Shown here: piece after piece, positions 1-64,000 of the stretch
How positions within the stretch are numbered: position 1 is the first letter of the stretch
Layout of the letters: the number at the start of each line of letters is the position of its first letter
From: an uncultured Gammaproteobacteria bacterium
Lineage (GTDB): Bacteria; Patescibacteriota; Patescibacteriia; Magasanikbacterales; UBA922
Direction: 5' to 3'
Assembly (NCBI GenBank): GCA_964418775.1
Contig: CAYQNA010000001.1
Coordinates: 64,446 to 128,445 of the forward strand
Length of the DNA stretch: 64,000 nt
Made by a program: the position numbers and the translations under genes
Notes under the pieces: generated by a model
Told to the model about the DNA's origin: nothing
Seen by the model: the letters and a program-made list of their open reading frames with translations, nothing else
Databases searched by the model: none

Positions 1-102
1 TACAAATCCGTGGGTTCGACCGCGTTCATCGATTAAACGTGTGTTGTCTTCGGCTGCCCACAAAACCGAGCGGCCAGTTTTATCACAAAAAATAATACTC
101 AT
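1..102 (-). CDS. Partial CDS (N-terminal fragment, runs off the left edge), hypothetical protein
   Basis: ATG at 102..100 on the minus strand begins MSIIFCDKTGRSVLWAAEDNTRLIDERG... with no stop before the window edge. It starts 2 nt after the stop of the downstream deaminase gene. No recognisable motif. Confidence 0.3.
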   Translation of the reverse strand, partial: MSIIFCDKTGRSVLWAAEDNTRLIDERGRTHGFV

Positions 103-103
103 A

Positions 104-550
104 TTATTCGGAATAATTAAACGAAATGTCGTTGTAAGCTTCGGCTTCGTACCACTGCCAACCATTGGCGCGGTATAGGGCGATGCGCGCGAGCCCGGCA
201 TCAACAATGGCTTTGCTGCAAATAGTACAATACGGTCGCGTAATTTCTAAATTTTTATCCGCACCGAGGCGATAAAAATACATATCAGCACCAGCTAGGT
301 CGGCCGGGGAGTGGCGGAGCGCAGCGGCAATTGCACGCTGTTCAGCATGGATACAGCATGTACGGTCTGATTTGAATCCAGGCTTCAATTCATGCCTGCG
401 GTGGCAGCGTCGTTGGCTATCCAGACCTCCGGGCGGACTATTAAACCCGCGGCCAATAATCTGTCCGTTTTTAACAATAATTGCGCCACACTGACTGCGT
501 TCGCAGGTGGCCGCCTCGGCCATGGCTCTGGTTTCGGCAACAAAATCCAT
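104..550 (-). CDS. CMP/dCMP (cytidine/deoxycytidylate) deaminase family zinc-binding protein
   Basis: CIHAEQRAI (H-A-E zinc ligand/catalytic Glu motif) and PYCTICSKAI (PCxxC motif) are characteristic of the CDA/dCMP deaminase fold. Confidence 0.8.
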   Translation of the reverse strand: MDFVAETRAMAEAATCERSQCGAIIVKNGQIIGRGFNSPPGGLDSQRRCHRRHELKPGFKSDRTCCIHAEQRAIAAALRHSPADLAGADMYFYRLGADKNLEITRPYCTICSKAIVDAGLARIALYRANGWQWYEAEAYNDISFNYSE

Positions 551-636
551 AGTTTTAATACTGTAGCATATTTAAAGCAGGATCGGCTAGCACTTTACAT
601 TGTAAAGTAAAACCCGTATACTGCGGGGACTATTCT

Positions 637-2025
637 ATGATTACCAATCAATACGACATTGCCATTATTGGCGGTGGTGCTAGTGGTACCGCCCTTTTAT
701 ATACCTTGGCTAAATACACCAATGCGAACCGATTGGTGTTGGTAGAAAAATATTCGGCTTTGGGACAAGTAAATTCACACGCCCGCAATAACAGCCAGAC
801 ATTGCATGTGGGCGATATTGAAACAAATTATTCAATTGATAAGGTGCGTCAGGTTAAACCAGCGGCCATGATGGTGGCGCGCTACGCTAGTCAATTGCCG
901 GCTTCGGACCGTGACTCAATCATGAGTGTGGTGCAAAAAATGGTAATTGGCGTGGGTGGCAAAGAAGTCACTGCGCTCAAAAATCGGTACGAAGCACTAC
1001 GGGAATTATTTCCCGAAGTGCAAAAATTAAGCGGTCCAGAAATTGCCGCGGTTGAGCCAGCGGTAATGGCAGGACGTAATCCCAAGCAACCGATTATTGC
1101 GCTCTTTAATCCGCAGGGTTATGCGGTTAACTTTGGCCGTCTCGCCCAATCATTGGCCGATGAGGCCAAAAAAGCCTCGGACAAAAACGTGGAGGTCAAA
1201 GTAAACACGACTGTAGAAAAAATTATTCGCACTGACACCGGGTATATTGTAAAAACAGCCACCGGCGAAATTCACGCGCGCGCCGTTGTGGTCGATGCCG
1301 ATGCGTACAGTTTGGGGTTTGCTAAGTCGCTGGGGTATGGTCGCGAATTTTCGCTAATTCCAATTGCCGGGACTTTTTATTTCACCAAAAATATTTTGAA
1401 AGGCAAAGTATACACGGTTCAGGAGCCGCGTTTGCCATTTGCGGCGGCGCATGGCGACCCAGATGTAAATGTGCCCGATAGCACACGTTGGGGGCCAACC
1501 GCACGTTTTGTGCCTGTGCTCGAAAGCTATAAACCACGTACAATGCTGGCGTATTTACGCGCCGCTGGTCTTGGTCGTCCGCGCACGTGGCTAAGTTTTA
1601 CCAAAATTTTGTTACAACCAGTCCGCTTTTTTTACTTAATCAAAAACATTATTTTTGAATTGCCGATTGTGGGCAAATACCTGTTTGCGGCCACGGCGAT
1701 TAGAAAAATTGCGCCAAGTGTGCGGCTTGGTGATATCCGAGTAGCCAAACATTTTGGCGGCATGCGTTTACAGCGCGTGGATACGCGTACGCACGAATTG
1801 CAGTTGGGCGAAGGCAAAATTATTGGTGACAATATTATCTTTAACATGACCCCATCGCCAGGCGCGAGTGTGTGTTTGTACAACGGCATGCGCGATGCCG
1901 AAAAATTAATGGAATTTTTTAAGGGCGAATTTTCGTTTGATAAACAAGCCATGATGCATGACCTTATGGAAAAACCGGTGGCTCAGACAACTGATGTGTC
2001 GAATAAAACTTCGTACGCGTCCTAG
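637..2025 (+). CDS. mqo: FAD-dependent oxidoreductase, malate:quinone oxidoreductase-like
   Basis: N-terminal dinucleotide-binding fold DIAIIGGGASGTALLY. The segment NNSQTLHVGDIETNYS resembles the MQO motif NNAGTGHSALCELNYT. Length (462 aa) fits. Confidence 0.6.
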   Translation: MITNQYDIAIIGGGASGTALLYTLAKYTNANRLVLVEKYSALGQVNSHARNNSQTLHVGDIETNYSIDKVRQVKPAAMMVARYASQLPASDRDSIMSVVQKMVIGVGGKEVTALKNRYEALRELFPEVQKLSGPEIAAVEPAVMAGRNPKQPIIALFNPQGYAVNFGRLAQSLADEAKKASDKNVEVKVNTTVEKIIRTDTGYIVKTATGEIHARAVVVDADAYSLGFAKSLGYGREFSLIPIAGTFYFTKNILKGKVYTVQEPRLPFAAAHGDPDVNVPDSTRWGPTARFVPVLESYKPRTMLAYLRAAGLGRPRTWLSFTKILLQPVRFFYLIKNIIFELPIVGKYLFAATAIRKIAPSVRLGDIRVAKHFGGMRLQRVDTRTHELQLGEGKIIGDNIIFNMTPSPGASVCLYNGMRDAEKLMEFFKGEFSFDKQAMMHDLMEKPVAQTTDVSNKTSYAS

Positions 2026-2762
2026 TTAATACGCCGTCCAATTTCCCACAGTAAATCAAATAGTTGTTGAAACGTTTCGCGTATAACTTTGCTTTCCACG
2101 GTCCAGGCTAGACCTTCTTCTTTGGTACTGAAAAAAGCGACCGTGTTGTCCCACATGAAGATTGATGCGTGGAATGTTAGTTGTGCGGGCAAGAATTTGG
2201 CTTCGCGCAGTTCACGGCGATTTGAGTCGGTATTGTAGTTTTTGATTTCACGTTTGGAGATACGCAAACTTTTTAAGTGAATATTTTTGGCCACACGCCG
2301 GCGCGTAAAGTGAAACTTTTCGCCAATTAGTTTTTGAAAATCCTGAGCCGCGACAATTTCATATATTGTTTTTTGCTTGGTGGATAAAGCATTATGTAAA
2401 ATATCGGCCACGCGTTCACGGTAATAGACTGATACTTTGCTGATATTACGACCACTGGTTTCCAAGGTTTTGAGGAGTGGAATTATTGTAGTGACTTCGT
2501 GTAAACGTTCCTCGAGGATTTTCTTGAGTACGGCCGGGTCGAGCGCGCTATATACGTGGCGTGATTTATTTTTGGTAATGTTTACGAGTCCACGTTCGTG
2601 GAGGCGATTGGCAATGGATTGAACCGTGGTGATGGGGAGGTGGAGCGAGCGCCCCAATGGGGTAATTGTGTTAGGGCCACTACTTAGGAGGGCGAGATAA
2701 ACCGCCTGTTCATTAGGCAATAAGCCAAATTTACTCAGGGCCTCGTTAATTTCTTGTTGCAT
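2022..2762 (-). CDS. TrmB-family transcriptional regulator
   Basis: N-terminal winged HTH (LSKFGLLPNEQAVYLALLSSGPNTITPLGRSLHLPITTVQSIANRLHERGLV) typical of TrmB regulators, with a C-terminal effector domain. Overlaps the mqo stop by 4 nt, convergent. Confidence 0.65.
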   Translation of the reverse strand: MQQEINEALSKFGLLPNEQAVYLALLSSGPNTITPLGRSLHLPITTVQSIANRLHERGLVNITKNKSRHVYSALDPAVLKKILEERLHEVTTIIPLLKTLETSGRNISKVSVYYRERVADILHNALSTKQKTIYEIVAAQDFQKLIGEKFHFTRRRVAKNIHLKSLRISKREIKNYNTDSNRRELREAKFLPAQLTFHASIFMWDNTVAFFSTKEEGLAWTVESKVIRETFQQLFDLLWEIGRRIN

Positions 2763-2924
2763 ATCTACGATATATTTCGTAGTAAATAATGACTACTTAT
2801 TGCCTAATTATAGAGATAAAATAGGGTATTGTAAAGTTATACACAGATTTTCATCGTAGTAAAAATAGGGGTCAGGTATAGTGGCTATGTAATCGATTAC
2901 ACGCTCATTACAACGGAGGAACCA

Positions 2925-3344
2925 ATGTCCAAGAAGCTGATGGTTGATATTGTAGTGACGGTCGAGCGTTCGGCAGTGCTGCTGATCGCCCGGGCCAAGC
3001 CGCCGTTCATGGATCGCCTGGTGTTGCCGGGCGGGCATGTGGAAGCGAACGATTCGTCGTTCGTCGAGGCAGCGGCGCGTGAGCTCGCGGAAGAAGTCGG
3101 GATCGTCATTGACCCGGCTGAACTCCACTGGCTCATGCGTCTCGACACACCTGGTCGTGACCCGCGCTACGACACGGCCTCGGTCGTGTACCACGTCGAT
3201 GTTTCGGCAACGATCGCGGCTCAGGCTGCAGCTGGCAGCGACGCCCGCGCGCTCGCATTCCACCTCATCCATGAACTCAAGCCCGAGCAGTTGGGCTTTG
3301 ACCACTGGCTGGCGATCAGCCGGCTCAAGGAGGTGCTCGCATGA
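2925..3344 (+). CDS. NUDIX hydrolase
   Basis: Nudix box GGHVEANDSSFVEAAARELAEEVGI (GX5EX7REUXEEXGU). Lies in a locally GC-rich segment. Confidence 0.85.
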   Translation: MSKKLMVDIVVTVERSAVLLIARAKPPFMDRLVLPGGHVEANDSSFVEAAARELAEEVGIVIDPAELHWLMRLDTPGRDPRYDTASVVYHVDVSATIAAQAAAGSDARALAFHLIHELKPEQLGFDHWLAISRLKEVLA

Positions 3345-3598
3345 AGGTCATCAAGGAAGGCAAGTGGACCGTGCCCTGGCAGCAGGAAATGACCTGCACT
3401 GACAAGCAGTGTGAGGCACAACTTCTGATCGAAGAGGCCGATGTGATCGCACCTGACCAGTCCGAGCTGTTCAAGGCTGTGTGTCCGGTCTGCGGCACGA
3501 GTCTTGTCCTGAAGTCCAGTGAGCTGCCGCGCCGCATCAAGGATGTGCTCAACAAGATGCGTAAGCCGCCGCCTAGAGCGTATTCTTCCTGGGACTAA
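3341..3598 (+). CDS. Small zinc-ribbon-like hypothetical protein
   Basis: 85 aa with CTDKQC ... CPVCG cysteine pairs. Its start overlaps the NUDIX stop (ATGA), which suggests translational coupling. Confidence 0.5.
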   Translation: MKVIKEGKWTVPWQQEMTCTDKQCEAQLLIEEADVIAPDQSELFKAVCPVCGTSLVLKSSELPRRIKDVLNKMRKPPPRAYSSWD

Positions 3599-3659
3599 CC
3601 TCTGCAGCCACCCGAGCGGCTTACAATAGCTCGGGGATCAATAGTGTGCACACTTAGAA

Positions 3660-3691
3660 AAAACATCCCAACAAAGGGATGTTTTTTGTTT
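3660..3691. terminator. Rho-independent terminator, bidirectional
   Basis: Hairpin AACATCCC-AACAAA-GGGATGTT followed by a T-run on the + strand and an A-run upstream. Lies between convergent genes. Confidence 0.7.
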
Positions 3692-3704
3692 GCAATCATT
3701 TTCA

Positions 3705-4256
3705 CTACACAATTTTGGAAAACTTTTTCTTGAGTAGCCACACCACAACCATCGCAATTATGGTACCAGTCCCGGCCAGCACTATGTCAGTCTGCGCGTC
3801 CCAAATATCTCCCTGCGCACCCAAAAACGCCATGCCTAACTCCGGCGCAACACGCAGGGCCGAAACCCATTCAATGATTTCATACAACGCTGAGAACGAA
3901 AGAATAATATCCACTGGCAAATAATACGACCAACCACCACGCACACCGGCCAAACGCACCACAATTTCGCGCGCTGGGTAAGCCATGAGCAAACCAAACA
4001 AAAAGTGCATCAAACGGTCATACATGTTGCGTTCCACATCAAGCCAACCACCAAGAATATCACCCAATGGTACGTGTTCGTACGTGTAATGTGAGCCCAT
4101 CAAATGCAACACGGCCAAAATCAAAAGTAGTGTGTACGACGCATTAGAACATTTTAATTTTTTGCCAAAAATAATCAACAAAATCGGGATCAAAAACACG
4201 AGGAAATTTTCGAGCAACCAATCGTGCGGAAACAAAGGCTTAATTGCTGCCGCCAC
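3705..4256 (-). CDS. DUF2238/YjdF-like inner membrane protein
   Basis: Multi-TM hydrophobic profile. The sequence pattern (HYTYEHVPLG ... RLMHFLFGLL) is reminiscent of the YjdF/DUF2238 family. Confidence 0.5.
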   Translation of the reverse strand: MAAAIKPLFPHDWLLENFLVFLIPILLIIFGKKLKCSNASYTLLLILAVLHLMGSHYTYEHVPLGDILGGWLDVERNMYDRLMHFLFGLLMAYPAREIVVRLAGVRGGWSYYLPVDIILSFSALYEIIEWVSALRVAPELGMAFLGAQGDIWDAQTDIVLAGTGTIIAMVVVWLLKKKFSKIV

Positions 4257-4314
4257 CCAAGTCCCCAGAAAAATTACGACTAAAAATAATCGGTATCTGG
4301 AAAGGCCGAATATA

Positions 4315-5244
4315 TTATCTTGCTAACCAATAAATTGCAATGTTACCGTATTCATTGGTACCATTTGACCAGTCATCTTTTGCTTCAGTCAAACTGTTTT
4401 TACGATACAACAGAGTACCAAAATTTGTTTCCTGACTGAGACATTGATGATCTTTGAGTGCCTCGGCCAATGACTTCCGACTTGGGCGCAGATCTTTGAG
4501 GAGTGGGTCATTAGCCTTAAGATCAACCCAGTGGCTACTCGTCACATTATACGTCGCATACGTGCTGGTGTTGTAACCGGTTTTAAACACAATTGCACTC
4601 TCGGTCGCGCCCACCAACGCGGTTGCACTAATGGGATTTCCATCACCACCCGCACACTCCAATATATCAGGGTTATCTGGGCAAGCAATTTCCTCAATTG
4701 GTCTATATTTTGCGGGGATTAATACAGGGCTCAAGGTATTGTCAGCTACTTTGTACAAAGAATTGGCCACAAGCCCGCTTCCCAAACCCCATTCTTCGGT
4801 ACTAAATAAAAACAAATCTGGCCCTACTCGCACTGCCTGCGCATCGTCCACAAGCGTTGTTGTGACTGTGACAACGGGTTTAATTACATTGTATCGGTCA
4901 GCTTCGGATTTGATTGTCATCAGGGTCGGTTGGCCAGGGTTAAGCACCAAGACCTGATTTTGTTCTGGATAAATAAAAGACGCAACACGTACCTGGACTG
5001 GTACTAATTTTTTTGTAGGGAAATTTTGGCTTGTTTCGCTTGGTTTAAAAGAAGCATCGAGTTGAATACAGGTTACGGTCGGTTCTGGTGCAGCTTCTTT
5101 TGGTGTGCTGGTGTTAATGGCCACTGGTGTTGCCTTCGTGAGACGAATAGTTTGCGTGCGGTATGTATAATAGGCGCTGCCTGCGAGCAGAGCAGCAATC
5201 ATGAGCCCGCTGCCTACGAGCGCCGGACTAAACGGTTTGGCCAT
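4315..5244 (-). CDS. Hypothetical membrane-anchored/secreted protein
   Basis: N-terminal TM/signal segment (ALVGSGLMIAALLAGSAYY). The rest is Thr/Ser/Pro-rich and probably extracytoplasmic. No catalytic motif recognised. Confidence 0.5.
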   Translation of the reverse strand: MAKPFSPALVGSGLMIAALLAGSAYYTYRTQTIRLTKATPVAINTSTPKEAAPEPTVTCIQLDASFKPSETSQNFPTKKLVPVQVRVASFIYPEQNQVLVLNPGQPTLMTIKSEADRYNVIKPVVTVTTTLVDDAQAVRVGPDLFLFSTEEWGLGSGLVANSLYKVADNTLSPVLIPAKYRPIEEIACPDNPDILECAGGDGNPISATALVGATESAIVFKTGYNTSTYATYNVTSSHWVDLKANDPLLKDLRPSRKSLAEALKDHQCLSQETNFGTLLYRKNSLTEAKDDWSNGTNEYGNIAIYWLAR

Positions 5245-5307
5245 AGAATTTTTAGAAGATTATTGTATACTGTAAGTATTCCACAGTTTAGTGGGCTTTT
5301 CAAGAGT

Positions 5308-5907
5308 ATGGAACGAAATAAAAAGATTGGGATTTTGTGGCTAGTCGTGCCTATTTTGACGTTGTTTCTGTGTCTAAGTTTGTGGGCGATTACCATCTTC
5401 GCACTGCATAATGTTAGCAGTGCTGCTGGCACGTCGTCCGCAGCTGGCTCTACTATCGCACAGCTAATTAATGTGGCTCTGAGTTTGGTGGGAATTCTAG
5501 CTGTGATTGGAATTGTTGTGGGAATACCGGTCGGAATTATCTATTTACTGCGTAAACCAGAAGAAAATGACGTGAATCGATTACAAAAATTGCCGGCATA
5601 TACTGGCCTAACAGTAGAACAAATTCAGTACATTACGGGTTGGTCGTGGGGAGCATTTTTTGGCAACATTATTTGGCCGCTGGGTAATAAGTTATGGCTG
5701 TTTTCCTTATTGCGAATACTCCCACTAATTAGTTTATACGCTTGGATTAAGCTCTCCTTGAGTGGTCGTCAAATGGCTTGGGAGCAGGGCGGTTGGCAAA
5801 GTTTTGCGCAATTTAAAAAACGTCAGCAAATTATTGCTGGCGTTGTTTGGGGCTTTGTGATTTTAGGAATTGTACTAGCTGTTATGACTGAAGTAGGTAG
5901 TCGGTAA
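5308..5907 (+). CDS. Hypothetical integral membrane protein
   Basis: ATG at 5308 (MERNKKIGILWLVV...) followed by about 4 TM helices. The longer track ORF starting at 5026 overlaps the opposite-strand gene and is probably an over-extension. Confidence 0.5.
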   Translation: MERNKKIGILWLVVPILTLFLCLSLWAITIFALHNVSSAAGTSSAAGSTIAQLINVALSLVGILAVIGIVVGIPVGIIYLLRKPEENDVNRLQKLPAYTGLTVEQIQYITGWSWGAFFGNIIWPLGNKLWLFSLLRILPLISLYAWIKLSLSGRQMAWEQGGWQSFAQFKKRQQIIAGVVWGFVILGIVLAVMTEVGSR

Positions 5908-5968
5908 GTTATCCCCACCACGCTCTTGACCCTTACGTTACGTCATAGTTTATGCTAGGGTATAGGAT

Positions 5969-6724
5969 ATGTCCTACACTGTTCAAGCTCTAGCAAAACT
6001 AGCCAATACCAGCGTGCGCACGCTGCATTATTACGATGCCATTGGCTTGCTGGCGCCCAGCCGCGTTGGTCGGAATGGTTATCGTCAGTACGACGAGCCT
6101 GACCTACTTAAGCTGCAACAAATTCTATTTTTCCGCGAATTGGATTTTTCACTGGCGGATATTAAGCGAATTTTGTCTTCGCCGTACTTTGATATGGCTA
6201 CGGCTTTGGCTGACCACCGGCATTTGTTGGTCTTGAAACGGAAACGGTTGAATCGATTGGTTGCTACCATTGATCAGACCATTAAGAAAATTAACCAAGA
6301 AACAAGTATGTCTGACGAAGAATTATACGATGCCTTTGCTGACGAGGAAACGAAACATTATGCGGCCGAGGCTAAACAACGGTGGGGGAATACGGATGCG
6401 TACAAACAGTCGCAGGCGCGTGTGAGCAAAATGACCAAGGCACAAATGGCCAAATTAAAAGAAGATGGGGTCAAACATACACAGGCGATTGCCGAGGCGA
6501 TGGATTTGGGGGTCGATAGTCCAGAAGTCCAGGCACTCATTAAAAAAAGCCACGAGGGTGTGAACTTTTTTTATGACTGCAGCTTGGAAATGTTCCGTAA
6601 TTTGGGGCAAATGTACGTGGATGACCCACGCTTTACGGCGTATTACGAAAAGTTTCGGCCAGGCCTGGCTATGTTTATGCGTGATGCAATCAAGCTCTAT
6701 TGCGACAAGCAGGCAAAAGCTTAA
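5969..6724 (+). CDS. MerR-family transcriptional regulator with TipAS-like C-terminal domain (TipAL/Mta-like)
   Basis: N-terminal MerR HTH (YTVQALAKLANTSVRTLHYYDAIGLL). The coiled-coil linker and C-terminal domain are typical of TipAL/Mta/BmrR-type multidrug-responsive regulators. Confidence 0.75.
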   Translation: MSYTVQALAKLANTSVRTLHYYDAIGLLAPSRVGRNGYRQYDEPDLLKLQQILFFRELDFSLADIKRILSSPYFDMATALADHRHLLVLKRKRLNRLVATIDQTIKKINQETSMSDEELYDAFADEETKHYAAEAKQRWGNTDAYKQSQARVSKMTKAQMAKLKEDGVKHTQAIAEAMDLGVDSPEVQALIKKSHEGVNFFYDCSLEMFRNLGQMYVDDPRFTAYYEKFRPGLAMFMRDAIKLYCDKQAKA

Positions 6725-6730
6725 TAAAAA

Positions 6731-6760
6731 ATACCAGCGTGACGGCTGGTGTTTTTTATT
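6731..6760. terminator. Rho-independent terminator, bidirectional
   Basis: Hairpin ACCAGCGTGACGGCTGGT flanked by an A-run and a T-run, between convergent genes. Confidence 0.7.
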
Positions 6761-7562
6761 GACTGTTAAAGTTAATAAAGTTAGCGCTTTCGTAACGTTT
6801 GACGGCACGTTTGAAAACAAAAATAGAAAAACAAAACCAGGCAAAGGTTACGACTGTAATGAGGGCTGCCTTTGACCAATCTAAATCACGTACTGCTTCC
6901 ACGGGCAAGGCAGCGATTACCAAAGAGGGAATAATGAATGTGTAGATGAAGCGTGCGGCACCTTGGAAAGCGCCACCGTGGAACATTGAAGGTGTAACAA
7001 ATAAGTCAAATAAACTTGGCGTAATTGACGTCGCATCCGTGAATAAAAAGCTACTCGAGAAAATTACAATTGTCGATGCCAGGAAAGCAATCGTCGCCAC
7101 AATGGCTATCATGATGATTAGTAGCGCCTGCAACCAGGACACTTTGATAAGTAGACCAAAAATCCCTAAACAAATTAAGCCAAATAGTATGTCCCCAACC
7201 GCCGAAGCACTGAATGAAGCGGTGGCAATGCGGAGCAGTAAATTTTTGGGTGACAGCATGAAGCGGTCAAATGCACCGCTGGCAATATATTCTGGTAGAT
7301 TGCGGATACCAGCACCGATTGAAAATATAATTCCAAATGTTAAGGCCACAAAACCATTTAAACCAATAATATCAGCCACTGACCATCCATTAACTTCTCC
7401 AACTGATTGCACAAAAAAACCCCATAGAACCACAAACGAGCAATTGTTGATAGCCATCCCAACAATATTAAGCCAAAAACTGGTGCGTAATTCGGCACTG
7501 CCCTGTAAATTTTTTTTAATGGCGTAGAGTGCAAAACGAAATTCTCTGTACATATTAGCCAC
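6756..7562 (-). CDS. ABC-2 family transporter permease
   Basis: About 6 TM helices. Immediately downstream of, and overlapping, a second permease and an ABC ATPase in the same orientation. Confidence 0.65.
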   Translation of the reverse strand: MANMYREFRFALYAIKKNLQGSAELRTSFWLNIVGMAINNCSFVVLWGFFVQSVGEVNGWSVADIIGLNGFVALTFGIIFSIGAGIRNLPEYIASGAFDRFMLSPKNLLLRIATASFSASAVGDILFGLICLGIFGLLIKVSWLQALLIIMIAIVATIAFLASTIVIFSSSFLFTDATSITPSLFDLFVTPSMFHGGAFQGAARFIYTFIIPSLVIAALPVEAVRDLDWSKAALITVVTFAWFCFSIFVFKRAVKRYESANFINFNSQ

Positions 7563-8355
7563 CGTTAATAGAAACTTTACGATGTGCTGCTCGTGACATC
7601 AATGTGATTACTGATAATAATACGATGAGCCAGAATAATTGAATTCCCATAAGAACAGGCCAATCAGTCTGCCACGAGTCATATACTGTGTGCGTAATGA
7701 ACTGTGAGGCTCCAAATGGGCTGTAGCGGGCAATTTTGTAAAGAAAGTCGGGGAATAAGGCTACTGGCAAATATGAGCCTCCCAAAATCATTAGGGATTT
7801 ATCAGTAATCCAGTACAGTGGATTTATCTCTTCGAGCCAGAAAGCGCAGAGGCCAATAATGGCATAGAGTAAAAAACTTAATGTAGTCGAGAGCAGGAGG
7901 GTAATTATAACAGTTAGCAGTAAAACGGGTGAATGGAAGGTTTGGGGTAGCCCAAACATTTGTGTTAAAACAATACTCCCTAAAAATAAGACTAGTATAA
8001 ATTCGTGTAAGCCGTTACCAATTTGCCACCAAGCCCGATAAGGCAAGTACGAGATTGGTTTGTTGAATAAAACCTCGATCGTTCCAGATCGCACATCGTT
8101 CATTATGGTTCTGCACACTTCCCTAAGTCGTAAGGCATGAAATACGGTGTACATAAATAAGCCCCAGGCTGCAACTGAATAGGGAACGCCGTTTACTTCG
8201 CCACCACGCAGTTTAAAAACATACCAGTATAAATATAATACGAGCGCGCATCGAGCCGTTCGAGTAAAAGATTCGGCTAAAAAACGTCCGGGATAATGGA
8301 TTCTTTCTTTTAGTAATGTGCGAATAATACTACGCGCCAGTCGCATCTCTTTCAT
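7555..8355 (-). CDS. ABC-2 family transporter permease
   Basis: Multi-TM protein. Overlaps the ATPase gene end and the downstream permease start, an operon arrangement. Confidence 0.65.
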   Translation of the reverse strand: MKEMRLARSIIRTLLKERIHYPGRFLAESFTRTARCALVLYLYWYVFKLRGGEVNGVPYSVAAWGLFMYTVFHALRLREVCRTIMNDVRSGTIEVLFNKPISYLPYRAWWQIGNGLHEFILVLFLGSIVLTQMFGLPQTFHSPVLLLTVIITLLLSTTLSFLLYAIIGLCAFWLEEINPLYWITDKSLMILGGSYLPVALFPDFLYKIARYSPFGASQFITHTVYDSWQTDWPVLMGIQLFWLIVLLSVITLMSRAAHRKVSINGG

Positions 8356-9325
8356 AAATATGGCGGATTACACTTTCCAAATCAGTGTTATAAACATCAA
8401 GGTCACTCACCTCAAAAATTTCGAGCAAGGTTTGCAGTGCCGTTTTGACGGTGGTTTTATTGATGTCCACTGATATGGTGACTTTGGCTGCGCTTTTATT
8501 TAGGTAGGTAAGGCCGGCAGGTAGGGCGGGGAATTGTTTAAAACTATCGGCAGGTACGAGGTCAATATATTTTTCAAATACAAATGTGCGTGCTAGATCT
8601 GCAGTGGGAAGATCTTTAATAATTTGGCCATGATTGATGATAATTGTGCGGTCGCACAGGGTTTCAATATCGCCAACATCGTGCGAAGTAAGGAAAATTG
8701 TGGCGCCCTCCTCGCGATTAATGGTGAGTAGCAGATCGCGCAGTGATTTTTTGGCCACAACATCCAGGCCAATGGTTGGTTCATCAAGAAGAATGATTTT
8801 TGGTTTGTGAATAAGGGAGGCAGCGACTTCGGCGCGCATACGTTGACCAAGCGAAAGTTTGCGCACGGGTTGGTCAATAAAATCTTCGAGATTGAAAATT
8901 TCAGTTAATTCATTAATTCTTTTGGTAATTTGTTTATCACTCAAATCATACATGACGCCAAAGAACTCAAGCGAGTCAGTGAGCGGAAGATTAGGGAGGA
9001 GTTGCGAACGTTGACCAAACACGGTCCCAATTTGGTATGCTAATTTTTTGCGATCTTTGGTCGGGTCCAGACCAAGCACACTCATGCTGCCAGAGGTGGG
9101 AAATAGAATGCCCGTGAGCATTTTGATAGTAGTTGATTTGCCTGCGCCATTTGGACCAATAAACGCAATGCGTTCGCCCTTGGCCACAGAAAAGGAGATA
9201 TTGTCGACCGCAGTCACCTCACGAATTTCCGGAGACAATAAATTTTTTACCCAATTATGATTGGGGTTTTTGACGGGAAATTTAAACTTTTTCGAAAGAT
9301 TCGAAATGACAATTGATTTGGACAT
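8330..9325 (-). CDS. ABC transporter ATP-binding protein
   Basis: Walker A GPNGAGKSTT, ABC signature LSLGQRMR, Walker B ILLDEPT. Start chosen at MSKSIVISNL (ATG 9325), 4 nt after the upstream gene stop. Confidence 0.85.
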   Translation of the reverse strand: MSKSIVISNLSKKFKFPVKNPNHNWVKNLLSPEIREVTAVDNISFSVAKGERIAFIGPNGAGKSTTIKMLTGILFPTSGSMSVLGLDPTKDRKKLAYQIGTVFGQRSQLLPNLPLTDSLEFFGVMYDLSDKQITKRINELTEIFNLEDFIDQPVRKLSLGQRMRAEVAASLIHKPKIILLDEPTIGLDVVAKKSLRDLLLTINREEGATIFLTSHDVGDIETLCDRTIIINHGQIIKDLPTADLARTFVFEKYIDLVPADSFKQFPALPAGLTYLNKSAAKVTISVDINKTTVKTALQTLLEIFEVSDLDVYNTDLESVIRHIYERDATGA

Positions 9326-9329
9326 AGTC

Positions 9330-9953
9330 CTATTGTGCTGCGGCGCGACGTTTTTTGTGCCAATGACGATATGCAATCGCACCAACCACGATCACAAACA
9401 AGGCCGCGCCAATTTTGTCACCCTTGTCTGACCATTCGGCGGCTTTGGTCCAATTACTTTGCAAAGTGTAGCCGATATAAATTAAAAAAGTATTCCAAAT
9501 AATTGAGCCAGCTGCAGAATACAACATGAATGGTGCTAGTGGCATGCGCGACAGGCCCGCTGGGAGGGCGACATAGCTGCGCACAATTGGTACGAATTTG
9601 CTTAGAAAAATCGCTTTGCCACCGTGTTTAGCAAAGAATTCTTCGGCTTTGGTAACATCTTCGGGCTTGACCCAAACCCAGTGTCCCCAACGAGCAATCA
9701 CCGGGCGACCACCATAGCGACCAAGGGCATACAAAAAATACGCGCCACCCAAGCTGCCAATCGTGGTGGCCAAGAGCACGCCAACCCACGTGAATTTGCC
9801 GCTGCTAATCAAAAAACCAGAAAATGGCACAATTAATTCACTAGGAATTGGGGCAATAATCGCTTCCAAAGCCATTAAAAACGCCAGTCCAGCATAGCCA
9901 ACGCGTTCGATGAACGAGATAATATAATTGGTAAGGGCAATAAACATATGCAA
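9330..9953 (-). CDS. DedA/VTT-domain (SNARE-associated) family membrane protein
   Basis: Sequence pattern typical of DedA (ERVGYAGLAFLMALEAIIAPIPSELIV ... KFVPIVRSYVALPAGL). Confidence 0.75.
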   Translation of the reverse strand: MHMFIALTNYIISFIERVGYAGLAFLMALEAIIAPIPSELIVPFSGFLISSGKFTWVGVLLATTIGSLGGAYFLYALGRYGGRPVIARWGHWVWVKPEDVTKAEEFFAKHGGKAIFLSKFVPIVRSYVALPAGLSRMPLAPFMLYSAAGSIIWNTFLIYIGYTLQSNWTKAAEWSDKGDKIGAALFVIVVGAIAYRHWHKKRRAAAQ

Positions 9954-10003
9954 TTAGTATACGGGAATTTTCCAGGTTGCGCTAGGCTTGCTATACTCTG
10001 GGA

Positions 10004-10504
10004 ATGAAATTAAATCAATTCACAATTGAAACGCCAGTAGGGATTTTTTCAGTTATTTGCGCGCAAAAAAAGCCAGGAAAAACAGTTGTGTGCGCGGCTG
10101 GTTTTGCGGATTGCCAAAAATTGCAGGCACGCTTGCCGGTAGAGTGGCAAAACATAGTGGTGACCACGGTCCAGCGCCACCCATATAAAACCAAATTTCA
10201 GGCTTATTTTAAAGGGCAAAAACACGCTTTGAAGGGCATCCGGTGGGAACAGGCTGGCACTGAATTTAGCCGCGCTGTGTGGGCGCAGATTGCACGGGTA
10301 AAAGTCGGTGAGGTAATAACGTACGGTGAATTGGCGGCGGCGATTGGGAGGCCACGGGCTGTGCGGGCCGTCGGGACTGCGTGCGGTCGCAATTTGGTGG
10401 CAGTGTTAGTGCCCTGTCACCGCGTAGTTAGCCGAACTGGGGCAGGCGACAAATATGCGTATGGCGCTGCAGCCAAAGCATTTTTATTAGCGCTAGAGCA
10501 TTAA
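10004..10504 (+). CDS. ogt: Methylated-DNA--protein-cysteine methyltransferase
   Basis: Active-site motif PCHRVV. The motif VITYGELAAAIGRPRAVRAVGTACGRN matches the MGMT DNA-binding domain. Confidence 0.85.
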   Translation: MKLNQFTIETPVGIFSVICAQKKPGKTVVCAAGFADCQKLQARLPVEWQNIVVTTVQRHPYKTKFQAYFKGQKHALKGIRWEQAGTEFSRAVWAQIARVKVGEVITYGELAAAIGRPRAVRAVGTACGRNLVAVLVPCHRVVSRTGAGDKYAYGAAAKAFLLALEH

Positions 10505-11868
10505 GAATATTTGGCAATATACGCGGCCACATCGAATTTTTTGGCACAACCACTGCGCGCCAGATAGCGAATTTGCCCAAAAATCGGGCGCTCAAACCAG
10601 GCGCGGTCGTGCACGCCACCAATACTCCAGGCAATTCCCGTGTATCCATTAGGGTCACGACCATCGAGTTCGTATTTGTCATTTAAATAAATCGCAATTT
10701 TCATGGCATCGGCCGGTGTTTTGGTCCATTCCGTAATTTTTTTGGCCCAGTACATGCGCAGGTAGCCGTGCATTTTGCCAGTCAAAAGTAATTCACGTTG
10801 GGCCGCATTCCACAGGTCGTCGTGTGTGCGTGCATGTTCAAATTCAGCGCGTGTGTACACATATTCGCGCGGATCATGAGCGTGTGCGTGCAAAGTTTTT
10901 TGCGCCCACGCCGGGAAGCCGGCCGGTGTATCGTAGTGCGGATTGTATAAACAAAAATTATCCGCTAATTCGCGACGCACGATTAATTCTTCCAGGAACG
11001 CGGCCACTGGTGTTTCGCCAGCTAAGGCTTGATGGAGGCTAACGCCAGCCTGTTTTAGCACAGCCAAGGCAACTCGGTGTGCTGATAGTAAGCCGTAATG
11101 TAAATACGGCGACAAATTTGACTGCGCGTCGGCAAGCGCATTGTTACGGTCCAAATACCGGGGGAGTGTGTGGCGCAAAAAATGTTGCAAGGCGCGGTGG
11201 GCCGCTGCTTCGCCAGGGACAAAGTTGGTGGGCTGCGCGTCCTGATTTACCGCAGGGTGTTTTAGTAATTTATTCCAATTAATCGCTGGTACGGCGTGGC
11301 CAAATGGGATTGGGTGTTTTTTTAGTGAGGGAATTTCGGTCAAATATTCGGGTAGAGCGCGGTGTAATTTGGGGCGCAAGGTGTAGGCGCCGAATTCTTG
11401 TTTTGGCGAGGCTAACCACGCTGGCACAATATTGTGCGCGTCTACTTCGCGCAGTGACACGTGCAGTGATTTGGCGAGTTTTGCTTTCCAAGCGCGCTGA
11501 ATTCGGAGTGGCGAAAAATCAGTAACTACCGCACCAACGTGGTGTTTCTCGCAAAATTCCTGGAGTAAACGGGGTGAATCTGTGCCAGTTTCGTCGAGAA
11601 TAATAAAAAGCGGAATATCTTTTTTGGCTAATTCAGTCTGCAATTCCTGCAAACTACGGATTTTAAAATCCCATTGTCGGGCCGAGCCATGCAAAAAATT
11701 CACCACTAAGTTGTAAACTACTAATAGTGGTGCATGATTTTCAAGCGCTAGCGTCTGGGCTTCCAAAAGAGCCCAGTTATCCTGGGCTCTAAGGTCACGG
11801 TCGAGCCAATATACAATTGGTCCCGTTGACACCGTGTGCGGGTTGAGTGGGCGAATGCGATTTAACAT
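10501..11868 (-). CDS. phr: Deoxyribodipyrimidine photolyase/cryptochrome family protein (class II-like)
   Basis: N-terminal photolyase alpha/beta domain (IVYWLDRDLRAQDNWAL) and FAD-binding helical domain. Length 455 aa. Confidence 0.75.
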   Translation of the reverse strand: MLNRIRPLNPHTVSTGPIVYWLDRDLRAQDNWALLEAQTLALENHAPLLVVYNLVVNFLHGSARQWDFKIRSLQELQTELAKKDIPLFIILDETGTDSPRLLQEFCEKHHVGAVVTDFSPLRIQRAWKAKLAKSLHVSLREVDAHNIVPAWLASPKQEFGAYTLRPKLHRALPEYLTEIPSLKKHPIPFGHAVPAINWNKLLKHPAVNQDAQPTNFVPGEAAAHRALQHFLRHTLPRYLDRNNALADAQSNLSPYLHYGLLSAHRVALAVLKQAGVSLHQALAGETPVAAFLEELIVRRELADNFCLYNPHYDTPAGFPAWAQKTLHAHAHDPREYVYTRAEFEHARTHDDLWNAAQRELLLTGKMHGYLRMYWAKKITEWTKTPADAMKIAIYLNDKYELDGRDPNGYTGIAWSIGGVHDRAWFERPIFGQIRYLARSGCAKKFDVAAYIAKYS

Positions 11869-11933
11869 AGTCGGTATACATCAAAAAAATGCCGTGATGG
11901 AAATAACCGAAATAAACATCTGCAGTATACTGA

Positions 11934-13547
11934 CTATTTTTTGAGCCGACAATACTGGGCATTTATAAGTTGGGCAGTAGCTTTACCTACATTGCCCGTG
12001 CCTCTGGTATATCCGCCAGGGGTTAGGATAATGCTGCGGTACTTTTCTTGGTAGCGTATGATCGCTTTGCGTGTGGCGTTATCAAATACACCAGTGGTTG
12101 GAATATTTTTTTCATTCTCGTTTTCCTTAAGGAAGGTCTGCACCTTTTTAATTGAGTCAGGATTATTTTTTTGGCCGTAATTTAAAATTTTATCTGGATC
12201 TATGTAAATAACACAAGATGGTTTGCTTTGCTCACAAACATCCTGGTTAATTTGCAAAATTGTAGCCCCTCCGACTGTGCCTGTCCCTTTTAAAAGTTTA
12301 CTAGGGTAAAGGATGGTTTGTTTATTCTTTAATTGGTAACGAACGACGGCGTCGTATGTTTTTCTGTCAAATTTGCCGTTCACTAAAAGATTTTCGTGCT
12401 CATATTTATTTAAAAAGTTTTGTAATTTCTTTACGTGGACTTGGTCGTTCTTTTTTGTTTGTGAGAGTATTAGAGATGGATTAAGATAATCAGCACAAGA
12501 ACTCGTAGTGATTTCTCTTTGAATATTTTTTTGAGTAGAATTTGGAATTAAAGGGCGAGATATAAAATAATCATAAGGCGCCGTCATTATGCTGGGACCA
12601 GGAGCAGACGTATTATTTTGACTAATTGGTGTACTAACGCCAACTGCAACAAAGAGAGTTAGGTGATTAACGGAAACAGTTATACTTTGTTTGTCTGAAG
12701 CCACCGTGCCGCCATCACCCGCGAGACGGTATTGGTTGTTAGTGGTATCTAGATAGTATACTTTTATATTACTACTTTCATTACCCGGTAGTGGAATACT
12801 AAGCGTAATGTTTTTATCAAAAACTACACTGTCTGCTTGGGTTGTAATTTCAAGGCCTTGCCTAAAATTGAGTGACGAAGGAAGGGGGGTCGGCAGTTCC
12901 GACTCGATTTTATTTTCAGGAAGTCCAATAGTTAGTGTATATGTATCGCCATTTTCATTTTCAGCAGAAGTGTTTGAGTCTATGTATACCCAGGCTCCAG
13001 TAGTGGTGTTACGCATGGTGATGGGGGCCAATATCATACCACTGTTTGGTAGATCTAAAGGTTGAGCCATCTCGGCTGGGGTAGTAGTCGCAGTGGTTGG
13101 CAAATTGGTATCACGAACTCGGTAGGGTCTCCAATCGGTTTGCGGACGGTAGGCGCCGTCAAAATTAATAGTGCCCAATACACTTGAACTAGCGTACCCG
13201 GTAAATATCCCATTTTCGTCAATTATAGTGTGGCTAAAATCAATAAAGCCGGTGCTTTCACCCCAAGCATAACCAGACAGTTGACCCTCTGAGTTATTAC
13301 TAACCCCAGCATTGCTGGGGTTAAGGTTAATCCAGCCATAGTTTGGGTTCCAAACAGAGCCGAATATCATTGAATCGGTAATGGTTACATTACTGTTTGT
13401 GGTGCCGAAATTTAGCCATCCCGCTCTACTTGCCCAGACGTATGTGTTGGTTGTACTAATGGTTCCGGTTGTAACCGAAGCATGTGATGGGGGGATGCCG
13501 AGGACTAGGCTTATACTAAACAGTATGAGCATCCAAATCCGTCTCAT
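11934..13547 (-). CDS. Secreted protein with two C-terminal putative peptidoglycan-binding (PG_binding_1-like) domains
   Basis: Signal peptide (MRRIWMLILFSISLVLGIPPSHA). Two C-terminal repeats of the form V(K/Q)xLQxFL ... G(K/V)FD ... T..A(V/I)(V/I)RYQ match the PGBD helix-bundle signature. Confidence 0.6.
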   Translation of the reverse strand: MRRIWMLILFSISLVLGIPPSHASVTTGTISTTNTYVWASRAGWLNFGTTNSNVTITDSMIFGSVWNPNYGWINLNPSNAGVSNNSEGQLSGYAWGESTGFIDFSHTIIDENGIFTGYASSSVLGTINFDGAYRPQTDWRPYRVRDTNLPTTATTTPAEMAQPLDLPNSGMILAPITMRNTTTGAWVYIDSNTSAENENGDTYTLTIGLPENKIESELPTPLPSSLNFRQGLEITTQADSVVFDKNITLSIPLPGNESSNIKVYYLDTTNNQYRLAGDGGTVASDKQSITVSVNHLTLFVAVGVSTPISQNNTSAPGPSIMTAPYDYFISRPLIPNSTQKNIQREITTSSCADYLNPSLILSQTKKNDQVHVKKLQNFLNKYEHENLLVNGKFDRKTYDAVVRYQLKNKQTILYPSKLLKGTGTVGGATILQINQDVCEQSKPSCVIYIDPDKILNYGQKNNPDSIKKVQTFLKENENEKNIPTTGVFDNATRKAIIRYQEKYRSIILTPGGYTRGTGNVGKATAQLINAQYCRLKK

Positions 13548-13548
13548 A

Positions 13549-14391
13549 TTAATTAATTACGTACCAAGCGCTGCCGTTTGAGATAATTTGTTTGCTCGTG
13601 TAGAGTACGCTCATGACAAGTGTTGAAGCGCCTTCAATCTGCCCGCTTGCTGGGCTCAGTGTCACGGTCTTGAGAGAACCCAGGCTAATTACTTTAATTA
13701 TATACATTCGACCAGGTACGGAACTGGCAGTTGGGAGTGTAATTGTGAGATTAGCACTCGAAGCGTCAACGAGAAGAATATTATCATTGGCGGTTAGGGT
13801 GTAGTTGCTACTAACAGAGCGGAGTGTGTGAGAAATTGAACCGTTTACGTGCAACGTGCTCGATGGTGCAGCGGTTCCCAAGCCAAGATATCCATTGGCA
13901 CTGTCCCAATATAATTGGGAATTGCTTTGCGCAAAGTTTCCGCTTGTGCCCGCGTACACAATCGAGCCCGCGGTTAAGGCTGTGGTTGTGCCTGTGCCGC
14001 CGCGTGTAACTGGAATTACACTGCCATTCCAAACACCACTCGTAATTGTACCCAGTGTAGTGATGTTGGTGGATCCAGTCCATGTGGACAGGGCTGTGTT
14101 TTCTACACTCCCCAAACCAACCACACTTTTGTTTAGGCTCGCCCAGGATTTGTCGCCGCGCCAATATTCGGCAATTGTGGACGTGCTTATAAGTGGCTCT
14201 TTGCCAGCCAATGTCGCAGTGTAATCAGTCTGCGATACTGTGCAGTTTGTTTCACCTGGTGCACAATCAGGGTTCAATGTTTCTCCTGCACTATATGGTG
14301 TTGAACGTGCCAAAACTTGATCAGCGGACACTATTAAATACAAAAAGAACAGCATGGTGGTGCTGGCAGCAAACGTTTTCCGCCAGTTCAT
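13549..14391 (-). CDS. Secreted hypothetical protein (Gly/Ser/Thr-rich)
   Basis: Signal peptide and T/S/G-rich beta-rich sequence. Immediately upstream of, and probably co-transcribed with, the PG-binding protein (2 nt gap). Confidence 0.5.
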   Translation of the reverse strand: MNWRKTFAASTTMLFFLYLIVSADQVLARSTPYSAGETLNPDCAPGETNCTVSQTDYTATLAGKEPLISTSTIAEYWRGDKSWASLNKSVVGLGSVENTALSTWTGSTNITTLGTITSGVWNGSVIPVTRGGTGTTTALTAGSIVYAGTSGNFAQSNSQLYWDSANGYLGLGTAAPSSTLHVNGSISHTLRSVSSNYTLTANDNILLVDASSANLTITLPTASSVPGRMYIIKVISLGSLKTVTLSPASGQIEGASTLVMSVLYTSKQIISNGSAWYVIN

Positions 14392-14647
14392 AAAAAATGA
14401 AATGAATTTTTAGTAGTATACCATAACCATGGTTTAATCCCAAATTCACGGCGAATATCTTGAAGCGGCATGTTTAAATAAGCCTTATAATCGAAGTGCG
14501 GTCATTTTTTCTTTTGTTGTATAGCGCGGATAAAGGCGCGGAAAATACGAGGTGAAGTCAAGACAAAGCGACGGATCATGCGCCATGGACCAAATGTTTT
14601 AAGGAGCTCAACCGCGAATTTTGTTTTCGGCATTTCAATCACTTCTT

Positions 14648-15040
14648 TTATTTACGGAAAAGAGCCTTATATTTATCCCAGTAAGCGTAACCAAGGTAGA
14701 TGGTAAGCGCAGTCACAAGAAGGCCTCCCCACATGTCAGCAATAGCTGGAGCCACAGATAGGTGAAAAACCAAAATGCCAACGCAAATTGGAGCTACAAA
14801 TAAAGTGGCGAGTGCTGGTAACAATCCGATTACGAGCATGATACCAGCCACAAGTTCAGTGATTTTAATCATGTGGAAAATCCCTGTATCGATGAGGGTT
14901 TTCGTGTAAGGCAATAACGGTGCTGGGATCTCTTCGAGACCATTAGCTGCGGCCATGAGGCCACCGACGCCACTCATGATCAAAAACAAACCGAGCAAAA
15001 CACGAACAGCAATGACCAACTTGCGATTACGATAATCCAT
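14648..15040 (-). CDS. DoxX-family membrane protein
   Basis: 130 aa with 4 predicted TM helices, an arrangement typical of DoxX. Confidence 0.55.
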   Translation of the reverse strand: MDYRNRKLVIAVRVLLGLFLIMSGVGGLMAAANGLEEIPAPLLPYTKTLIDTGIFHMIKITELVAGIMLVIGLLPALATLFVAPICVGILVFHLSVAPAIADMWGGLLVTALTIYLGYAYWDKYKALFRK

Positions 15041-15057
15041 AAAAATAAAATGACTAA

Positions 15058-15456
15058 TTATTTTGCGTTAGGGTCAGCCTGGTGAATACCAAAGGTGTTG
15101 CCTTCGGTATCTAGGTAGTAACCCTGCCAGGCCATGCCAGCGAGCGCGAATTTCGGCATGGCCACTTTGCCGCCAGCGGCGAGAATTTTTTCATGCATGG
15201 CATCGTAATTCTCCACATCCATGGTGCAAACAAACGCGTTTGTACCGCATTGTTCTGGCGGCATATCAGCTGGACGCTTCAGCAGACCGCCATTAATACC
15301 TTGGTCTTTGCTGTCTTTTGGGGCTGTCATAATTACCCAATAGTCCCAGCCTAAACCTGGCCATTTACTAATTTCCCAGCCAAAAATATCTGTGTAAAAT
15401 TTGGCGGCGCGTTCAGGTTCCTGAGCCTGAATCTCAAAGTGGACGGGGCGATTCAT
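15058..15456 (-). CDS. VOC-family (glyoxalase/bleomycin-resistance fold) protein
   Basis: HFEIQAQEPERAAKFYTDIFGWE ... GNTFGIHQ is the typical VOC beta-alpha-beta-beta-beta module. Confidence 0.7.
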   Translation of the reverse strand: MNRPVHFEIQAQEPERAAKFYTDIFGWEISKWPGLGWDYWVIMTAPKDSKDQGINGGLLKRPADMPPEQCGTNAFVCTMDVENYDAMHEKILAAGGKVAMPKFALAGMAWQGYYLDTEGNTFGIHQADPNAK

Positions 15457-15531
15457 AAAAAATAGTTAGATACTTAAACCCTATCATGCACAGCCCCGGC
15501 GGTCAAACTAGGTTGGTTTCAAAACAGTAAC

Positions 15532-16383
15532 ATGGTAGTATATGGCCATATGGCTCAATCTCAATCAATTCAAAATGTACGGCTAGAAACCATGAAAAAA
15601 TTTCGCCAAGCCTGGTGGCAATTTTTGATTACATTTTTAGTCACCAGTGCAATAGGGGTTTGGTTGTACGATGGCACGGTAGACGATGCGATGGATGCGG
15701 TTAAATTGGTTTTGGTCGTGCTTAGCCTCCACATTAGTTGGGTTTGGTCTCGTCATTATGGACAGTTCCATAGAAGATTTATGTCCCAATTCGCGGCCGA
15801 ACATAAACTTGTGTTCACCGCGGTTGGGCAGACAACTGGTCGTCATGGAAAATTATTCAAACACTTGCGATCCGGCAAATTGTTTAATATTGTAAGTGGT
15901 ACGATTTTGGGTTTACCATCTGAATTGTTTAATTACACCTACAAATCGGGGAGTGGTAAGGCTACGGTTACACACGAGGTAACGGCGCTCCAGGTTACGT
16001 TCAAGGGGTTGGTACCAAATTTTGCCGTGATTGAGAAAAAAGAAACAATTGATTCGATTTTGCGTCCGGGCCCGGGACAATACACACACGAACTCGAGGG
16101 CGACTTTTTTAAATTTTACAAACTATACGTGACTGACAATTTTGAGATTGAAATATTGGAAATTTTAACGCCCGAAATTATGGCGTTTATGATTGACGAG
16201 GGTAAGCATTTAAGCTTTGAATTTATTGAAAACCAGCTGTTTATTTACCAGGACAAGTATATTGGTGAAAAGCAAGAATTGGTAAATTTTGTGACACTGG
16301 CGCGCCTGCTTTTGGGGCGTCTGCACAAAAGAATTGGCCGCCTGCATGATGACGTGGCCGCGATGAGTTCGGTCGCAAAGTAA
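15532..16383 (+). CDS. Hypothetical membrane protein
   Basis: N-terminal TM helices with a soluble C-terminal domain. No motif recognised. Start uncertain, several in-frame Met. Confidence 0.4.
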   Translation: MVVYGHMAQSQSIQNVRLETMKKFRQAWWQFLITFLVTSAIGVWLYDGTVDDAMDAVKLVLVVLSLHISWVWSRHYGQFHRRFMSQFAAEHKLVFTAVGQTTGRHGKLFKHLRSGKLFNIVSGTILGLPSELFNYTYKSGSGKATVTHEVTALQVTFKGLVPNFAVIEKKETIDSILRPGPGQYTHELEGDFFKFYKLYVTDNFEIEILEILTPEIMAFMIDEGKHLSFEFIENQLFIYQDKYIGEKQELVNFVTLARLLLGRLHKRIGRLHDDVAAMSSVAK

Positions 16384-16398
16384 GTGTGAGTTGAAAAT

Positions 16399-16486
16399 TG
16401 GCGGAGAGGGAGGGATTCGAACCCTCGAGGCCTTGCGGCCAACCGCTTTTCGAGAGCGGCACGTTAGACCACTCTGACACCTCTCC
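16399..16486 (-). tRNA. tRNA-Ser (anticodon CGA)
   Basis: Minus-strand sequence GGAGAGGTGTCAGAGTGGTCTAACGTGCCGCTCTCGAAAAGCGGTTGGCCGCAAGGCCTCGAGGGTTCGAATCCCTCCCTCTCCGCCA. It has a cloverleaf, a long variable arm, the T-loop GGTTCGAATCC and an encoded CCA. Anticodon loop CTCGAAA. Confidence 0.9.
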
Positions 16487-16523
16487 ATAGGTAGGCAGAG
16501 GGTATCATGTTGGAAGAGAAAAA

Positions 16524-16892
16524 TCAAGTCCAGGACTTTTTTGATTTTGCTTTGGGTTTTGGGGTGGGGAGAGCGTCGGCAGTGGTGATGATAAGCTCGT
16601 TGAGCCAGTCGGCGTCTTCGATGTGTTCGGGCGCAATTTTCATGGCTGGCTTGGCGCCAGGGTAGGGGAAACCTTCGTGGTAGGTAGCCCCGACAAACTC
16701 TTTGCCTGGTGGGGTGATTTTTACAAATAAAGTATTGTCACAAACCAAAGCAACGACTTTTCCGTGATAGTATAGTGCGTATTCACCAAACATTTTGCGG
16801 GCCGAAGCCTCGGTGGAATTCAGTTGGTCGAGGATGTAGTCGATTGTCGATGGAGGGGTAGCCATATAAGCAGCCAAAAGAAAATACCCCAA
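16524..16892 (-). CDS. TfoX/Sxy N-terminal-domain protein
   Basis: ARKMFGEYALYYHGKVVALVCDNTLFVK matches the TfoX_N consensus (RxMFGGYGLY.DGK.FALI.DD.LYLK). Start may be the internal Met at 16865, which reduces overlap with the upstream gene. Confidence 0.6.
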   Translation of the reverse strand: MGYFLLAAYMATPPSTIDYILDQLNSTEASARKMFGEYALYYHGKVVALVCDNTLFVKITPPGKEFVGATYHEGFPYPGAKPAMKIAPEHIEDADWLNELIITTADALPTPKPKAKSKKSWT

Positions 16893-18028
16893 TCATTTTT
16901 AATATAGGGTGAATCAACTAGGCCCATCATTAACCAGGCTGCGAGGGCCGCCAGTAACATAATTGCAAGATCGTCGTGTGTTTTGAAGGCCGGAGTGAGT
17001 AATTGAAAAAATGAAATTACGATGATGCTGATAAATCCGATTAAGCCAAGTAGGCCAATATTAATCCACATGGTTAAAACGATGTTGTGCGGATGGTGAA
17101 AGACCTCAATACGTTTGTCCTGACGGAACGGGCGAATTTCATCGGAATACGTCGCGAGCCCGGCGCCACGAAGGGGGTGGATTTTTAAATAAGCGATAGT
17201 TTCGCTCCACATGTCGCGACGCAATTGGCCAGAACGATTTTGTGCAAGCAATTCTTGTTTGAGACCTGAATTTATAGGTAACAAATACACGCCAATTAGT
17301 GCGAGGATCGCTCCGGCAACTGCAAACCAACGTGTTTTGCGCCATACAATTAAGGCCACGCCAATTGCCGCGGCTACGCCCATTAATCCGGCGGTTGATT
17401 TGGCAAATATAATTCCGGCTAAGCCAAGTGGGATGTAAACAAGGCCGAGCGCGCGATACAAATTATTTTTTTGCAGTGCTAGATATGCAGCAATTGGCAT
17501 TAACATCGCCAACCACAGACCAACCGCATTTGGAAAACCATACCAACCAGTGACGCGATAAGAATTTTGGTTGGCCCAAAAGCTATATGGCACCAACCAG
17601 CCGGTGAAATGCTGGTACATAGCAAGTGCGGCCGTGACAATGCCACCTGCAACTAAACCTACTGCGAGTTTACACCAATCAGCGCGCGTACGCACAACCG
17701 TGGCCGCAATCAATGCCACAATAATTGGCTCAACGTAAAATGCACGCCATTCACCAAGCGCGGCACGTAGGTTGGGACTTATGAATGCGTTAATTGTTGC
17801 ACCAAGCAAAAATACACCCGAGGCAATTGTTAGAGCGCGATTATTTTTGATGAGTGAGCCGAGTTCGCGCCAACTTTGTTTACCTCGCGCCAGCCACCAA
17901 ATAATCAGAACCCAAATCATTACCTCGAGCAATGTTGTGGGTAGTGGTCCAACCGAAAAACGCACCAAGTACGTTGGTAGTAATGCGAGAATGAGGGCCA
18001 AAAAATTGATCATATTAACTGCGAGCAA
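16820..18028 (-). CDS. O-antigen ligase (Wzy_C/WaaL)-like polytopic membrane protein
   Basis: About 10-12 TM helices with a large loop, typical of O-antigen ligase/polymerase family proteins. Adjacent to a Wzx-like flippase. Confidence 0.6.
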   Translation of the reverse strand: MLAVNMINFLALILALLPTYLVRFSVGPLPTTLLEVMIWVLIIWWLARGKQSWRELGSLIKNNRALTIASGVFLLGATINAFISPNLRAALGEWRAFYVEPIIVALIAATVVRTRADWCKLAVGLVAGGIVTAALAMYQHFTGWLVPYSFWANQNSYRVTGWYGFPNAVGLWLAMLMPIAAYLALQKNNLYRALGLVYIPLGLAGIIFAKSTAGLMGVAAAIGVALIVWRKTRWFAVAGAILALIGVYLLPINSGLKQELLAQNRSGQLRRDMWSETIAYLKIHPLRGAGLATYSDEIRPFRQDKRIEVFHHPHNIVLTMWINIGLLGLIGFISIIVISFFQLLTPAFKTHDDLAIMLLAALAAWLMMGLVDSPYIKNDWGIFFWLLIWLPLHRQSTTSSTN

Positions 18029-19433
18029 ACAATTCTTTGACTGTGCTAAATTTTATAACCCCAAGTCCTAGAATCGCCACAGCATATGTTGCACTGCCAA
18101 GGATAATTGTAATTGTGAGTGCCCAAGTACGTGTAGTCCATAGCACGGCGCCCATCAAAAGCGCGGCAACAATTGTTTTGCCAAGTGGTTTGAATGATAA
18201 ATGATTGGGGATTAAGCGAGTGACCGTAAAGGCAAGCAAAAGTCCGGCATACCATTCGGAAAAAACCGTGAGCGCGGCTGCGCCCAACCAACCAAAGCGA
18301 GGGATGGCCCACAAATATCCGCCGAGTGTGATGATTGCGTTGGAAATATAAATCCACATGGTCGCTTTTTGACGATTGATAGCCACTGCGGCATGACCAA
18401 ACACTGCGCCCACAAAAACTCCAAGCACAGCCCACGAAAGCAAGCCAAGCATTGGGCCAGCTGAGGCAAATTCAGGTCCAAACACAAGCGTCAAAACACG
18501 TGGCGCGAGTAGGGAGCAGCCAACCGCAATGGGAATTCCAATCAACATGAGGACGTTAAAACTTTGTTGGTAGCGTTCGCTGAATTCGCGTTCGTCGTGT
18601 TTGGCCCAGCTGGCGGCCAGGAGCGGCAGCATGACGCCCATAATCATCATGGCAAGTTGTGACAAAATATCAATTACGCGATACGCGGCTCCGTACCAAC
18701 CAACTTCAGTTTGTGAACGGAAAAGCGACAATAAGAGTGTGTCACCCTTTAAATACACCACATTAAATACAATGGACACGGCAATTGGCCACATTTTCAC
18801 AGTTACTTCGCGCCAAATTGGACCACTAAACGCAAGTCCAGCTGGCTGTTCACGTTGTGCTTGCCACCATAGTACAGCGGTAAAAATTAAACTCGCGCCG
18901 GCCACTGCCGCCATAAGTGGCAAAAATCCAGCGCCAAAATGAATCAACAGCCACATGGCAATTACCAAGGCCACACGTCCGGCTACTTCACCAAGCACCA
19001 CCACGTGCATGCGCAATCGATATTGGTAAAATCCGGTTAAAACTTGGTTCAGGGCCGTGGCCACAAACGAAATGGCCATGAGCGCAATTGCCCATTTAAC
19101 GAGTGGCGGATAGGGGAATAGCAAACTCGCAAGTGGTGCGACTAAAAAAAACACCCCGGCAGTGACAAACCGGTACCCTAATAAATTTGGCAGTAACACT
19201 TCCTGCTTGTGGCGCCCTTCGCCCAACATCTGGGCGGTGACGGGGATTAACCCAAAATCAACCAAAATTCCGGCAAATTGCAAAAACGTAATTGAAGTTG
19301 TGTACCAACCAAACTGCTCTGGCCCCAAGTATCGCCCGAGCATCGCAATCGCGGCTAGACCCAAGATTGTGGATACAATTTTTCCAACGAGCTGCACACT
19401 CGTATTAAAGGCCAATTTCTTGGTTAAACTCAT
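18015..19433 (-). CDS. MOP-superfamily polysaccharide/oligosaccharide flippase (Wzx/MurJ-like)
   Basis: 472 aa with about 12-14 TM helices. N-terminal pattern (KKLAFNTSVQLVGKIVSTILGLAAIAMLGRYLGPEQFGWY) is typical of the polysaccharide biosynthesis protein family. Confidence 0.7.
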   Translation of the reverse strand: MSLTKKLAFNTSVQLVGKIVSTILGLAAIAMLGRYLGPEQFGWYTTSITFLQFAGILVDFGLIPVTAQMLGEGRHKQEVLLPNLLGYRFVTAGVFFLVAPLASLLFPYPPLVKWAIALMAISFVATALNQVLTGFYQYRLRMHVVVLGEVAGRVALVIAMWLLIHFGAGFLPLMAAVAGASLIFTAVLWWQAQREQPAGLAFSGPIWREVTVKMWPIAVSIVFNVVYLKGDTLLLSLFRSQTEVGWYGAAYRVIDILSQLAMMIMGVMLPLLAASWAKHDEREFSERYQQSFNVLMLIGIPIAVGCSLLAPRVLTLVFGPEFASAGPMLGLLSWAVLGVFVGAVFGHAAVAINRQKATMWIYISNAIITLGGYLWAIPRFGWLGAAALTVFSEWYAGLLLAFTVTRLIPNHLSFKPLGKTIVAALLMGAVLWTTRTWALTITIILGSATYAVAILGLGVIKFSTVKELFARS

Positions 19434-19482
19434 ATGCGCGAGTATAGCATGCAGTCATTTTTTTTGGTATACTGCAAAAACT

Positions 19483-21363
19483 ATGCGTTACTTTTCTATT
19501 TCCAAAATTGCACGCTTAGCGGCTGTATTTGTAACTCTTTTATCTTTAGCTGTTCCGAATTTTGCCCTGGCCGCTGCTCCAGTGGTAACCATTAGTGACC
19601 CGCGGTATGCGGCGGTCATGACTGCCCAGTCGCTCAAAGACCCGGTCAGTGTTAAGGCTGGTCAGGCTGTGTCAGTGACGTTTTCGTTCAAAAATACCGG
19701 TACCGTGACTTGGGACAATACTGGTAAAAATTACTTGTCTGCATACACCATGGAACCACGCGATCGGGCCTCGGTTTTCAAAGGCACTGGTTGGGTTAGT
19801 GCTAAACAAACTGGCAAAATGACGGGCACGATTAAGCCTGGTCAGACAGGCAAGCTAACGGTTTCGTTTAAAGCCCCAACCAAGGCAGGCGCGTACACGG
19901 AAAAATTTTATTTGGCCGCAGAAAACAAAACTTGGGTAAAAGGAGGTTATTTTTACATTAAGTTCAATGTTACTGGTACTGCGACCACTAAGCCAAGTAC
20001 AGATTTAGAAGAAGCTGTACCAGGCAGCGAAGATGAACAAGTGGCGGCGATTAGCGCAAACCGATTTTTCCTTGGTCAGCGTACACTCAGCGGCCAGGGC
20101 GGCACGCCGATCTCGTTCATGGTTGGGTACCAAAATACGGGTAGTTCGGCTTGGAACAATTATCGCTTTGTCCTCGCGAGCGCGACTGGTACAAACCAGA
20201 GTGCTTTTGCCGATAGTAGCTGGGCAGATGGGCAAACAGCCGTAAATCGGACAATGCCAATCGCTGCCAATGGGTATTTGCGCGATACTTTGACCTTGCG
20301 CTTGCCGCAACAGACTGGTACATACACAGCCGCCATTGACCTGCTGGTAAATGGTCAGCGTGTACCAGGGGCTACTATTTTCTTGCCAGTAACCGTCACT
20401 TCGGATGCACCTCCAGGCTACACTGTTCCCAGCTTTGGCAGTGCAATTGATACTTTAGCTAACCAAATTCCACGCTTGACCGAAGAGCCAACCATCCGTG
20501 TTGGTTTGTGGAAGCCAGATGGCGACGTGTACTTTGTTTCTAATGATGACGATTATCAGATTTACCAAGGCACCACGCTGGTCAGTACCACTTTGCCACG
20601 AGGGTACAGCGCTTTGCTTGCGTTTGATGGCTCTACATATAGTCTTAAATCCGGCGACATTACTATTGCCGGACCGGATTATATTCGGTTAGTGCCAGTC
20701 ACAAACCTTCATGCTGTATTTACATTAACTAATTTCGACCGTCCAATTGCCGGGCGCACAGGTGTGAACTTTAATAAATACCGGGGTGCAATGGAATTGC
20801 GACAAGCACGCGACGCCGAGAAAAATCTCTATGTCATTAACGAGTTACTCATGGAAGACTATGTTAATGGAATTGGCGAAAATGCGAATGGCTCACCAAT
20901 TGAATATCTTAAGGCCCAAGCCGTGGCCCAACGCACCTATGCCTATTACACCATGGAGTACACGGCCAAGTATAAGACGCGTTATTTTGATGTGGTTGCG
21001 CACACAGGGGACCAGCTATATTTGGGCTATAACAGCGAGCAACGTATGACTAATTTTGTGAGTGCAGCCCAAGCTACGCGTGGGTACATGGTTACATACA
21101 ATAGCGAGATTGTAATCACGCCATACTTTGGCAACGCTGATACGCGCACTCGCTCGTGGACCGAGGTCTGGGGTGGTAAAGCCAAACCATGGCTTGTGCC
21201 GGTAGCCACAACTTACGATGCTAAAGATGGCAAAAAATTGTACGGCCATGGTGTGGGCATGAGTCAACGTGACGCGGCCTATCGTGCCGATGAAACTGGT
21301 GCTGATTTTATGGCCTTGCTTAAGTACTACTATACAGGTGTGGACGTAAGTAAAATTTACTAA
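19483..21363 (+). CDS. Secreted SpoIID/LytB-domain protein with N-terminal Ig-like/CARDB-like repeats
   Basis: ATG at 19483 gives a signal peptide (MRYFSISKIARLAAVFVTLLSLAVPNFALA). The C-terminal region (...YYTMEY ... RYFDVVAHTGDQLYLGY ... TPYFGNADTRTRS...) matches the SpoIID/LytB amidase-enhancer domain. The track ORF from 19162 overlaps the flippase and is an over-extension. Confidence 0.7.
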   Translation: MRYFSISKIARLAAVFVTLLSLAVPNFALAAAPVVTISDPRYAAVMTAQSLKDPVSVKAGQAVSVTFSFKNTGTVTWDNTGKNYLSAYTMEPRDRASVFKGTGWVSAKQTGKMTGTIKPGQTGKLTVSFKAPTKAGAYTEKFYLAAENKTWVKGGYFYIKFNVTGTATTKPSTDLEEAVPGSEDEQVAAISANRFFLGQRTLSGQGGTPISFMVGYQNTGSSAWNNYRFVLASATGTNQSAFADSSWADGQTAVNRTMPIAANGYLRDTLTLRLPQQTGTYTAAIDLLVNGQRVPGATIFLPVTVTSDAPPGYTVPSFGSAIDTLANQIPRLTEEPTIRVGLWKPDGDVYFVSNDDDYQIYQGTTLVSTTLPRGYSALLAFDGSTYSLKSGDITIAGPDYIRLVPVTNLHAVFTLTNFDRPIAGRTGVNFNKYRGAMELRQARDAEKNLYVINELLMEDYVNGIGENANGSPIEYLKAQAVAQRTYAYYTMEYTAKYKTRYFDVVAHTGDQLYLGYNSEQRMTNFVSAAQATRGYMVTYNSEIVITPYFGNADTRTRSWTEVWGGKAKPWLVPVATTYDAKDGKKLYGHGVGMSQRDAAYRADETGADFMALLKYYYTGVDVSKIY

Positions 21364-21372
21364 GAGATTCCA

Positions 21373-21406
21373 CAAAAAAGACGGCCTACGAGGCCGTCTT
21401 TTTATT
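21373..21406. terminator. Rho-independent terminator, bidirectional
   Basis: AAAAAAGACGGCCTACGAGGCCGTCTTTTTATTT: a perfect hairpin flanked by an A-run and a T-run between convergent genes. Confidence 0.8.
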
Positions 21407-21416
21407 TGTATGTAGA

Positions 21417-22493
21417 TTATTCAGTTGGAGGAGCTTCTTCGCCCTCAGCTGGAACGTCGAGTTCTTCTGGGGGCGCAGTTTCGCCACGTTCCACTGCTTC
21501 CCAAACTTTTTCATTGATTGAAGCAATGAGTTTAGGGTTTTCACGGAGGAACTGCTTGGCTTTTTCACGACCAACACCAAGTTTTTCTTCGCCAAACGTA
21601 AAGCTGTTACCAGATTTGGTTACCACGCGGTGGAGAACACCTGTGTCGAGTGCATCACCCGAAATGGAAATACCCTCGTTGTACATGATGTCGAATTCAG
21701 TCGTGCGGAATGGGGCCGCGACTTTATTCTTAACGACTTTAATTTTTACGCGGTTACCAATGACTTTCTCACCCTGCTTAATTTGGGCTGCACGACGAAT
21801 TTCAATACGGACCGAAGCGTAGAATTTAAGCGCATTGCCACCAGTGGTTGTTTCTGGATTGCCAAAGAACACACCAATTTTTTGGCGGATTTGGTTAATG
21901 AAAATAACCACCGTGTTGCTTTTGCTAATGATGCCGGTAAGTTTGCGCAGCGCCTGACTCATCAAACGAGCTTGCAAACCCATGTGCGAGTCACCCATTT
22001 CACCTTCGATTTCGGCTTTTGGCACCAGTGCCGCGACTGAGTCGACCACGACGACGTCCACGGCATTCGAGCGCACGAGTGTTTCTACAATGTCGAGCGC
22101 CTGTTCACCAGTGTCTGGCTGCGAAATAAGCAAATTGTCCACATCTACGCCAATTTTGCGCGCATAGTCTGGGTCGAGTGCGTGTTCCGCATCCACAAAC
22201 GCGGCCATGCCGCCTTTTTTCTGTACCTCGGCAATAATATGCTGAGCCAAAGTCGTTTTACCACTGGCTTCTGGTCCAAAAATTTCAATTATGCGACCAC
22301 GTGGTACACCACCTACGCCGAGTGCAATGTCGAGTGATAATGAGCCAGTCGAGACCGCATCCACCTGACTGCGTTTAGCCTCGCCAAAACGCATAATTGC
22401 ATTTTCACCAAATTTTTCTTTAATCAGCTCAATTGCGCTAGCCGCAGCCTTGAGCTTGGCTTGTTGTTCGTCAGAAGGTTTATTTTTTGCCAT
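21417..22493 (-). CDS. recA: Recombinase RecA
   Basis: Walker [10 protein letters not shown] and the full-length canonical RecA sequence ([18 protein letters not shown] ... loops L1/L2). Confidence 0.97.
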
Positions 22494-22562
22494 ACGAAGA
22501 AATTAAAAAACAAGTACCACGCTCTAAGTATGATACTTGTTTGAAGTGGTGCCGTCAAACGT

Positions 22563-23255
22563 CTAGCTGCCGCTGGCAAGGACTTCGGCTCGACCCACCT
22601 GCGGTGCCTCGCGATAAATGATGTGGCGCGTGGTTTGGGTGGTTTTACCGTGTTTTTTTTCGGCCGTCACCACCACTGTATTGATTCCCGGCTGGAGTAT
22701 GAGAGGTTGGTTAAATCGACCCTGTTCGTCACTCATGACTGATTGGCCGTTGATAGCGATTTTAACCTCCGGTTCAGTGAGGCCGCTCACGTTAACTTCG
22801 TGTGTGCTTGAAATTAAGCCTTCATTGGGGCCGACCAGGGTGAGCTCTGGTGGGCGTACTGTTTGCCTGACTTGCAGCCCAAGATAACTTAGACAAATAA
22901 TCGCAATTACGCCGGTTGTGCTCCAGCGGAATAGACTTGGTAAATTGGATAAATGCCAACGGCCAAAGCCTTTTGGTTCGGCTACAGGCGTGCTTTCGGT
23001 CAAACAGGTTTCGGCCAAAAGTGGCTCTGGGTCCAAACCAAGGGCTTGGGCGTATTTTTTTACAAATTGACGGCGGTACAGGGTGGAGACACCCACACAA
23101 TTACCGGCTTCGAGTGCAGCTAGGTGCTCTTTCATGAGTTTGGTTTTGGCGCTGACAATTTCCAGAGTCCAGCCTTTGGCTTGGCGCGCTTCGCGTAACC
23201 GAACACCAACCGGGATTACCTGGGTTTCAAGAGTTTTTTTAATAAATTCGGCCAT
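22563..23255 (-). CDS. RodZ-like HTH-domain membrane protein
   Basis: N-terminal XRE-type HTH (VGVRLREARQAKGWTLEIVSAKTKL), a single TM segment and a C-terminal extracytoplasmic domain, the RodZ architecture. Adjacent to ftsK. Confidence 0.6.
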   Translation of the reverse strand: MAEFIKKTLETQVIPVGVRLREARQAKGWTLEIVSAKTKLMKEHLAALEAGNCVGVSTLYRRQFVKKYAQALGLDPEPLLAETCLTESTPVAEPKGFGRWHLSNLPSLFRWSTTGVIAIICLSYLGLQVRQTVRPPELTLVGPNEGLISSTHEVNVSGLTEPEVKIAINGQSVMSDEQGRFNQPLILQPGINTVVVTAEKKHGKTTQTTRHIIYREAPQVGRAEVLASGS

Positions 23256-23257
23256 AA

Positions 23258-25633
23258 TTAGAATGGCAGGGCTTTGCCTTTAGCGTCTTCCTCTTCTTCG
23301 TCTTCTAATTCCTCATCCTCGGCATCTTCGTCGTCTAGTTCGGCTTCTTTCTCATCTTCGGCCTCGGTTTCGGGCGCGCTAAAAACGTTCAGCTCCTGAC
23401 CTGTATTCATTGTACCAGATTCGCCTTCGTCTGTCACAAATACCTCGCGTGGTTTGGCACCATCAGCCGGTCCAACAATACCAGCTTGCTCTAATTCATC
23501 GAGCAAGCGGGCCGCGCGTGCGTAGCCCACCTTCATGCGGCGTTGCAACAGCGAGGCGCTAGCTTTACCAGCCTGGATAACAAAACGTTTGGCATCTTCA
23601 AACAATGCATCTTGCTCGTCAGTTGGGCCGCCGAACATACTACCTGTCGCACTGCCAGTTTGTGAACCAACAATTGATTCATCGTACTCTGGCTCTTCGT
23701 CACCTTTAAGGTAATCAACCACACGCTTCATTTCTTCTTCAGAAATAAATGCACCTTGAATGCGCACTGGGCGCGACAATTCCGCACATGAATACAACAT
23801 GTCACCACGGCCTAATAGTTTTTCCGCACCAGGCGAATCTAAAATCGTGCGTGAGTCAATCACCGACGCAACCGAGAACGCAATGCGGCCTGGAATATTG
23901 GCCTTCATTAAACCAGTAATTACGTCAACACTTGGACGTTGTGTGGCGACAATCAAATGAATACCGACCGCACGAGCCATTTGCGCTAAACGAATAATGC
24001 CAGATTCAATTTCATTTGCAGCTGCGGCCATTAAGTCGGCCAATTCATCAATTACAAAAACAATGTAAGGAATTTTCGCTTCAGGATGTTTTTGATTGTA
24101 TGAACCAATGTCGCGACTACCAACTGAAGCCAGCAACTCAAACCGACGTTCCATTTCACCAATTGTCCACTTGAGCGCGTTTACGGTTTTTTGCACATTT
24201 GTAATTACGGGCGTCAGCAAATGTGGAATGCCATTATATAGCGTTAATTCAACGCGTTTTGGATCCACCATAATTAAGCGCAATGTTTCAGCCGTGTTTT
24301 GGTACAACAAGCCCATGATAATTGTGTTCATGCACACGGTTTTACCCGAACCAGTCGCACCAGCCACGAGCAAGTGGGGGAGGCGGGGTAAATCACCAAA
24401 CCATACTTTGCCCGCCACGTCTTTTCCGAGCAACAACTTGATATTGTGGTTGCGTTGACGGAAATCTTTGTCTTCGAGCAATTCTTTGAAGCTGACGAGC
24501 GCGGTTTTTTCATTTGGTACTTCTACACCCACCAGCGACTTGCCCGGAATTGGGGCTTCAATACGAATTGGATGTGCGGCAAGCGCGAGCGCTAAGTCAT
24601 TGCTTAGGCCGGTAATGCGCGACAATTTTACACCTGCGGCTGGTTTCATGGTGTATTGGGTCACAGTCGGTCCCACGCGCACTTCGCCCATGTCCACGTC
24701 AATGTTGAATTGTTCAAACGTATCTTTGATAATAGCGGCATTCGCATCAATATCACCGCTCGTTGGTTTGCCACGTTTATCAGATAACAAATCAAGTGGT
24801 GGCAAATTTTTGATCACCACTTTTTTGGACCACACATCATTGGCCGCTGGTTCTTCTGTTTCCTCATCCTCGTCTTCTTCCTCATCACCGTTTCGCACTA
24901 CCAATGCTTTTTTCTGGAATTGTGGTGCACCGGTTGTTTCCTCGGTTTCCTCGTCTTCCTCAGACTCCTCGTCTTCTTCACTTTCTTCCTCTTCTTCTGG
25001 TTCTTCCTCATCGTACTCTTCGTCATCATTAGCTACACGTACGCGCGCCATTTGTTTTTGTTCACTTGGCACAAAAATTCGGTGTACACCGCGGGCAATA
25101 GCCTGACCAAGGCCCACAAAAATCGATAACACCGCGCGATACATGTCCAAAAAACTGCCGATGAAGGGCTGAAACACGAGTAACACGCCCACCAGTGCCA
25201 AAGCAATCAATACAATCCACGCTGCAATCATGCCAAAGTATGTTTGCAACAACCAGGCTGCCATACCAAGCACGCCACCACCTTGGCCAGCGAGTGCTGC
25301 GTCCCACATTGCATCAGGTGCAAATTGCAAATGAAACAAACTGCAAACCGAAATAAAAAATAACAATCCGCCGAGCGCATGGGTCGGGTGATATCGGTAA
25401 TCTTTGCCAAGCACCATGAACCACGTAATGAGCAAGATTGCGGGTGGCACAGCATAACGCATGCCGCCAAACAGTGCGCTCAGTACATAATCATTCAGCA
25501 TAATGCCCACCACGCCTGCTTTGCCAAAAAAACTAAGCGTAATAATAATTGCAGCCAAAGCAAGTATAACCACAATAATCCCACGCGAGAGCGTAGGGTT
25601 AAGCATGGAATCAGACTGCCGCCGTCGTGGCAT
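23258..25633 (-). CDS. ftsK: DNA translocase FtsK/SpoIIIE
   Basis: N-terminal TM domain. Motor domain with Walker A GATGSGKTV, Walker B VFVIDELADL and ATQRPSVDVITG. C-terminal gamma winged-helix (LLQRRMKVGYARAARLLDELEQAGIVG). Unusual poly-acidic linker and C-terminal acidic tail. Confidence 0.93.
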   Translation of the reverse strand: MPRRRQSDSMLNPTLSRGIIVVILALAAIIITLSFFGKAGVVGIMLNDYVLSALFGGMRYAVPPAILLITWFMVLGKDYRYHPTHALGGLLFFISVCSLFHLQFAPDAMWDAALAGQGGGVLGMAAWLLQTYFGMIAAWIVLIALALVGVLLVFQPFIGSFLDMYRAVLSIFVGLGQAIARGVHRIFVPSEQKQMARVRVANDDEEYDEEEPEEEEESEEDEESEEDEETEETTGAPQFQKKALVVRNGDEEEDEDEETEEPAANDVWSKKVVIKNLPPLDLLSDKRGKPTSGDIDANAAIIKDTFEQFNIDVDMGEVRVGPTVTQYTMKPAAGVKLSRITGLSNDLALALAAHPIRIEAPIPGKSLVGVEVPNEKTALVSFKELLEDKDFRQRNHNIKLLLGKDVAGKVWFGDLPRLPHLLVAGATGSGKTVCMNTIIMGLLYQNTAETLRLIMVDPKRVELTLYNGIPHLLTPVITNVQKTVNALKWTIGEMERRFELLASVGSRDIGSYNQKHPEAKIPYIVFVIDELADLMAAAANEIESGIIRLAQMARAVGIHLIVATQRPSVDVITGLMKANIPGRIAFSVASVIDSRTILDSPGAEKLLGRGDMLYSCAELSRPVRIQGAFISEEEMKRVVDYLKGDEEPEYDESIVGSQTGSATGSMFGGPTDEQDALFEDAKRFVIQAGKASASLLQRRMKVGYARAARLLDELEQAGIVGPADGAKPREVFVTDEGESGTMNTGQELNVFSAPETEAEDEKEAELDDEDAEDEELEDEEEEDAKGKALPF

Positions 25634-25776
25634 AGAAGGTTAAAGACTGACCAGAATTATAACACAAAATTTGTGAGGTGAGTAGTTTGGCGATGGCTTG
25701 ACAAACAAGTGTGTTTAATTTACGATTATCCGCCGTGCGTTCACATTCACGGTATAGGTACAGGAGAAACGGAGCA

Positions 25777-26385
25777 ATGGATATCGCAAGCACAGAAAAG
25801 GGCCGAGCAGCGGCGAGCAAAATCCAGCAACAACGGATGGAGCACGCAAAGAGGGTGCGTCAGCTCCTGGCTGGGCATTTCAGACATAGCTCTTTCACGT
25901 ACCACGAGGCCCACCGACATGTGTTGGGTCAGGGTATGAAAATCTCGTCTGGAAGTTTTCAGGCAATGTGGACTGATTTCAAAAATCTGTCTGTCCTTAC
26001 CGGCCGAGGTTGCGGGCCGGGTCAATGGCGTTTCGATCCGGACGTGTACTTTGACCGGTACCGGCAGTCGATCGACTGTCCGGCACTGTCTGAGTCTGCG
26101 CCAGAATCGGTAGTGGATCCACCATCTTTACCACGTCGACCAGAGAGTCTCCACGAGCTACGCAAGCACTTGCCTGCGCTGTTGGATATTTTGCCCACCG
26201 GTCTGGTCATCAAGAGCTTACGTAAAGTCAGAGGCTCAGATAAAGCCGAGACAGGGCAAATCAAACGACTCCGGCGAATTCTAGAATTACGGATGTCTGG
26301 CTTGAGCGATTCGGAAAAGGAAGAACTTCTTACCGAGCTGCTCGTCAGGATAGCTGACCGTATCCCACCACATTCGGCTGATTGA
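25777..26385 (+). CDS. Hypothetical protein (Arg-rich, GC-rich gene)
   Basis: ATG at 25777 is preceded by AGGAGA about 10 nt upstream. Product is 202 aa, basic, with no recognised motif. Composition is markedly GC-richer than the AT-rich island downstream. Confidence 0.45.
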   Translation: MDIASTEKGRAAASKIQQQRMEHAKRVRQLLAGHFRHSSFTYHEAHRHVLGQGMKISSGSFQAMWTDFKNLSVLTGRGCGPGQWRFDPDVYFDRYRQSIDCPALSESAPESVVDPPSLPRRPESLHELRKHLPALLDILPTGLVIKSLRKVRGSDKAETGQIKRLRRILELRMSGLSDSEKEELLTELLVRIADRIPPHSAD

Positions 26386-26580
26386 AATCCAATCGGCCAA
26401 TCCCAAAAACACACCACTAATGGTGTGTTTTTAATTTGCATAATTTTAATTATATAAATTTTTTATAATTAAAAATATCCGGACCACTTTGAATTTCTGA
26501 AGCTTTTTGATTCCGTCGTGTCAACTGAGTCATGAGGCGGCAAGATTTAGGGAAAAAACTTCTCGCGCAGTAGACTGATT

Positions 26581-27681
26581 TTATGGATACGACTTAATGT
26601 TTTTTAGTCTTGGATACGGAATAACGTCTTTTATATCGTCTCTGCATAGCAGCCACGTAATATATCTTTCTATTCCCATGCCAAATCCTGCGGTGGAAGA
26701 ATACTGTGGCATGTCGCGTAAGTTTATATACCAATAGTATGGATCCGGTGGTATGTTTTGTCGCTTTAATGATTCGTAACATTCAACTGCTCTATCTTGC
26801 CTTTGACCACAACCAACTACTTCACCTCCAAATGAAAACTCTGTTAATGGGGGAAATATTAAATCAGCATTTAATACTTGGTCAGTATTTTTAGGATCTG
26901 GTTTTTGATAGAAAGGGACTCTGTCTCTGTCAAAATTAGTAATCCAAAAAGGTTCATTTGGAGAAAATATCTTTGATAACTCAATTTCTCCGATACTAGA
27001 AATATCTCTTCCATGATCTGTGTAATTTATATATTTTGTATAGCCATGCTCTTCAAGAATTTTTATTGCAGAATTAAAATCTATTTTTTTAAAAGATTTT
27101 AGGGATGCCAGTATTTTCATTGCCTGTTTAGAATGTTCAGGCGAACCACTTAAGCAATGTATTAAAAATGGTATATCTAGCATTGTTTGAGTGATATATT
27201 TTATATATTTTTCAACCAATTGCATGATGTCCGTCAAATTACCCCGCATTTCTGCCTCGCAGTGGAAAAATTGATTAAGGTGTCGTTTGTCAGGTTTCTC
27301 CCCTCGCATCGATGGTAAATAACAGTAGAGCAAATTAAAATTATTCATGAGAATTGGCTCAAAACCAAACTGTGATGAATCTACTAGAAATGTATCTAGG
27401 TTTCCAAACTGTATAGCGACAGCTTCACTGTCTGATCCTGGACCCATAGGACTGGATACAGAAGGAGTAAGCATAAACAAATCAACATTTATTCCATTCT
27501 GTTGGACAGAAAAAAAATCATCAGAGGCAAGTTTTAATACATGACGTAAATATAATATTGCATTCCAATATTTGTCTGTCGCTAGATCTTCGGTGTGACT
27601 TTTTGGATCGTATTTTGGCGGTTCCGTACCCCCTGCTTTTTCAAATAATTTGTTAATTTTTCTAAGCAAATCTTGGTTCAT
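26581..27681 (-). CDS. AsnRS-like class IIb aaRS catalytic-core paralog (lacks N-terminal OB anticodon-binding domain; archaeal AS-AR asparagine-synthetase-like)
   Basis: The C-terminus EFSFGGEVVGCGQRQ ... DPYYWYINLRDMPQYSSTAGFGMGIERYITWLLCRDDIKDVIPYPR aligns to the AsnRS motif 3 region (ELSSGSQRIH ... [30 protein letters not shown] ... VRDVIPFPR). The N-terminus aligns to the start of the catalytic domain, not to an OB fold. 366 aa, roughly 30% GC. Confidence 0.75.
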   Translation of the reverse strand: MNQDLLRKINKLFEKAGGTEPPKYDPKSHTEDLATDKYWNAILYLRHVLKLASDDFFSVQQNGINVDLFMLTPSVSSPMGPGSDSEAVAIQFGNLDTFLVDSSQFGFEPILMNNFNLLYCYLPSMRGEKPDKRHLNQFFHCEAEMRGNLTDIMQLVEKYIKYITQTMLDIPFLIHCLSGSPEHSKQAMKILASLKSFKKIDFNSAIKILEEHGYTKYINYTDHGRDISSIGEIELSKIFSPNEPFWITNFDRDRVPFYQKPDPKNTDQVLNADLIFPPLTEFSFGGEVVGCGQRQDRAVECYESLKRQNIPPDPYYWYINLRDMPQYSSTAGFGMGIERYITWLLCRDDIKDVIPYPRLKNIKSYP

Positions 27682-27688
27682 AAAATAA

Positions 27689-28675
27689 CTAGTGTGTAGT
27701 AATTATTAAAGAAACTTTGTCATTAATTGCCGATATTCTTGCCGTGCCCCCTATGGGAAATGTGGCGATCGGCATGGTGTGTCCTAATGTCATATTGGCA
27801 ACAATCGGTACAGACGTAAGTTCCTTTTTTGCTGCAATAATTTTCTTTAAAAAATCGGGTGTAATTTTTGTGATTTTTTTAAAGCGACCTATTACAATAC
27901 CCTTAATACCATTGAAATTGGGTAATTGAATAATTGATTGCAATAAGCGGTCAAAAATCATTGGGTTTATTTCCTCGTCCTCTTCTAAGAGTAATATTGA
28001 ATTTTCAAGTGATGGGAAATATTGTGTTCCTTGTAAGGAAGCAAAACAGCGCATATGTCCACCAATCAATGTTCCGGTTGCTTCGCCAGCTTTAATAATA
28101 TCAAAACCATTTGATTGGATGAATTCCCTTTTTTCTTGATCCAAGTACCAATCATCATCGCTCCAAAATTCGGAAGGGTTGATTTGATATTGGCCATCCT
28201 GCATACAACATTTCTCAAAGTATTCTTTGCTATAATCAAACCCTTTTTTTATGGCCCATGAAGAAAAATGTGGGCCATTACACCCCACCAATCCTGTTTT
28301 TGCATAAATTGCATTAGTTAGAACCGTTATATCTGAATAACCGCAAAGATATTTTGGATTTGATTTAATTAAATCATAATCAAGATAATCTAATAGTTGG
28401 TTTGAGTTATATCCGCCTATAGTCGTGAGTATTCCATCGACAGATGGATCTGAAAATGCATCATGCAAATCTTGCACCCTTGATTCAACTGATGAAGAAA
28501 AGAATTCATTAAATTCATTCACGTTTTTTCCAAAACTTACCCTAAACCCCGCATTTGCAAGTGCCTTTTCGGCTAATTTTACGGTGTCATTTGAAAGTAT
28601 TTTCATACTTCTAGAAGGAGCGATAACTCTAATATGCGAACCCTTTTTTAATTTTTTAGGTAGGATTGTTTCCAT
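27689..28675 (-). CDS. Peptidase S66 family LD-carboxypeptidase (LdcA/MccF-like)
   Basis: Nucleophile motif CGYSDITVL, His in LGHTMP, the acidic catalytic-Glu region LLLEEDEE, and N-terminal IRVIAPS. Start chosen at ATG 28675 (METILPKK...), 7 nt after the upstream stop. The track ORF extends to 28825. Confidence 0.75.
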   Translation of the reverse strand: METILPKKLKKGSHIRVIAPSRSMKILSNDTVKLAEKALANAGFRVSFGKNVNEFNEFFSSSVESRVQDLHDAFSDPSVDGILTTIGGYNSNQLLDYLDYDLIKSNPKYLCGYSDITVLTNAIYAKTGLVGCNGPHFSSWAIKKGFDYSKEYFEKCCMQDGQYQINPSEFWSDDDWYLDQEKREFIQSNGFDIIKAGEATGTLIGGHMRCFASLQGTQYFPSLENSILLLEEDEEINPMIFDRLLQSIIQLPNFNGIKGIVIGRFKKITKITPDFLKKIIAAKKELTSVPIVANMTLGHTMPIATFPIGGTARISAINDKVSLIITTH

Positions 28676-28682
28676 ATATTTA

Positions 28683-29789
28683 TTAAATATTTTCTTTAAT
28701 TGCTGACAAGAGGAATCCTTCTTCAGGAGACAGCGCATCCTGTATAAGAATTTTTTTTTCAATTTCTGGAATATACGAACTAATAAATTCTGACCCCTGA
28801 TGATTAATCCCTCGGCACTCTTCAAATTCTCGCATCATCTTTATTGTTGCTTTGGTTGATATTTTGAATTTATTTTTAAAATAAATCATTGCTCTTAGGT
28901 AAGATCTCAGAATTCGTTCTCTATTTTTATTTGCAGACGGCCGTAATCCTTCTGAGAGTAACATGCTAGATGTAATAATTGTATCCTCAAATTTAAATTT
29001 TAGTGGATCGTTAATCTTTTGAATGCCCAAAACAGGATTTGCAGAATTCACATGGTCAAGTGAAAAAAAATGTTTAAGAATAGTTGACGTGCCTAGAGCG
29101 AGCTCAACACCTAATTGTTTTTCGTTGTTTTCTAAAACAATCAAGTTGCCTATATCATGAAGAACCCCTTCTTTTTTAATGGAATAATTAAAATTTCTAC
29201 CCCACACACCGTTAACACCAACTTTATGTCTGTAGTATTTTTCAGGCATGGTGGTATCATCAAAACTTATACCTAAATTGGTATAAGTTTTTGCAAGCCG
29301 ATACAAATCTTTATCAGTATTATTTACTCGCAAAACTAGATTTTCTTTTGGTATATTTATAACATTTAACAAATAATCTAATGATTGGTCGCATAATTCA
29401 GATATTTTCTCGGGTATAACCAAAACACCCAAACTTTTAAAATAAGAGCCCCATGCTGGCACAATTGAGTCATTAAATATTTTTTGTAAATTTTGAGTTC
29501 TTACGCATTGCTGCGACATGACCAATCCGTTTTTAGGTATTTTGTTTTCCAAAAAATACTTTTTCATTGGGCTAATGTGTGAGCCAACAAATCTTACCGT
29601 TGGATCTATGCCTGAAGTAATGGTAACTGAGGGTATCTCCTTATATCCTTTTTCAGAAAAAAAGTCTATAAACGCCCGTATCATTTTTTCCGTATATTCA
29701 TGCATTTCTTCGGGGGCTGGCTTATATTCGCCAAATCCATAATCGAAAAGTGATTTATTAAAGGCAGGCTTTTTTGTATTTTTAATCAT
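28683..29789 (-). CDS. AlaRS-like class II aaRS catalytic (aminoacylation) domain paralog, truncated (no editing or C-Ala domains)
   Basis: IRAFIDFFSEKGYKEIPS ... DPTVRFVGSHISPMKKYFL ... SQQCVRTQN ... WGSYFKSLG parallels the AlaRS N-terminus (IRQAFLDFFHSKGH.VV.SS ... DPTLLFTNAGMNQFK ... SQRCVRAGG ... HHTFFEMLGNFSFG). About 368 aa from ATG 29789. AT-rich. Confidence 0.7.
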   Translation of the reverse strand: MIKNTKKPAFNKSLFDYGFGEYKPAPEEMHEYTEKMIRAFIDFFSEKGYKEIPSVTITSGIDPTVRFVGSHISPMKKYFLENKIPKNGLVMSQQCVRTQNLQKIFNDSIVPAWGSYFKSLGVLVIPEKISELCDQSLDYLLNVINIPKENLVLRVNNTDKDLYRLAKTYTNLGISFDDTTMPEKYYRHKVGVNGVWGRNFNYSIKKEGVLHDIGNLIVLENNEKQLGVELALGTSTILKHFFSLDHVNSANPVLGIQKINDPLKFKFEDTIITSSMLLSEGLRPSANKNRERILRSYLRAMIYFKNKFKISTKATIKMMREFEECRGINHQGSEFISSYIPEIEKKILIQDALSPEEGFLLSAIKENI

Positions 29790-29870
29790 ATTATAGTAGT
29801 ATGAAGTATAAAATACTACACTAACATTATGCCTATTCAGAATGAAAAATACAATATTAGTATTATTAAC

Positions 29871-30821
29871 ATGGAGACACATCCTAACCTAAAATCTATT
29901 TCGGAATTAGTTCAACTTAAAATAGGTGATATTCTTGATTTTAAAAAGATGTCCGGCGGAAGTAATGAAATTTTTTATATTAAAACCAATCATGGCGAGT
30001 TTATTGTAAAAATATACAATGAAGACAGCTCACAAAGAACTAATTTAAGTCGAGAAATACAAATGTCTAGCATATTGAAAGATTTTCCTGAAATAAGAAG
30101 TCTGGTTTTTTCTGATACAACAAGAAGTCAGATACCGTATGAGTTTGCAATATTTGAATATGTGGACGGCCAAACCTTACGATTTCTCGTTGAAAACAAT
30201 CTTTTAACAGATGAACAATTAGAAGTAATTGCTGATCAGATTTTTGATTTAATTAAAAGAATTATAGAAATTGCAACAAAAAAGTTTGGACAGCTGGATG
30301 AAAGTGGTTTGATAGGGACGTCTCAATCTTGGGTTGATTTTTTGGGTGGCATGCAAGATCCGACTACAAAAACATTTGAAAATAGTAACCTTTTCCCGGA
30401 CAAAGAATATTTAATACCGCAAGCAGTACTGGATAAACACAAAAGTGTATTTGAGCTAGATGATCCAAGATTGATCCCGATGGATTTAAATATAGACAAT
30501 ATAATTGTCACTCCCGATCAAAAAATAAAGTTTATAGACCCAGAAACTTTTTGGAGCGGTGATCCATTATGCGCATTTGCTCAATTTTATGCCCTAACAA
30601 AGGGCACCATATTAGGTGATAAATTTTTTGGGAATTTGGAGCTTTCACCAGATGATGAGTTCAAAGTTCGACTTTATGCACTCCTAGATAATCTGAATGT
30701 TCTTGCCTTTATAACGAGGGTTAATCCAGAAGGTGCTAAAGAAGCAAAGCCATATGGAAACCCAAACAAATTTTTTGATTTGATAAACGAGAATGTAAAA
30801 TTCTTTGAACAAAGTTTATAA
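29871..30821 (+). CDS. APH/choline-kinase-fold small-molecule kinase (aminoglycoside-phosphotransferase-like)
   Basis: Brenner-type catalytic loop PMDLNIDNIIV and metal-binding FIDPE. Protein-kinase-like fold length (about 316 aa from METHPNLK). Divergent from the AlaRS-like gene with an 80-nt AT-rich intergenic region. Confidence 0.6.
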   Translation: METHPNLKSISELVQLKIGDILDFKKMSGGSNEIFYIKTNHGEFIVKIYNEDSSQRTNLSREIQMSSILKDFPEIRSLVFSDTTRSQIPYEFAIFEYVDGQTLRFLVENNLLTDEQLEVIADQIFDLIKRIIEIATKKFGQLDESGLIGTSQSWVDFLGGMQDPTTKTFENSNLFPDKEYLIPQAVLDKHKSVFELDDPRLIPMDLNIDNIIVTPDQKIKFIDPETFWSGDPLCAFAQFYALTKGTILGDKFFGNLELSPDDEFKVRLYALLDNLNVLAFITRVNPEGAKEAKPYGNPNKFFDLINENVKFFEQSL

Positions 30822-30833
30822 AATGCAACGTCC

Positions 30834-32123
30834 ATGGAAAAAGTTTTAATTATTGGCAGCGCCACAAGTCGTGAATATGCTCTTGTTAGAGAGTTGTCAG
30901 TTTATTGTAAATGTAAAGTGAGTGCTTATTTATGGAGGGATAGTCATTTTATTAAAAATCATTGTACCAATTATGAAGTTGGCGATGTTCAGGATATTGA
31001 TAGAATTATTCAGTTTACTAAAAAGGTAAAGCCTGATTTTGTTATTGTTACACAGGGTGAAGCAATGCAAGTTGGAATCAGAAACCACTTAGATTCTATC
31101 AACATACCGTGTATATCGCCGACAAAAGAGCAAAGTAAATTAGAAAATAGTAAGATTTTTTGTCGACAATTTATTAAAGAGATAAACGAACACTTTGTAC
31201 CAAAACACAAAGCGTTCGACGTAAAAAATATTGCTGATTTAGATGGTTATATTAATGAATTAAAATCTGACAAGGTAGTATTAAAATTTGATGGACTCAT
31301 GAACTCTGAAGGGGTGAAGATTTATAACTTGAAAAAAGATTCAAAAAAAGATTTAAAAAATCAAGCAAATACATGGATTAAAAAAGTCAACGGCAAAATA
31401 GTTGTGGAAGAATTTGTTGAAGGAGATGAAGTTTCAATAATGAGTTTTGTCGATGGCACGAATATTGTACACATGCCCCCTGTTAAAAATTATAAGAAAA
31501 TCTGGGAAGGTGATGGTGGCGATAATACTTCTGGAATGGGTTCAATTACGATTGGCAAAACATTGGGTTTTTTAACAAATAAAGACGTCCTCAAATTAGA
31601 AGAAGTTAATAACCTAGTGTTTGAGAAAATAAAAAAGGATTTTTCAGAAAAATATATAGGTATATTGATGGGTGAATTCATAATTAATAATGGGGAAATT
31701 AAGGTTATTGAGTATAATACACGTTTTGGTAATCCTTCAACAATAAATATTTTAAATCTGTTAGATACTAGTTTTTTAGAAATTTGTAAATCAATGATAA
31801 GTGGTACGCTAAATAATACGCCTATTAAATGGAAAAATTTAGCATCAGTTTCTGTGTCGGTTGTACCAAAAGGTTATCCGTACTCAAAAGAAAATGTTGG
31901 AAAAAAAATAAATTTAACCAAACTAGAAAAAGAAGAACTGGGGCATATATTTTTTGCAAGCTTAAATGTGGATTCTAATAAAGATATCACACTTATGAAT
32001 TCAAGAAATTTAACAGTTTGTGTTGTTGGAGAAGAAATAAATAATTGCCGAAGCAGAATAATAAAAATTTTAGATAAAATTGGTGGGCCTATATATTTTA
32101 GAAAAGATATAGGAACTTTTTAA
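30834..32123 (+). CDS. PurD-like ATP-grasp ligase (phosphoribosylamine--glycine ligase homolog)
   Basis: MEKVLIIGSATSREYALVRELS matches MKVLVIGNGGREHALAWK. DGGDNTSGMGS matches DKDTGPNTGGMG. IKVIEYNTRFGNPST matches PKVIEFNCRFGDPET. The C-terminal GGPIYFRKDIG matches CFCRKDIG of PurD. Confidence 0.7.
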   Translation: MEKVLIIGSATSREYALVRELSVYCKCKVSAYLWRDSHFIKNHCTNYEVGDVQDIDRIIQFTKKVKPDFVIVTQGEAMQVGIRNHLDSINIPCISPTKEQSKLENSKIFCRQFIKEINEHFVPKHKAFDVKNIADLDGYINELKSDKVVLKFDGLMNSEGVKIYNLKKDSKKDLKNQANTWIKKVNGKIVVEEFVEGDEVSIMSFVDGTNIVHMPPVKNYKKIWEGDGGDNTSGMGSITIGKTLGFLTNKDVLKLEEVNNLVFEKIKKDFSEKYIGILMGEFIINNGEIKVIEYNTRFGNPSTINILNLLDTSFLEICKSMISGTLNNTPIKWKNLASVSVSVVPKGYPYSKENVGKKINLTKLEKEELGHIFFASLNVDSNKDITLMNSRNLTVCVVGEEINNCRSRIIKILDKIGGPIYFRKDIGTF

Positions 32124-32149
32124 GGCCTTTGATTATTTAGACATAATTT

Positions 32150-32722
32150 ATGTTAAAAGTTGGGTTTGACATGGATGGAGTTATTATTGACAACACAGTG
32201 TTTAAAAGTGATTTGTACCGTCAGAAAACTGGTATAAAGCTTGAATGTTGGAAGTTTAATTCAAATGTTATTGATGATTACATAACTAATACCCCTCTTC
32301 GTAAAGAAATAGACAAAATTAGCGCCATATCTGTACATCATAAAACAACTGAACAGAACATGCGCAACATTTTATTAGAAATAAAGTCCCACGCAGACAT
32401 TTTTTTGATTTCCTCAAGAGGAAAAAGTGAAGAGGGCGTGTTGGCAGCGCGACAAACCATTAAAAATCTAAAATTAGATACTATCTTTGGAGATAATATT
32501 TTTTTTACAAAAAACGATGGAGATAAAATTGAAAAAATTAAATTTCTTGAAATTGATTTTTTTATAGAGGACAGATTCGATGTTATTAGTATGCTACCTA
32601 AAAAAACAGCCATACTATATGATCAATTTTTTCAATGGAAAAAATATAAAAAATATATTATTATTAAATCACTCTTGGACATTATTCCGTTAATTAGATT
32701 TCAGGAGTACAGTGATAACTAA
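32150..32722 (+). CDS. HAD-superfamily phosphatase, 5'(3')-deoxyribonucleotidase (NT5C)-like
   Basis: Motif I FDMDGVIID (DxDGV) at the N-terminus and length about 190 aa are typical of NT5C-like HAD nucleotidases. Confidence 0.6.
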   Translation: MLKVGFDMDGVIIDNTVFKSDLYRQKTGIKLECWKFNSNVIDDYITNTPLRKEIDKISAISVHHKTTEQNMRNILLEIKSHADIFLISSRGKSEEGVLAARQTIKNLKLDTIFGDNIFFTKNDGDKIEKIKFLEIDFFIEDRFDVISMLPKKTAILYDQFFQWKKYKKYIIIKSLLDIIPLIRFQEYSDN

Positions 32723-32724
32723 GA

Positions 32725-34014
32725 TTGGGTGATGAATGTTACTATATGATCGGTACAGGAATTATCTTAAAACCAAATGGCGATGAAATTTTTATTAAGG
32801 ATGATGAGACTTTGGAATCTCTTATAAAAACAAAAATTACGAAAGAAATGGGAGCTTACTTGCGGAGAGCAGAGTTAGGAGGAAAAGTGAATGAAAGTAT
32901 GGTTGTGCAAAAAGCTATAGATTTGGGTTATTTATCTCACACCCTAAATACAAATGACGGTAGTGCAACATTTACCTCTAAGGGGAAAATAATAAAAGAA
33001 TTGATAACACAGTGGAGTAAATCAATCGCCAAAAATAAATTACAAGCTTTAGAAGTAGAAACTCCGGATATATATAAAGCTAATAAAGTTATATTATCAA
33101 TGCAAGATCAATTCGGCGAACCCCCTTTTTATATTAATGAAGAGGAAATATTAAGACCTGCATCTGATTTTGGGGTTTTTTCTTTGTATGGAGGGAAAAT
33201 ATTACAAGAATCAATTATTCCGCACAGAATTTTTGAGCTGGCAAATTGTTTTAGGCAGGAAGACGTGAATAGGGTTGATTTATTAGCAAGACCTAGGAAA
33301 TTTTCCATGCCTGATCTACACACATTTATTCAATTGAAAGATCTAGATAATGAACTAAAAATTCAGGAAGATGTTTATCTAGATGCAATGAGATCCATTG
33401 AACTTGAGTTTCTTGTTTCTGTTAGGACAACAACAGAAGAATACACTCAATTAAAAAAACATTTTTTTTATTTAGCTCAACAAACTAATAAAGAAGTTTA
33501 TATTAATATAGTACCAAGCAGGAAACGTTATTGGACAACTAAAATTAAATTCATCTACGTAGATAGTCTTGGCAATAATTTACAATTAACTACTATACAA
33601 ACTGACCACGATTCTGCCAAACTTTTTAATATCAAATTAAAAGATACTTATCCGAGTGTGCTTCATTCGTCGCTTGGCAGTATAGAGCGGCTGATGTATG
33701 CCCTTATTGACGAAGGATTAAAGGGAAAACATTTTATGTTACCACTATGGATAAGCCCCGTTCAAGCTATGATTTTTGGGGATAAAAAAAATTTAATGAT
33801 TGGGAGATTAGTGAGATATGAAAAATGTAGTGAAACTAGTATAAAATCAAATATGTTTGAAAGCTTTTTTAAAATTGGTATTCCTTATGTAATTGATGTT
33901 GATAATAACATTGCTTATAGCAGAGATGACCAGGAACAGGCTGACATGGTAATCAATAAAATTGAAATTATTAATAAAAATTTTTTGAATCTACCTAAAT
34001 CAAATAAATTTTAA
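32725..34014 (+). CDS. ThrRS-like class IIa aaRS paralog (catalytic + anticodon-binding domains only; no N1/N2 editing domains)
   Basis: Motif 2 RIFELANCFRQEDVNRVDLLARPRKFSMPDLHTF parallels the ThrRS sequence [33 protein letters not shown]. Motif 3 GSIERLMYALIDE followed by HFMLPLWISPVQAMIFG parallels GSMERFIGILTEE ... FPTWLAPVQVVIM, the catalytic/anticodon-domain junction. The motif 1 region GKIIKELITQWSKSIAKNKLQALEVETPDIY also matches. Confidence 0.7.
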   Translation: MGDECYYMIGTGIILKPNGDEIFIKDDETLESLIKTKITKEMGAYLRRAELGGKVNESMVVQKAIDLGYLSHTLNTNDGSATFTSKGKIIKELITQWSKSIAKNKLQALEVETPDIYKANKVILSMQDQFGEPPFYINEEEILRPASDFGVFSLYGGKILQESIIPHRIFELANCFRQEDVNRVDLLARPRKFSMPDLHTFIQLKDLDNELKIQEDVYLDAMRSIELEFLVSVRTTTEEYTQLKKHFFYLAQQTNKEVYINIVPSRKRYWTTKIKFIYVDSLGNNLQLTTIQTDHDSAKLFNIKLKDTYPSVLHSSLGSIERLMYALIDEGLKGKHFMLPLWISPVQAMIFGDKKNLMIGRLVRYEKCSETSIKSNMFESFFKIGIPYVIDVDNNIAYSRDDQEQADMVINKIEIINKNFLNLPKSNKF

Positions 34015-34015
34015 T

Positions 34016-34582
34016 ATGGCGAAAATCATACTGACTGGGCCACATTATTGTGGAAAAACCACTGTACTTAGAAAATTGAAGGATTACTTTTTAGATAACC
34101 CTGAAGTGGGTTTTATTGAAAGCGATGGAAGTCGCTGTCCAATTAGTTACAAAGATGTGGATTATTTGCGAGCAAATCCCAAAACAGAAATAAACATAAC
34201 ATATTGGATGATTGCAGATAACATAAAAAGAGAGATTGAGGCAAAAAATAAATATAAAAATTTAGTATTTGATCGCTGCGTCATAGATCAGCTTGCATAC
34301 CCCGCAGAAATTACCGGTAAAGATAATTTACCAAAATCCATAAATTTATTTATACGAGAATGGCTTATATTTGAACCATACGATAAGATATTTATATTTC
34401 CCGCAAACCCTGATTTTTTGAAAGCAGGTACAAATAATACTGGAGATGTAAATTTTCAGAAAAATATTGAACAAAGATATTTAGAATTAACCAAAGAATT
34501 TAATCTTTCGTCTGAAATACTCCCCTTAGATCAAGATAGACAAATTGATTTAATTTTAAATTATTTGAAGTCTAATTTATAA
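34016..34582 (+). CDS. P-loop NTPase, nucleoside/nucleotide-kinase-like (AAA_33/dNK-like)
   Basis: Walker A GPHYCGKTT at residues 8-16. 188 aa, a size typical of small-molecule kinases. Starts 1 nt after the ThrRS-like gene stop. Confidence 0.55.
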   Translation: MAKIILTGPHYCGKTTVLRKLKDYFLDNPEVGFIESDGSRCPISYKDVDYLRANPKTEINITYWMIADNIKREIEAKNKYKNLVFDRCVIDQLAYPAEITGKDNLPKSINLFIREWLIFEPYDKIFIFPANPDFLKAGTNNTGDVNFQKNIEQRYLELTKEFNLSSEILPLDQDRQIDLILNYLKSNL

Positions 34583-34931
34583 ATTGCCTGAAGCTCGTGT
34601 TTTTGTGTAAGTTAGAAAAATATAATCCGTTTTTTTGGCGTGTCGTCAATTATGGAAATTGGCGTGCAAAAGTTACAAGATTCCATAATCGGTGGCCAAT
34701 TGAAACTTTTTATTTTTACGGTTTGCAAAAAATCCCCGCATTACGGAGACTTTCGCCCTGCACGGCTGATTATATTTTTCAAAAGTAACTCACTGATCAC
34801 TGCACCAACAAGTGGTTAAGTAATCAGTGAGGGGGAGCGTCGTGCGAAACGATTCATACTCCCGACTGTGTCATCCGCTTGCGCGATTGACTCGGGTCGG
34901 AGCGTGAGCTCCCCAACACCTCCTTAGTTGC

Positions 34932-35708
34932 CTACTCCTCCGGAATGCAGCCCTCGATGGGCTCGTTGTACCGGCACTCGTTGCCCGACCCTGCAAAGTG
35001 CAGACAAACATTCTGCAGACAGGGATCATCGGTGACCCCGCAGTCCGTATCCGTCTGGCAAGTGTCGATGCACTTCACCTCGGGCTCGGACGTGCACAGA
35101 TTGTTGCAGAACTGACCGACGCCCATGCTGGGCTGGCAGGTCGAGTCTTCCTCACAGGAGTAGAGCAGCATACCAACACTGCTCCCGTTGCAGACCTTGT
35201 CAGCTTTGCAATCCGCGTGCGTCTTGCATGGCTTGCATCCCTCCACTGTTGCGTGGGCGCAGAAACCCCCATCGCAAGTTTCAGTCGTGCAGCCCTGGCC
35301 GTCGTCGCAGTCCTCGTCGGACTGGCACTGGACCTCGCTGGCCCAGATCTCTGGTGTGTCGGTCGGCTGCGACGCTTCTTCCTCGGCCTTCTGGCTCTGG
35401 AAGTACATGATGAGGTCTTCGAGCATCTCGTCGGAGAGGGTGAACGTGCCCTGTTCCACCGAGAACATGGTGGGTGCTCCGACCTGACCTTCCTCACCCG
35501 TGAGGTCGGTACCGTCAAAACCAACGGCCGGTTCCGGCCAATCGACGCCCGGCTCACCCATGGGACCGTCGACCCCGTGGGTACCGTCGCCGTTGTTGGT
35601 CTCGTCCACGCTGTTCGCGGTGGTACACACCGGGTCCGGGCTCACGCAGTCGCGCGAGCAGGAAGAGACGAGGGCAACGAAGACGGACAGCGTGTTGAAC
35701 TTATTCAT
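34932..35708 (-). CDS. Cysteine-rich secreted lipoprotein (repeated CxxDxDC-type modules), GC-rich and probably foreign
   Basis: Signal peptide with lipobox (LVSSC). About 28 Cys in repeated motifs (CQSDEDCDDGQGC, CKTHADCKADKVC, CQTDTDCGVTDDPC). Composition is strongly GC-rich. Long ORFs on the opposite strand look like GC-driven artefacts. Confidence 0.55.
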   Translation of the reverse strand: MNKFNTLSVFVALVSSCSRDCVSPDPVCTTANSVDETNNGDGTHGVDGPMGEPGVDWPEPAVGFDGTDLTGEEGQVGAPTMFSVEQGTFTLSDEMLEDLIMYFQSQKAEEEASQPTDTPEIWASEVQCQSDEDCDDGQGCTTETCDGGFCAHATVEGCKPCKTHADCKADKVCNGSSVGMLLYSCEEDSTCQPSMGVGQFCNNLCTSEPEVKCIDTCQTDTDCGVTDDPCLQNVCLHFAGSGNECRYNEPIEGCIPEE

Positions 35709-35967
35709 GACTGACTCCGATGCGGCCGTGTAGCGGTCCGCGTTTATGCCCCACAGGGCTAGATTGGAATGGTCCGGACTGGCTGACGAGTGTCATCCTG
35801 CCCAGAGCTTTGGGAGGGTCAAGCACTACCCTGGCAAAGCTGTAGGAAGGAAAAGCCGTAAAATTTTAACCGCGGAGTATACCTTTTTTTCAACCCCTTA
35901 GGACGTCAAAAGACCGGTTAAAACCGGTCTTTCTTGGCTAGATTAAGCCTTTTTGTTGGCTGCCTCC

Positions 35968-36234
35968 TTACTCCTCGCCCAGTCCCAGCTTTTCCTCTAT
36001 TAAGGTAAGGCTGCTGGCCATGGCATCGGCATCGGCCCGGGTGCGGTCGTCCAGTTTGTGGAGCTGTAGGCGGAGGTCGGTCAGGCCGCGGTCGAGGTTG
36101 GTGCCCAAGTGGCCAATTTGCTGGCGGCATTGCTGGGCCGTGACCTCTAGGTTTCCCAGGGTATCCAGGATGTCTCCTAGGAGGCGGGGGAGGTCACTAA
36201 GGTTAACGTCAGGTACATAGGTTGTGGTTGCCAT
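35968..36234 (-). CDS. Small hypothetical protein (coiled-coil-like)
   Basis: ATG at 36234 (MATTTYVPDVNLSDLPRLLGDILD...), 88 aa. Lies in the same GC-rich segment. No motif. Confidence 0.35.
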   Translation of the reverse strand: MATTTYVPDVNLSDLPRLLGDILDTLGNLEVTAQQCRQQIGHLGTNLDRGLTDLRLQLHKLDDRTRADADAMASSLTLIEEKLGLGEE

Positions 36235-36330
36235 AAAGAAAGTAGGCTGCTGTGGCGCTCCCACACGCAGCGTAGATAGTATCAAACAGCTGGGTTTGAC
36301 TGTCAAATTAGCCTAAAATACGTAGGGGAC

Positions 36331-36367
36331 TGTGGATAACCACAGACTTATCCACTATTTATCCACA
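36331..36367. promoter_or_regulatory. Cluster of three DnaA boxes
   Basis: TGTGGATAA (36331-36339, reverse complement of TTATCCACA), TTATCCACT (36348-36356, 8/9) and TTATCCACA (36359-36367). Followed by a roughly 60-nt AT-rich stretch. Confidence 0.6.
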
Positions 36368-36463
36368 TTCTCTTTTAAAAATCCCTTATTTAAGCTAAAA
36401 TAATAAACAACATTGACAAAAACTAGCGATTCGTTCTGTCCTTGACAATCCACGCTGCTTCGA

Positions 36464-36498
36464 GTATGATTATGGAGCTAATTTAGCTCGTGGTTCTG
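36464..36498 (+). promoter_or_regulatory. Sigma-70-like promoter upstream of rpoB
   Basis: TTGACA (36464-36469), 17-nt spacer, TATGAT. Perfect -35 and near-consensus -10, about 120 nt upstream of the rpoB ATG. Confidence 0.55.
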
Positions 36499-36615
36499 GC
36501 TCGGCCAAGAGCCGGGAGATTGGTAATATCATGTCCGCCCTACCAACCCCATAAGCATCCCACTATAATAATCCTTTGCCCAAGGAATTTTTTTGTTTAT
36601 TACGTTGACCAGACT

Positions 36616-39600
36616 ATGCCTCCAGTCTATAAGCGCCAACCTGGTACACAGCCAGAACGCAAGTTTTTTACTCCAATTCGCGACGCCGTGGAAACCCCGG
36701 ATCTGATTGAAGTCCAAAAAATGTCGTACGATTGGTTTGTAAAAGACGGTATCCGCGAATTGTTTGACGAAGTTTCGCCAATCACTGACTTTACGGGTCG
36801 TGATTTGGAGTTGTCGTTCGAAGAATACTACCTCGACGAGGCCAAGTTTGACGAAGCGCACTGCCGCTCCAAGAACATTACCTACGAAGCACCACTCCGC
36901 GTGCAGGTAAAATTGGTTAACAAGCGTACTGGTAAGTCCAATAAACAGGAAATTTATTTGGGCGACGTACCGCTCATGACCAACCGTGGTACATTCATGA
37001 TCAACGGCATTGAGCGCGTGGTCGTGTCCCAGCTTATTCGCAGTCCTGGTGCTTTCTTTACGGCTGACGCAGTTCGCGGTCGCCGTTTTTACGGAGCTAA
37101 AATTATTCCAAACCGCGGTGCTTGGATTGAAGTTGAAACTGACCAGAACAATGTTATCTGGGTAAAAGTTGACCGCAAGCGCAAAGTGGCCGCAACATCA
37201 CTCATGCGTGCCTTTGGCATGTCCAACGACGATGATATTCGTGCCGCGTTCAAAAACGTAAACAACCATCCAAACATTGATTACATTGAAGAAACTTTGA
37301 AAAAGGACGCCTCTTCGAGTGAAGAAGAAGGTTTGATCGAAGTCTACCGCCGCATTCGTCCGGGCGATCTCGCCACCGCAGACAATGCCAAGAGTTTGAT
37401 TCACGCCATGTTCTTTAACTTTGACCGCTACGATTTGGGCAAAGTTGGTGTGTACAAATTCGCCACTAAATTTAATTTGCAATATACCGACGAGCAATTG
37501 GAAAGCAAAGAAACTCGCGTGCTTTCGCTCGAAAAACTGATTCAGGTTTTGTCCGAAGTAATTCGCCTAAACGTGACTCAGGAAATTCCTGATGATATTG
37601 ACCACCTTGGTAACCGCCGCGTGCGCGCCGTAGGTGAACTCGTGCAGAACCGTTTCCGCATTGGTTTGGCTCGCATGGAGCGCATTATCAAGGACCGCAT
37701 GAGTACCATGGACATTGATAGCATTGTGCCAAACAAGCTCATCAACGCCCGCCCAGTAATTAGTGTCATCCGCGAATTCTTTATGAGTTCGCAGTTGTCG
37801 CAATTCATGGACCAGGTTAACCCGCTCGCTGAATTGGAGAACAAGCGCCGCGTGTCGGCTCTTGGACCTGGTGGTTTGTCCCGCGACCGTGCTGGCTTTG
37901 AAGTTCGCGACGTACACAGTACGCACTATGGTCGCATTTGTCCGATTGCCACTCCAGAAGGTCCGAACATTGGTTTGGTTGGCCACTTGTCCATGTTCGC
38001 ACGCATGAACAATTTTGGTTTCCTGGAAACTCCATACCGCCGTGTTATCAAGACCGTTGCCAACACCGCTGAATTTACGACTGGTGAAATTGCCAACGAA
38101 GATGTGGCCGGTGTGGTAAAAACAGGTGAGCACATTACCGCGGACATTGCCAAAAAATTGGCTGCCAAAAAAGATATTACCCAAATTGCAGTTAAGCCAC
38201 GTGTAGGCAGTGAAATTGTGTACCTGAACTCGTTTGAAGAAGAACGCGCGGTGACAACCAACGCCAAAGTGGCAACCGATGAAAAGGGCTATTTTGTACC
38301 AGGCAAGATTCCGGCTCGCGTGCACGGTCAACCAGCGATTGCCGATGTGCAAACCGTTGATTATGTTGATGTAAGTTCGCACCAGATTTTGTCTGTGGCC
38401 ACAAGTTTGATTCCATTCCTCGAACACGACGACGCTACCCGCGCCCTCATGGGTACGAACATGCAGCGCCAAAGTGTGCCATGTATTAAAGCCGACCCAC
38501 CACTCGTTGGTACGGGCGTAGAACGCGCCGCCGCCATGTCGAGTGGATATGTGTACACAGCTGACGACGACGGTGAAATCACCGCTGTTGATGGCAACCA
38601 CATTGAATTGACCAGCAAAAAAGGCAAGGTGTACACGTACCGTTTGCAGAAGTTCATTCGTTCGAATGCTTCCAGTTGTATCAACCAAACACCAACCGTG
38701 AAATTGGGCCAGAAAGTTAAGAAAGGCGACCCAATGTCCGACGGTCCATCGATCAAGAACGCAGAATTAGCGCTTGGTCAGAACGTCCTCGTGGCCTATA
38801 TGGTGTGGGATGGTTTCAACTACGAAGACGCCATTATTTTGTCTGAACGTTTGGTGCAAAAAGACCGCTACACTTCGATCCAGATTGAACATTACACCAC
38901 TGATGTTCGCGAAACTAAGCTTGGGCCAGAAGTGGTTACGAGCGACATTCCAAATGTAAGTGAAGAAAAACTCAAGAATTTGGATTCCGAAGGTATTGTG
39001 CGCATTGGTGCCGAAGTACACTCGGGCGACATTTTGGTAGGTAAGATTACACCAAAAGGTGAAACCGAATTGACTCCAGAAGAGCGCTTACTCCGCGCCA
39101 TCTTTGGTGAAAAAGCTCGCGACGTGCGTGATTCTTCGTTGTACTTGGAACACGGTGAACAGGGTAAGGTAATTGATGTGAAGATTTTCTCGGCCGATGC
39201 CGGCGACAAGTTGCAACCTGGTGTTATCAAACAAGTGCAGGTAACTGTAGCCGACATGCGCAAAGTGCAGGTTGGTGACAAGATGGCCGGTCGCCACGGT
39301 AACAAGGGCGTTATTTCCCGCGTGGTCCCAGTGGCTGACATGCCATTCCTCGAAGACGGTACACCAGTCGACATTATTTTGTCGCCACTCGGTGTTATTT
39401 CTCGTATGAACTTGGGTCAGTTGCTCGAAAACCACTTGGGCTTGGCTGCCAATGCTTTGGGTTACCGCGCCGCCACTCCGGTTTTGAACGGTATTACCGA
39501 AGAACAGATTACTGAAGAGCTCAAAAAAGCCGGCTTGCCAATAGATGGTCAGTCCCAGTTGTACGACGGTCGTACCGGTGAACCATACGACAACAAGACT

Positions 39601-40032
39601 ACGGTGGGTTACAACTATATGCTCAAACTTAACCACATGGTTGAGGACAAGATCCACCAACGCTCGATTGGTCCTTACAGTTTGATTACGCAGCAGCCAC
39701 TTGGTGGTAAGGCGCAATTTGGTGGTCAGCGCTTTGGTGAAATGGAAGTGTGGGCCTTGGAAGCATACGGCGCCGCACACACCCTCCAGGAAATGCTCAC
39801 AATTAAGTCGGACGATGTGCCTGGTCGCGCCAAAGCTTACGAAGCGATTATTAAGGGCGAACCAATTACCAAGATTAACCTACCTGAATCATTCAACGTG
39901 CTCGTGCGCGAACTTAAAGGTCTGGCGCTCGATGTTGAATTGCAGGATAACCGCAGCGAGGCCGAGATTGCCGCGTCAATGCCACCAGCAGAGACATCGG
40001 CTCCTGATGCGTCCGCTGACGCAGCTGAATAA
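36616..40032 (+). CDS. rpoB: DNA-directed RNA polymerase subunit beta
   Basis: Canonical RpoB sequence throughout (e.g. GDKMAGRHGNKGVIS, NMQRQ, rifampicin cluster region). Start chosen at ATG 36616 (MPPVYKRQPG...). The track ORF from 36490 is an upstream over-extension. Confidence 0.97.
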   Translation: MPPVYKRQPGTQPERKFFTPIRDAVETPDLIEVQKMSYDWFVKDGIRELFDEVSPITDFTGRDLELSFEEYYLDEAKFDEAHCRSKNITYEAPLRVQVKLVNKRTGKSNKQEIYLGDVPLMTNRGTFMINGIERVVVSQLIRSPGAFFTADAVRGRRFYGAKIIPNRGAWIEVETDQNNVIWVKVDRKRKVAATSLMRAFGMSNDDDIRAAFKNVNNHPNIDYIEETLKKDASSSEEEGLIEVYRRIRPGDLATADNAKSLIHAMFFNFDRYDLGKVGVYKFATKFNLQYTDEQLESKETRVLSLEKLIQVLSEVIRLNVTQEIPDDIDHLGNRRVRAVGELVQNRFRIGLARMERIIKDRMSTMDIDSIVPNKLINARPVISVIREFFMSSQLSQFMDQVNPLAELENKRRVSALGPGGLSRDRAGFEVRDVHSTHYGRICPIATPEGPNIGLVGHLSMFARMNNFGFLETPYRRVIKTVANTAEFTTGEIANEDVAGVVKTGEHITADIAKKLAAKKDITQIAVKPRVGSEIVYLNSFEEERAVTTNAKVATDEKGYFVPGKIPARVHGQPAIADVQTVDYVDVSSHQILSVATSLIPFLEHDDATRALMGTNMQRQSVPCIKADPPLVGTGVERAAAMSSGYVYTADDDGEITAVDGNHIELTSKKGKVYTYRLQKFIRSNASSCINQTPTVKLGQKVKKGDPMSDGPSIKNAELALGQNVLVAYMVWDGFNYEDAIILSERLVQKDRYTSIQIEHYTTDVRETKLGPEVVTSDIPNVSEEKLKNLDSEGIVRIGAEVHSGDILVGKITPKGETELTPEERLLRAIFGEKARDVRDSSLYLEHGEQGKVIDVKIFSADAGDKLQPGVIKQVQVTVADMRKVQVGDKMAGRHGNKGVISRVVPVADMPFLEDGTPVDIILSPLGVISRMNLGQLLENHLGLAANALGYRAATPVLNGITEEQITEELKKAGLPIDGQSQLYDGRTGEPYDNKTTVGYNYMLKLNHMVEDKIHQRSIGPYSLITQQPLGGKAQFGGQRFGEMEVWALEAYGAAHTLQEMLTIKSDDVPGRAKAYEAIIKGEPITKINLPESFNVLVRELKGLALDVELQDNRSEAEIAASMPPAETSAPDASADAAE

Positions 40033-40055
40033 TTGGTGATTAACTTCATACCTTT

Positions 40056-43000
40056 ATGAATAACCCCAACCTCTCCAGCGCTTTGCAGTTCGACGCGCTC
40101 CGCCTCAAAGTCGCCTCGCCAGAAGTGATCAAGCAGTGGTCATATGGTGAAGTGTACAAGCCAGAAACCATTAACTACCGTACCCAGAAGCCAGAAAAAG
40201 GTGGTTTGTTTGCCGAAGAAGTATTTGGTCCAACCAAAGACTGGGAATGTTATTGTGGTAAGTACAAAAAGATCCGCTACAAGGGTATTGTCTGTGACAA
40301 GTGTGGTGTAGAAGTTACCCACTCACTGGTGCGCCGCGAACGCATGGGCCACATTGAATTGTCCACACCGGTGTCGCACATTTGGTTCTTGCGCACAATC
40401 CCATCTCGTTTGGGTTTGGTGCTCGACTTGTCGATTCAGGCACTTGAAAAGGTTATTTACTTTGCCTCGTTCATCATTACGCATGTCGATGATGTTGAAA
40501 AAGATGCGACAGCCGAAGCTTTGAAAAAAGAATACAAGAACAAGCGTAAACAGCTTGAAGCTTTGCCAGCTGACCCAGGTCGCGATGCAAAGATTGAGGC
40601 ACTTGATGAAGATTACAACCAGGCCGAAGGCGAACTCAAAGAAATCGCCATGCTCAACATTGTGTCCGAAGCGCGCTACCAAGAATTGTCTGTGCGCTAT
40701 GGTCACTTATTCGAAGCGGGGATTGGTGCCGGTTCAGTGCGCCAACTTTTGGAACGCTTGAATTTAGAAGAAACAATTAAAAATTTGGAAGCCGAAATTG
40801 AAAAGAGTAAGGGTGCAAAGCGTGGTCGCCTCGTGCGCCGCGTTAAACTGCTCACTAGTTTGAGCAAAAACAACATCCGCCCAGAATGGATGATCATGAC
40901 CGCAATTCCAGTGGTTCCACCAGATTTGCGTCCAATGGTTGCACTTGATGGTGGTCGTTTTGCCACTTCGGATTTGAACGATTTGTACCGCCGCGTGATT
41001 AACCGCAACAATCGTTTGCGTCGCCTCATTGAACTCAATGCGCCAGAAGTTATTTGCCGCAATGAAAAACGCATGCTCCAAGAAGCAGTTGATGCGCTCA
41101 TTGATAACAATGCTCGCGCTACCAAAACTGTGCGTGCTTCGACTGGTCAAAAGCGCCAACTCCGCTCACTTGCCGACATTCTCAAGGGTAAACAGGGCCG
41201 CTTCCGCCAGAACTTACTTGGTAAGCGCGTTGACTACTCTGGTCGTTCGGTGATCGTGGTTGGTCCAAAGCTCAGTATCGACCAATGTGGTTTGCCAAAG
41301 ATCATGGCCCTCGAGCTGTTCAAGCCATTTGTGATGGCCGAAATTATTAAGCGTGGCCTCGCTCACAATGTGCGCAGTGCCTCCCGCTTTATCGAGAGCA
41401 ATGCCCCAGAAGTGTGGGATATTTTGGAAAATCTTACCAAAACCACTCGTGTACTCTTGAATCGCGCTCCAACCTTGCACCGTCTTGGTATCCAGGCTTT
41501 CCGCCCAACACTAGTCGAAGGTAAAGCGGTTCGCTTGCACCCACTCGTGTGTGCGGCGTTTAACGCTGACTTTGACGGTGACCAAATGGCTGTCCACCTT
41601 CCATTGTCCGAACAAGCCAAGTGGGAAGCCGAAAACCTCATGGCCTCGGAAAAGAACTTGCTTAAGCCAGCTACTGGTACGCCAGTAATTACGCCGCAGC
41701 AAGACATTGCGCTTGGTTGCTATTATTTGACTAAGTACGATGATACAGATAAGGCTGAGGTGAAAAAATACTTTGCCAATGTAACTGAAGCAAAGTTTGC
41801 GTACAAAACACGCCACATCAAGCTCAAGGAACGCATCAAGGTCCGTTTGGGTGCGGCTGACATGGCCAAGTTCCCAGCTGGCACAAACCCAATTGTTGAG
41901 ACCTGTATTGGTCGTATTTTCTTCAATGAAATTTTCCCAGACCTCATTCCGTTCTACAACGAAACCATTACCAAGAAGCACTTGTCGGCCATTATTCAGT
42001 CGCTCCTTGAACATTATGGTCAGGAACGCACGGCCAAGTCGCTCGATGATATCAAGAACTTGGGTTACCGCTATGTGACCAAGTCTGGTTACTCACTTGG
42101 TAAAAACCAATTCCCAGAAATTCCACAAAAGGCCGAACTCTTGGCCGAAGGTGACAAGCGCATTGAAGAAGTGGAAGAACAGTATGCCGAAGGTTTGCTC
42201 ACTGACGCCGAACGTCACGCCAAAGTGCTCGAAATTTGGACCGAAATTAAAGACCGCTTGTTAACGTTTACCAAAGATGTACTTAACAAGAACGACGCCG
42301 TATTTGCGATGATTGACTCTGGTGCTCGTGGTTCGTGGGCCCAGCTTGGTCAGGTGATTGCGATGAAAGGTCTCGTGGCTTCGCCAAGTGGTGAAATTAT
42401 CGAACTCCCTGTTAAAGGCAACTTTAAGGAAGGGTTCGAAGTGCTCGAGTTCTTTATTTCGTCCCACGGTACTCGTAAAGGTTTGTCCGATACTGCGCTC
42501 CGTACTGCTAACGCTGGTTACTTGACCCGTCGTTTGGTAGACGTGGCTCAGGACGTGATTGTGAAGATTGAAGATTGTGGTGACACGGACGGTGAGCACT
42601 TCAACAAAGCCGAATCCGAACAAATGGGTGAAAAATTATCCGAACGCGTCGCTGGTCGCTTTGTGCTCGCCCCAATTGTGGTTGATGGTAAAACAATTGT
42701 TGAAAAAGGTGATGCAGTAACTGCCGAAGCTGCTCGTCAGATTGAAAAACTCGGCGTGACCGAAGCTCATGTGCGTTCTGTGCTCCAATGTAAGATGGCC
42801 AAGGGTGTATGTATCAAGTGCTACGGCTACGACCTCGCCAACAATATGCCGGTTAAACCAGGTGTGGCTGCCGGTGTAATTGCTGCGCAGTCCATTGGTG
42901 AGCCTGGTACGCAGCTGACCATGCGTACGTTCCACCTTGGTGGTGTGGCTGGTGGCGATATTACCCAAGGTTTGCCTCGTGTTGAAGAATTGTTCGAAGC

Positions 43001-43880
43001 TCGCTTGCCAAAACGCAAAGCCATTTTGGCCGAAACCGCTGGTAAGATCGAGATCGAAGACGCAGACGGCAAAGTAATCACGAGCCCAACAGGCCGCAAG
43101 ATTTTCGAAGGCCGCCGTGGTCAAAAGATTATCAAGATCCACAGTGAAGGCGAGTCCGAAATGACATTCGAAATCAATGCCGAAGACGAAGTGAAAGTTG
43201 CGGATGGCGACAAGATCAAGAAAGACGATGTGCTCTTGGTCCGCGGTTCGTCGGGCGAAGAAATTTTGGCCAAGTACAATGGTTCGGCCGAAATCAAGCG
43301 CGGCAAACTCATCCTTACCTACGAAGGTGACTCAACTAAGGAATACATTATTCCAATGGGTTACAAATTGTGGGTCAAGACTGGTGACGAAGTACAAAAA
43401 GGTGCTCAACTTACCGAAGGTAGTATTGACCTGAACGAGTTGCACGAACTCCAGGGCCGCGACGCTGTGCAGCGTTACGTGCTCACCGAAATTCAGGAAA
43501 TTTACGCCGCTCAGGGTCAACGCTTGAACGACAAGCACGTAGAAATCATGATCAAGCAGATGTTCAGCCGCGTGTATATCGAAGAAGCCGGTGACACTGA
43601 CCTCTTGCCAGGTGAAGTGGCCGAAAAGTCACAGCTCATCATTGCTAACCGCGAGGCCGAAGCTGCTGGCAAACGTCCAGCCAAGGGTCGCGAACTCTTG
43701 CTTGGTATTAGTAAGGTTGCGCTCTCGACCCAAAGCTTCTTGTCGGCTGCATCGTTCCAAGAAACTTCGCGCGTGCTCGTCAACGCGGCCATTACTGGTA
43801 AAGTTGACCACCTCGAAGGCCTCAAGGAAAACGTTATTATCGGCCGCCTCATTCCAGCCGGTACCGGATTCCGCGAGTAA
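40056..43880 (+). CDS. rpoC: DNA-directed RNA polymerase subunit beta'
   Basis: Zinc finger CYCGKYKK ... CDKCG and catalytic NADFDGDQM. Full-length beta' at 1274 aa. Confidence 0.98.
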   Translation: MNNPNLSSALQFDALRLKVASPEVIKQWSYGEVYKPETINYRTQKPEKGGLFAEEVFGPTKDWECYCGKYKKIRYKGIVCDKCGVEVTHSLVRRERMGHIELSTPVSHIWFLRTIPSRLGLVLDLSIQALEKVIYFASFIITHVDDVEKDATAEALKKEYKNKRKQLEALPADPGRDAKIEALDEDYNQAEGELKEIAMLNIVSEARYQELSVRYGHLFEAGIGAGSVRQLLERLNLEETIKNLEAEIEKSKGAKRGRLVRRVKLLTSLSKNNIRPEWMIMTAIPVVPPDLRPMVALDGGRFATSDLNDLYRRVINRNNRLRRLIELNAPEVICRNEKRMLQEAVDALIDNNARATKTVRASTGQKRQLRSLADILKGKQGRFRQNLLGKRVDYSGRSVIVVGPKLSIDQCGLPKIMALELFKPFVMAEIIKRGLAHNVRSASRFIESNAPEVWDILENLTKTTRVLLNRAPTLHRLGIQAFRPTLVEGKAVRLHPLVCAAFNADFDGDQMAVHLPLSEQAKWEAENLMASEKNLLKPATGTPVITPQQDIALGCYYLTKYDDTDKAEVKKYFANVTEAKFAYKTRHIKLKERIKVRLGAADMAKFPAGTNPIVETCIGRIFFNEIFPDLIPFYNETITKKHLSAIIQSLLEHYGQERTAKSLDDIKNLGYRYVTKSGYSLGKNQFPEIPQKAELLAEGDKRIEEVEEQYAEGLLTDAERHAKVLEIWTEIKDRLLTFTKDVLNKNDAVFAMIDSGARGSWAQLGQVIAMKGLVASPSGEIIELPVKGNFKEGFEVLEFFISSHGTRKGLSDTALRTANAGYLTRRLVDVAQDVIVKIEDCGDTDGEHFNKAESEQMGEKLSERVAGRFVLAPIVVDGKTIVEKGDAVTAEAARQIEKLGVTEAHVRSVLQCKMAKGVCIKCYGYDLANNMPVKPGVAAGVIAAQSIGEPGTQLTMRTFHLGGVAGGDITQGLPRVEELFEARLPKRKAILAETAGKIEIEDADGKVITSPTGRKIFEGRRGQKIIKIHSEGESEMTFEINAEDEVKVADGDKIKKDDVLLVRGSSGEEILAKYNGSAEIKRGKLILTYEGDSTKEYIIPMGYKLWVKTGDEVQKGAQLTEGSIDLNELHELQGRDAVQRYVLTEIQEIYAAQGQRLNDKHVEIMIKQMFSRVYIEEAGDTDLLPGEVAEKSQLIIANREAEAAGKRPAKGRELLLGISKVALSTQSFLSAASFQETSRVLVNAAITGKVDHLEGLKENVIIGRLIPAGTGFRE

Positions 43881-43895
43881 GATTGCAAATAGTGA

Positions 43896-43935
43896 AATCA
43901 GGATACTGGCCCCGCTGGTATCCTGATTTTATTTC
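43896..43935 (+). terminator. Rho-independent terminator after rpoC
   Basis: AATCAGGATACTGG-CCCCGC-TGGTATCCTGATT followed by TTATTT. Confidence 0.7.
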
Positions 43936-43936
43936 T

Positions 43937-44611
43937 ATGCCATTTTTATTAATCAACAAAGCTGCGGGTTGGACCTCGCTCGATGTGGTTGCGAAATTGC
44001 GCGGCCTGATTCATGTTGAGCGGATTGGTCATGCGGGCACGCTCGACCCATTTGCCACGGGCTTGTTGATTGTGGCCGTGACACGCGATGCCACTAAGCG
44101 ACTCGATGAATTTAAAAATTTAGAAAAAGAGTACGAAGTTGAACTAAAGTTTGGTGCGACCAGTAGCACGTATGATTGTGATGGGGAAATCATCAAAAGC
44201 CCGAATTCACGGCCAATTACGCGCGAAGAACTGGAGCGTGTGCTTGAACACTATCGTGGTTCAATTCAACAAATTCCACCCATGCACTCGGCCAAAAAAA
44301 TTAATGGCCAGCGGCTGTATGAATTGGCATATCAGGGGATTACTGTTGAACGCAAATCACAAACCGTCAACATTTTTAGTTTGGAAATTTTAGATTTCAC
44401 ACCCGAATCCGCGCGCCTCCGTGTTGTCTGCAGCCCCGGCACTTACATCCGTTCACTCGTGCATGACATTGGCCAAGACCTTGGTGTCGGTGCGTACGCT
44501 ACAGCCCTCCACCGCGCCCGCATCGGTTCATACCACTCCAACCAAGCGCACACACTCGACGAAATTGCTGGACACCGTGAGGAGTGGGAGACGCTGGCAG
44601 TTGAGATGTAG
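43937..44611 (+). CDS. truB: tRNA pseudouridine(55) synthase
   Basis: GHAGTLDPFATGLL (catalytic Asp motif). Start at MPFLLINKAAG (ATG 43937), immediately after the terminator. Confidence 0.85.
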   Translation: MPFLLINKAAGWTSLDVVAKLRGLIHVERIGHAGTLDPFATGLLIVAVTRDATKRLDEFKNLEKEYEVELKFGATSSTYDCDGEIIKSPNSRPITREELERVLEHYRGSIQQIPPMHSAKKINGQRLYELAYQGITVERKSQTVNIFSLEILDFTPESARLRVVCSPGTYIRSLVHDIGQDLGVGAYATALHRARIGSYHSNQAHTLDEIAGHREEWETLAVEM

Positions 44612-44637
44612 AAAATTGACGAGTATAATTTAGATAT

Positions 44638-45363
44638 ATGGCTCGACATTCCAAATGGCACAATATTCAGGAGCGCAAGGGGAAGCAAGATAAAAAGCGC
44701 GGCGCGACATTTACGAAGCTGGCGCGATTTATTACGATTGCGGCGCAAAATGGCGGCGATCCAGAAATGAATTTTTCGTTGCGTTTGGCGATTGAAAAAG
44801 CGCGCGCCGCCAACATGCCCAAAGATAATATTGACCGGGCCGTAAAAAAGGGGACTGGCGAACTGGCGGGCGAGGCGCTCGATGAATTAACATACGAAGG
44901 GTTTGCGCCAGGTGGCGTGGCCATGCTAATTGATGTGGTGACTGATAATAAAAATCGGTCAGTTGGTGATGTAAAAATGATTGCCAATAAAAATGGTGGC
45001 TCAATTGGTGGGCCCGGCAGCGTGCAGTGGCAATTTGATCGTCGCGGGGTGGTGCGCGTGAGTGTTGATGAGGCTGCGGCGCATCTGGGTGACAAAGAGA
45101 CAATTGAATTAGCTTTGATTGAAGCCGGAGCCATTGATATTATTTGGGATGAAAATGGTTTGGAGGTTGTGAGTACAATTGAAGATTTAAAAAAAGTAAC
45201 CGCTGCGCTGGGTAACTTCCGTCTTACGCCAAGCGAGTCTGGCCTAGAATGGATTGCGCGCGAAACCATGGAAGTGGACGAGGAAACCGCGAGCAAAGTT
45301 ATGGATTTGATCGACGCGCTCGAGGAACACGATGATGTGCGTGCCGTGTACACTAACTTGTAA
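44638..45363 (+). CDS. yebC: YebC/PmpR-family transcriptional regulator
   Basis: MARHSKWHNIQERKGKQDKKRGATFTKL is the hallmark YebC N-terminus. 241 aa. Confidence 0.9.
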   Translation: MARHSKWHNIQERKGKQDKKRGATFTKLARFITIAAQNGGDPEMNFSLRLAIEKARAANMPKDNIDRAVKKGTGELAGEALDELTYEGFAPGGVAMLIDVVTDNKNRSVGDVKMIANKNGGSIGGPGSVQWQFDRRGVVRVSVDEAAAHLGDKETIELALIEAGAIDIIWDENGLEVVSTIEDLKKVTAALGNFRLTPSESGLEWIARETMEVDEETASKVMDLIDALEEHDDVRAVYTNL

Positions 45364-45364
45364 C

Positions 45365-45838
45365 ATGAAGCCGCTCCGCGTTATTGGACTTGACCCAGGC
45401 TTTGGTCGCTTGGGGTTTGCAGTGCTCGAACGGCAAGGGCGCGAATGGGTGGCGCTGGAATATGGCGTGGTCGAAACTTCGGCCAAAGACCCGTTTTTGG
45501 AGCGTCTGACTGCCGTATATGATGGAGTGGAAAAATTAGTGAAAGAGTACAAACCAGCCATCGCGGGGGTGGAAGAGCTCTTTTTTGCGCGCAATGTGAC
45601 CACGGCAATCAAGGTTGGGCAGGCCCGCGGGGTGGCCCTGTTGGCCCTGGCCCAGGGTGGGGTTCGGGTCAAGGAATTCACCCCCCAGGAGATCAAGCAA
45701 GCGGTAACCGGTTATGGCAAGGCCGACAAGGCCCAGGTAGCGGCTATGGTGAAAATTTTGCTAAAATTAGGCAATAAAAAGCTCCTCGACGACGCCACCG
45801 ACGCCCTAGCCATTGCCCTGGCCGCGGCCCCAGGTTGA
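45365..45838 (+). CDS. ruvC: Holliday junction resolvase RuvC
   Basis: VIGLDPGFGRLGFAV with catalytic Asp. Length 157 aa. Follows yebC, the classic yebC-ruvC arrangement. Confidence 0.88.
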   Translation: MKPLRVIGLDPGFGRLGFAVLERQGREWVALEYGVVETSAKDPFLERLTAVYDGVEKLVKEYKPAIAGVEELFFARNVTTAIKVGQARGVALLALAQGGVRVKEFTPQEIKQAVTGYGKADKAQVAAMVKILLKLGNKKLLDDATDALAIALAAAPG

Positions 45839-45946
45839 CAAAACACCCCCTCTCGGGTATACTTATAACGTTATTAATCCTCATTTTCGGGGACCCAGAC
45901 CGTTGGCGCACATGCTCCCAACCGGCCTGATAAACATGTGGCATGT

Positions 45947-46291
45947 ATGTTATCTAAGCAAAAAAAGCAAAACGTCATTAAGAAGTTCCAGACTCACAAG
46001 GGTGACACTGGTTCGAGCGAAGTTCAGATTGCGATTTTGACTACCGAAATCGACGAACTCGTAGGTCACCTTAAAGTTCACGCCAAAGATCACTCCTCCC
46101 GCCGCGGTTTACTCCGCAAAGTAGGGGAACGCCGCCGCTTGCTCCGTTACTTGCAGCGCGAAAACGCCGCTGCTTACGAAGAGCTCGTAAAGAAGCTTAA
46201 ACTCAAGCAGGCTAAACAGTTTGGTCCAGTAGTCGAAGATGTCGACACCGAACCAGACATGGAAGAAATTCATGAAGAAACTGAAGCCTAA
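45947..46291 (+). CDS. rpsO: 30S ribosomal protein S15
   Basis: [12 protein letters not shown] ... [29 protein letters not shown] matches the S15 consensus. It has an acidic C-terminal extension. An alternative GTG start at 45938 is possible. Confidence 0.85.
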
Positions 46292-46823
46292 TCATAATCC
46301 TCTTAAACACCCCGACCAACGCGTTGGGGTGTTTATTGATGTTCAGAATTTATACTATTCGGCTCGCAACATTCACGGCCGCAAGGTAAATTTTGGTAAC
46401 ATTGTTAAAGAAGCGGTGGCTGGCCGCAAACTAATTCGCGCCATTGCCTACGTTGTTCGTACCGAGACCCAAGAGGAACAGCCATTTTTTGAAGCCCTGT
46501 ATAACCAGGGGATTGAGACGCGCGAAAAAGATTTGCAAGTATTTTCGAGTGGTCTTAAAAAAGCTGACTGGGATGTAGGTTTGGCGGTTGACGCTATTCG
46601 TTTGGCCCCAAGTCTCGACGCAGTCGTGATTGTCTCTGGCGACGGCGATTATTTGCCGCTCGTTGAATATTTGCAAAAAAGCAGTGGCAAGCAAGTTGAA
46701 GTAGTCGCGTTTGGTGAAGCTACGAGCAGCCGACTGATTGAAGAGGCTGATGATTTCTTAGACCTTAGCGAAAGTCGTGATAAGTTTTTACTCTTTGACC
46801 GACGCGCGCCAAGGGCCAGTTAA
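46272..46823 (+). CDS. NYN/LabA-like (PIN-fold) domain protein
   Basis: [15 protein letters not shown] ... [18 protein letters not shown] is typical of NYN-domain RNases. An alternative ATG at 46239 is possible. Overlaps the rpsO 3' end. Confidence 0.65.
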
Positions 46824-46898
46824 TTAATTTATTCCGTTCGTCACAAGACATCTAGGTCCCCCGGGATCTATCGCCTTGTGATGAACTAACTATATAGT

Positions 46899-49118
46899 AT
46901 GTTGGACATCAAGTCTTGGTCACTCCCATGGGGTGGCCGCACACTGACCGTGGAAACAGGGCGTTATGCTTTGCAATCCAATCGTTCGGTGACAGTTCGT
47001 TATGGCGATACCGTAATTATGGCCACAGTGGTCAAGAGCCCAAACGTTCGCGCGGGCCTGGACTACTTCCCACTCATGGTCGACTTTGAGGAAAAGTTGT
47101 ATGCCGCGGGTAAAATTAAGGGCTCACGCTTTATTAAGCGCGAAGGTCGCCCAAGTGATGAAGCGATTTTAATGGGTCGTTTAGTTGACCGCACCATTCG
47201 TCCGCTTTTTGACGACCGCATGCGCAATGATGTGCAGGTTGTGGTTACTCCGCTGGCCGTTGATGGCGAAAATGATGCGGCCATTGTTGGTTTGGTGGCT
47301 GCTTGTGCTACACTTACTTTGTCATCGATCCCATGGAATGGTCCAATTGCGGGTGCTCGCGTGGGCATGGCCAAGAATGGTGAATTTATTTTGAATATTA
47401 CTCAGGAACAATTGGCTGAAAATGGTGCACTTGACCTCGTGGTCACTGGTACCAAAGACAAGCTTGTGATGGTCGAAGCTGGGGCGAGTGAAGTGCCAGA
47501 GGCAACTATGCTCGAAGCCATTAAATGGGGCTTGAACCAATTACAGCCAGTGGTTGAATTCCTCAAACAAATTCAGGCCGAAGCTGGTTCAACAAAAGAA
47601 ACCATTGATGCGGCGATCGAAGAAACGCCAATTGCTCAGGCCAAAAAAATGGCCAAGCAGGTGATTGCTGATTCGGCCGATAGTTTAATTTTCAACACCC
47701 CAAAAATTACACGCACCGACCGCTTTGCCATGGTTGACGCGCTCAAAGTTACAGCCAAAGAAAAATTGGTTGCGGCTGGTTTTGAAGAGGGTGTAATCGC
47801 CGGCGTGATGGCCGAAATGAAATATTTGGTTGGGGATACAGTGTCCCAGCGCATTTTGGATCGTGGCCAGCGCCTTGACGGTCGCTCGCTCACTGATATT
47901 CGCGAATTGCAGACCGCCGTTGACCTCCTCCCACGCGTGCATGGTTCGGCTATGTTTATGCGTGGTGATACCCAGGTACTCTCGATTGTTACTCTTGGCG
48001 CGCCTGGTGACGTCCAGACAGTGGACACCATGGAGGAAGATGGCAAAAAGCGCTACATGCACCACTACAATGACTCGCCATTCTCGTATGGCGAAGCTGG
48101 TCCAATGCGGGGTCCAGGTCGTCGGGCCATTGGTCATGGTGCGCTTGCCGAACGTGCACTCGAACCAGTCCTTCCAGCCGAAGCAGATTTCCCATACGCC
48201 ATTCGCGTGGTGTCCGAAGTGATGGGCTCGAACGGCTCCAGTTCAATGGCTTCAACCTGTGGTTCAACCATGTCACTCATGGCTGCCGGTGTGCCAATCA
48301 AAAAACCAGTGGCTGGTATTGCCATGGGTTTGGCCTCTGATGAACAAGGTCGCTGGAAAGTTTTGACTGACCTTCAGGATATTGAAGATGGCCATGGTGG
48401 TATGGACTTTAAGATTGCTGGTACTCGTGATGGTATTACCGCCATCCAAATGGATACTAAGACTCAGGGTCTTAGCTGGGAAATTGTGGAGCAAACCATT
48501 AAACAAGCTTACGAAGCTCGTGTAAATATTCTCGCTAAAATGGCCGAAGCGATTGAATCACCTCGCCCAGATTTGTCTGAATTTGCACCACGCATTGTAA
48601 CGATTCAGATCCACCCAGATAAGATCCGCGAAGTGATTGGTCCAGGTGGTAAAGTCATCAACAAAATCATTGACGACACTGGTGTTCAAATTGATATTGA
48701 ACAAGACGGTCGTGTGATGATTACTTCGGCCGATGCCGATGGCATGACTCGTGCCGTGAAAATGGTTCAGGATATCGTGCGCGAAGTTGTGGCTGGCGAA
48801 ATTTTCGAAGGCCCAGTTGTTCGCCTCGAAGATTTTGGCGCCTTTGTGCAGCTCTTGCCAAACAAAGACGGCCTCGTCCACGTAAGTGAAATTTCGTGGG
48901 ACCGCGTAGGTCGCCCAAGCGATGTGCTCAAATACGGCGATGTCGTAAAGGTAAAAGTAAAAGAAATCGACAGTCTTGGTCGCGTTAATTTGACCATGAA
49001 AGAATTGACCGAAAAGCCAGAAGGTTGGACACCTCCACCACCACGCCCACCACGTCCAGAAGGTGGTCGCAGTTTCGGCGGTCCCCGCCGCAGCGGCCCA
49101 CCACGTGATCGGAATTAA
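46899..49118 (+). CDS. pnp: Polyribonucleotide nucleotidyltransferase (PNPase)
   Basis: Two RNase PH domains, a KH domain (VIGPGGKVINKII) and an S1 domain. C-terminal Pro/Arg-rich tail. 739 aa. Confidence 0.96.
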   Translation: MLDIKSWSLPWGGRTLTVETGRYALQSNRSVTVRYGDTVIMATVVKSPNVRAGLDYFPLMVDFEEKLYAAGKIKGSRFIKREGRPSDEAILMGRLVDRTIRPLFDDRMRNDVQVVVTPLAVDGENDAAIVGLVAACATLTLSSIPWNGPIAGARVGMAKNGEFILNITQEQLAENGALDLVVTGTKDKLVMVEAGASEVPEATMLEAIKWGLNQLQPVVEFLKQIQAEAGSTKETIDAAIEETPIAQAKKMAKQVIADSADSLIFNTPKITRTDRFAMVDALKVTAKEKLVAAGFEEGVIAGVMAEMKYLVGDTVSQRILDRGQRLDGRSLTDIRELQTAVDLLPRVHGSAMFMRGDTQVLSIVTLGAPGDVQTVDTMEEDGKKRYMHHYNDSPFSYGEAGPMRGPGRRAIGHGALAERALEPVLPAEADFPYAIRVVSEVMGSNGSSSMASTCGSTMSLMAAGVPIKKPVAGIAMGLASDEQGRWKVLTDLQDIEDGHGGMDFKIAGTRDGITAIQMDTKTQGLSWEIVEQTIKQAYEARVNILAKMAEAIESPRPDLSEFAPRIVTIQIHPDKIREVIGPGGKVINKIIDDTGVQIDIEQDGRVMITSADADGMTRAVKMVQDIVREVVAGEIFEGPVVRLEDFGAFVQLLPNKDGLVHVSEISWDRVGRPSDVLKYGDVVKVKVKEIDSLGRVNLTMKELTEKPEGWTPPPPRPPRPEGGRSFGGPRRSGPPRDRN

Positions 49119-49125
49119 AATTCAA

Positions 49126-49157
49126 TTTCAAAAAAGACCTTCGGGTCTTTTTTGTTT
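49126..49157 (+). terminator. Rho-independent terminator after pnp
   Basis: AAAAAAGACCTTCGGGTCTTTTTTGTTT hairpin plus T-run. A second hairpin (GACAACC ... GGTTGTC plus T-run) follows at about 49218-49250. Confidence 0.75.
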
Positions 49158-49247
49158 GACAGAAAAGATAAAATTCTGTACTATGCATGTAGTATTGTCC
49201 TCCAAAAGAGGACCCTGACAACCTTCTATACGAGGGTTGTCGTTTTT

Positions 49248-49703
49248 TTATATCATGTTTTTGTATCTCCGAACTATCTCTTCAAATACGGCTGGATCGG
49301 CTTTGCCTAGGTAATTTAGAAGGCGTTTTGAGCTTATGCTTCGAGATTGTTCAAATAGGACAGCAGATTTAATTCCGTTGATTTCTATTGGAAATTGGTA
49401 AGGCGCGTCTGGCTTGAGCTTTGTAGTTAGCGGAAGAACTAAGCACATTGTGGAAGAATGTCGCTTAAGAATTAAAACAGGACGACTTGAGTCTTGGTTT
49501 TTTCCGTCAATTTCATGCCCAATGTTTTGACCCAAAGCTGCCCACCAGATATCGCGTTCGTAAAAATGAAGATTGCGATGAGGGCGCTCATCGAGTAGAA
49601 TTTTTTGATTAGACCATTCTTGATGCAATTGACGACGGTCTAACATCAAGTTCCCTCCTTGATTAGACATAGAAGATATATTGTTAAATCTATTTAAATC
49701 CAT
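49248..49703 (-). CDS. PemK/MazF-like endoribonuclease-fold protein (putative toxin, no adjacent antitoxin seen)
   Basis: IWWAALGQNIGHEIDGKNQDSSRPVLILKRHSSTMCLVLPLTTK fits the MazF/PemK core (G.E..K.RP.L.L ... V.P.T.). It has a 50-aa N-terminal extension. Confidence 0.5.
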   Translation of the reverse strand: MDLNRFNNISSMSNQGGNLMLDRRQLHQEWSNQKILLDERPHRNLHFYERDIWWAALGQNIGHEIDGKNQDSSRPVLILKRHSSTMCLVLPLTTKLKPDAPYQFPIEINGIKSAVLFEQSRSISSKRLLNYLGKADPAVFEEIVRRYKNMI

Positions 49704-49843
49704 TCCGAATATCTTGTCAAGATTACAAACAAATTAGTTTTGTGCTATAATTGCAGCACACCGCCAAAGTCGTTGGTCTCTAACCCTTTTCCTGTCGGCT
49801 TAGAGACGCACGAGTTTGGTTTTTAGGCTTTTTATTTAAGGCT

Positions 49844-50833
49844 ATGAAAGAACCAACGTACAGCCAGGCTGTGCATGCTAGTTGGCAATTGGCGTGGAAA
49901 CACAAGAGTTTGTGGGCATTTGGCTTGTTTGCCATGTTGCTCGGACAATTGGGAATTGTGGATTTGTTTTTTAAAGTGATTTTTGTCTCTCGCACGGCCG
50001 AGACACCGCATTTGGCAGATTATTTGTGGTCGGTTTTGAATCCACAAACATGGATTCAGTGGGTTGGTGGGCCAGTGTCGCTAACACCAGACACGTGGGT
50101 TTGGTTAGCGTGGTTGATTGTCACAATGGTGGCACTCGCGGCCATGGTGGTATTTGTAGCTGTGGTGTCGCAGGGTGCGCTGGTACATATTAGCGCACGC
50201 ATTGCCAAGCGTCCGGGCGGGGAAGTGGACGAAACCAAGGCGTGGCACCAGGGTGTGACGCACTTTTGGCGCTTGCTTGGACTCAATATTGTGCGCAAAT
50301 TAATTATGGGCGCAGTGTCACTGCTCTTGGTGGCAGCGGTTTTACCGGCTGTACAGGACCCAAGTGGTGTGAACAAGGTGCTTTTGGTTGGGCTCGTGAT
50401 TTTTGCACTTTTGGTTGGTGTGATCGCTTCGTTTTTGCTTGTGTACGCGGCGTGTTACGTGATTGTCGAAGAGTATCGTTTACCAGAAGCGCTCCGCGAA
50501 GCCTGGCGTTTATTTATCCGTCATCCATTTGTGTCACTCGAAGTTGGCGCAATTGTAATTTTGGCCAATATCTTGCTCGCATTTGTGGCGCTTGTGGGCG
50601 TGGTATACATTTTGTTCTTGCCAATTTTGGTCTCGTACTTTATGGCCGTATGGTTTAACACGGCTGTGCTCGTAAAATTCGGTCTTATTTTGGGCTACGC
50701 ACTGTTTGTGGTATTGCTCGTGGTTGCCTGCGCCTTGTTTACAGTGTTCACCACCAGCATGTGGACATACTTGTTTACTAAAATGCACAAGCATGGACTC
50801 ACAAGCCGTCTCTTCCATTGGCTGCATCGCTAA
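49844..50833 (+). CDS. Hypothetical polytopic membrane protein
   Basis: About 7 TM helices. No catalytic motif recognised. Confidence 0.45.
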   Translation: MKEPTYSQAVHASWQLAWKHKSLWAFGLFAMLLGQLGIVDLFFKVIFVSRTAETPHLADYLWSVLNPQTWIQWVGGPVSLTPDTWVWLAWLIVTMVALAAMVVFVAVVSQGALVHISARIAKRPGGEVDETKAWHQGVTHFWRLLGLNIVRKLIMGAVSLLLVAAVLPAVQDPSGVNKVLLVGLVIFALLVGVIASFLLVYAACYVIVEEYRLPEALREAWRLFIRHPFVSLEVGAIVILANILLAFVALVGVVYILFLPILVSYFMAVWFNTAVLVKFGLILGYALFVVLLVVACALFTVFTTSMWTYLFTKMHKHGLTSRLFHWLHR

Positions 50834-50835
50834 CT

Positions 50836-52566
50836 ATGTCCGGTTTCCAAAACCTTAATGATTTGCTCGGTGTTAAAGACGACCAGGGGACTGGGCCGTC
50901 GGCTCTGCCTACCGCGGTAAATGAAAAATTTGCCGAAAAAATGGTGAACATCAAGAAAAAGGAATTGGAAACTGAAGCCATTCGTTTGGCGACAGACATG
51001 GGTGCACCATACATTAATTTGGAGCGCTTTCCCGTGAGTCAGGAGGCGCTGCGCCAGGTGCCGCGCGAAACTGCCAGTGCACTCGGGGCTGTGTGCTTTT
51101 TTGCAACTCCAGACGAAGTGCGTGTGGGTGCACTCGATCCAACAGCACCACAGGTGCAGCAACTTTTATACGATATTCAGGAACGTAACCACGTACAAGG
51201 TGGCATGTACTTGATTTCGGAAACGAGTTTACAGCGCATTTTGGAGATGTACAACACGTTGCCTGTAATTAAACCCGTGACCAAAGACGTGCAAATTAGC
51301 AGTCAGGATTTGGAGAGAGTACAGGCTGATGTCAATGATTTTCGGTCGCTGCAGGCTGCGCTCGAAAAACGTTCGACGACCGACCTACTCACTTTGATTT
51401 TGGGCGCGGCGCTTAAGCTCGATAGTTCGGACGTACATATTGAAGCTGAAGAAACTAAGATTGTGGTTCGCTTGCGCTTGGATGGTATTTTGCACGATGT
51501 GGCCACGCTGCCAAAAGAAGTCTACAAACAATTGATTTCGCGCATTAAATTGTTGTCTTCGCTCAAAATTAATATTACAGATAAGCCGCAGGACGGCCGT
51601 TTTACCATTAAATTTACTGATTACGACATTGACCTGCGTATTTCGACCATCCCAACCGTTCATGGCGAAAGTGTGGTAATGCGGTTGCTCAAGCAAAAAC
51701 AAGAGGGGATTAGTCTGGACAAATTAGGTGTTCGAGGTCGCATGCTCGAGCAGCTAAAGCGCGAAATTGCGCGGCCAAATGGCATGATTATTTCGACTGG
51801 TCCGACTGGGAGTGGTAAGACTACAACTTTGTACGCGATTTTGAAAATACTAAACCAACCAGGCGTGAAAATTTTAACTCTTGAAGACCCAGTTGAATAT
51901 CGTATCGAGGGTGTGAACCAGAGTCAGATTGACCGCTCCAAAGATTACACGTTTGCCAAGGGTTTGCGTTCAATGCTGCGTCAAGATCCGGACATTGTGA
52001 TGGTTGGTGAAATTCGCGACCTTGAAACCGCGGATATTGCCGTTCAAGCGGCGCTTACTGGTCACTTGCTCCTATCTACAATCCACACCAATAGTGCTGC
52101 GGGCGCTGTGCCACGCTTTTTGTCCATGGGTGTAAAACCATTTTTGCTTGCACCGGCCCTGAATTGCGTGATTGGTCAGCGTTTGGTTCGTCGTGTGTGT
52201 CAACAATGCGCCGTTAAAACAGATTTAACTGCGTTACCAACAGACATGCAAACACGTTTGACAGAAATTTTACAAAATTTACCAGAAATTGATAAAAAAG
52301 AAATTGCGGAAAAACCAAAAATGTTCTATACTGCTAAGGGTTGTGTGGCCTGTAATAATTTAGGTTACAAAGGCCGTGTTACTATTTGCGAGTTGTTTAG
52401 CTTAACACCACAAATTGAACAAGCTGTGAACAGTGGGAAAGTGTCAGAATATGACATTGAGCAAATGGCCCGCGCCAACGGCATGGTCACAATGGTGGAA
52501 GATGGTGTTTTGAAAGCTTTAGACGGTATTACCACACCGGAAGAAGTCTTCCGAGTAATCGAATAA
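50836..52566 (+). CDS. pilB: Type IV pilus assembly ATPase PilB (GspE family)
   Basis: Walker A GPTGSGKTTTLYA, Asp and His boxes, tetracysteine CQQC ... CVAC, and an N-terminal T2SSE_N-like domain. Confidence 0.85.
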   Translation: MSGFQNLNDLLGVKDDQGTGPSALPTAVNEKFAEKMVNIKKKELETEAIRLATDMGAPYINLERFPVSQEALRQVPRETASALGAVCFFATPDEVRVGALDPTAPQVQQLLYDIQERNHVQGGMYLISETSLQRILEMYNTLPVIKPVTKDVQISSQDLERVQADVNDFRSLQAALEKRSTTDLLTLILGAALKLDSSDVHIEAEETKIVVRLRLDGILHDVATLPKEVYKQLISRIKLLSSLKINITDKPQDGRFTIKFTDYDIDLRISTIPTVHGESVVMRLLKQKQEGISLDKLGVRGRMLEQLKREIARPNGMIISTGPTGSGKTTTLYAILKILNQPGVKILTLEDPVEYRIEGVNQSQIDRSKDYTFAKGLRSMLRQDPDIVMVGEIRDLETADIAVQAALTGHLLLSTIHTNSAAGAVPRFLSMGVKPFLLAPALNCVIGQRLVRRVCQQCAVKTDLTALPTDMQTRLTEILQNLPEIDKKEIAEKPKMFYTAKGCVACNNLGYKGRVTICELFSLTPQIEQAVNSGKVSEYDIEQMARANGMVTMVEDGVLKALDGITTPEEVFRVIE

Positions 52567-52568
52567 TT

Positions 52569-53717
52569 ATGGTGAATCGCTCGCGCGGTACTTTGCCAGG
52601 AACTCCTGGCGCACCGGTCAGATTTTATAAATTTGTCGCGGTTACTTTTTTGCTATTAACGTTGGCCTTACTTGGCCTGATTGCGTTTATGTCAGCCAAA
52701 CGGGCTGACATTGTTATTACTACCCATTCGGACAACGTGGATGCAACCTTTCCGTTGGAAATTGGGCCTGGTGTGCCGCAGGCAGCGGTGAAGGCGAGTG
52801 TGACGACCACGGTTATCACACTCAGTAAGGTCGTGGCCCCAAGTGGTTTGCGTACTGCTACGACGACGAATAGCGATGTTAAAATAACACTTGTGAACGA
52901 GTCAGTTGTGGCTCAACCATTGGTTGCAACCACGCGTGTTCAGGCAGCCGATGGAACATTAATGCGCTTGCGTCGCGGTGTGACCGTGCCAGCCCAGGGC
53001 AATATTGTGGCTGATGTATATTTGGACCAACCAGGCAGTGTGTCTACTGTACCAGCTGCTCGTTACACAATCCCAGGTCTGAGTAGTTTGCGACAGCAGC
53101 AGGTGTACGCCCAATCAGCTGGTGAATTGAATTTCACGGGCGTACGCAAAGTGGGTGTGATTACGGCCGATGATATTACCAAGGGTAAGGCCGAACTTCT
53201 TGAAGCCATGAAAACCAAGGCGCAAGAAGGGGCCACTATGGTGACCGGTACTACGGTTTTGGCGACAGTGCTCCAGCAAGTCGTGGAAACCCCTGCTAAC
53301 ATTGGTGACGAAACAGAAAGCTTTACACTGACCGGGCGCGCGACCATTGCTCTCGTAGCATATGCGGATAGTGATTTAACAGCACAAGCTAACCAAATGC
53401 TAGCCAAACAAATTGTGGATGCCAGCGAAGTGCTTGAGAGTGCCAATGCTACCCCATCAGTTTCGCTCGAAAATTATGATTTAGCCACAGGCGTGGCCAC
53501 GCTCAAAGTCGTGCATAGCGGCCTGGTAAACATTGATCCGAATAGTCCTGAGCTCCAAAAAGTTATGTTCTTTGGCAAAACCGAAGATGAAGTGCGCCGC
53601 TACCTCCTGTCGCTTGACCATGTTAAAAGCGTGGAAATCAAGTTTAAACCACTGTGGAACCACACGGTCCCTCATGTGGCTGACCATGTCGAGGTGACAG
53701 TGGTTCAGGCTAAATAG
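52569..53717 (+). CDS. Hypothetical membrane-anchored protein
   Basis: Single N-terminal TM (FVAVTFLLLTLALLGLIAFM) with a large extracytoplasmic domain. Tightly linked to pilB (2-nt gap). Confidence 0.45.
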   Translation: MVNRSRGTLPGTPGAPVRFYKFVAVTFLLLTLALLGLIAFMSAKRADIVITTHSDNVDATFPLEIGPGVPQAAVKASVTTTVITLSKVVAPSGLRTATTTNSDVKITLVNESVVAQPLVATTRVQAADGTLMRLRRGVTVPAQGNIVADVYLDQPGSVSTVPAARYTIPGLSSLRQQQVYAQSAGELNFTGVRKVGVITADDITKGKAELLEAMKTKAQEGATMVTGTTVLATVLQQVVETPANIGDETESFTLTGRATIALVAYADSDLTAQANQMLAKQIVDASEVLESANATPSVSLENYDLATGVATLKVVHSGLVNIDPNSPELQKVMFFGKTEDEVRRYLLSLDHVKSVEIKFKPLWNHTVPHVADHVEVTVVQAK

Positions 53718-53736
53718 TTTATTATTTTTTACTCGT

Positions 53737-55182
53737 ATGCCTCAGGCAAAAAAACACGTCAGTCGGTCGCGCGCTCCGCGCGTTAGCCGAAGCAATCGCA
53801 CCAGCGCGGTCGCAACCCAGACCCTAACTAACACCAAACTAGCTTTGGCGACTTTGTTTTTGGGCTTTTCTTCGTTAGCTGCTGCGGCCAGCTCCACCCC
53901 AATGTCTGCGGCTGATCAAGCACGTATTGATGCACGCATGGCTCATCAAATGAACGGAACCTCAGCTTCACCAACGCCTGTTACTGCCACGTCTACGGTA
54001 CCCACGAGTACAGGGTCTCAGGTGAAAACGAGTCCAAGAGGATTTGTAACATTTAATTATAATAATGATAAAAAAACGGATAGAATTTTGACAAGCGGCG
54101 AGAGTATACGGGTTCAGTGGTATATGAGTGGTCATGGGAACCCAATTAGTTTACGTAAGATTTCATTTATAGTAAAGACTTATGGTGGCCCGACAAATGC
54201 TGCTGATTTTTCCCAGTTTGTACTAAAAAGTGGTTTTTACTCCGAAAAGGTTTTGGCAACTGCGGTTTTGCAGCCAAATAGCGATAAAATTACGTTTGTT
54301 TTACCAGAGCCACTGGTTTTAAACAAGTATAATACAGCTCCTTATGGTAATTATGGCGGAGTGGCTCTTTATTTAGAAGCAAAAGCGTCAACCTCTGGGC
54401 TAATGACACCGGGAGCAGTTCATACTTTTGATTTTGCTCCTGACACGCCGGAAAATATCGAAGTCATGGACATGGCTACCGGAGATTTGTTAGGACCAGA
54501 AAGAATCGTGTTTGGATCTAAGTCTGCGGGCAAAGCGGATATTGCCTTACCCAGTGAGGCAATCTTAATGCATAATACAGCGCCAGTGATTACTAAGTGG
54601 GGGACAGCCTTAAGCTCTTCTCAATCTGCACAATTGAATTTATTTTCGATCACGGCTAAGGGCGACCGGGATTTAAAGTTCAAAGGGATTAACTTTGATA
54701 TTTCTGTTGAAGGGTTGGGCGCAAACGGCAATGATGTGGGTAAGATTCATAGTTTTAGGTTGCACGAAAGCGGTCAGGGCGGTGGAATGAAACAACAAAT
54801 TGGTAAAACATACCCACTTTGTTTGGCAGGGGCAGCTGGCGTTACCACCCCAATGAAGTGTCGATTTGCCACTAACGAGACAGTTTATTTTGAACCAGAC
54901 TCAACAAGTCCAATTATTATCCCCGCCGGCACCACTCGTTATTTCTACCTTGTAGCCGACACAACTGATATTTTAAAGGGAAAAACTACTGGTTCGGTTT
55001 CGGTTAGGACCACCGTAAAGGGTGAGACTGGTCTGAAAGTTGGCAATAATGGGTATGAGAAAAATTGGGCTGATGGCGGCTTTGTTTATGAGTATACTCC
55101 GATTAACAGTAGTGTGAAGGGTCCTTTTACAGCTTCGGATTCATACCCAATGAACGGCATTGTGGAGTCTATTAGTCTTTAG
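53737..55182 (+). CDS. Hypothetical secreted protein
   Basis: N-terminal basic region plus hydrophobic segment (LALATLFLGFSSLAAAAS). The rest is S/T-rich and beta-rich. Confidence 0.45.
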   Translation: MPQAKKHVSRSRAPRVSRSNRTSAVATQTLTNTKLALATLFLGFSSLAAAASSTPMSAADQARIDARMAHQMNGTSASPTPVTATSTVPTSTGSQVKTSPRGFVTFNYNNDKKTDRILTSGESIRVQWYMSGHGNPISLRKISFIVKTYGGPTNAADFSQFVLKSGFYSEKVLATAVLQPNSDKITFVLPEPLVLNKYNTAPYGNYGGVALYLEAKASTSGLMTPGAVHTFDFAPDTPENIEVMDMATGDLLGPERIVFGSKSAGKADIALPSEAILMHNTAPVITKWGTALSSSQSAQLNLFSITAKGDRDLKFKGINFDISVEGLGANGNDVGKIHSFRLHESGQGGGMKQQIGKTYPLCLAGAAGVTTPMKCRFATNETVYFEPDSTSPIIIPAGTTRYFYLVADTTDILKGKTTGSVSVRTTVKGETGLKVGNNGYEKNWADGGFVYEYTPINSSVKGPFTASDSYPMNGIVESISL

Positions 55183-55189
55183 CTTGACA

Positions 55190-55374
55190 GGCCGCAGGCC
55201 TTGGGTTAGAGTATAAGGGACACGTTTGCACGAGAACCAGCCCAGCCCTACGGCATGGTACCACTCTCGGAGTGTCAAGACAGTTTATTGAGTAAATTAT
55301 CGGGTGGAACCGTCAATGATTCATTGACCCCGGTACGCTTGTAAAAGGGCGTATCGGGGTTTTTATTTTTTCAT
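55190..55374 (+). promoter_or_regulatory. thrS leader: promoter plus probable T-box riboswitch with intrinsic terminator
   Basis: TTGACA at 55191. T-box-like sequence AAATTATCGGGTGGAACCGTC (compare AAUUAGGGUGGNACCGCG). AGAGTA in the Stem I region. ACC (Thr codon) in GAGAACCAG. Terminator hairpin CCCCGGTACGC ... GCGTATCGGGG followed by TTTTTATTTTTT just before the thrS ATG. Confidence 0.5.
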
Positions 55375-57123
55375 ATGGATAAAGAACAATTGCAGGGTTT
55401 GCGGCATTCGGCCGCGCATTTGTTGGCCGCAGCCGTGGCCGAATTGTGGCCAAATGCCAAGCGCACAATTGGCCCAGCGATCGACACTGGGTTTTATTAT
55501 GATTTTGATTTTGGGGCAACCAAAATTTCGGAAACTGATTTTCCTACAATTGACGCGAAAATGCAGGAATTGGTGAAAAATTGGACCAGTTTTTCGCACC
55601 GCGAAGTAAGCAAAGACGAGGCACTCGAGTATTTTAAAGACAATGAGTATAAACAAGAATTAATTAATGAATTTGCGGGCGAGGGAAGCGCGCTCACGTT
55701 TTACACGTCGGGTAATTTTACTGATTTGTGTCGCGGCGGACATACGGAAGACCCAAGTAAAGTGCTGAAACATTTTAAATTGCTCACCATTGCAGGTGCG
55801 TATTGGCGTGGTGATGAGAAAAATAAAATGTTGACGCGCATTTATGGCACAGCGTTTGAGACTGCCGAGGGCTTGAACAATTATTTAGTTCAATTAGAAG
55901 AAGCCCGCAAACGTGACCATCGCCGTTTGGGCAAAGAGCTGGATTTGTTTGTGTTTTCCGATTTAGTTGGGCCGGGGTTGCCACTTTTCACGCCAAAAGG
56001 TGCGTTTGTGCGTCGTGAATTGCAAAAGTTTGTGAACGAATTGCAACAGGGAATTGGGTATCAGGAAGTGTGGACACCACAATTGACCAAAGCCGAACTC
56101 TTCAAAACGTCGGGCCACTATGATAAGTATAAGGAAGACATGTTCCATGCGCGTTCGAATTACAGCGAAGAGGAATTTTTCCTTAAGCCAATGAACTGCC
56201 CAATGCACACGCAATTGTTTGCGAGTCGTTCGCGCAGTTACCGCGACTTGCCGCTCCGCTACAGTGATTTTGCGAATTTGTACCGCGACGAACGTCCAGG
56301 TGAATTGTCTGGACTCACACGTTTGCGCGCGTTTTCGCAGGATGATGCACACTGCTTCTGCCGTGAAGACCAAATCGAAGCCGAGTTTTTGAATGTATCC
56401 AAAGTAATTGCCACTGCGATTGCCAAATTTGGCATGAAGTATTGGGTGCGTTTGTCGCTCTGGGACCCAAACAATCAGGCAAAATATTTAGGTTCGCCCG
56501 AAGTGTGGGAACGCGCACAGGCCAAGCTCGAAAGTATTGTGAAGCAGGTGGGCGTGGAGTACAAACGCGTGGAAGGGGACGCGGCGATTTATGGGCCAAA
56601 AATGGACTTTATTGCGGTGGACGCACTCGGTCGCGAGTGGCAAATTTCGACGATTCAGTTGGACTTTATTCAACCAGAGCGCTTTGAATTGGAGTATACC
56701 GATGCCGATGGCCAGAAGAAGCGTCCTGTGATGATCCACCGCGCGATTTTGGGCTCCCCAGAGCGTTTTATGGGTCTTTTGATCGAACATACGGCTGGGG
56801 CCCTTCCGGTGTGGCTAGCGCCTATCCAGGTGCTTCTGGCGCCTGTTTCTGGGGAGAAGCATGGTGCTGGTGCCGAGGCCATGGCGGCCGAGTGGCGCAA
56901 GGCTGGTATTCGCGTGGAAGTTGATGCGGCCAATGAAACCATTGGCAAAAAAGTGCGCAATGCGTCAGCGCAAAAAATTCCGTATATTGTGGTCGCTGGT
57001 GACCGCGAATTGTCTGGTGAATCACTTAGTGTAAAAGTTTTGGGCCAAGAAGAGCCACTCGTGATTAGTGCGGCAGACTTTGTGGCACGGGTGGTATCGG
57101 AAACACGTGAACGTAGTCGCTAA
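55375..57123 (+). CDS. thrS: Threonine--tRNA ligase (lacks N-terminal TGS/N1 domain)
   Basis: Begins with the N2 editing-domain motif RHSAAHLLAAA. Class IIa motif 2 (YRDERPGELSGLTRLRAFSQDDAHCF), motif 3 (GSPERFMGLLIEH) and an anticodon-binding domain are present. Confidence 0.93.
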   Translation: MDKEQLQGLRHSAAHLLAAAVAELWPNAKRTIGPAIDTGFYYDFDFGATKISETDFPTIDAKMQELVKNWTSFSHREVSKDEALEYFKDNEYKQELINEFAGEGSALTFYTSGNFTDLCRGGHTEDPSKVLKHFKLLTIAGAYWRGDEKNKMLTRIYGTAFETAEGLNNYLVQLEEARKRDHRRLGKELDLFVFSDLVGPGLPLFTPKGAFVRRELQKFVNELQQGIGYQEVWTPQLTKAELFKTSGHYDKYKEDMFHARSNYSEEEFFLKPMNCPMHTQLFASRSRSYRDLPLRYSDFANLYRDERPGELSGLTRLRAFSQDDAHCFCREDQIEAEFLNVSKVIATAIAKFGMKYWVRLSLWDPNNQAKYLGSPEVWERAQAKLESIVKQVGVEYKRVEGDAAIYGPKMDFIAVDALGREWQISTIQLDFIQPERFELEYTDADGQKKRPVMIHRAILGSPERFMGLLIEHTAGALPVWLAPIQVLLAPVSGEKHGAGAEAMAAEWRKAGIRVEVDAANETIGKKVRNASAQKIPYIVVAGDRELSGESLSVKVLGQEEPLVISAADFVARVVSETRERSR

Positions 57124-57135
57124 GCAATTATTCAA

Positions 57136-57170
57136 CCAAACAAAAAACCTCCCACACGGGAGGTTTTTAA
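57136..57170. terminator. Rho-independent terminator, bidirectional
   Basis: AAAAAACCTCCCACACGGGAGGTTTTTAATT between convergent thrS and the downstream minus-strand gene. Confidence 0.8.
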
Positions 57171-57183
57171 TTACCTAGTTTAT

Positions 57184-59160
57184 TTACAGACCTTTCAAAG
57201 CTTCCTTGGCAGCGTGGAGAGCAGTGATGCGCTCAGCCGTAATACCTGGGTCTTCGTGGATGTTGATAATCTTGTCAGCCAACAAGGCGCGAGCTTGGGC
57301 TGGAGTACTTTCGCTTAAAGCTGCGCGTACATCCTTTGGTAAAGCCTTCAAATACCGTTCTGCATCAGCACCAAATTTATTGTTTAAACTGCTTTCAATT
57401 TGGGACATTAAACCACCGCTTGGTTCAGCCACTTCAGCTTGCCTTGCAGCGCGTTCAGCTTTTACACGGTTTGCAATTTCAATTGCCTTGGCTTTGTGAG
57501 CCAGTGCACGCTCTGAAGCAGCTGACTTTGGGGCAAAATCTTTCTTAATAAGACTGGCTAATGCGTTTTTAGGAATCAGGTCATCTGCAATCTTGGCAGC
57601 CTTTGCGCGGTTTTCACGTGCTAAAGCAGCTTCTTTTTTGGCAGCGGCAATGCTCCTGGCAAAACTATCAACTGGCTTAGCCTTGGTGGATTCTTTTTTA
57701 CTTGTTTTCTTGGTAGTTACGATTGGCTTAACTTCGAGTGTGGTTGACTCTGGTTCAGCAAAAACCGGAGCTTTAGCAGCGTCAGGTGGGATTGAATGAT
57801 CTGCAAAAACATCGATCTTAGGTGTGCGACGTGGAGAAGACTCGGTGCGAACGGATTTTTTGGTTGTTCTCAAATCTAATGCCTCGTCAATTGAACGTGC
57901 CTGCGAAACTGTTTCTGCTTCGGCTGAACGAGCTGGGGTATACTCAGTGCGCTCACGACGAGGGCGAGCCGTGGCTTCAACTTCGGCCTTTTGTGGGGCA
58001 ATTGTAATTTCAGGAAATTGATAGAGGCCATCTTGTGTGTCGGCTTGAGTACTTTCTGCTTTTGGGGCAACTGCGCTGACTTTGACAGGTTCACCAATAT
58101 CGCGCGCTTTAGCTTCGTGGCCGCCAACTGTAGCGGCGACCGCTCCAATTGTGGCTAAACCAGCAACACCGCCACCAATACCAGCGGCCCAGTCACCGCT
58201 ATAATCTCGACGAACGCGTCTTTTTGGTGCGGAAGTTGTCTGAGTAATTTTTTGCTCAACACCTGCGGGCAATTCAGCCCTTTGCGGCATTGGGCCAACG
58301 GCAATGGCGTCACGCAAAGTCTGAAGGGAAATAATATTTTGGTATTCACGTGAACTTTTTTGTTTTTCTGCTCTGCGGCCACGACTAAGGAAGTTCATTG
58401 CTTTATTCCAGCCGCCAATTGGTTGTGGATCGCCGTGCAAATCAAGAGTAAATTTACCTTTATTTTCGAAAGCACGAATTGTTTTGTCAATTGCACCCAA
58501 AAGGGCTGGGGTGTTCTGTAAATCAACCTGGCCAGACACAAAGTCAGAGTGCTGGATAGCATCAATTAACTCTTCACTAAGTGCATTCTGAACAGTACCA
58601 GCGTCAATTCCTAACTTGACGAGAGTTGAGTATAGACGTTCGGTGTTGTTTACTGGTATGCGTTTAATCTCACCACGAGCAATTGGGGCACTATACAACT
58701 CAGTTAAAGATGATAAACGGGCGAGACTTTGTTTAACGTTTTCGTAGGTATGGGCCTGTTCGCCAGCTTCGTCTAAAATTAGAGTGTTGTCTGTTTCAAA
58801 GGTAAACCCTAAACTTTCTAAATAGTGACGTTCGGCGGCGGCCATTGGTGCAGCTGCGGCTTTAACCATCTCCCATATATCACGTTCTGTCGGAATTCCG
58901 TCAGCTTCGAGATTGAGCCCGTTTTGGATGCGACGGTACATGGTCATGCGCGCTTCTGGTGGCAGGCCAGTTTTTTCAATCACTGAGAGAATTTTGCGGC
59001 CAACTTTTTCTTCGTCAGTAGCCGCTTCGCGTTTTTGGTTAATTTCTTCGGTGTGTTGCTGTTGATCAGGATTTTCAGCATTCTCAAAACTTTCAGGTTC
59101 TAGCGAGTGGTCCAAGGGTGATTCAATTTTTGGGCTATCAAATTCTGAAGTGTCGCGCAT
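57184..59160 (-). CDS. Large hypothetical protein with glycine-zipper TM segment and Lys/Ala-rich coiled-coil C-terminus
   Basis: Start chosen at ATG 59160 (MRDTSEFDSP...) to avoid overlap with miaA. Gly-zipper GDWAAGIGGGVAGLATIGAVAATVGG. Long K/A/E-rich C-terminal half. No catalytic motif. Confidence 0.5.
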   Translation of the reverse strand: MRDTSEFDSPKIESPLDHSLEPESFENAENPDQQQHTEEINQKREAATDEEKVGRKILSVIEKTGLPPEARMTMYRRIQNGLNLEADGIPTERDIWEMVKAAAAPMAAAERHYLESLGFTFETDNTLILDEAGEQAHTYENVKQSLARLSSLTELYSAPIARGEIKRIPVNNTERLYSTLVKLGIDAGTVQNALSEELIDAIQHSDFVSGQVDLQNTPALLGAIDKTIRAFENKGKFTLDLHGDPQPIGGWNKAMNFLSRGRRAEKQKSSREYQNIISLQTLRDAIAVGPMPQRAELPAGVEQKITQTTSAPKRRVRRDYSGDWAAGIGGGVAGLATIGAVAATVGGHEAKARDIGEPVKVSAVAPKAESTQADTQDGLYQFPEITIAPQKAEVEATARPRRERTEYTPARSAEAETVSQARSIDEALDLRTTKKSVRTESSPRRTPKIDVFADHSIPPDAAKAPVFAEPESTTLEVKPIVTTKKTSKKESTKAKPVDSFARSIAAAKKEAALARENRAKAAKIADDLIPKNALASLIKKDFAPKSAASERALAHKAKAIEIANRVKAERAARQAEVAEPSGGLMSQIESSLNNKFGADAERYLKALPKDVRAALSESTPAQARALLADKIINIHEDPGITAERITALHAAKEALKGL

Positions 59161-59275
59161 AAAATTATGAAGAAAAAAGATTAGGCCAAGTATAGCAAAC
59201 TCCGCAAAATTGAGCAAAGAAATTGTCCACCGGGACTTGCGTTTTTGGGTGGGGAACGATACACTGGTGCCAATT

Positions 59276-60208
59276 ATGTTAGAAGTATTGCCAAAATTAA
59301 TTGTAATTTGCGGGCCAACCGCCAGTGGCAAGACGCAGTGGGGGGTGGACCTGGCGAAGCGGTTCAATGGGACCGTGATTTCGGCTGATTCGCGCCAGAT
59401 TTATAAGAAAATGGCGATTGGCACGGCCCAGCCCGAGGGTGAGTGGCGGCGCAATGGGTTGCGTAAGTCGTTTTTTGTCCAAGATGTGCCGCACCATTTG
59501 ATTGGTTTTTTGGACCCGGGGAAAACTTTTAGCGCGGCTGAGTTTCGTGACCGGGCGCTTAAATATACTAAATTGATTCGACAGGCGGGTAAGGTGCCAA
59601 TGGTTGTGGGCGGCACAGGCTTGTATGTGTCTGCACTCGTGGATAATTTTTCAATTCCGCGTGTGCCAGCAAGTCCCAAGCTGCGGCGGAGTTTGGAGGA
59701 AAAACCATTGCCTGAACTGGTTGCACTATTACAGAAACTAGACCCCGAGGCGGCGGGTGTGATTGATACGCATAATCCACGGCGTTTGGTGCGAGCACTC
59801 GAGGTGTGTATTATGACGGGCGAGCCATTTTCCGCGCAGAAAAAGAAAGGGGCGCCATTGTTTGATGTGTTGCAAATTGGCATTCGCGTGCCGCGTGAGG
59901 TTTTGTATAACCGCATTAATGAGCGGGTGGATGCGATGATGAGGGCCGGGCTTTTGAAGGAAGTGGAAGCGTTATTAAAGCAAAAATACAGTTGGGCCCT
60001 GCCAAGCATGAATGGAATTGGGTATCGCGAATTTCGCGAATATCTGGAGGGGCGTGCAACACTGCCGACTGTGGTCGAAATGATTAAGCAGGATACACGT
60101 CAATACGCGCGTCGCCAGCTTACGTGGTTCAACCGCGATAACCGGGTTGTGTGGTGTGATGATTTTGCCGAAGCGGCGAAGAAAGTTGAACAGTTTTTGG
60201 GTGTGTAG
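59276..60208 (+). CDS. miaA: tRNA dimethylallyltransferase
   Basis: LIVICGPTASGKT P-loop, DSRQIYK, GGTGLY. Start at MLEVLPK (ATG 59276). Confidence 0.9.
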   Translation: MLEVLPKLIVICGPTASGKTQWGVDLAKRFNGTVISADSRQIYKKMAIGTAQPEGEWRRNGLRKSFFVQDVPHHLIGFLDPGKTFSAAEFRDRALKYTKLIRQAGKVPMVVGGTGLYVSALVDNFSIPRVPASPKLRRSLEEKPLPELVALLQKLDPEAAGVIDTHNPRRLVRALEVCIMTGEPFSAQKKKGAPLFDVLQIGIRVPREVLYNRINERVDAMMRAGLLKEVEALLKQKYSWALPSMNGIGYREFREYLEGRATLPTVVEMIKQDTRQYARRQLTWFNRDNRVVWCDDFAEAAKKVEQFLGV

Positions 60209-60217
60209 TGTGATATA

Positions 60218-60922
60218 ATGGGGGATATGCCTTTGAATTCGTTACCGCCAATTTTGCCAGTTGCCCGCCCAGGCAGTATGTCTGGTGTGGGTGGTTTTGG
60301 GCGACCGGTTGGACCGACGCCACCGCGCGCACAGAATTTTTCTGTGGCCAAATTGCAACAGACTCGCGACCTGGAAAATTCGCGCGTGTCTATGAACCAG
60401 GCCATGCGTTTGCGCGATGAAAATCGTTCCAGTGGTGCAGTTTCTTCGATTTTCCGCGTGGGACAAGCGAATAATGCGCCAACAACATCAATCAACCGTC
60501 CGGCAGTGGAGCGTGACGCAGCTGGTAGTATGCAAAACGACGCTGGTGCTGACGACCGTCGCTACTCATACGTGCGTCGTTTGATTAAACAGCGTCAGGC
60601 CACGGAAGCGGCCGAAGGCAAGGGCGAAAACTCTGCTTTTGGTGTGCATACGGGTAGTCAATTCCGTGGCAAATTATTACACAAACAATTTGGTAAATTA
60701 ATTCGCGCCAATCGGGCGACATATAACACAATCGGTGCCAAAGAGCGTGCGTTTTTTGAAGATTTGGTTAAAAGCCATGCGGCGCACAAAGCCACAGGCG
60801 CTGGTTTTCATCGCCACGACCGTTTGTCCATGCGTATGGAAGTTGAAAAAGCCCGGCAAGCCGGGCAATTGTCATACATTAACGCGCAACACTTTAAAAA
60901 ACTAATTGACGGCCTGGAGTAA
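60218..60922 (+). CDS. Hypothetical protein
   Basis: 234 aa, low-complexity Gly/Pro-rich N-terminus and basic C-terminal half. No motif recognised. Confidence 0.4.
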   Translation: MGDMPLNSLPPILPVARPGSMSGVGGFGRPVGPTPPRAQNFSVAKLQQTRDLENSRVSMNQAMRLRDENRSSGAVSSIFRVGQANNAPTTSINRPAVERDAAGSMQNDAGADDRRYSYVRRLIKQRQATEAAEGKGENSAFGVHTGSQFRGKLLHKQFGKLIRANRATYNTIGAKERAFFEDLVKSHAAHKATGAGFHRHDRLSMRMEVEKARQAGQLSYINAQHFKKLIDGLE

Positions 60923-62446
60923 TTAGCGCAATTGTTCGCGCAGAAGTTGTTCAGCTACAGCTGGGTCAGCGCTGCCTTCGGTCGCTTTCATGACCATGCC
61001 TTTGAGGAATTGAAGGACAGGCTCTTTGCCGGCTTTGAATTGGGCTACCTGAGCAGGGTAGCTTTTTAGTACATCAGCAATTATCGCGTTCAGTTCGCCT
61101 GCGTCGCTTTTTTGGCCATAGCCCTTGCTTTCCATGAGGTGAGTTGGGTCCATGTTAACGCCAGAGGCAACCATTTCACCCAGCATCTTCAGGCCATTGG
61201 TACTGTTCACGCGCCCCGCGGAAATCAAAGTCAGGAGCTCAGCAAAATTTTCGGCCGAGATTTTTAGATCTTTAATTGTTTCGTTGCGTTCGTTCAAAAT
61301 ACCGAGGAGTTTGCTCGTGATCCAACCACCAGCTAGGCGAGCCACATTGGTTTTTTTGTCTTCGGTTTCGGGTAAGCTGCGCATCCATTCGGCCAGTTCA
61401 CTCATGACTTGATCGGCAAACTGCACGAGCGCGCGGTCTGTGGACAAAAATTCCGCGTCGGCGTACGAAAAACCATGTTCGTCGCGTAGACGCGCACGGC
61501 AAGCAGACGGCAATTCAGGTAAATGGATTTCGCCCGCAATGGCGAGCGGGTGAAATGGGGGAATGTCTGGCTCAGGGAAATAGCGATAGTCTGCCGCGTT
61601 TTCTTTGATACGCTGCATCACGGTTTCGCCTTTGTTATCGTCCCAGCCGCGAGTTTGTTGTGGCCATGGTTCGCCAGCCTCGATCATTTTTGTTTGGCGG
61701 GCAATTTCAAATTGAATCGCTTTTTCCACAGCGCGGAAGGAGTTGATGTTTTTTACCTCGACTTTATTATTTAAAGTAGTGCCGGGCGCAGGCTTAACCA
61801 CACCGTCCTCAATCGTAAAGCTGCCCTCGACTTGTACGGAAACATTGGCCTCCACACGCATCTGACCTTTTTCCATATCAGCGTTGCTCACCCCCAAATA
61901 GCGGAGGAGTTGTTGCAACTCTTGGCCAAATTTTTTGGCTTCAGCCGCACTTTGAAAATCAGGGTCAGTCACAATTTCCACGAGGGGCGCACCCGAGCGA
62001 TTGAAGTTTACATACGTTGTGCCTGCGCTTTCGTGCAAGAGTTTGGCCGTGTCTTCTTCCAAATGCGCGCGCGTAATGCCAATTACGGCCACTTCGCGGA
62101 CATTATCTCCAGGCAAAAAACGGAGCTCGAGCGCACCATGCTCGGCAATTGGTTCGTCGTATTGCGAAATTTGGTATCCCTTTGGTAGGTCTGGGTAAAA
62201 GTAGTGCTTGCGGTCAAACTTAGACAGCTCGCGCACGTGTGCACCTAAAGCCTTGCCAATTTTAACCACACTCGCAATTGCGGCGCGGTTTGGTACAGGC
62301 AAAGTACCTGGGTGAGCCAGGCAAACTGGGCAAACAAGTGTATTTGCCTCCTGAACATCAGGCTGATTGGCACAGCTGCAGAACATTTTACTAGCTGTAG
62401 CCAGCTCCACGTGGATTTCCAAACCAATAATCGGGACAAGTTTCAT
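60923..62446 (-). CDS. gatB: Asp-tRNA(Asn)/Glu-tRNA(Gln) amidotransferase subunit B
   Basis: IIGLEIHVEL ... CSCAN at the N-terminus, canonical GatB core and C-terminal YqeY-like domain. 507 aa. Confidence 0.93.
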   Translation of the reverse strand: MKLVPIIGLEIHVELATASKMFCSCANQPDVQEANTLVCPVCLAHPGTLPVPNRAAIASVVKIGKALGAHVRELSKFDRKHYFYPDLPKGYQISQYDEPIAEHGALELRFLPGDNVREVAVIGITRAHLEEDTAKLLHESAGTTYVNFNRSGAPLVEIVTDPDFQSAAEAKKFGQELQQLLRYLGVSNADMEKGQMRVEANVSVQVEGSFTIEDGVVKPAPGTTLNNKVEVKNINSFRAVEKAIQFEIARQTKMIEAGEPWPQQTRGWDDNKGETVMQRIKENAADYRYFPEPDIPPFHPLAIAGEIHLPELPSACRARLRDEHGFSYADAEFLSTDRALVQFADQVMSELAEWMRSLPETEDKKTNVARLAGGWITSKLLGILNERNETIKDLKISAENFAELLTLISAGRVNSTNGLKMLGEMVASGVNMDPTHLMESKGYGQKSDAGELNAIIADVLKSYPAQVAQFKAGKEPVLQFLKGMVMKATEGSADPAVAEQLLREQLR

Positions 62447-62480
62447 ATGGGCCTATCCTAGCATGCTAACGCGTATTTGC

Positions 62481-63311
62481 CTAGGACCTGGCCTGGGTTT
62501 TGAGGTTCTCGTAAATAATCACAAGAGGGATAAAACCAATTGGTAAAAAGAAGGCGCTGAGGATCAAAACCACAAAACTGGACAAGAACCAGCTGCCTTG
62601 GAAGTTGATACCGGCAAAGTACCCGACTGGGGTGAGGAATAATAGGGAAATGATACTAACTATGATGGATAAAACAATCGTGTAAGCCAGTGTCCACCAG
62701 AACATTTGCCACCAGCGGCCTTTGAGAATAGAAGAGCTGGTTTTAAGAGCAGCTACACCGCGAGCGCCATCAATTGCAATTGCTGGTGTTACTAAGCTGT
62801 AACGCACACCAAGCCAGATAATTGCCGCTGCGCTCGCAAAGTAAGCCAACATAATGAGTCCTAATTTGCCAGCTGTTGGATATGTCAAAAAATAGAAAAC
62901 ACTAGAGATCATGATTATGGCTGGGATTAATTGCAATAAGGCCAACAACACCGATGTGTAAATGTATGGCCACAAAAGTGTGCGGGCAGTGTGGAGTTCA
63001 TTTACCATGGTTTCGTGTGGTTGACCAAGGTAGGCGCGGCGGATAGCACGGATTAAGGCGATGATAATTAGAATTGAGCCAAGCGCTAAAACCAGGCGTA
63101 AACTAAACATCAAAATTGTCACGGGCATTGGTGGAGCCACTCTTTCGTCGGCGGTGTTCAAAAATTCAGAGCCCAAAAATGTAATTGAGGCAATGAAATA
63201 TAGGGCAAACATGCCGGTTAAACTGATGGCGTACTTGGCCACCAAACCAAAATTTTTAAAATAGGTGCGAAAACTGTGCGCAATAATGTATCCAGCAGAG
63301 AGTTCGGCCAT
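62481..63311 (-). CDS. Hypothetical polytopic membrane protein
   Basis: About 7 TM helices. Architecture is similar to the 49844-50833 product. No motif. Confidence 0.45.
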   Translation of the reverse strand: MAELSAGYIIAHSFRTYFKNFGLVAKYAISLTGMFALYFIASITFLGSEFLNTADERVAPPMPVTILMFSLRLVLALGSILIIIALIRAIRRAYLGQPHETMVNELHTARTLLWPYIYTSVLLALLQLIPAIIMISSVFYFLTYPTAGKLGLIMLAYFASAAAIIWLGVRYSLVTPAIAIDGARGVAALKTSSSILKGRWWQMFWWTLAYTIVLSIIVSIISLLFLTPVGYFAGINFQGSWFLSSFVVLILSAFFLPIGFIPLVIIYENLKTQARS

Positions 63312-63316
63312 AGGCT

Positions 63317-64000
63317 TTAATTATCGGTTAAGCGGGGCGCGATTTGGCGCCAAATAAGGTCATGAATAACGTCTTTGGAAAGGAGTTCGCCGCCTGGGGC
63401 ACATTCCACCAGGGTGAATTCGGGAAAGCGCTGCGCCATGTCCAGATAACTGACCTCGGCGGCTTTGAGGTGAGCCATATCTGCTTCGTGAATGTCACGT
63501 TTTTTGCCTTGCAAATACTCCCGGTCATCTTTTTTATCAATGAGTGCGGAGGCAACTTCGGCTGGTACGTGCAAAATTAAATTCACGTCAGGCTTGGGAA
63601 TACCAAAGATAGTATACTCCAAATCACGTACCCAAGCAAAGTATTTAGCGCGTTCGTCGGGGTCAGAAATTTTACCGCCCTGGTGCCCCATGTTTGAACC
63701 AACATAGCGATTGGCAATTACCACTTTGCCTTCGGCTAACCATTGTTTCATTTCGGCGCTGGCAGCGTAACGGTCAGCGGCGTAAAAAATTGACGCGCGG
63801 TACGCCCCAACTTCTTCGGCTGTGCCGTATTTACCGTGCAAATAATCCTCCACCATGGCGGCACTGCGTTCGCCGTAGCGGGGGAAGCTAATGGCTTGTA
63901 CAGCGTGCCCTTCGGTTTTCAAGCGCTCCACCAGCAAATCCGTCTGCGTGCCTTTGCCTGATCCGTCCGTGCCCTCGATCATGATAAATAGGCCTGGCAT
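63317..64000 (-). CDS. tmk: Thymidylate kinase
   Basis: IEGTDGSGKGTQ P-loop and DRY-like motif region. The start codon is at the last three bases of the window (64000..63998), so the gene is just complete. Confidence 0.88.
   Translation of the reverse strand: MPGLFIMIEGTDGSGKGTQTDLLVERLKTEGHAVQAISFPRYGERSAAMVEDYLHGKYGTAEEVGAYRASIFYAADRYAASAEMKQWLAEGKVVIANRYVGSNMGHQGGKISDPDERAKYFAWVRDLEYTIFGIPKPDVNLILHVPAEVASALIDKKDDREYLQGKKRDIHEADMAHLKAAEVSYLDMAQRFPEFTLVECAPGGELLSKDVIHDLIWRQIAPRLTDN

Follow-up and report, generated by a model that had tools for sequence, protein, structure and literature searches.

The preliminary description had placed four same-strand genes with gaps of 1-26 nt at positions 30834-34582 of the window, the 64 kb stretch of DNA analysed here. 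All four plus-strand ORFs were confirmed at these coordinates, with intergenic gaps of 26, 2 (or 23) and 1 nt. The run comprises five genes, starting one gene further upstream with an APH-type kinase (29829-30821) separated by a 12-nt gap, and forms one half of a low-GC island of approximately 8.3 kb and eight genes (about 26400-34800). The other half, on the minus strand, encodes a homologue of AgnA (agrocin 84 synthetase family), an MccF-like S66 peptidase and an AlaRS-core paralogue. The four genes exist as described, but as accessory parts of this larger island and not as the functional unit that had been proposed: the defining members, namely the AgnA homologue, MccF-like peptidase, AlaRS-core paralogue and APH kinase, all lie outside 30834-34582.

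The island is located between an ftsK/hypothetical gene and a Cys-rich ORF/rpoB, the flanking genes being recA, ftsK, rpoB, rpoC and pnp. Its GC content is 0.32, compared with 0.47 and 0.49 in the flanks. Homology with the Saccharibacteria locus L012 spans only 26576-32711, with unrelated flanks, and the island occupies different genomic sites in related genomes. An independent Logan assembly shows the same right junction. By its composition the island is foreign, and it has been acquired horizontally.

The PurD-like protein and its HAD partner

The first of the four genes (30834-32123, + strand) encodes a 429-residue protein that shares the three-domain ATP-grasp architecture of PurD (GAR synthetase), with about 30% identity. 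It matches GARS_N, GARS_A and GARS_C (E-values 1e-10 to 5e-38), carries YFRKDIG at the C-terminus, and scores 287.5 bits against the TIGR00877 purD equivalog, just under the cut-off of 288. The GAR synthetase signatures described previously thus hold for the domains and C-terminal motif, but do not extend to the active site. The protein falls in a rare clade of 21 sequences, representing about 13 distinct contexts and mostly from metagenome assemblies. Like PurD, the clade keeps the ATP, Mg and acyl-phosphate residues along with R13, E14 and R385 (positions retained: R13, E14, K148, E190/191, E197, K219, R220, N229, E288, N290, R292 and R385). Unlike PurD, the glycine-ammonium triad is replaced, with D217N in 19/21 and both D295N and E297S/C in 21/21 sequences. 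The B-loop is degenerate, G231S is also observed, and G276 has reverted in all 21 to a Mg-binding Glu, as in PurT (PMC2978367). In 100 canonical PurDs obtained from a protein search, D217, D295 and E297 are invariant and position 276 is Gly in 99, while all 80 canonical PurDs from a metagenome scan keep D295 and E297. Since the three acidic glycine-ammonium residues are replaced across the clade, ligation of glycine is unlikely, and it is uncertain whether the enzyme ligates even an alpha-amino acid.

The gene might instead be a displaced housekeeping purD that provides the organism's GAR synthetase, with unrelated nucleotide-salvage enzymes as neighbours. The three GARS matches, a shortfall of only 0.5 bits for TIGR00877 and the retention of R13, E14, R292 and R385 speak for this, but the triad is lost in all or nearly all clade members and a clear gap separates the bit scores of the clade (at least 273) from those of canonical PurDs (at most 168). 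Three true PurDs (P0016-18) score between the two at 241-248 bits; this neighbouring group keeps the canonical residues and is located near purF. As the preliminary description had stated, no other purine-pathway genes are nearby: using the neighbours of 80 canonical purD loci as tblastn queries, no match to purN, purF, purH, purM, purB or purE was found within the 64 kb window. The number of pur gene matches is likewise zero across the 266 kb made up of the window and 13 clade loci; purN or purF adjoins about 40% of the 80 canonical purD genes. Furthermore, the gene resides in a foreign low-GC island, and locus L100, collinear in other respects, does not have it. Residues, score gap and context already largely refute a displaced purD, which we regard as extremely unlikely. 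On the basis of domain matches and residue comparison, the protein is predicted to be a neofunctionalised PurD-clade ATP-grasp ligase, repurposed and not an enzyme of purine synthesis. An appeal to genome reduction, as made earlier, is not needed, as the same clade extends to Clostridia and Bacteroidota, and is invariably found within this cluster context.

The adjacent gene (32150-32722, + strand, 190 residues) encodes a putative NT5C-like HAD phosphatase that is an obligate partner of the PurD-like gene: it is always located directly 3' of the latter, and locus L100, in other respects collinear with L002, lacks the two together. The protein alone gave zero Pfam matches; within its family, 7 of 11 members match HAD_2 and 4 of 11 match NT5C, with HAD motifs I-IV (DxDGV, S88, K126 and DDR140-142) invariant. 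A search of 1.84 billion proteins gave only 17 representatives at E ≤ 1e-10, the next-nearest relatives being the NT5C family.

Synthetase cores, kinases and the S66 peptidase

The third gene (32725-34014, + strand) encodes 429 residues from a TTG start, and is called as 422 residues from an ATG at 32746 in an independent assembly. The product corresponds to a ThrRS catalytic-core paralogue (tRNA-synt_2b) with a vestigial anticodon-binding stub; thrS models were matched far below cut-offs (189.6 versus 484). Motif-2 R177/E179 and motif-3 R322 are retained, as are the zinc ligands His199 and His314, with the Cys ligand changed to Asp148. TGS and editing domains are absent from this core, and in 6 of the 7 members of the family the protein consists of a core of some 300 residues lacking an anticodon domain. 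The partner gene (34016-34582, + strand, 188 residues) encodes a dNK/TMPK-like P-loop kinase (AAA_28, E-value 1.6e-10; dTMP kinase 1.7e-6, below its cut-off), in whose family the Walker A motif TGPHxxGK(S/T)T and a DRC motif are invariant. It is found directly 3' of the ThrRS core in the window and in L014-L017, its place being taken by an ADK-like or thymidylate-kinase-like gene in L101 and L008. The earlier NT5C-like and nucleoside/nucleotide-kinase-like assignments hold as distant homology.

The APH-fold small-molecule kinase that opens the plus-strand run (29829-30821; PF01636, E-value 4.7e-11) belongs to a rare family: a search of 5.8 billion proteins gave 9 at E ≤ 1e-10. The catalytic residues K61, E76, D219, N224 and D237 do not vary within this family. 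Each of the sibling clusters has the kinase, and in L003 and L013 it forms a fusion with the HAD protein.

On the minus strand, the AgnA homologue (26581-27681; tRNA-synt_2, E-value 2e-27) is a class IIb aaRS catalytic core of AsnRS/AsnA-like type. In lacking the anticodon-binding OB domain it resembles the AsnRS-derived archaeal asparagine synthetase A, and NCBIfam AsnA models match it at E-values of 1e-20 to 1e-41. However, all asnS and AsnA matches are far below cut-offs, the gene is located in a cluster as opposed to standing alone, and the protein groups with AgnA via the family-specific SSPMGxGSDS segment. This segment and the motifs FRGE, RHLxQF and GFGMGIER are common to the window family and AgnA. 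The identity to pAgK84 agnA is 31.8% over 91% of the length (E-values 2e-37 by tblastn and 4.7e-45 by blastp), and that to a gene on Bradyrhizobium plasmids is 53%.

The neighbouring gene encodes a serine peptidase (27689-28675, - strand; Peptidase_S66 and S66C matches). The ORF is listed as 27689-28825, with Met51 as its likely start. Among solved relatives, the best are Bacillus anthracis BA_5613, described as 'MccF-like' (E-value 8e-112), and Lmo1638. E-values of 1e-44 and 1e-33 were obtained with MccF and only 1e-17 with LdcA, and the protein is homologous to AgnC5, also 'MccF-like' (1.5e-35). It is probably an immunity or processing enzyme.

The paralogue of the AlaRS aminoacylation domain (28683-29792, - strand) has an uncertain start, the longest ORF running to 29882. 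The match to tRNA-synt_2c (E-value 3e-13) is confined to the first 130 residues, and the protein aligns with residues 10-144 and, weakly, 277-312 of A. aeolicus AlaRS. Orthologues occur in L005, L012, L101, L003 and L013 (family alignment A5). The ATP-site residues may have been lost, judging by eye from a region without significant alignment. The AgnA-like, ThrRS and AlaRS cores all lack normal tRNA-anticodon domains.

Sibling clusters and related systems

Sibling clusters were found in Saccharibacteria, Clostridia and a Dysgonomonas mobile element. Here, the same modules are combined with S66, HIT/HinT-like, RimL/MccE-like GNAT or S51/PepE-like enzymes, in turn, which represent the four published aminoacyl-nucleotide-detoxifying classes (PMC8323819, PMC7157772, PMC9239234). 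Full-length GlyRS above NCBIfam cut-offs lies beside L002, L100 and L003 (alpha+beta), with a truncated 288-residue GlyRS ORF, also above cut-off, in L013; AspRS above cut-offs lies beside L014, L015 and L017. Homologues of the AgnB1-type methyltransferase are limited to L002, L008 and L100. L005 and L012 lack exactly the ThrRS core and its kinase, and this pair, like the PurD-like/HAD pair, behaves as an optional cassette of two genes. Clostridial variants contain an isoaspartyl dipeptidase (above cut-off) and S51 (PepE/cyanophycinase-like) enzymes, and L009 contains Asparaginase_2.

The latter variants, and membership of S66 in the LdcA family, would suit a role in which unusual peptides are recycled or remodelled (stem peptides or cross-bridges of peptidoglycan, dipeptides of isoaspartyl or cyanophycin type), with S66 acting as LD-carboxypeptidase, APH and HAD as an AmgK/MupP-like pair of sugar kinase and phosphatase, and the ligases re-attaching amino acids. 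Cell-wall recycling does involve anomeric sugar kinases with an APH fold, and MupP belongs to the HAD enzymes. However, LdcA is a far more distant relative of the S66 protein than the MccF group is, the HAD protein is NT5C-like, and Mur, Mpl and MurU-type genes are absent. The AgnA homology, HIT/GNAT variants, nucleotide kinases and linked GlyRS/AspRS are left unexplained, while the mobile-element location and patchy distribution speak against housekeeping recycling. Such a role is very unlikely.

By sequence comparison, the island is related to the agrocin 84 antibiotic cluster (agn, pAgK84, Rhizobium rhizogenes K84). The window shares with it the AgnA homologue and an AgnC5-type S66 peptidase, and sibling clusters add an AgnB1-type SAM methyltransferase and a linked full-length aaRS, analogous to AgnB2. 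The pAgK84 order of agnA, methyltransferase, resistant LeuRS ... MccF-like is paralleled in L100/L002 (AgnA-like, APH, methyltransferase, (PurD-like, HAD), GlyRS, S66), and both kinds of cluster are horizontally mobile. Plasmids carry further clusters that combine AgnA, methyltransferase, S66, leuS, aaRS-related and MFS genes. In contrast to agn, the window has no homologues of agnC1-C4, C6, C7, D (including D3) or G, and neither a methyltransferase nor a resistant aaRS. Conversely, agn lacks the APH kinase, PurD-clade ligase, NT5C-like HAD, ThrRS/AlaRS cores and P-loop kinase; its linked aaRS is LeuRS instead of GlyRS or AspRS, and its hosts are Rhizobiales as opposed to Saccharibacteria, Clostridia and Bacteroidota.

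Microcin C-type systems share the same four immunity classes (MccF, MccE/RimL, MccH/HinT and MccG), of which the window has the MccF-like S66, but the cluster contains neither an MccB (ThiF-like) adenylyltransferase nor an MccA precursor peptide, and any assembly would rely on aaRS-derived cores and the ATP-grasp ligase. Truncated aaRS paralogues within nucleoside-antibiotic clusters, sometimes with a full-length aaRS, are known from ascamycin (AcmD/AcmF) and SB-203208 (SbzA), where the AlaRS-like AcmF and IleRS-like SbzA build aminoacyl-sulfamate/sulfonamide aaRS inhibitors (PMC12945691). The window likewise has a paralogue of the AlaRS aminoacylation domain, in which the beginning of the tRNA-recognition helix is retained; unlike these systems, it has no sulfamate-forming genes.

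A putative aminoacyl-nucleotide product

We propose, with a probability of roughly 0.6, that the four genes represent two accessory two-gene cassettes in an agrocin-84-like cluster that produces an aaRS inhibitor and protects its carrier. The product would most likely be a non-hydrolysable aminoacyl-nucleotide or small peptidyl-nucleotide, inhibiting an aaRS as a mimic of the aminoacyl-adenylate. The APH and P-loop kinases would phosphorylate the nucleoside or nucleotide scaffold. The AgnA homologue, possibly together with the ThrRS and AlaRS cores, would activate amino-acid-derived units or transfer them onto a nucleotide, either directly, giving an acyl-phosphoramidate, or in the manner of AcmF, with aminoacyl-tRNA as the donor. 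One precedent is the proposed formation of the phosphoramidate bond by AgnA and AgnC1 (PMC8323819), and another is provided by AcmF and SbzA. The PurD-clade ligase appears to have lost the glycine pocket while retaining the machinery for ATP and acyl-phosphate and some of the ribosylamine-phosphate side. It could introduce an optional amide bond into an intermediate of phosphorylated ribose type, from which the NT5C-like enzyme would then strip the 5'-phosphate. The S66 peptidase would cleave the aminoacyl-amide bond of toxin accumulating in the producer. The preliminary interpretation is partly supported overall, and its central suggestion, specialised tailoring of a nucleoside or sugar-phosphate-type scaffold as opposed to core purine metabolism, is strengthened.

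Several observations count against this proposal. The window island contains no exporter, regulator, AgnB1-type methyltransferase or full-length resistant aaRS, and L100, without the PurD-like and HAD genes, indicates that both are dispensable for the rest of the cluster's role. S66, S51, HIT and GNAT enzymes have housekeeping roles too, and the data set, with its 21 clade proteins, is small. The role of AgnA is itself a proposal.

A resistance island without any synthesis is possible but unlikely: imported aminoacyl-nucleoside antibiotics would be inactivated by kinase, ligase/peptidase and nucleotidase, with the aaRS cores serving as decoys that sequester inhibitors. Consistent with this, the window island, the other clusters with PurD-like/APH genes and the annotated flanking ORFs yielded no exporter. 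By comparison, the AgnA-type clusters of Xenorhabdus and Pantoea are flanked by MFS transporters, and an ABC transporter is encoded on pAgK84. APH-family kinases are classical antibiotic inactivators, and several detoxifying hydrolases can share one locus, as do two S51 peptidases and an isoaspartyl dipeptidase in L014. The aaRS cores keep adenylate-binding residues, which is compatible with binding and catalysis alike. However, stoichiometric decoys against three amino acids would be costly, and an ATP-grasp ligase accompanied by nucleotide kinases and as many as three different adenylating cores makes an anabolic set. A single immunity type per cluster, alternating between clusters, is typical of producer immunity, and in the only relative that has been characterised, AgnA and the AgnB1-type methyltransferase serve biosynthesis (PMC8323819).

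Gene layout and boundaries of the low-GC island

The four plus-strand open reading frames of the preliminary description were confirmed, separated by gaps of 26, 2 and 1 nt. They encode, in order, a PurD-like ligase (30834-32123) with GARS_N, GARS_A and GARS_C domains, a 190-aa NT5C-like HAD protein (32150-32722) carrying HAD motifs and assigned to HAD_2/NT5C at the level of its family, a ThrRS-like protein (32725-34014) with a class II tRNA-synt_2b core, and a P-loop protein (34016-34582) that matches AAA_28 and shows weak dTMP-kinase similarity. The functional unit is larger than these four genes: it includes an APH-fold kinase (29829-30821), located 12 nt ahead of the PurD-like gene, and three divergent genes upstream, encoding a truncated AlaRS-like protein, an S66 peptidase and a truncated AsnRS-like protein. 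The mechanical calls for the S66 peptidase (27689-28825) and the AlaRS-like protein (28683-29882) were found to extend too far 5'. Alignment with solved MccF-like structures and orthologues places the S66 start at Met51 (28675), so that the two genes lose their apparent 143-nt overlap; the AlaRS-like gene probably starts near 29792. Co-transcription is read solely from gene spacing, since a promoter and terminator scan returned nothing above shuffled expectation. A perfect hairpin, AAAAACACACCA-CTAA-TGGTGTGTTTTT, lies at 26402-26432, between a 224-aa ORF and the 3' end of the AsnRS-like (AgnA-like) gene; it resembles a bidirectional terminator and was not reported by the simple terminator scan.

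The block at approximately 26400-34800 has a GC content of 0.32, against 0.47-0.49 in the flanking DNA, and is surrounded by the chromosomal core genes recA, ftsK, rpoB, rpoC and pnp. The right-hand junction was recovered in an independent Logan assembly. When compared with the related island of a Saccharibacteria MAG (L012), homology is confined to 26576-32711 and the flanks are unrelated. In composition the island is foreign to its chromosome. Related islands are likewise AT-richer than their surroundings in the Saccharibacteria and Dysgonomonas loci, and equal to them in the Clostridia loci; this match in composition suggests an origin in Firmicutes. A search for att-like flanking direct repeats around the window island found only AT-rich chance matches, and PADLOC gave no significant defence-system match. 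The island is bracketed on both sides by segments of odd composition. Directly to the right lies a high-GC block (0.58-0.63; 34800-36300), which contains long antisense ORFs and the minus-strand gene (34932-35708) of a Cys-rich protein of 258 aa; the N-terminus of this protein is lipoprotein-like (…LVSSC…), and no NCBIfam family was matched. A second GC-rich hypothetical ORF is located to the left (25711-26385). Ordinary context genes elsewhere in the window include a 582-aa PilB/GspE-like type IV pilus/type II secretion ATPase (50818-52566) and a single tRNA-Ser(CGA) (16399-16486).

The PurD-like ligase and its nucleotide-type partners

The PurD-like protein matches GARS_N, GARS_A (ATP-grasp) and GARS_C above the Pfam cut-offs, can be aligned with human GARS (2qk4) over its entire length and falls marginally below the TIGR00877 equivalog cut-off (287.5 bits versus 288). 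In homology searches, its closest homologues form a discrete clade (P0001-P0015) at 273-955 bits, and canonical PurDs scored at most 168 bits, with approximately 30% identity; three true PurDs (P0016-18) were found inside this gap at 241-248 bits. We compared residues across 21 clade members, these three intermediates and 100 canonical PurDs, all aligned to human GARS, whose numbering is used here. The clade retains the ATP-grasp and catalytic residues R13, E14, K148, E190/191, E197, K219, R220, N229, E288, N290, R292 and R385. By contrast, D217, D295 and E297, which are D, D and E in 100/100 canonical PurDs, are replaced as D217N (19/21), D295N (21/21) and E297S/C (21/21); the window protein carries N, N and S. 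These are the glycine-binding acidic residues of GAR synthetase and contact the glycine ammonium group (PMC2978367, PMC8880213). In addition, G276 is replaced by Glu in all 21 clade members and the conserved B-loop GLAAGK is degenerate; position 276 corresponds to the Mg-binding Glu267 of PurT, residue roles being taken from the same two reports (PMC2978367, PMC8880213). The three intermediates are canonical at these residues, and for two a purF lies near the gene.

Judged by these residues, the clade has lost its glycine pocket, and the window protein is not a GAR synthetase. The GAR-synthetase signatures initially noted for it hold for domain architecture and for the ATP-grasp and catalytic residues, and fail at the glycine triad. 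An island gene that is simply a displaced housekeeping purD is unlikely, given these replacements, and the gene neighbourhoods bear on the same question. A metagenome scan using the PurD-clade alignment relied on motifs common to canonical PurDs, and all 80 loci recovered were canonical, with RFGDPE present in 80/80; they serve as a control set. Their neighbours include purN (34 loci), purF (33), purH (17), purM (14), purB (13) and purE (9), while none of these six genes was matched across the 266 kb made up of the window and 13 clade loci. The earlier remark that purine-pathway genes are missing nearby is therefore borne out for these six in the window. The clade represents the repurposing of a purine-pathway enzyme via a clean three-residue change in the substrate pocket, a case of neofunctionalisation that is directly testable.

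Certain gut-metagenome variants (P0009, P0011, P0013 and P0015; for example L009:3182-5104) carry a domain of ~220 aa fused to the N-terminus of the PurD-like protein, and the same domain occurs as a separate ORF in Clostridia MAGs (L014:7429-8091). Its invariant motifs include VHPFYP, RHANF, LFESPD, FTEHS and GC..C, and it has no match in Pfam, NCBIfam or PDB. A resemblance of this domain to isochorismatase-type amidases is unsupported.

Analysed alone, the 190-aa HAD protein has no Pfam match, PF06941 (NT5C) included; a word-indexed search returned the protein itself and one fragment only, and a single-sequence AF2 model was unusable (pLDDT 37). An alignment of 11 orthologues does contain all four HAD motifs, including the catalytic DxD, with D7, D9, S88, K126, D140 and D141 invariant or nearly so. 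HAD_2 was matched by seven of the 11 and NT5C by four (best E 4.9e-5). The family is small: when 1.84 billion representatives were searched exhaustively, no more than 17 members reached E<=1e-10. The next proteins beyond it belong to the NT5C family, five of nine matching NT5C with a best score of 44.8 bits (cut-off 24.8). In the P-loop protein, both the Walker A P-loop and a DR(Y/S/C)-type substrate motif are invariant across the family; AAA_28 is above its cut-off, Thymidylate_kin and TIGR00041 are below theirs, and no solved structure is related by sequence.

A family of modular clusters related to agrocin 84

Twelve further cluster contexts were recovered besides the window, yielding a small data set that is largely metagenome-derived. 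All twelve contain an APH-like kinase, and the HAD gene always directly follows the PurD-like gene. One or more aaRS-derived proteins are encoded in each cluster, in most cases as cores devoid of the normal tRNA-binding domains, and alignment indicates that these cores keep their catalytic motifs. AsnRS-like cores are found in the window, L002, L005/L012, L009, L014, L015, L017, L100 and L101; AlaRS-like cores in the window, L005/L012, L101, L003 and L013; and ThrRS-like cores, usually with the P-loop kinase directly after, in the window, L003, L013 and L014-17. The L008 locus contains ProRS-like and ValRS-like proteins. The ThrRS-like core of the window has R177, E179 and R322 (class II motifs 2 and 3), invariant in its family, and an Asp-His-His rather than Cys-His-His zinc site, with Asp148 in place of Cys and both His199 and His314 kept. 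TGS/editing N-terminal domains are missing, and the anticodon-binding domain is reduced to a C-terminal stub of ~80 residues that is itself missing in six of seven relatives, the family consisting in 6/7 cases of a ~300-aa catalytic domain. Scores against thrS models (147-190 bits) are less than half the cut-offs of 384-484. The AlaRS-like protein shows an apparent loss of ATP-site residues (D235E, no motif-3 Arg), seen by eye only and in a region that HMMER leaves unaligned.

The AsnRS-like core is homologous to the pAgK84 protein AgnA ('agrocin 84 synthetase'), with 31.8% identity over 91% of its length (E 2e-37 by tblastn, 4.7e-45 by blastp), and family-specific motifs such as SSPMGxGSDS are common to both. 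An Asn specificity based on the AsnRS-type Glu in 'SxQFxxE' was rejected, because AgnA, with a Leu-like hydroxy-acid amide as its proposed substrate, has the same Glu. The S66 peptidases of the family are homologues of AgnC5 ('MccF-like'), that of the window being 27% identical to it (E 1.5e-35), and L002, L100 and L008 each encode a methyltransferase with homology to AgnB1. Homology to AgnA and AgnC5 is thus shown for the window island, and additional homology to AgnB1 for sibling clusters. Gene order is parallel as well: pAgK84 has agnA, methyltransferase, resistant LeuRS (AgnB2) and, further on, the MccF-like gene, and L100/L002 have AgnA-like, APH, methyltransferase, (PurD-like, HAD), GlyRS and S66. 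The window island lacks both an AgnB1-type methyltransferase and a cluster-encoded resistant aaRS of AgnB2 type, and agn C1-C4, C6, C7, D and G gave no BLAST match to any cluster protein at E 1e-3. No ThiF domain (MccB) was detected in the eight island proteins, nor any MccB/MccA candidate in the sibling loci, as would be typical of microcin C.

Plasmid-borne AgnA-type clusters follow the same logic as the window cluster family. A Xenorhabdus bovienii megaplasmid (L108) encodes an AgnA-like protein, a methyltransferase, an S66 protein (LD-carboxypeptidase), a nucleoside phosphorylase, leuS, a ProRS-like protein and an MFS transporter. In Bradyrhizobium barranii pBb323S2a (L104, 408-413 kb), a four-gene mini-cluster of S66, AgnA-like protein, HAD-IA hydrolase and SAM methyltransferase lies next to nodU among IS elements, a type also found on three other Bradyrhizobium symbiosis plasmids; its AgnA-like protein is 53% identical to that of the window, surprisingly close for a gene of a Saccharibacteria-type island. 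Bacillus pseudomycoides pBTZ_2 (L106) has a methyltransferase, an AgnA-like protein and an ATP-grasp protein other than PurD, ahcY lying close by, and Pantoea agglomerans plasmids (L107) carry a GNAT-AgnA fusion beside an MFS transporter. The APH-like and ThrRS-core families yielded nothing in plasmid/phage tblastn searches or viral-contig scans. The Dysgonomonas sp. 521 cluster (L003, QVMO01000063) resides on an integrative mobilisable element with flanking tyrosine integrases and a relaxase/NikA pair; a GlyRS of the alpha/beta type and a HIT protein are encoded there as well.

Immunity-type enzymes and full-length aaRS genes accompany the family. For the window S66 the best match is B. anthracis BA_5613 'MccF-like' (E 8e-112); MccF comes next, and LdcA is distant. 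S66 proteins occur in the window, L002, L005/L012, L008, L100 and L101. Among the cluster variants this accompanying hydrolase or transferase alternates, with a HinT-like HIT protein in L003, a RimL/MccE-like GNAT in L013, S51 PepE-like peptidases in L014-16 and an isoaspartyl dipeptidase in L014, L015 and L017. S66, HIT, GNAT and S51 are the four published classes that detoxify microcin-C-type aminoacyl-nucleotides (PMC8323819, PMC7157772, PMC9239234). In L002, L100 and L003 (alpha+beta) the cluster has a full-length GlyRS at its side, and in L014, L015 and L017 an AspRS, all above NCBIfam cut-offs, as is a shortened 288-aa GlyRS ORF in L013. They hold the same position as the resistant LeuRS in agrocin 84 and point to specific targets.

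Comparison of closely related loci reveals that the cluster is modular. A Logan contig (SRR15058747, L100) is collinear with L002:6851-14242 at ~75% identity, with the PurD-like and HAD genes exactly absent and only 67 bp between methyltransferase and GlyRS; in L005 and L012 the ThrRS-core and kinase genes are exactly absent. From these two contrasts, the four genes of the preliminary description constitute two optional two-gene cassettes, PurD-like + HAD and ThrRS-core + kinase.

Proposed product and biosynthetic logic

Natural aminoacyl-adenylate mimics (agrocin 84, microcin C, albomycin, ascamycin) are rare and represent valuable leads against aminoacyl-tRNA synthetases. To our knowledge, the biosynthetic route of agrocin 84 is not established. 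On homology and gene content, the window cluster is best interpreted as an aaRS-inhibitor cluster of AgnA type whose tailoring repertoire and hosts are both new. It connects AgnA homologues with a compact and modular set of genes from Saccharibacteria, gut Clostridia and one Bacteroidota mobile element; agn-like clusters had been reported only in Ensifer and Actinobacteria by a 2021 review of Trojan-horse aaRS inhibitors (PMC8323819). Our literature searches found no description of this cluster family, nor of PurD-like ligases in natural-product clusters. Several points weaken the biosynthetic model: the window island contains no exporter or regulator and, as noted, neither methyltransferase nor resistant aaRS; most agn genes have no counterpart here; the activity of AgnA is itself a proposal; and the S66, S51, HIT and GNAT families also have housekeeping members. 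The strongest competing explanation, an island that confers resistance only, is disfavoured because the gene set is anabolic and because AgnA and AgnB1 are biosynthetic in the sole characterised relative. A role in peptide recycling is unlikely.

The suggestion that these genes serve specialised tailoring of a nucleoside- or sugar-phosphate-type scaffold, as opposed to core purine metabolism, gains support from the lost glycine triad, the lack of pur genes in the loci examined and the agn-related context. The product would be an aminoacyl- or small peptidyl-nucleotide mimicking an aminoacyl-adenylate. Nucleotide-type enzymes recur across the family (APH kinase, dNK/TMPK-, ADK- or TMK-like kinases, NT5C-like HAD, HD hydrolases and, in Xenorhabdus, the nucleoside phosphorylase), which indicates that phosphate groups are handled repeatedly on a nucleoside-like scaffold. 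For AgnA, formation of an acyl-phosphoramidate bond has been proposed (PMC8323819). AcmF and SbzA are truncated aaRS paralogues that aminoacylate nucleoside sulfamates/sulfonamides from aminoacyl-tRNA, AcmD being a dedicated AlaRS (PMC12945691). For the ThrRS and AlaRS cores, either type of route could apply. The most economical reading of the PurD-like ligase is that it still activates a carboxylate as an acyl-phosphate. Since R13, E14 and R385 are kept, it may also still use an amine of ribose-5-phosphate type, or one borne by a 5'-phosphorylated intermediate; its acyl substrate would no longer be glycine. The NT5C-like enzyme could then remove the 5'-phosphate after the ligase step. The gene order ligase, HAD, APH in the Clostridia and Dysgonomonas cluster types, together with HAD-APH fusions in two loci (Dysgonomonas and an Acutalibacteraceae MAG), fits such sequential action.

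A bolder reading, to which we assign perhaps one chance in seven, is a hitherto unrecognised assembly system independent of RiPP and NRPS pathways. Here, AsnRS-, AlaRS-, ThrRS- and ProRS-derived cores would each add one amino-acid-derived unit, and the PurD descendant with its NT5C-like partner would build a GAR-like 'pseudonucleoside', an N-acyl-ribosylamine that stands in for the usual nucleoside or decorates it. If true, episymbiotic Saccharibacteria and gut Clostridia would carry new natural GlyRS/AspRS inhibitors; we know of no natural GlyRS inhibitor described to date. The L002 and L100 loci provide a natural knock-out experiment on the contribution of the ligase and phosphatase cassette. 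Just upstream of the L002 cluster, a 42-aa ORF, a radical-SAM/SPASM enzyme and a transglutaminase-core protein (L002:4520-6615) form what looks like a RiPP locus unrelated to the cluster.

Follow-up and report, generated by a model that had tools for sequence, protein, structure and literature searches.

Boxes and promoters upstream of rpoBC

The window, by which we mean the whole 64-kb stretch of DNA analysed, carries rpoB followed by rpoC, and the 380-bp intergenic region that precedes them holds a cluster of DnaA boxes between two divergent consensus promoters (Table 1). A previous sequence-only reading of this DNA had reported two opposed perfect boxes and one 8/9 box within 37 bp, and our pattern search recovered all three at exactly the positions claimed, together spanning 37 bp. 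On the rpoB-sense strand box 1 reads TGTGGATAA and lies 111 bp upstream of the -35 hexamer of P2, the promoter preceding rpoBC. With the weak box that overlaps it, it forms the palindrome GTGGATAACCAC, which was flagged as a hairpin-like repeat. Boxes 2 and 3 are separated by 2 bp and make up a near-perfect double box. Boxes 1 and 3 were the only perfect boxes that the pattern search found in the 64-kb window. Matches with up to one mismatch numbered 32 in the window, against 15.4 ± 4.7 expected, and groups of at least three boxes within 40 bp appeared in 0 of 3000 block-shuffled windows.

Table 1. Positions of the features at and around the DnaA-box cluster, numbered from the first base of the window.
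Feature	Position	Strand	Remarks
Small 88-aa ORF	35968-36234	-	divergent from rpoB; homologue only in L001 (86% aa identity)
Divergent promoter-like site, TTGACA-17-GATACT	36278-36306	-	points to the small ORF; promoter prediction
DnaA box 1, perfect TTATCCACA (9/9)	36331-36339	-	pattern search; conserved 'distal' box
Weak box ATAACCACA, 2 mismatches	36336-36344	+	overlaps box 1
DnaA box 2, TTATCCACT (8/9)	36348-36356	+	upstream half of 'double DnaA box'
DnaA box 3, perfect TTATCCACA (9/9)	36359-36367	+	downstream half of double box
AT-rich tract (supposed 'DUE')	36371-36412	+	UP-element-like position for upstream TTGACA
Upstream TTGACA element	36413-36418	+	exactly 29 bp before P2 -35
Promoter P2, TTGACA-17-TATGAT (11/12 match)	36442-36470	+	leader-rpoBC transcript; promoter prediction, conserved in relatives
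rpoB leader RNA	36476-36615	+	between P2 start and rpoB ATG
Leader hairpin CUGGCUC...GAGCCGG	within 36476-36615	+	
7-codon uORF, MSALPTP	36531-36554	+	
Terminator-like hairpin + U-tract	36572-36598	+	ends 17 nt before rpoB ATG
rpoB	36616-40032	+	ATG at 36616; proposed to be controlled by the module
rpoC	40056-43880	+	proposed to be controlled by the module

The placement of the boxes upstream of an rpoBC promoter, also read from the sequence beforehand, agrees with our prediction of P2 between the cluster and the rpoB start codon. Relative to the inferred P2 transcription start (about 36476-36478), the boxes occupy -147 to -111. Downstream of the upstream TTGACA lies a conserved GTTCT (36433-36437). 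We rejected this TTGACA as part of a canonical promoter P1: the hexamer found 17 nt further downstream (TCTnaT) has no A at position 2. On the other side of the cluster, box 1 is 25 bp upstream of the -35 of the divergent promoter-like site. The 88-aa ORF to which that site points gave no Pfam match and, because it is confined to the window and its closest relative (L001), it is unlikely to be a conserved target of regulation.

The AT-rich DNA adjoining the boxes had been proposed as an unwinding element. The tract is there (36371-36417 as then quoted, with 79% A+T counted from the sequence), but that role did not stand up, as this is conserved promoter DNA, with the upstream TTGACA and, at 36390-36399, a degenerate copy (TTAAGCTAAA) of a TTAGCYAAAA motif conserved in related genomes. 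To judge by these elements, the supposed DUE is the upstream part of the rpoBC promoter region.

The site also adjoins apparently acquired DNA, as had been noted. In an alignment with L001, the segments at 25.7-34.7 kb and 34.8-35.9 kb are insertions missing from that relative, and most of the DNA from 25.7 to 35.9 kb has a GC content of 30-34%, against about 48%. The 25.7-34.7 kb insertion (30-34% GC) has aaRS-like, ATP-grasp, kinase and LD-carboxypeptidase genes.

Conservation of the rpoB upstream region in Magasanikbacteria

RpoB relatives assign the window to a Candidatus Magasanikbacteria MAG. For comparison we used 80 rpoB loci (±10 kb) from MAGs of related Candidatus Magasanikbacteria (CPR/Patescibacteria), found via RpoB relatives; these loci are mutually related, so that counts over them overstate independence, and de-replication to 31 sequence clusters corrects this only partly. 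In most of the 80, the rpoB-sense strand carries a perfect TGTGGATAA at 210-630 nt before rpoB, usually the sole perfect box in about 20 kb. About a quarter of the relatives have no perfect box at all. The genes upstream of rpoB vary (ftsK-recA, rpsF-ssb-rpsR, islands or others), and the box module stays with rpoB. In many relatives ftsK-(HTH)-recA precedes rpoB on the opposite strand and is the ancestral upstream neighbour; in the window the ftsK-recA genes are found at 21.4-25.6 kb. The expected rplJL was not found among the upstream neighbours of rpoB.

The promoter region is conserved along with the box. An architecture of the form TTGACA-N23-TTGACA-N17-(G)TATnnT was present in 55 of 81 sequences, while the exact double-TTGACA pattern was absent from the other 26. 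A-tracts of the TTAGCYAAAA type precede the double TTGACA, and the conserved GTTCT lies inside the architecture. In about 1 Mb of loci the double-TTGACA architecture occurred 52 times, always at rpoB. Among the 55 sequences that have it (window and loci), 47 also carry the distal box in the same orientation. Counting perfect boxes, we found 50 within 7.7 kb, that is, in the 140 bp upstream of the P2 -35, against 11 in the remaining 943 kb, which amounts to an enrichment of about 550-fold. The densest box clusters in all the loci are those upstream of rpoB.

The spacing between boxes and promoter is discrete. Between the distal box and the P2 -35 there are 80, 91, 98-103, 111-116 or 123 bp; distances of 104-110 bp do not occur. 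The values advance in steps of about 11 bp (Rayleigh R = 0.73 for a period of 11 bp in 31 independent sequence clusters). A second, proximal box, TTATCCAC, sits on the + strand, opposite to the distal one, at -17/-18 between both TTGACA elements; allowing up to two mismatches, it is found in 19 of 55 loci, against a background of 0.6%. Box-like sites on the + strand share a single 11-bp register at -94 and -83 (boxes 2 and 3 of the window), -50 (TTAGCCAAA, with two mismatches) and -17. Box 3, 83 bp upstream of the P2 -35 and also present in L001, is thus on the lattice of the canonical proximal box. The window and L001 have no proximal box and carry boxes 2 and 3 as extra boxes instead, and the three-box arrangement is limited to these two sequences. 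The presence of boxes 2 and 3 in place of the proximal box suggests a rearrangement of the module that is specific to their lineage.

A DnaA with its DNA-binding residues is assumed for this lineage from general knowledge of CPR genomes. Conservation stops at the edges of the 9-mer. In variants with a single mismatch, this falls preferentially at box position 5 (24%, compared with 8% at other positions), while positions 2 and 8 are avoided, and the commonest variant is TTATACACA. The classical E. coli consensus, TTATNCACA, leaves position 5 free, and the tolerance seen here fits it. Besides, 15 of the 47 distal boxes have an upstream partner with up to two mismatches at 2-3 bp (0.3% by chance) and 7 of 47 have a downstream one, so that about half (22 of 47) are partnered. 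ChIP-seq in E. coli has described a 'double DnaA box', a pair spaced by 2-3 bp that is required for DnaA binding in vivo (PMC11317965), and both boxes 2 and 3 of the window and the partnered boxes of the relatives fit this rule in their sequence. Taken as sequence traits, the edge-bound conservation, the tolerance at position 5 and the partners at 2-3 bp point to DnaA over an unrelated factor.

One could argue that some other protein reads the 9-mer, or that it simply belongs to the structure of an unusual promoter, and that its match to the DnaA box is a coincidence. DnaA is tied to the site by sequence, and the other conserved and unexplained elements (the upstream TTGACA, GTTCT and TTAGCYAAAA) suggest further factors; the TTAGCYAAAA motif may have another binder or may simply be an UP element. 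Yet a 9/9 consensus match recurs in about 50 divergent genomes, and the traits given above, with TTATACACA as the main variant, are specific to DnaA (PMC11317965). Hence, we regard a reader other than DnaA as unlikely.

Downstream of P2, the distance to rpoB varies from 140 to 480 nt across the window and its relatives. Rfam gave no match for the window or for six related loci at gathering thresholds, nor for positions 35700-36700 under permissive settings, and the leader alone folds no better than its shuffles (z = -0.47). In 51 of 55 leaders, we found a hairpin with TTTTTTGT(T) after it, at 13-290 nt from the downstream rpoB ATG, and the stem sequences differ between clades. The distance from the U-tract to the ATG is just 13-26 nt in the window and several relatives, so rpoB must be expressed by read-through. 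An ATG lying 54-69 nt before the U-tract opens an ORF of 5-13 codons in 46 of those 51 leaders, as compared with 1-4 of about 50 control windows and a mean of 4.1 (maximum 11) in shuffles. Between the stop codon of this uORF and the 5' arm of the hairpin there is a median of 12 nt, and about 12 nt past a stop codon is roughly where the leading edge of a terminating ribosome stands. The uORF peptides are unrelated between clades and have no runs of regulatory codons; the only 5' helix seen, UCUGG/CCGGA, belongs to one clade. From its sequence, the leader is a candidate translation-coupled attenuator, and with its uORF and terminator it would be a second candidate regulatory element, independent of the boxes.

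Strand skew and gene content at the site

The sequence-only reading had offered the chromosomal origin as one possible identity of the cluster, which would make the site an oriC moved away from dnaA, with the AT-rich tract as its unwinding element. In agreement with this, the box cluster adjoins AT-rich DNA, the site is conserved across the lineage, and in many relatives the flanking genes diverge, with ftsK-recA on the - strand and rpoBC on the + strand. Moreover, box 3 points to the AT-rich DNA, just as box R1 of E. coli oriC is oriented toward the unwinding element.

Because whole-sequence GC skew is confounded by gene strand and was ambiguous, we measured the skew at third codon positions (GC3) on the rpoB-sense strand, split by side of the site and by gene strand. 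In the relatives, GC3 skew upstream of the site was 0.167 for + genes and 0.166 for - genes, and downstream of it 0.168 and 0.207, respectively. Locus by locus, it was positive in 41 of 43 upstream and in 38 of 43 downstream. The window showed the same behaviour, with positive values on both sides. No sign switch of GC3 skew occurred at the box site in the window or in the relatives, which is one of the signs that the earlier reading had itself named as speaking against an origin. The skew follows the physical strand and not transcription. Since it is the same on both sides, one replication fork passes through the site, and rpoBC is co-oriented with this fork. Genomes of the CPR show normal skew patterns (PMC4736985).

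The content of the site also argues against an oriC. We did not find dnaA in the 64-kb window or in the 80 loci of ±10 kb, using its signature motif and phmmer, and Pfam annotation of the window gave no dnaA, dnaN or other origin-linked gene; linkage of an origin to dnaA/dnaN is usual, though not obligatory. The boxes form a real cluster, but one that is sparse for an origin: the window has three with up to one mismatch and four with up to two, and the relatives have 1-4. The basal unwinding rule known as BUS calls for a box, a spacer of 0-16 bp, at least three DnaA-trios (NAN) and AT-rich DNA (PMC8287927). At the site there is no canonical run of three or more trios within that distance of a box. 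ATTCTCTTT, the sole NAN/NTN run in the vicinity of a box, shares one base with box 3 and holds no consensus trio, and the next one begins 28 bp away. Finally, the AT-rich tract is promoter DNA with a conserved sequence. According to these results, with no skew switch, no dnaA nearby and no canonical trio module, we rejected the chromosomal oriC, which we consider very improbable.

The other origin that had been suggested is that of an integrated element, in which case the site would be the origin, or a remnant, of the acquired island at 25.7-35.9 kb. The site does adjoin this low-GC foreign DNA, and the island contains five one-mismatch boxes, all on a single strand, at 33746-34164. This reading fails because relatives that have no island, L001 included, carry the boxes and the promoter module at the same place next to rpoB. 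Neither a replication initiator nor an integrase was detected in the island by Pfam annotation, and we give the idea practically no credence. More generally, in raw sequence a cluster of DnaA boxes beside AT-rich DNA can pass for an origin, and the third-codon skew of both flanks tells the two apart, even in a short window.

Putative DnaA control of rpoBC and its counterparts in known systems

Considering the comparative data as a whole, we think it probable that the rpoBC promoter of Candidatus Magasanikbacteria has a conserved control region bound by DnaA, of which the three boxes are the version found in this genome. DnaA would bind the high-affinity distal site, represented here by one inverted box and a near-perfect double box at -147 to -111, and would then cooperate with weaker sites spaced on an 11-bp lattice across the A-tract/TTAGCYAAAA region. 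This lattice would extend, in many relatives, to the proximal box, between the upstream TTGACA and the P2 -35. Its occupancy would alter the access of RNA polymerase to the UP-like region, the upstream TTGACA and the -35, and the synthesis of the RNA polymerase core subunits would in this way be coupled to the status of replication initiation. Transcripts from P2 would then pass through the leader, whose short uORF and intrinsic terminator would add a second layer of control before rpoB.

We infer DnaA binding, the direction of regulation and any oligomerisation or looping from the sequence. Regarding direction, repression at high DnaA(-ATP) seems somewhat more likely than activation, because promoters known to be under DnaA control are more often repressed, as are dnaA P1/P2 (PMC5835720). 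No proximal box occurs in the window itself, where more than 110 bp separate the boxes from the transcription start downstream, a long distance for simple occlusion.

As an alternative, the site could titrate DnaA or modulate its nucleotide state, in the manner of datA, of DARS or of the B. subtilis clusters, and act on DnaA instead of on rpoBC, with a strong promoter lying beside it. No DnaA site in the 64 kb is stronger, and conservation across the lineage would be expected equally under this explanation. It is also, like DARS1, DARS2 and datA, non-coding and away from oriC. In the DARS core, boxes I and II are opposed with a gap of 5 bp, and boxes II and III have the same direction (PMC6868365). 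The window resembles it, with box 1 inverted with respect to the tandem boxes 2 and 3. However, the gap between the first two boxes is 8 bp and not 5 bp, and the three-box form is missing from all relatives except L001, for which reasons we rejected membership of the DARS core. Most relatives carry only 1-3 boxes, and a site that acts on DnaA alone would have no need of a promoter distance stepped by 11 bp or of a box between promoter elements. Thus, from the earlier suggestion of a DnaA-titration or regulatory site, the regulatory part is backed by strong comparative evidence, while pure titration is less likely because the position of the boxes is locked to the promoter; we hold a site that acts on DnaA itself to be improbable.

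DnaA doubles as a transcription factor with a small regulon that comprises dnaA, nrd genes, polA, purH, rpoH and few others. We know of no earlier description of DnaA controlling the genes for the RNA polymerase core, and in the literature that we searched no paper connects DnaA boxes with the rpoB promoter or with Magasanikbacteria. Promoters with DnaA boxes are known; what appears new with respect to that literature is the rpoBC target, the lineage-wide conservation and the promoter-locked lattice. If the proposed DnaA control of rpoBC is correct, the module would tie transcriptional capacity directly to replication initiation in uncultured, regulator-poor CPR, and would be a clean natural example of the spacing rules of DnaA sites outside an origin.

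A stronger version of this proposal, which we put forward only tentatively, is that DnaA assembles an origin-like oligomer in 11-bp register on the rpoBC control region, with opposed high-affinity boxes flanking weak TTAGCYAAA-type sites. The replication initiator might then directly govern the production of the RNA polymerase core, acting in series with a leader-peptide attenuator that senses ribosomes, in Magasanikbacteria and possibly in other CPR with few transcription factors. If so, a compact hub would couple replication, transcription and translation at a single promoter.

Each of these elements has counterparts in known systems. In leader-peptide attenuators such as that of pyrBI, a short uORF is followed by an intrinsic terminator before the regulated genes. 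The rpoB leader is similar in having a uORF at a fixed distance before an intrinsic terminator, and differs in that its peptide has no conserved sequence or run of regulatory codons. In E. coli, too, transcription is attenuated immediately before rpoB, between rplL and rpoB; in contrast, rpoBC has its own promoter here, with no read-through from rplKAJL.

The arrays of E. coli oriC consist of 9-bp boxes with 2-bp gaps, that is, in an 11-bp register. As in the oligomerisation region of oriC and in BUS, opposed high-affinity boxes of the module flank weaker sites in 11-bp register, with AT-rich DNA adjoining. The module differs from them in its few boxes, in the promoter that lies in between, and in having no skew switch, DnaA-trio run or nearby dnaA.

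Regarding the double boxes of E. coli, which regulate nrdA, polA, purH, nrdD, rpoH and mioC (Stringer et al. 2024, PMC11317965), the likeness is in the same-orientation pairs 2-3 bp apart, one of them near-consensus, upstream of a gene. Unlike them, the module has an extra inverted box and a promoter-locked lattice, and rpoB and rpoC are outside the DnaA regulon listed for E. coli (PMC11317965).

Finally, E. coli dnaA has a DnaA box between its two promoters, both of which DnaA represses (PMC5835720). With respect to dnaAp1/dnaAp2, the module has rpoBC and not dnaA as its putative target; it adds a distal high-affinity box, 80-123 bp upstream in 11-bp steps; its upstream TTGACA has no canonical -10, and there is no GATC/SeqA component. 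The window has, in addition, lost the proximal box. In the relatives that keep it, the arrangement is alike: a proximal box between two TTGACA elements 29 bp apart, before an essential gene.

Motifs in the promoter region upstream of rpoB

Upstream of rpoB, the window and the related loci that carry a double TTGACA (55 sequences in all) present the two elements at the same position, with a spacing of exactly 29 bp. A gap of 17 nt separates the upstream TTGACA from TCTnaT. Since this hexamer does not have the canonical A at -11, the upstream element is not an ordinary promoter. Among the loci searched, this double-TTGACA architecture was restricted to rpoB. A second motif, TTAGCYAAAA, is conserved 5' of the first TTGACA, at about -51 from the -35 hexamer of the rpoBC promoter P2 in L002-L080, and is often present as a tandem 10-bp repeat; the copy in the window is degenerate. 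Only two positions separate TTAGCYAAAA from a DnaA box (TTAGCCAAA), and an 11-bp register is common to the motif and the DnaA boxes. It is just as possible that TTAGCYAAAA serves as an UP element or as the site of another factor.

Features in the window and in related Magasanikbacteria rpoB loci (L001-L080)
Feature	Sequence	Position	Strand	Remark
Low-GC island	window	26581-34582		30-34% GC vs about 48%
One-mismatch DnaA boxes (five)	window	33746-34164	-	within 420 bp
Cysteine-rich ORF, 258 aa	window	34932-35708	-	
TTAGCYAAAA, degenerate copy	window	36390-36399		
TTGACA pair	window	36413-36447		position common to 55 sequences
rpoB leader	window	36476-36615		
Leader uORF	window	36531-36554		
Leader hairpin and U-tract	window	36572-36598		
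rpsF-ssb-rpsR-like neighbours	L015; also L025, L029	8167-9471 (L015)		upstream of rpoB
Downstream perfect DnaA boxes	L037, L049, L054, L057	12427, 19514, 19307, 19182		
Downstream perfect DnaA boxes	L051, L046, L077, L047	16669, 17718, 20966, 18154		

A candidate attenuator in the rpoB leader

Among the relatives' leaders, 46 out of 51 contain a uORF of 5-13 codons starting 54-69 nt before a terminator made up of a hairpin and TTTTTTGT, with a median gap of 12 nt between the stop codon and the hairpin. This layout is conserved at rpoB, yet the peptide sequence of the uORF is not. A search of Rfam gave no family match for the leader. We regard the rpoB leader as a candidate translation-coupled attenuator of the RNA polymerase genes.

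Apparently acquired DNA and genes upstream of rpoB

The low-GC island is missing from the closest relative (L001). It contains three aaRS-like paralogues (a class II D/K/N-type, an AlaRS N-terminal-type and a G/H/P/S/T-type core), together with genes for a GARS-like ATP-grasp ligase, an APH-family kinase, an LD-carboxypeptidase and an AAA_28 NTPase, and one unknown ORF. In appearance the island is a biosynthetic cluster for aminoacyl ligases that was acquired. The 258-aa cysteine-rich ORF has a signal/lipoprotein-like N-terminus, no match in Pfam and markedly G+C-rich surroundings (53% GC over 35001-37000). It is also missing from L001 and so represents a second insertion, with a composition unlike that of the adjoining island. 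In some relatives, rpsF-ssb-rpsR-like genes, recognized by eye from N-terminal sequences, take the place of ftsK-recA upstream of the rpoB module. In no locus examined did rplJ-rplL adjoin rpoB.

Further DnaA boxes

The five boxes of the island fall in coding sequence and all lie on the same strand; none of 3000 block shuffles gave five on one strand. They may be a chance product of codon usage or a functional cluster belonging to the island. In several relatives, single perfect DnaA boxes occur past rpoC, 8-11 kb 3' of the start of rpoB, in apparently intergenic positions; the one in L057 forms an inverted pair with TTTTCCACA. These downstream boxes hint at more DnaA-regulated promoters in the lineage.
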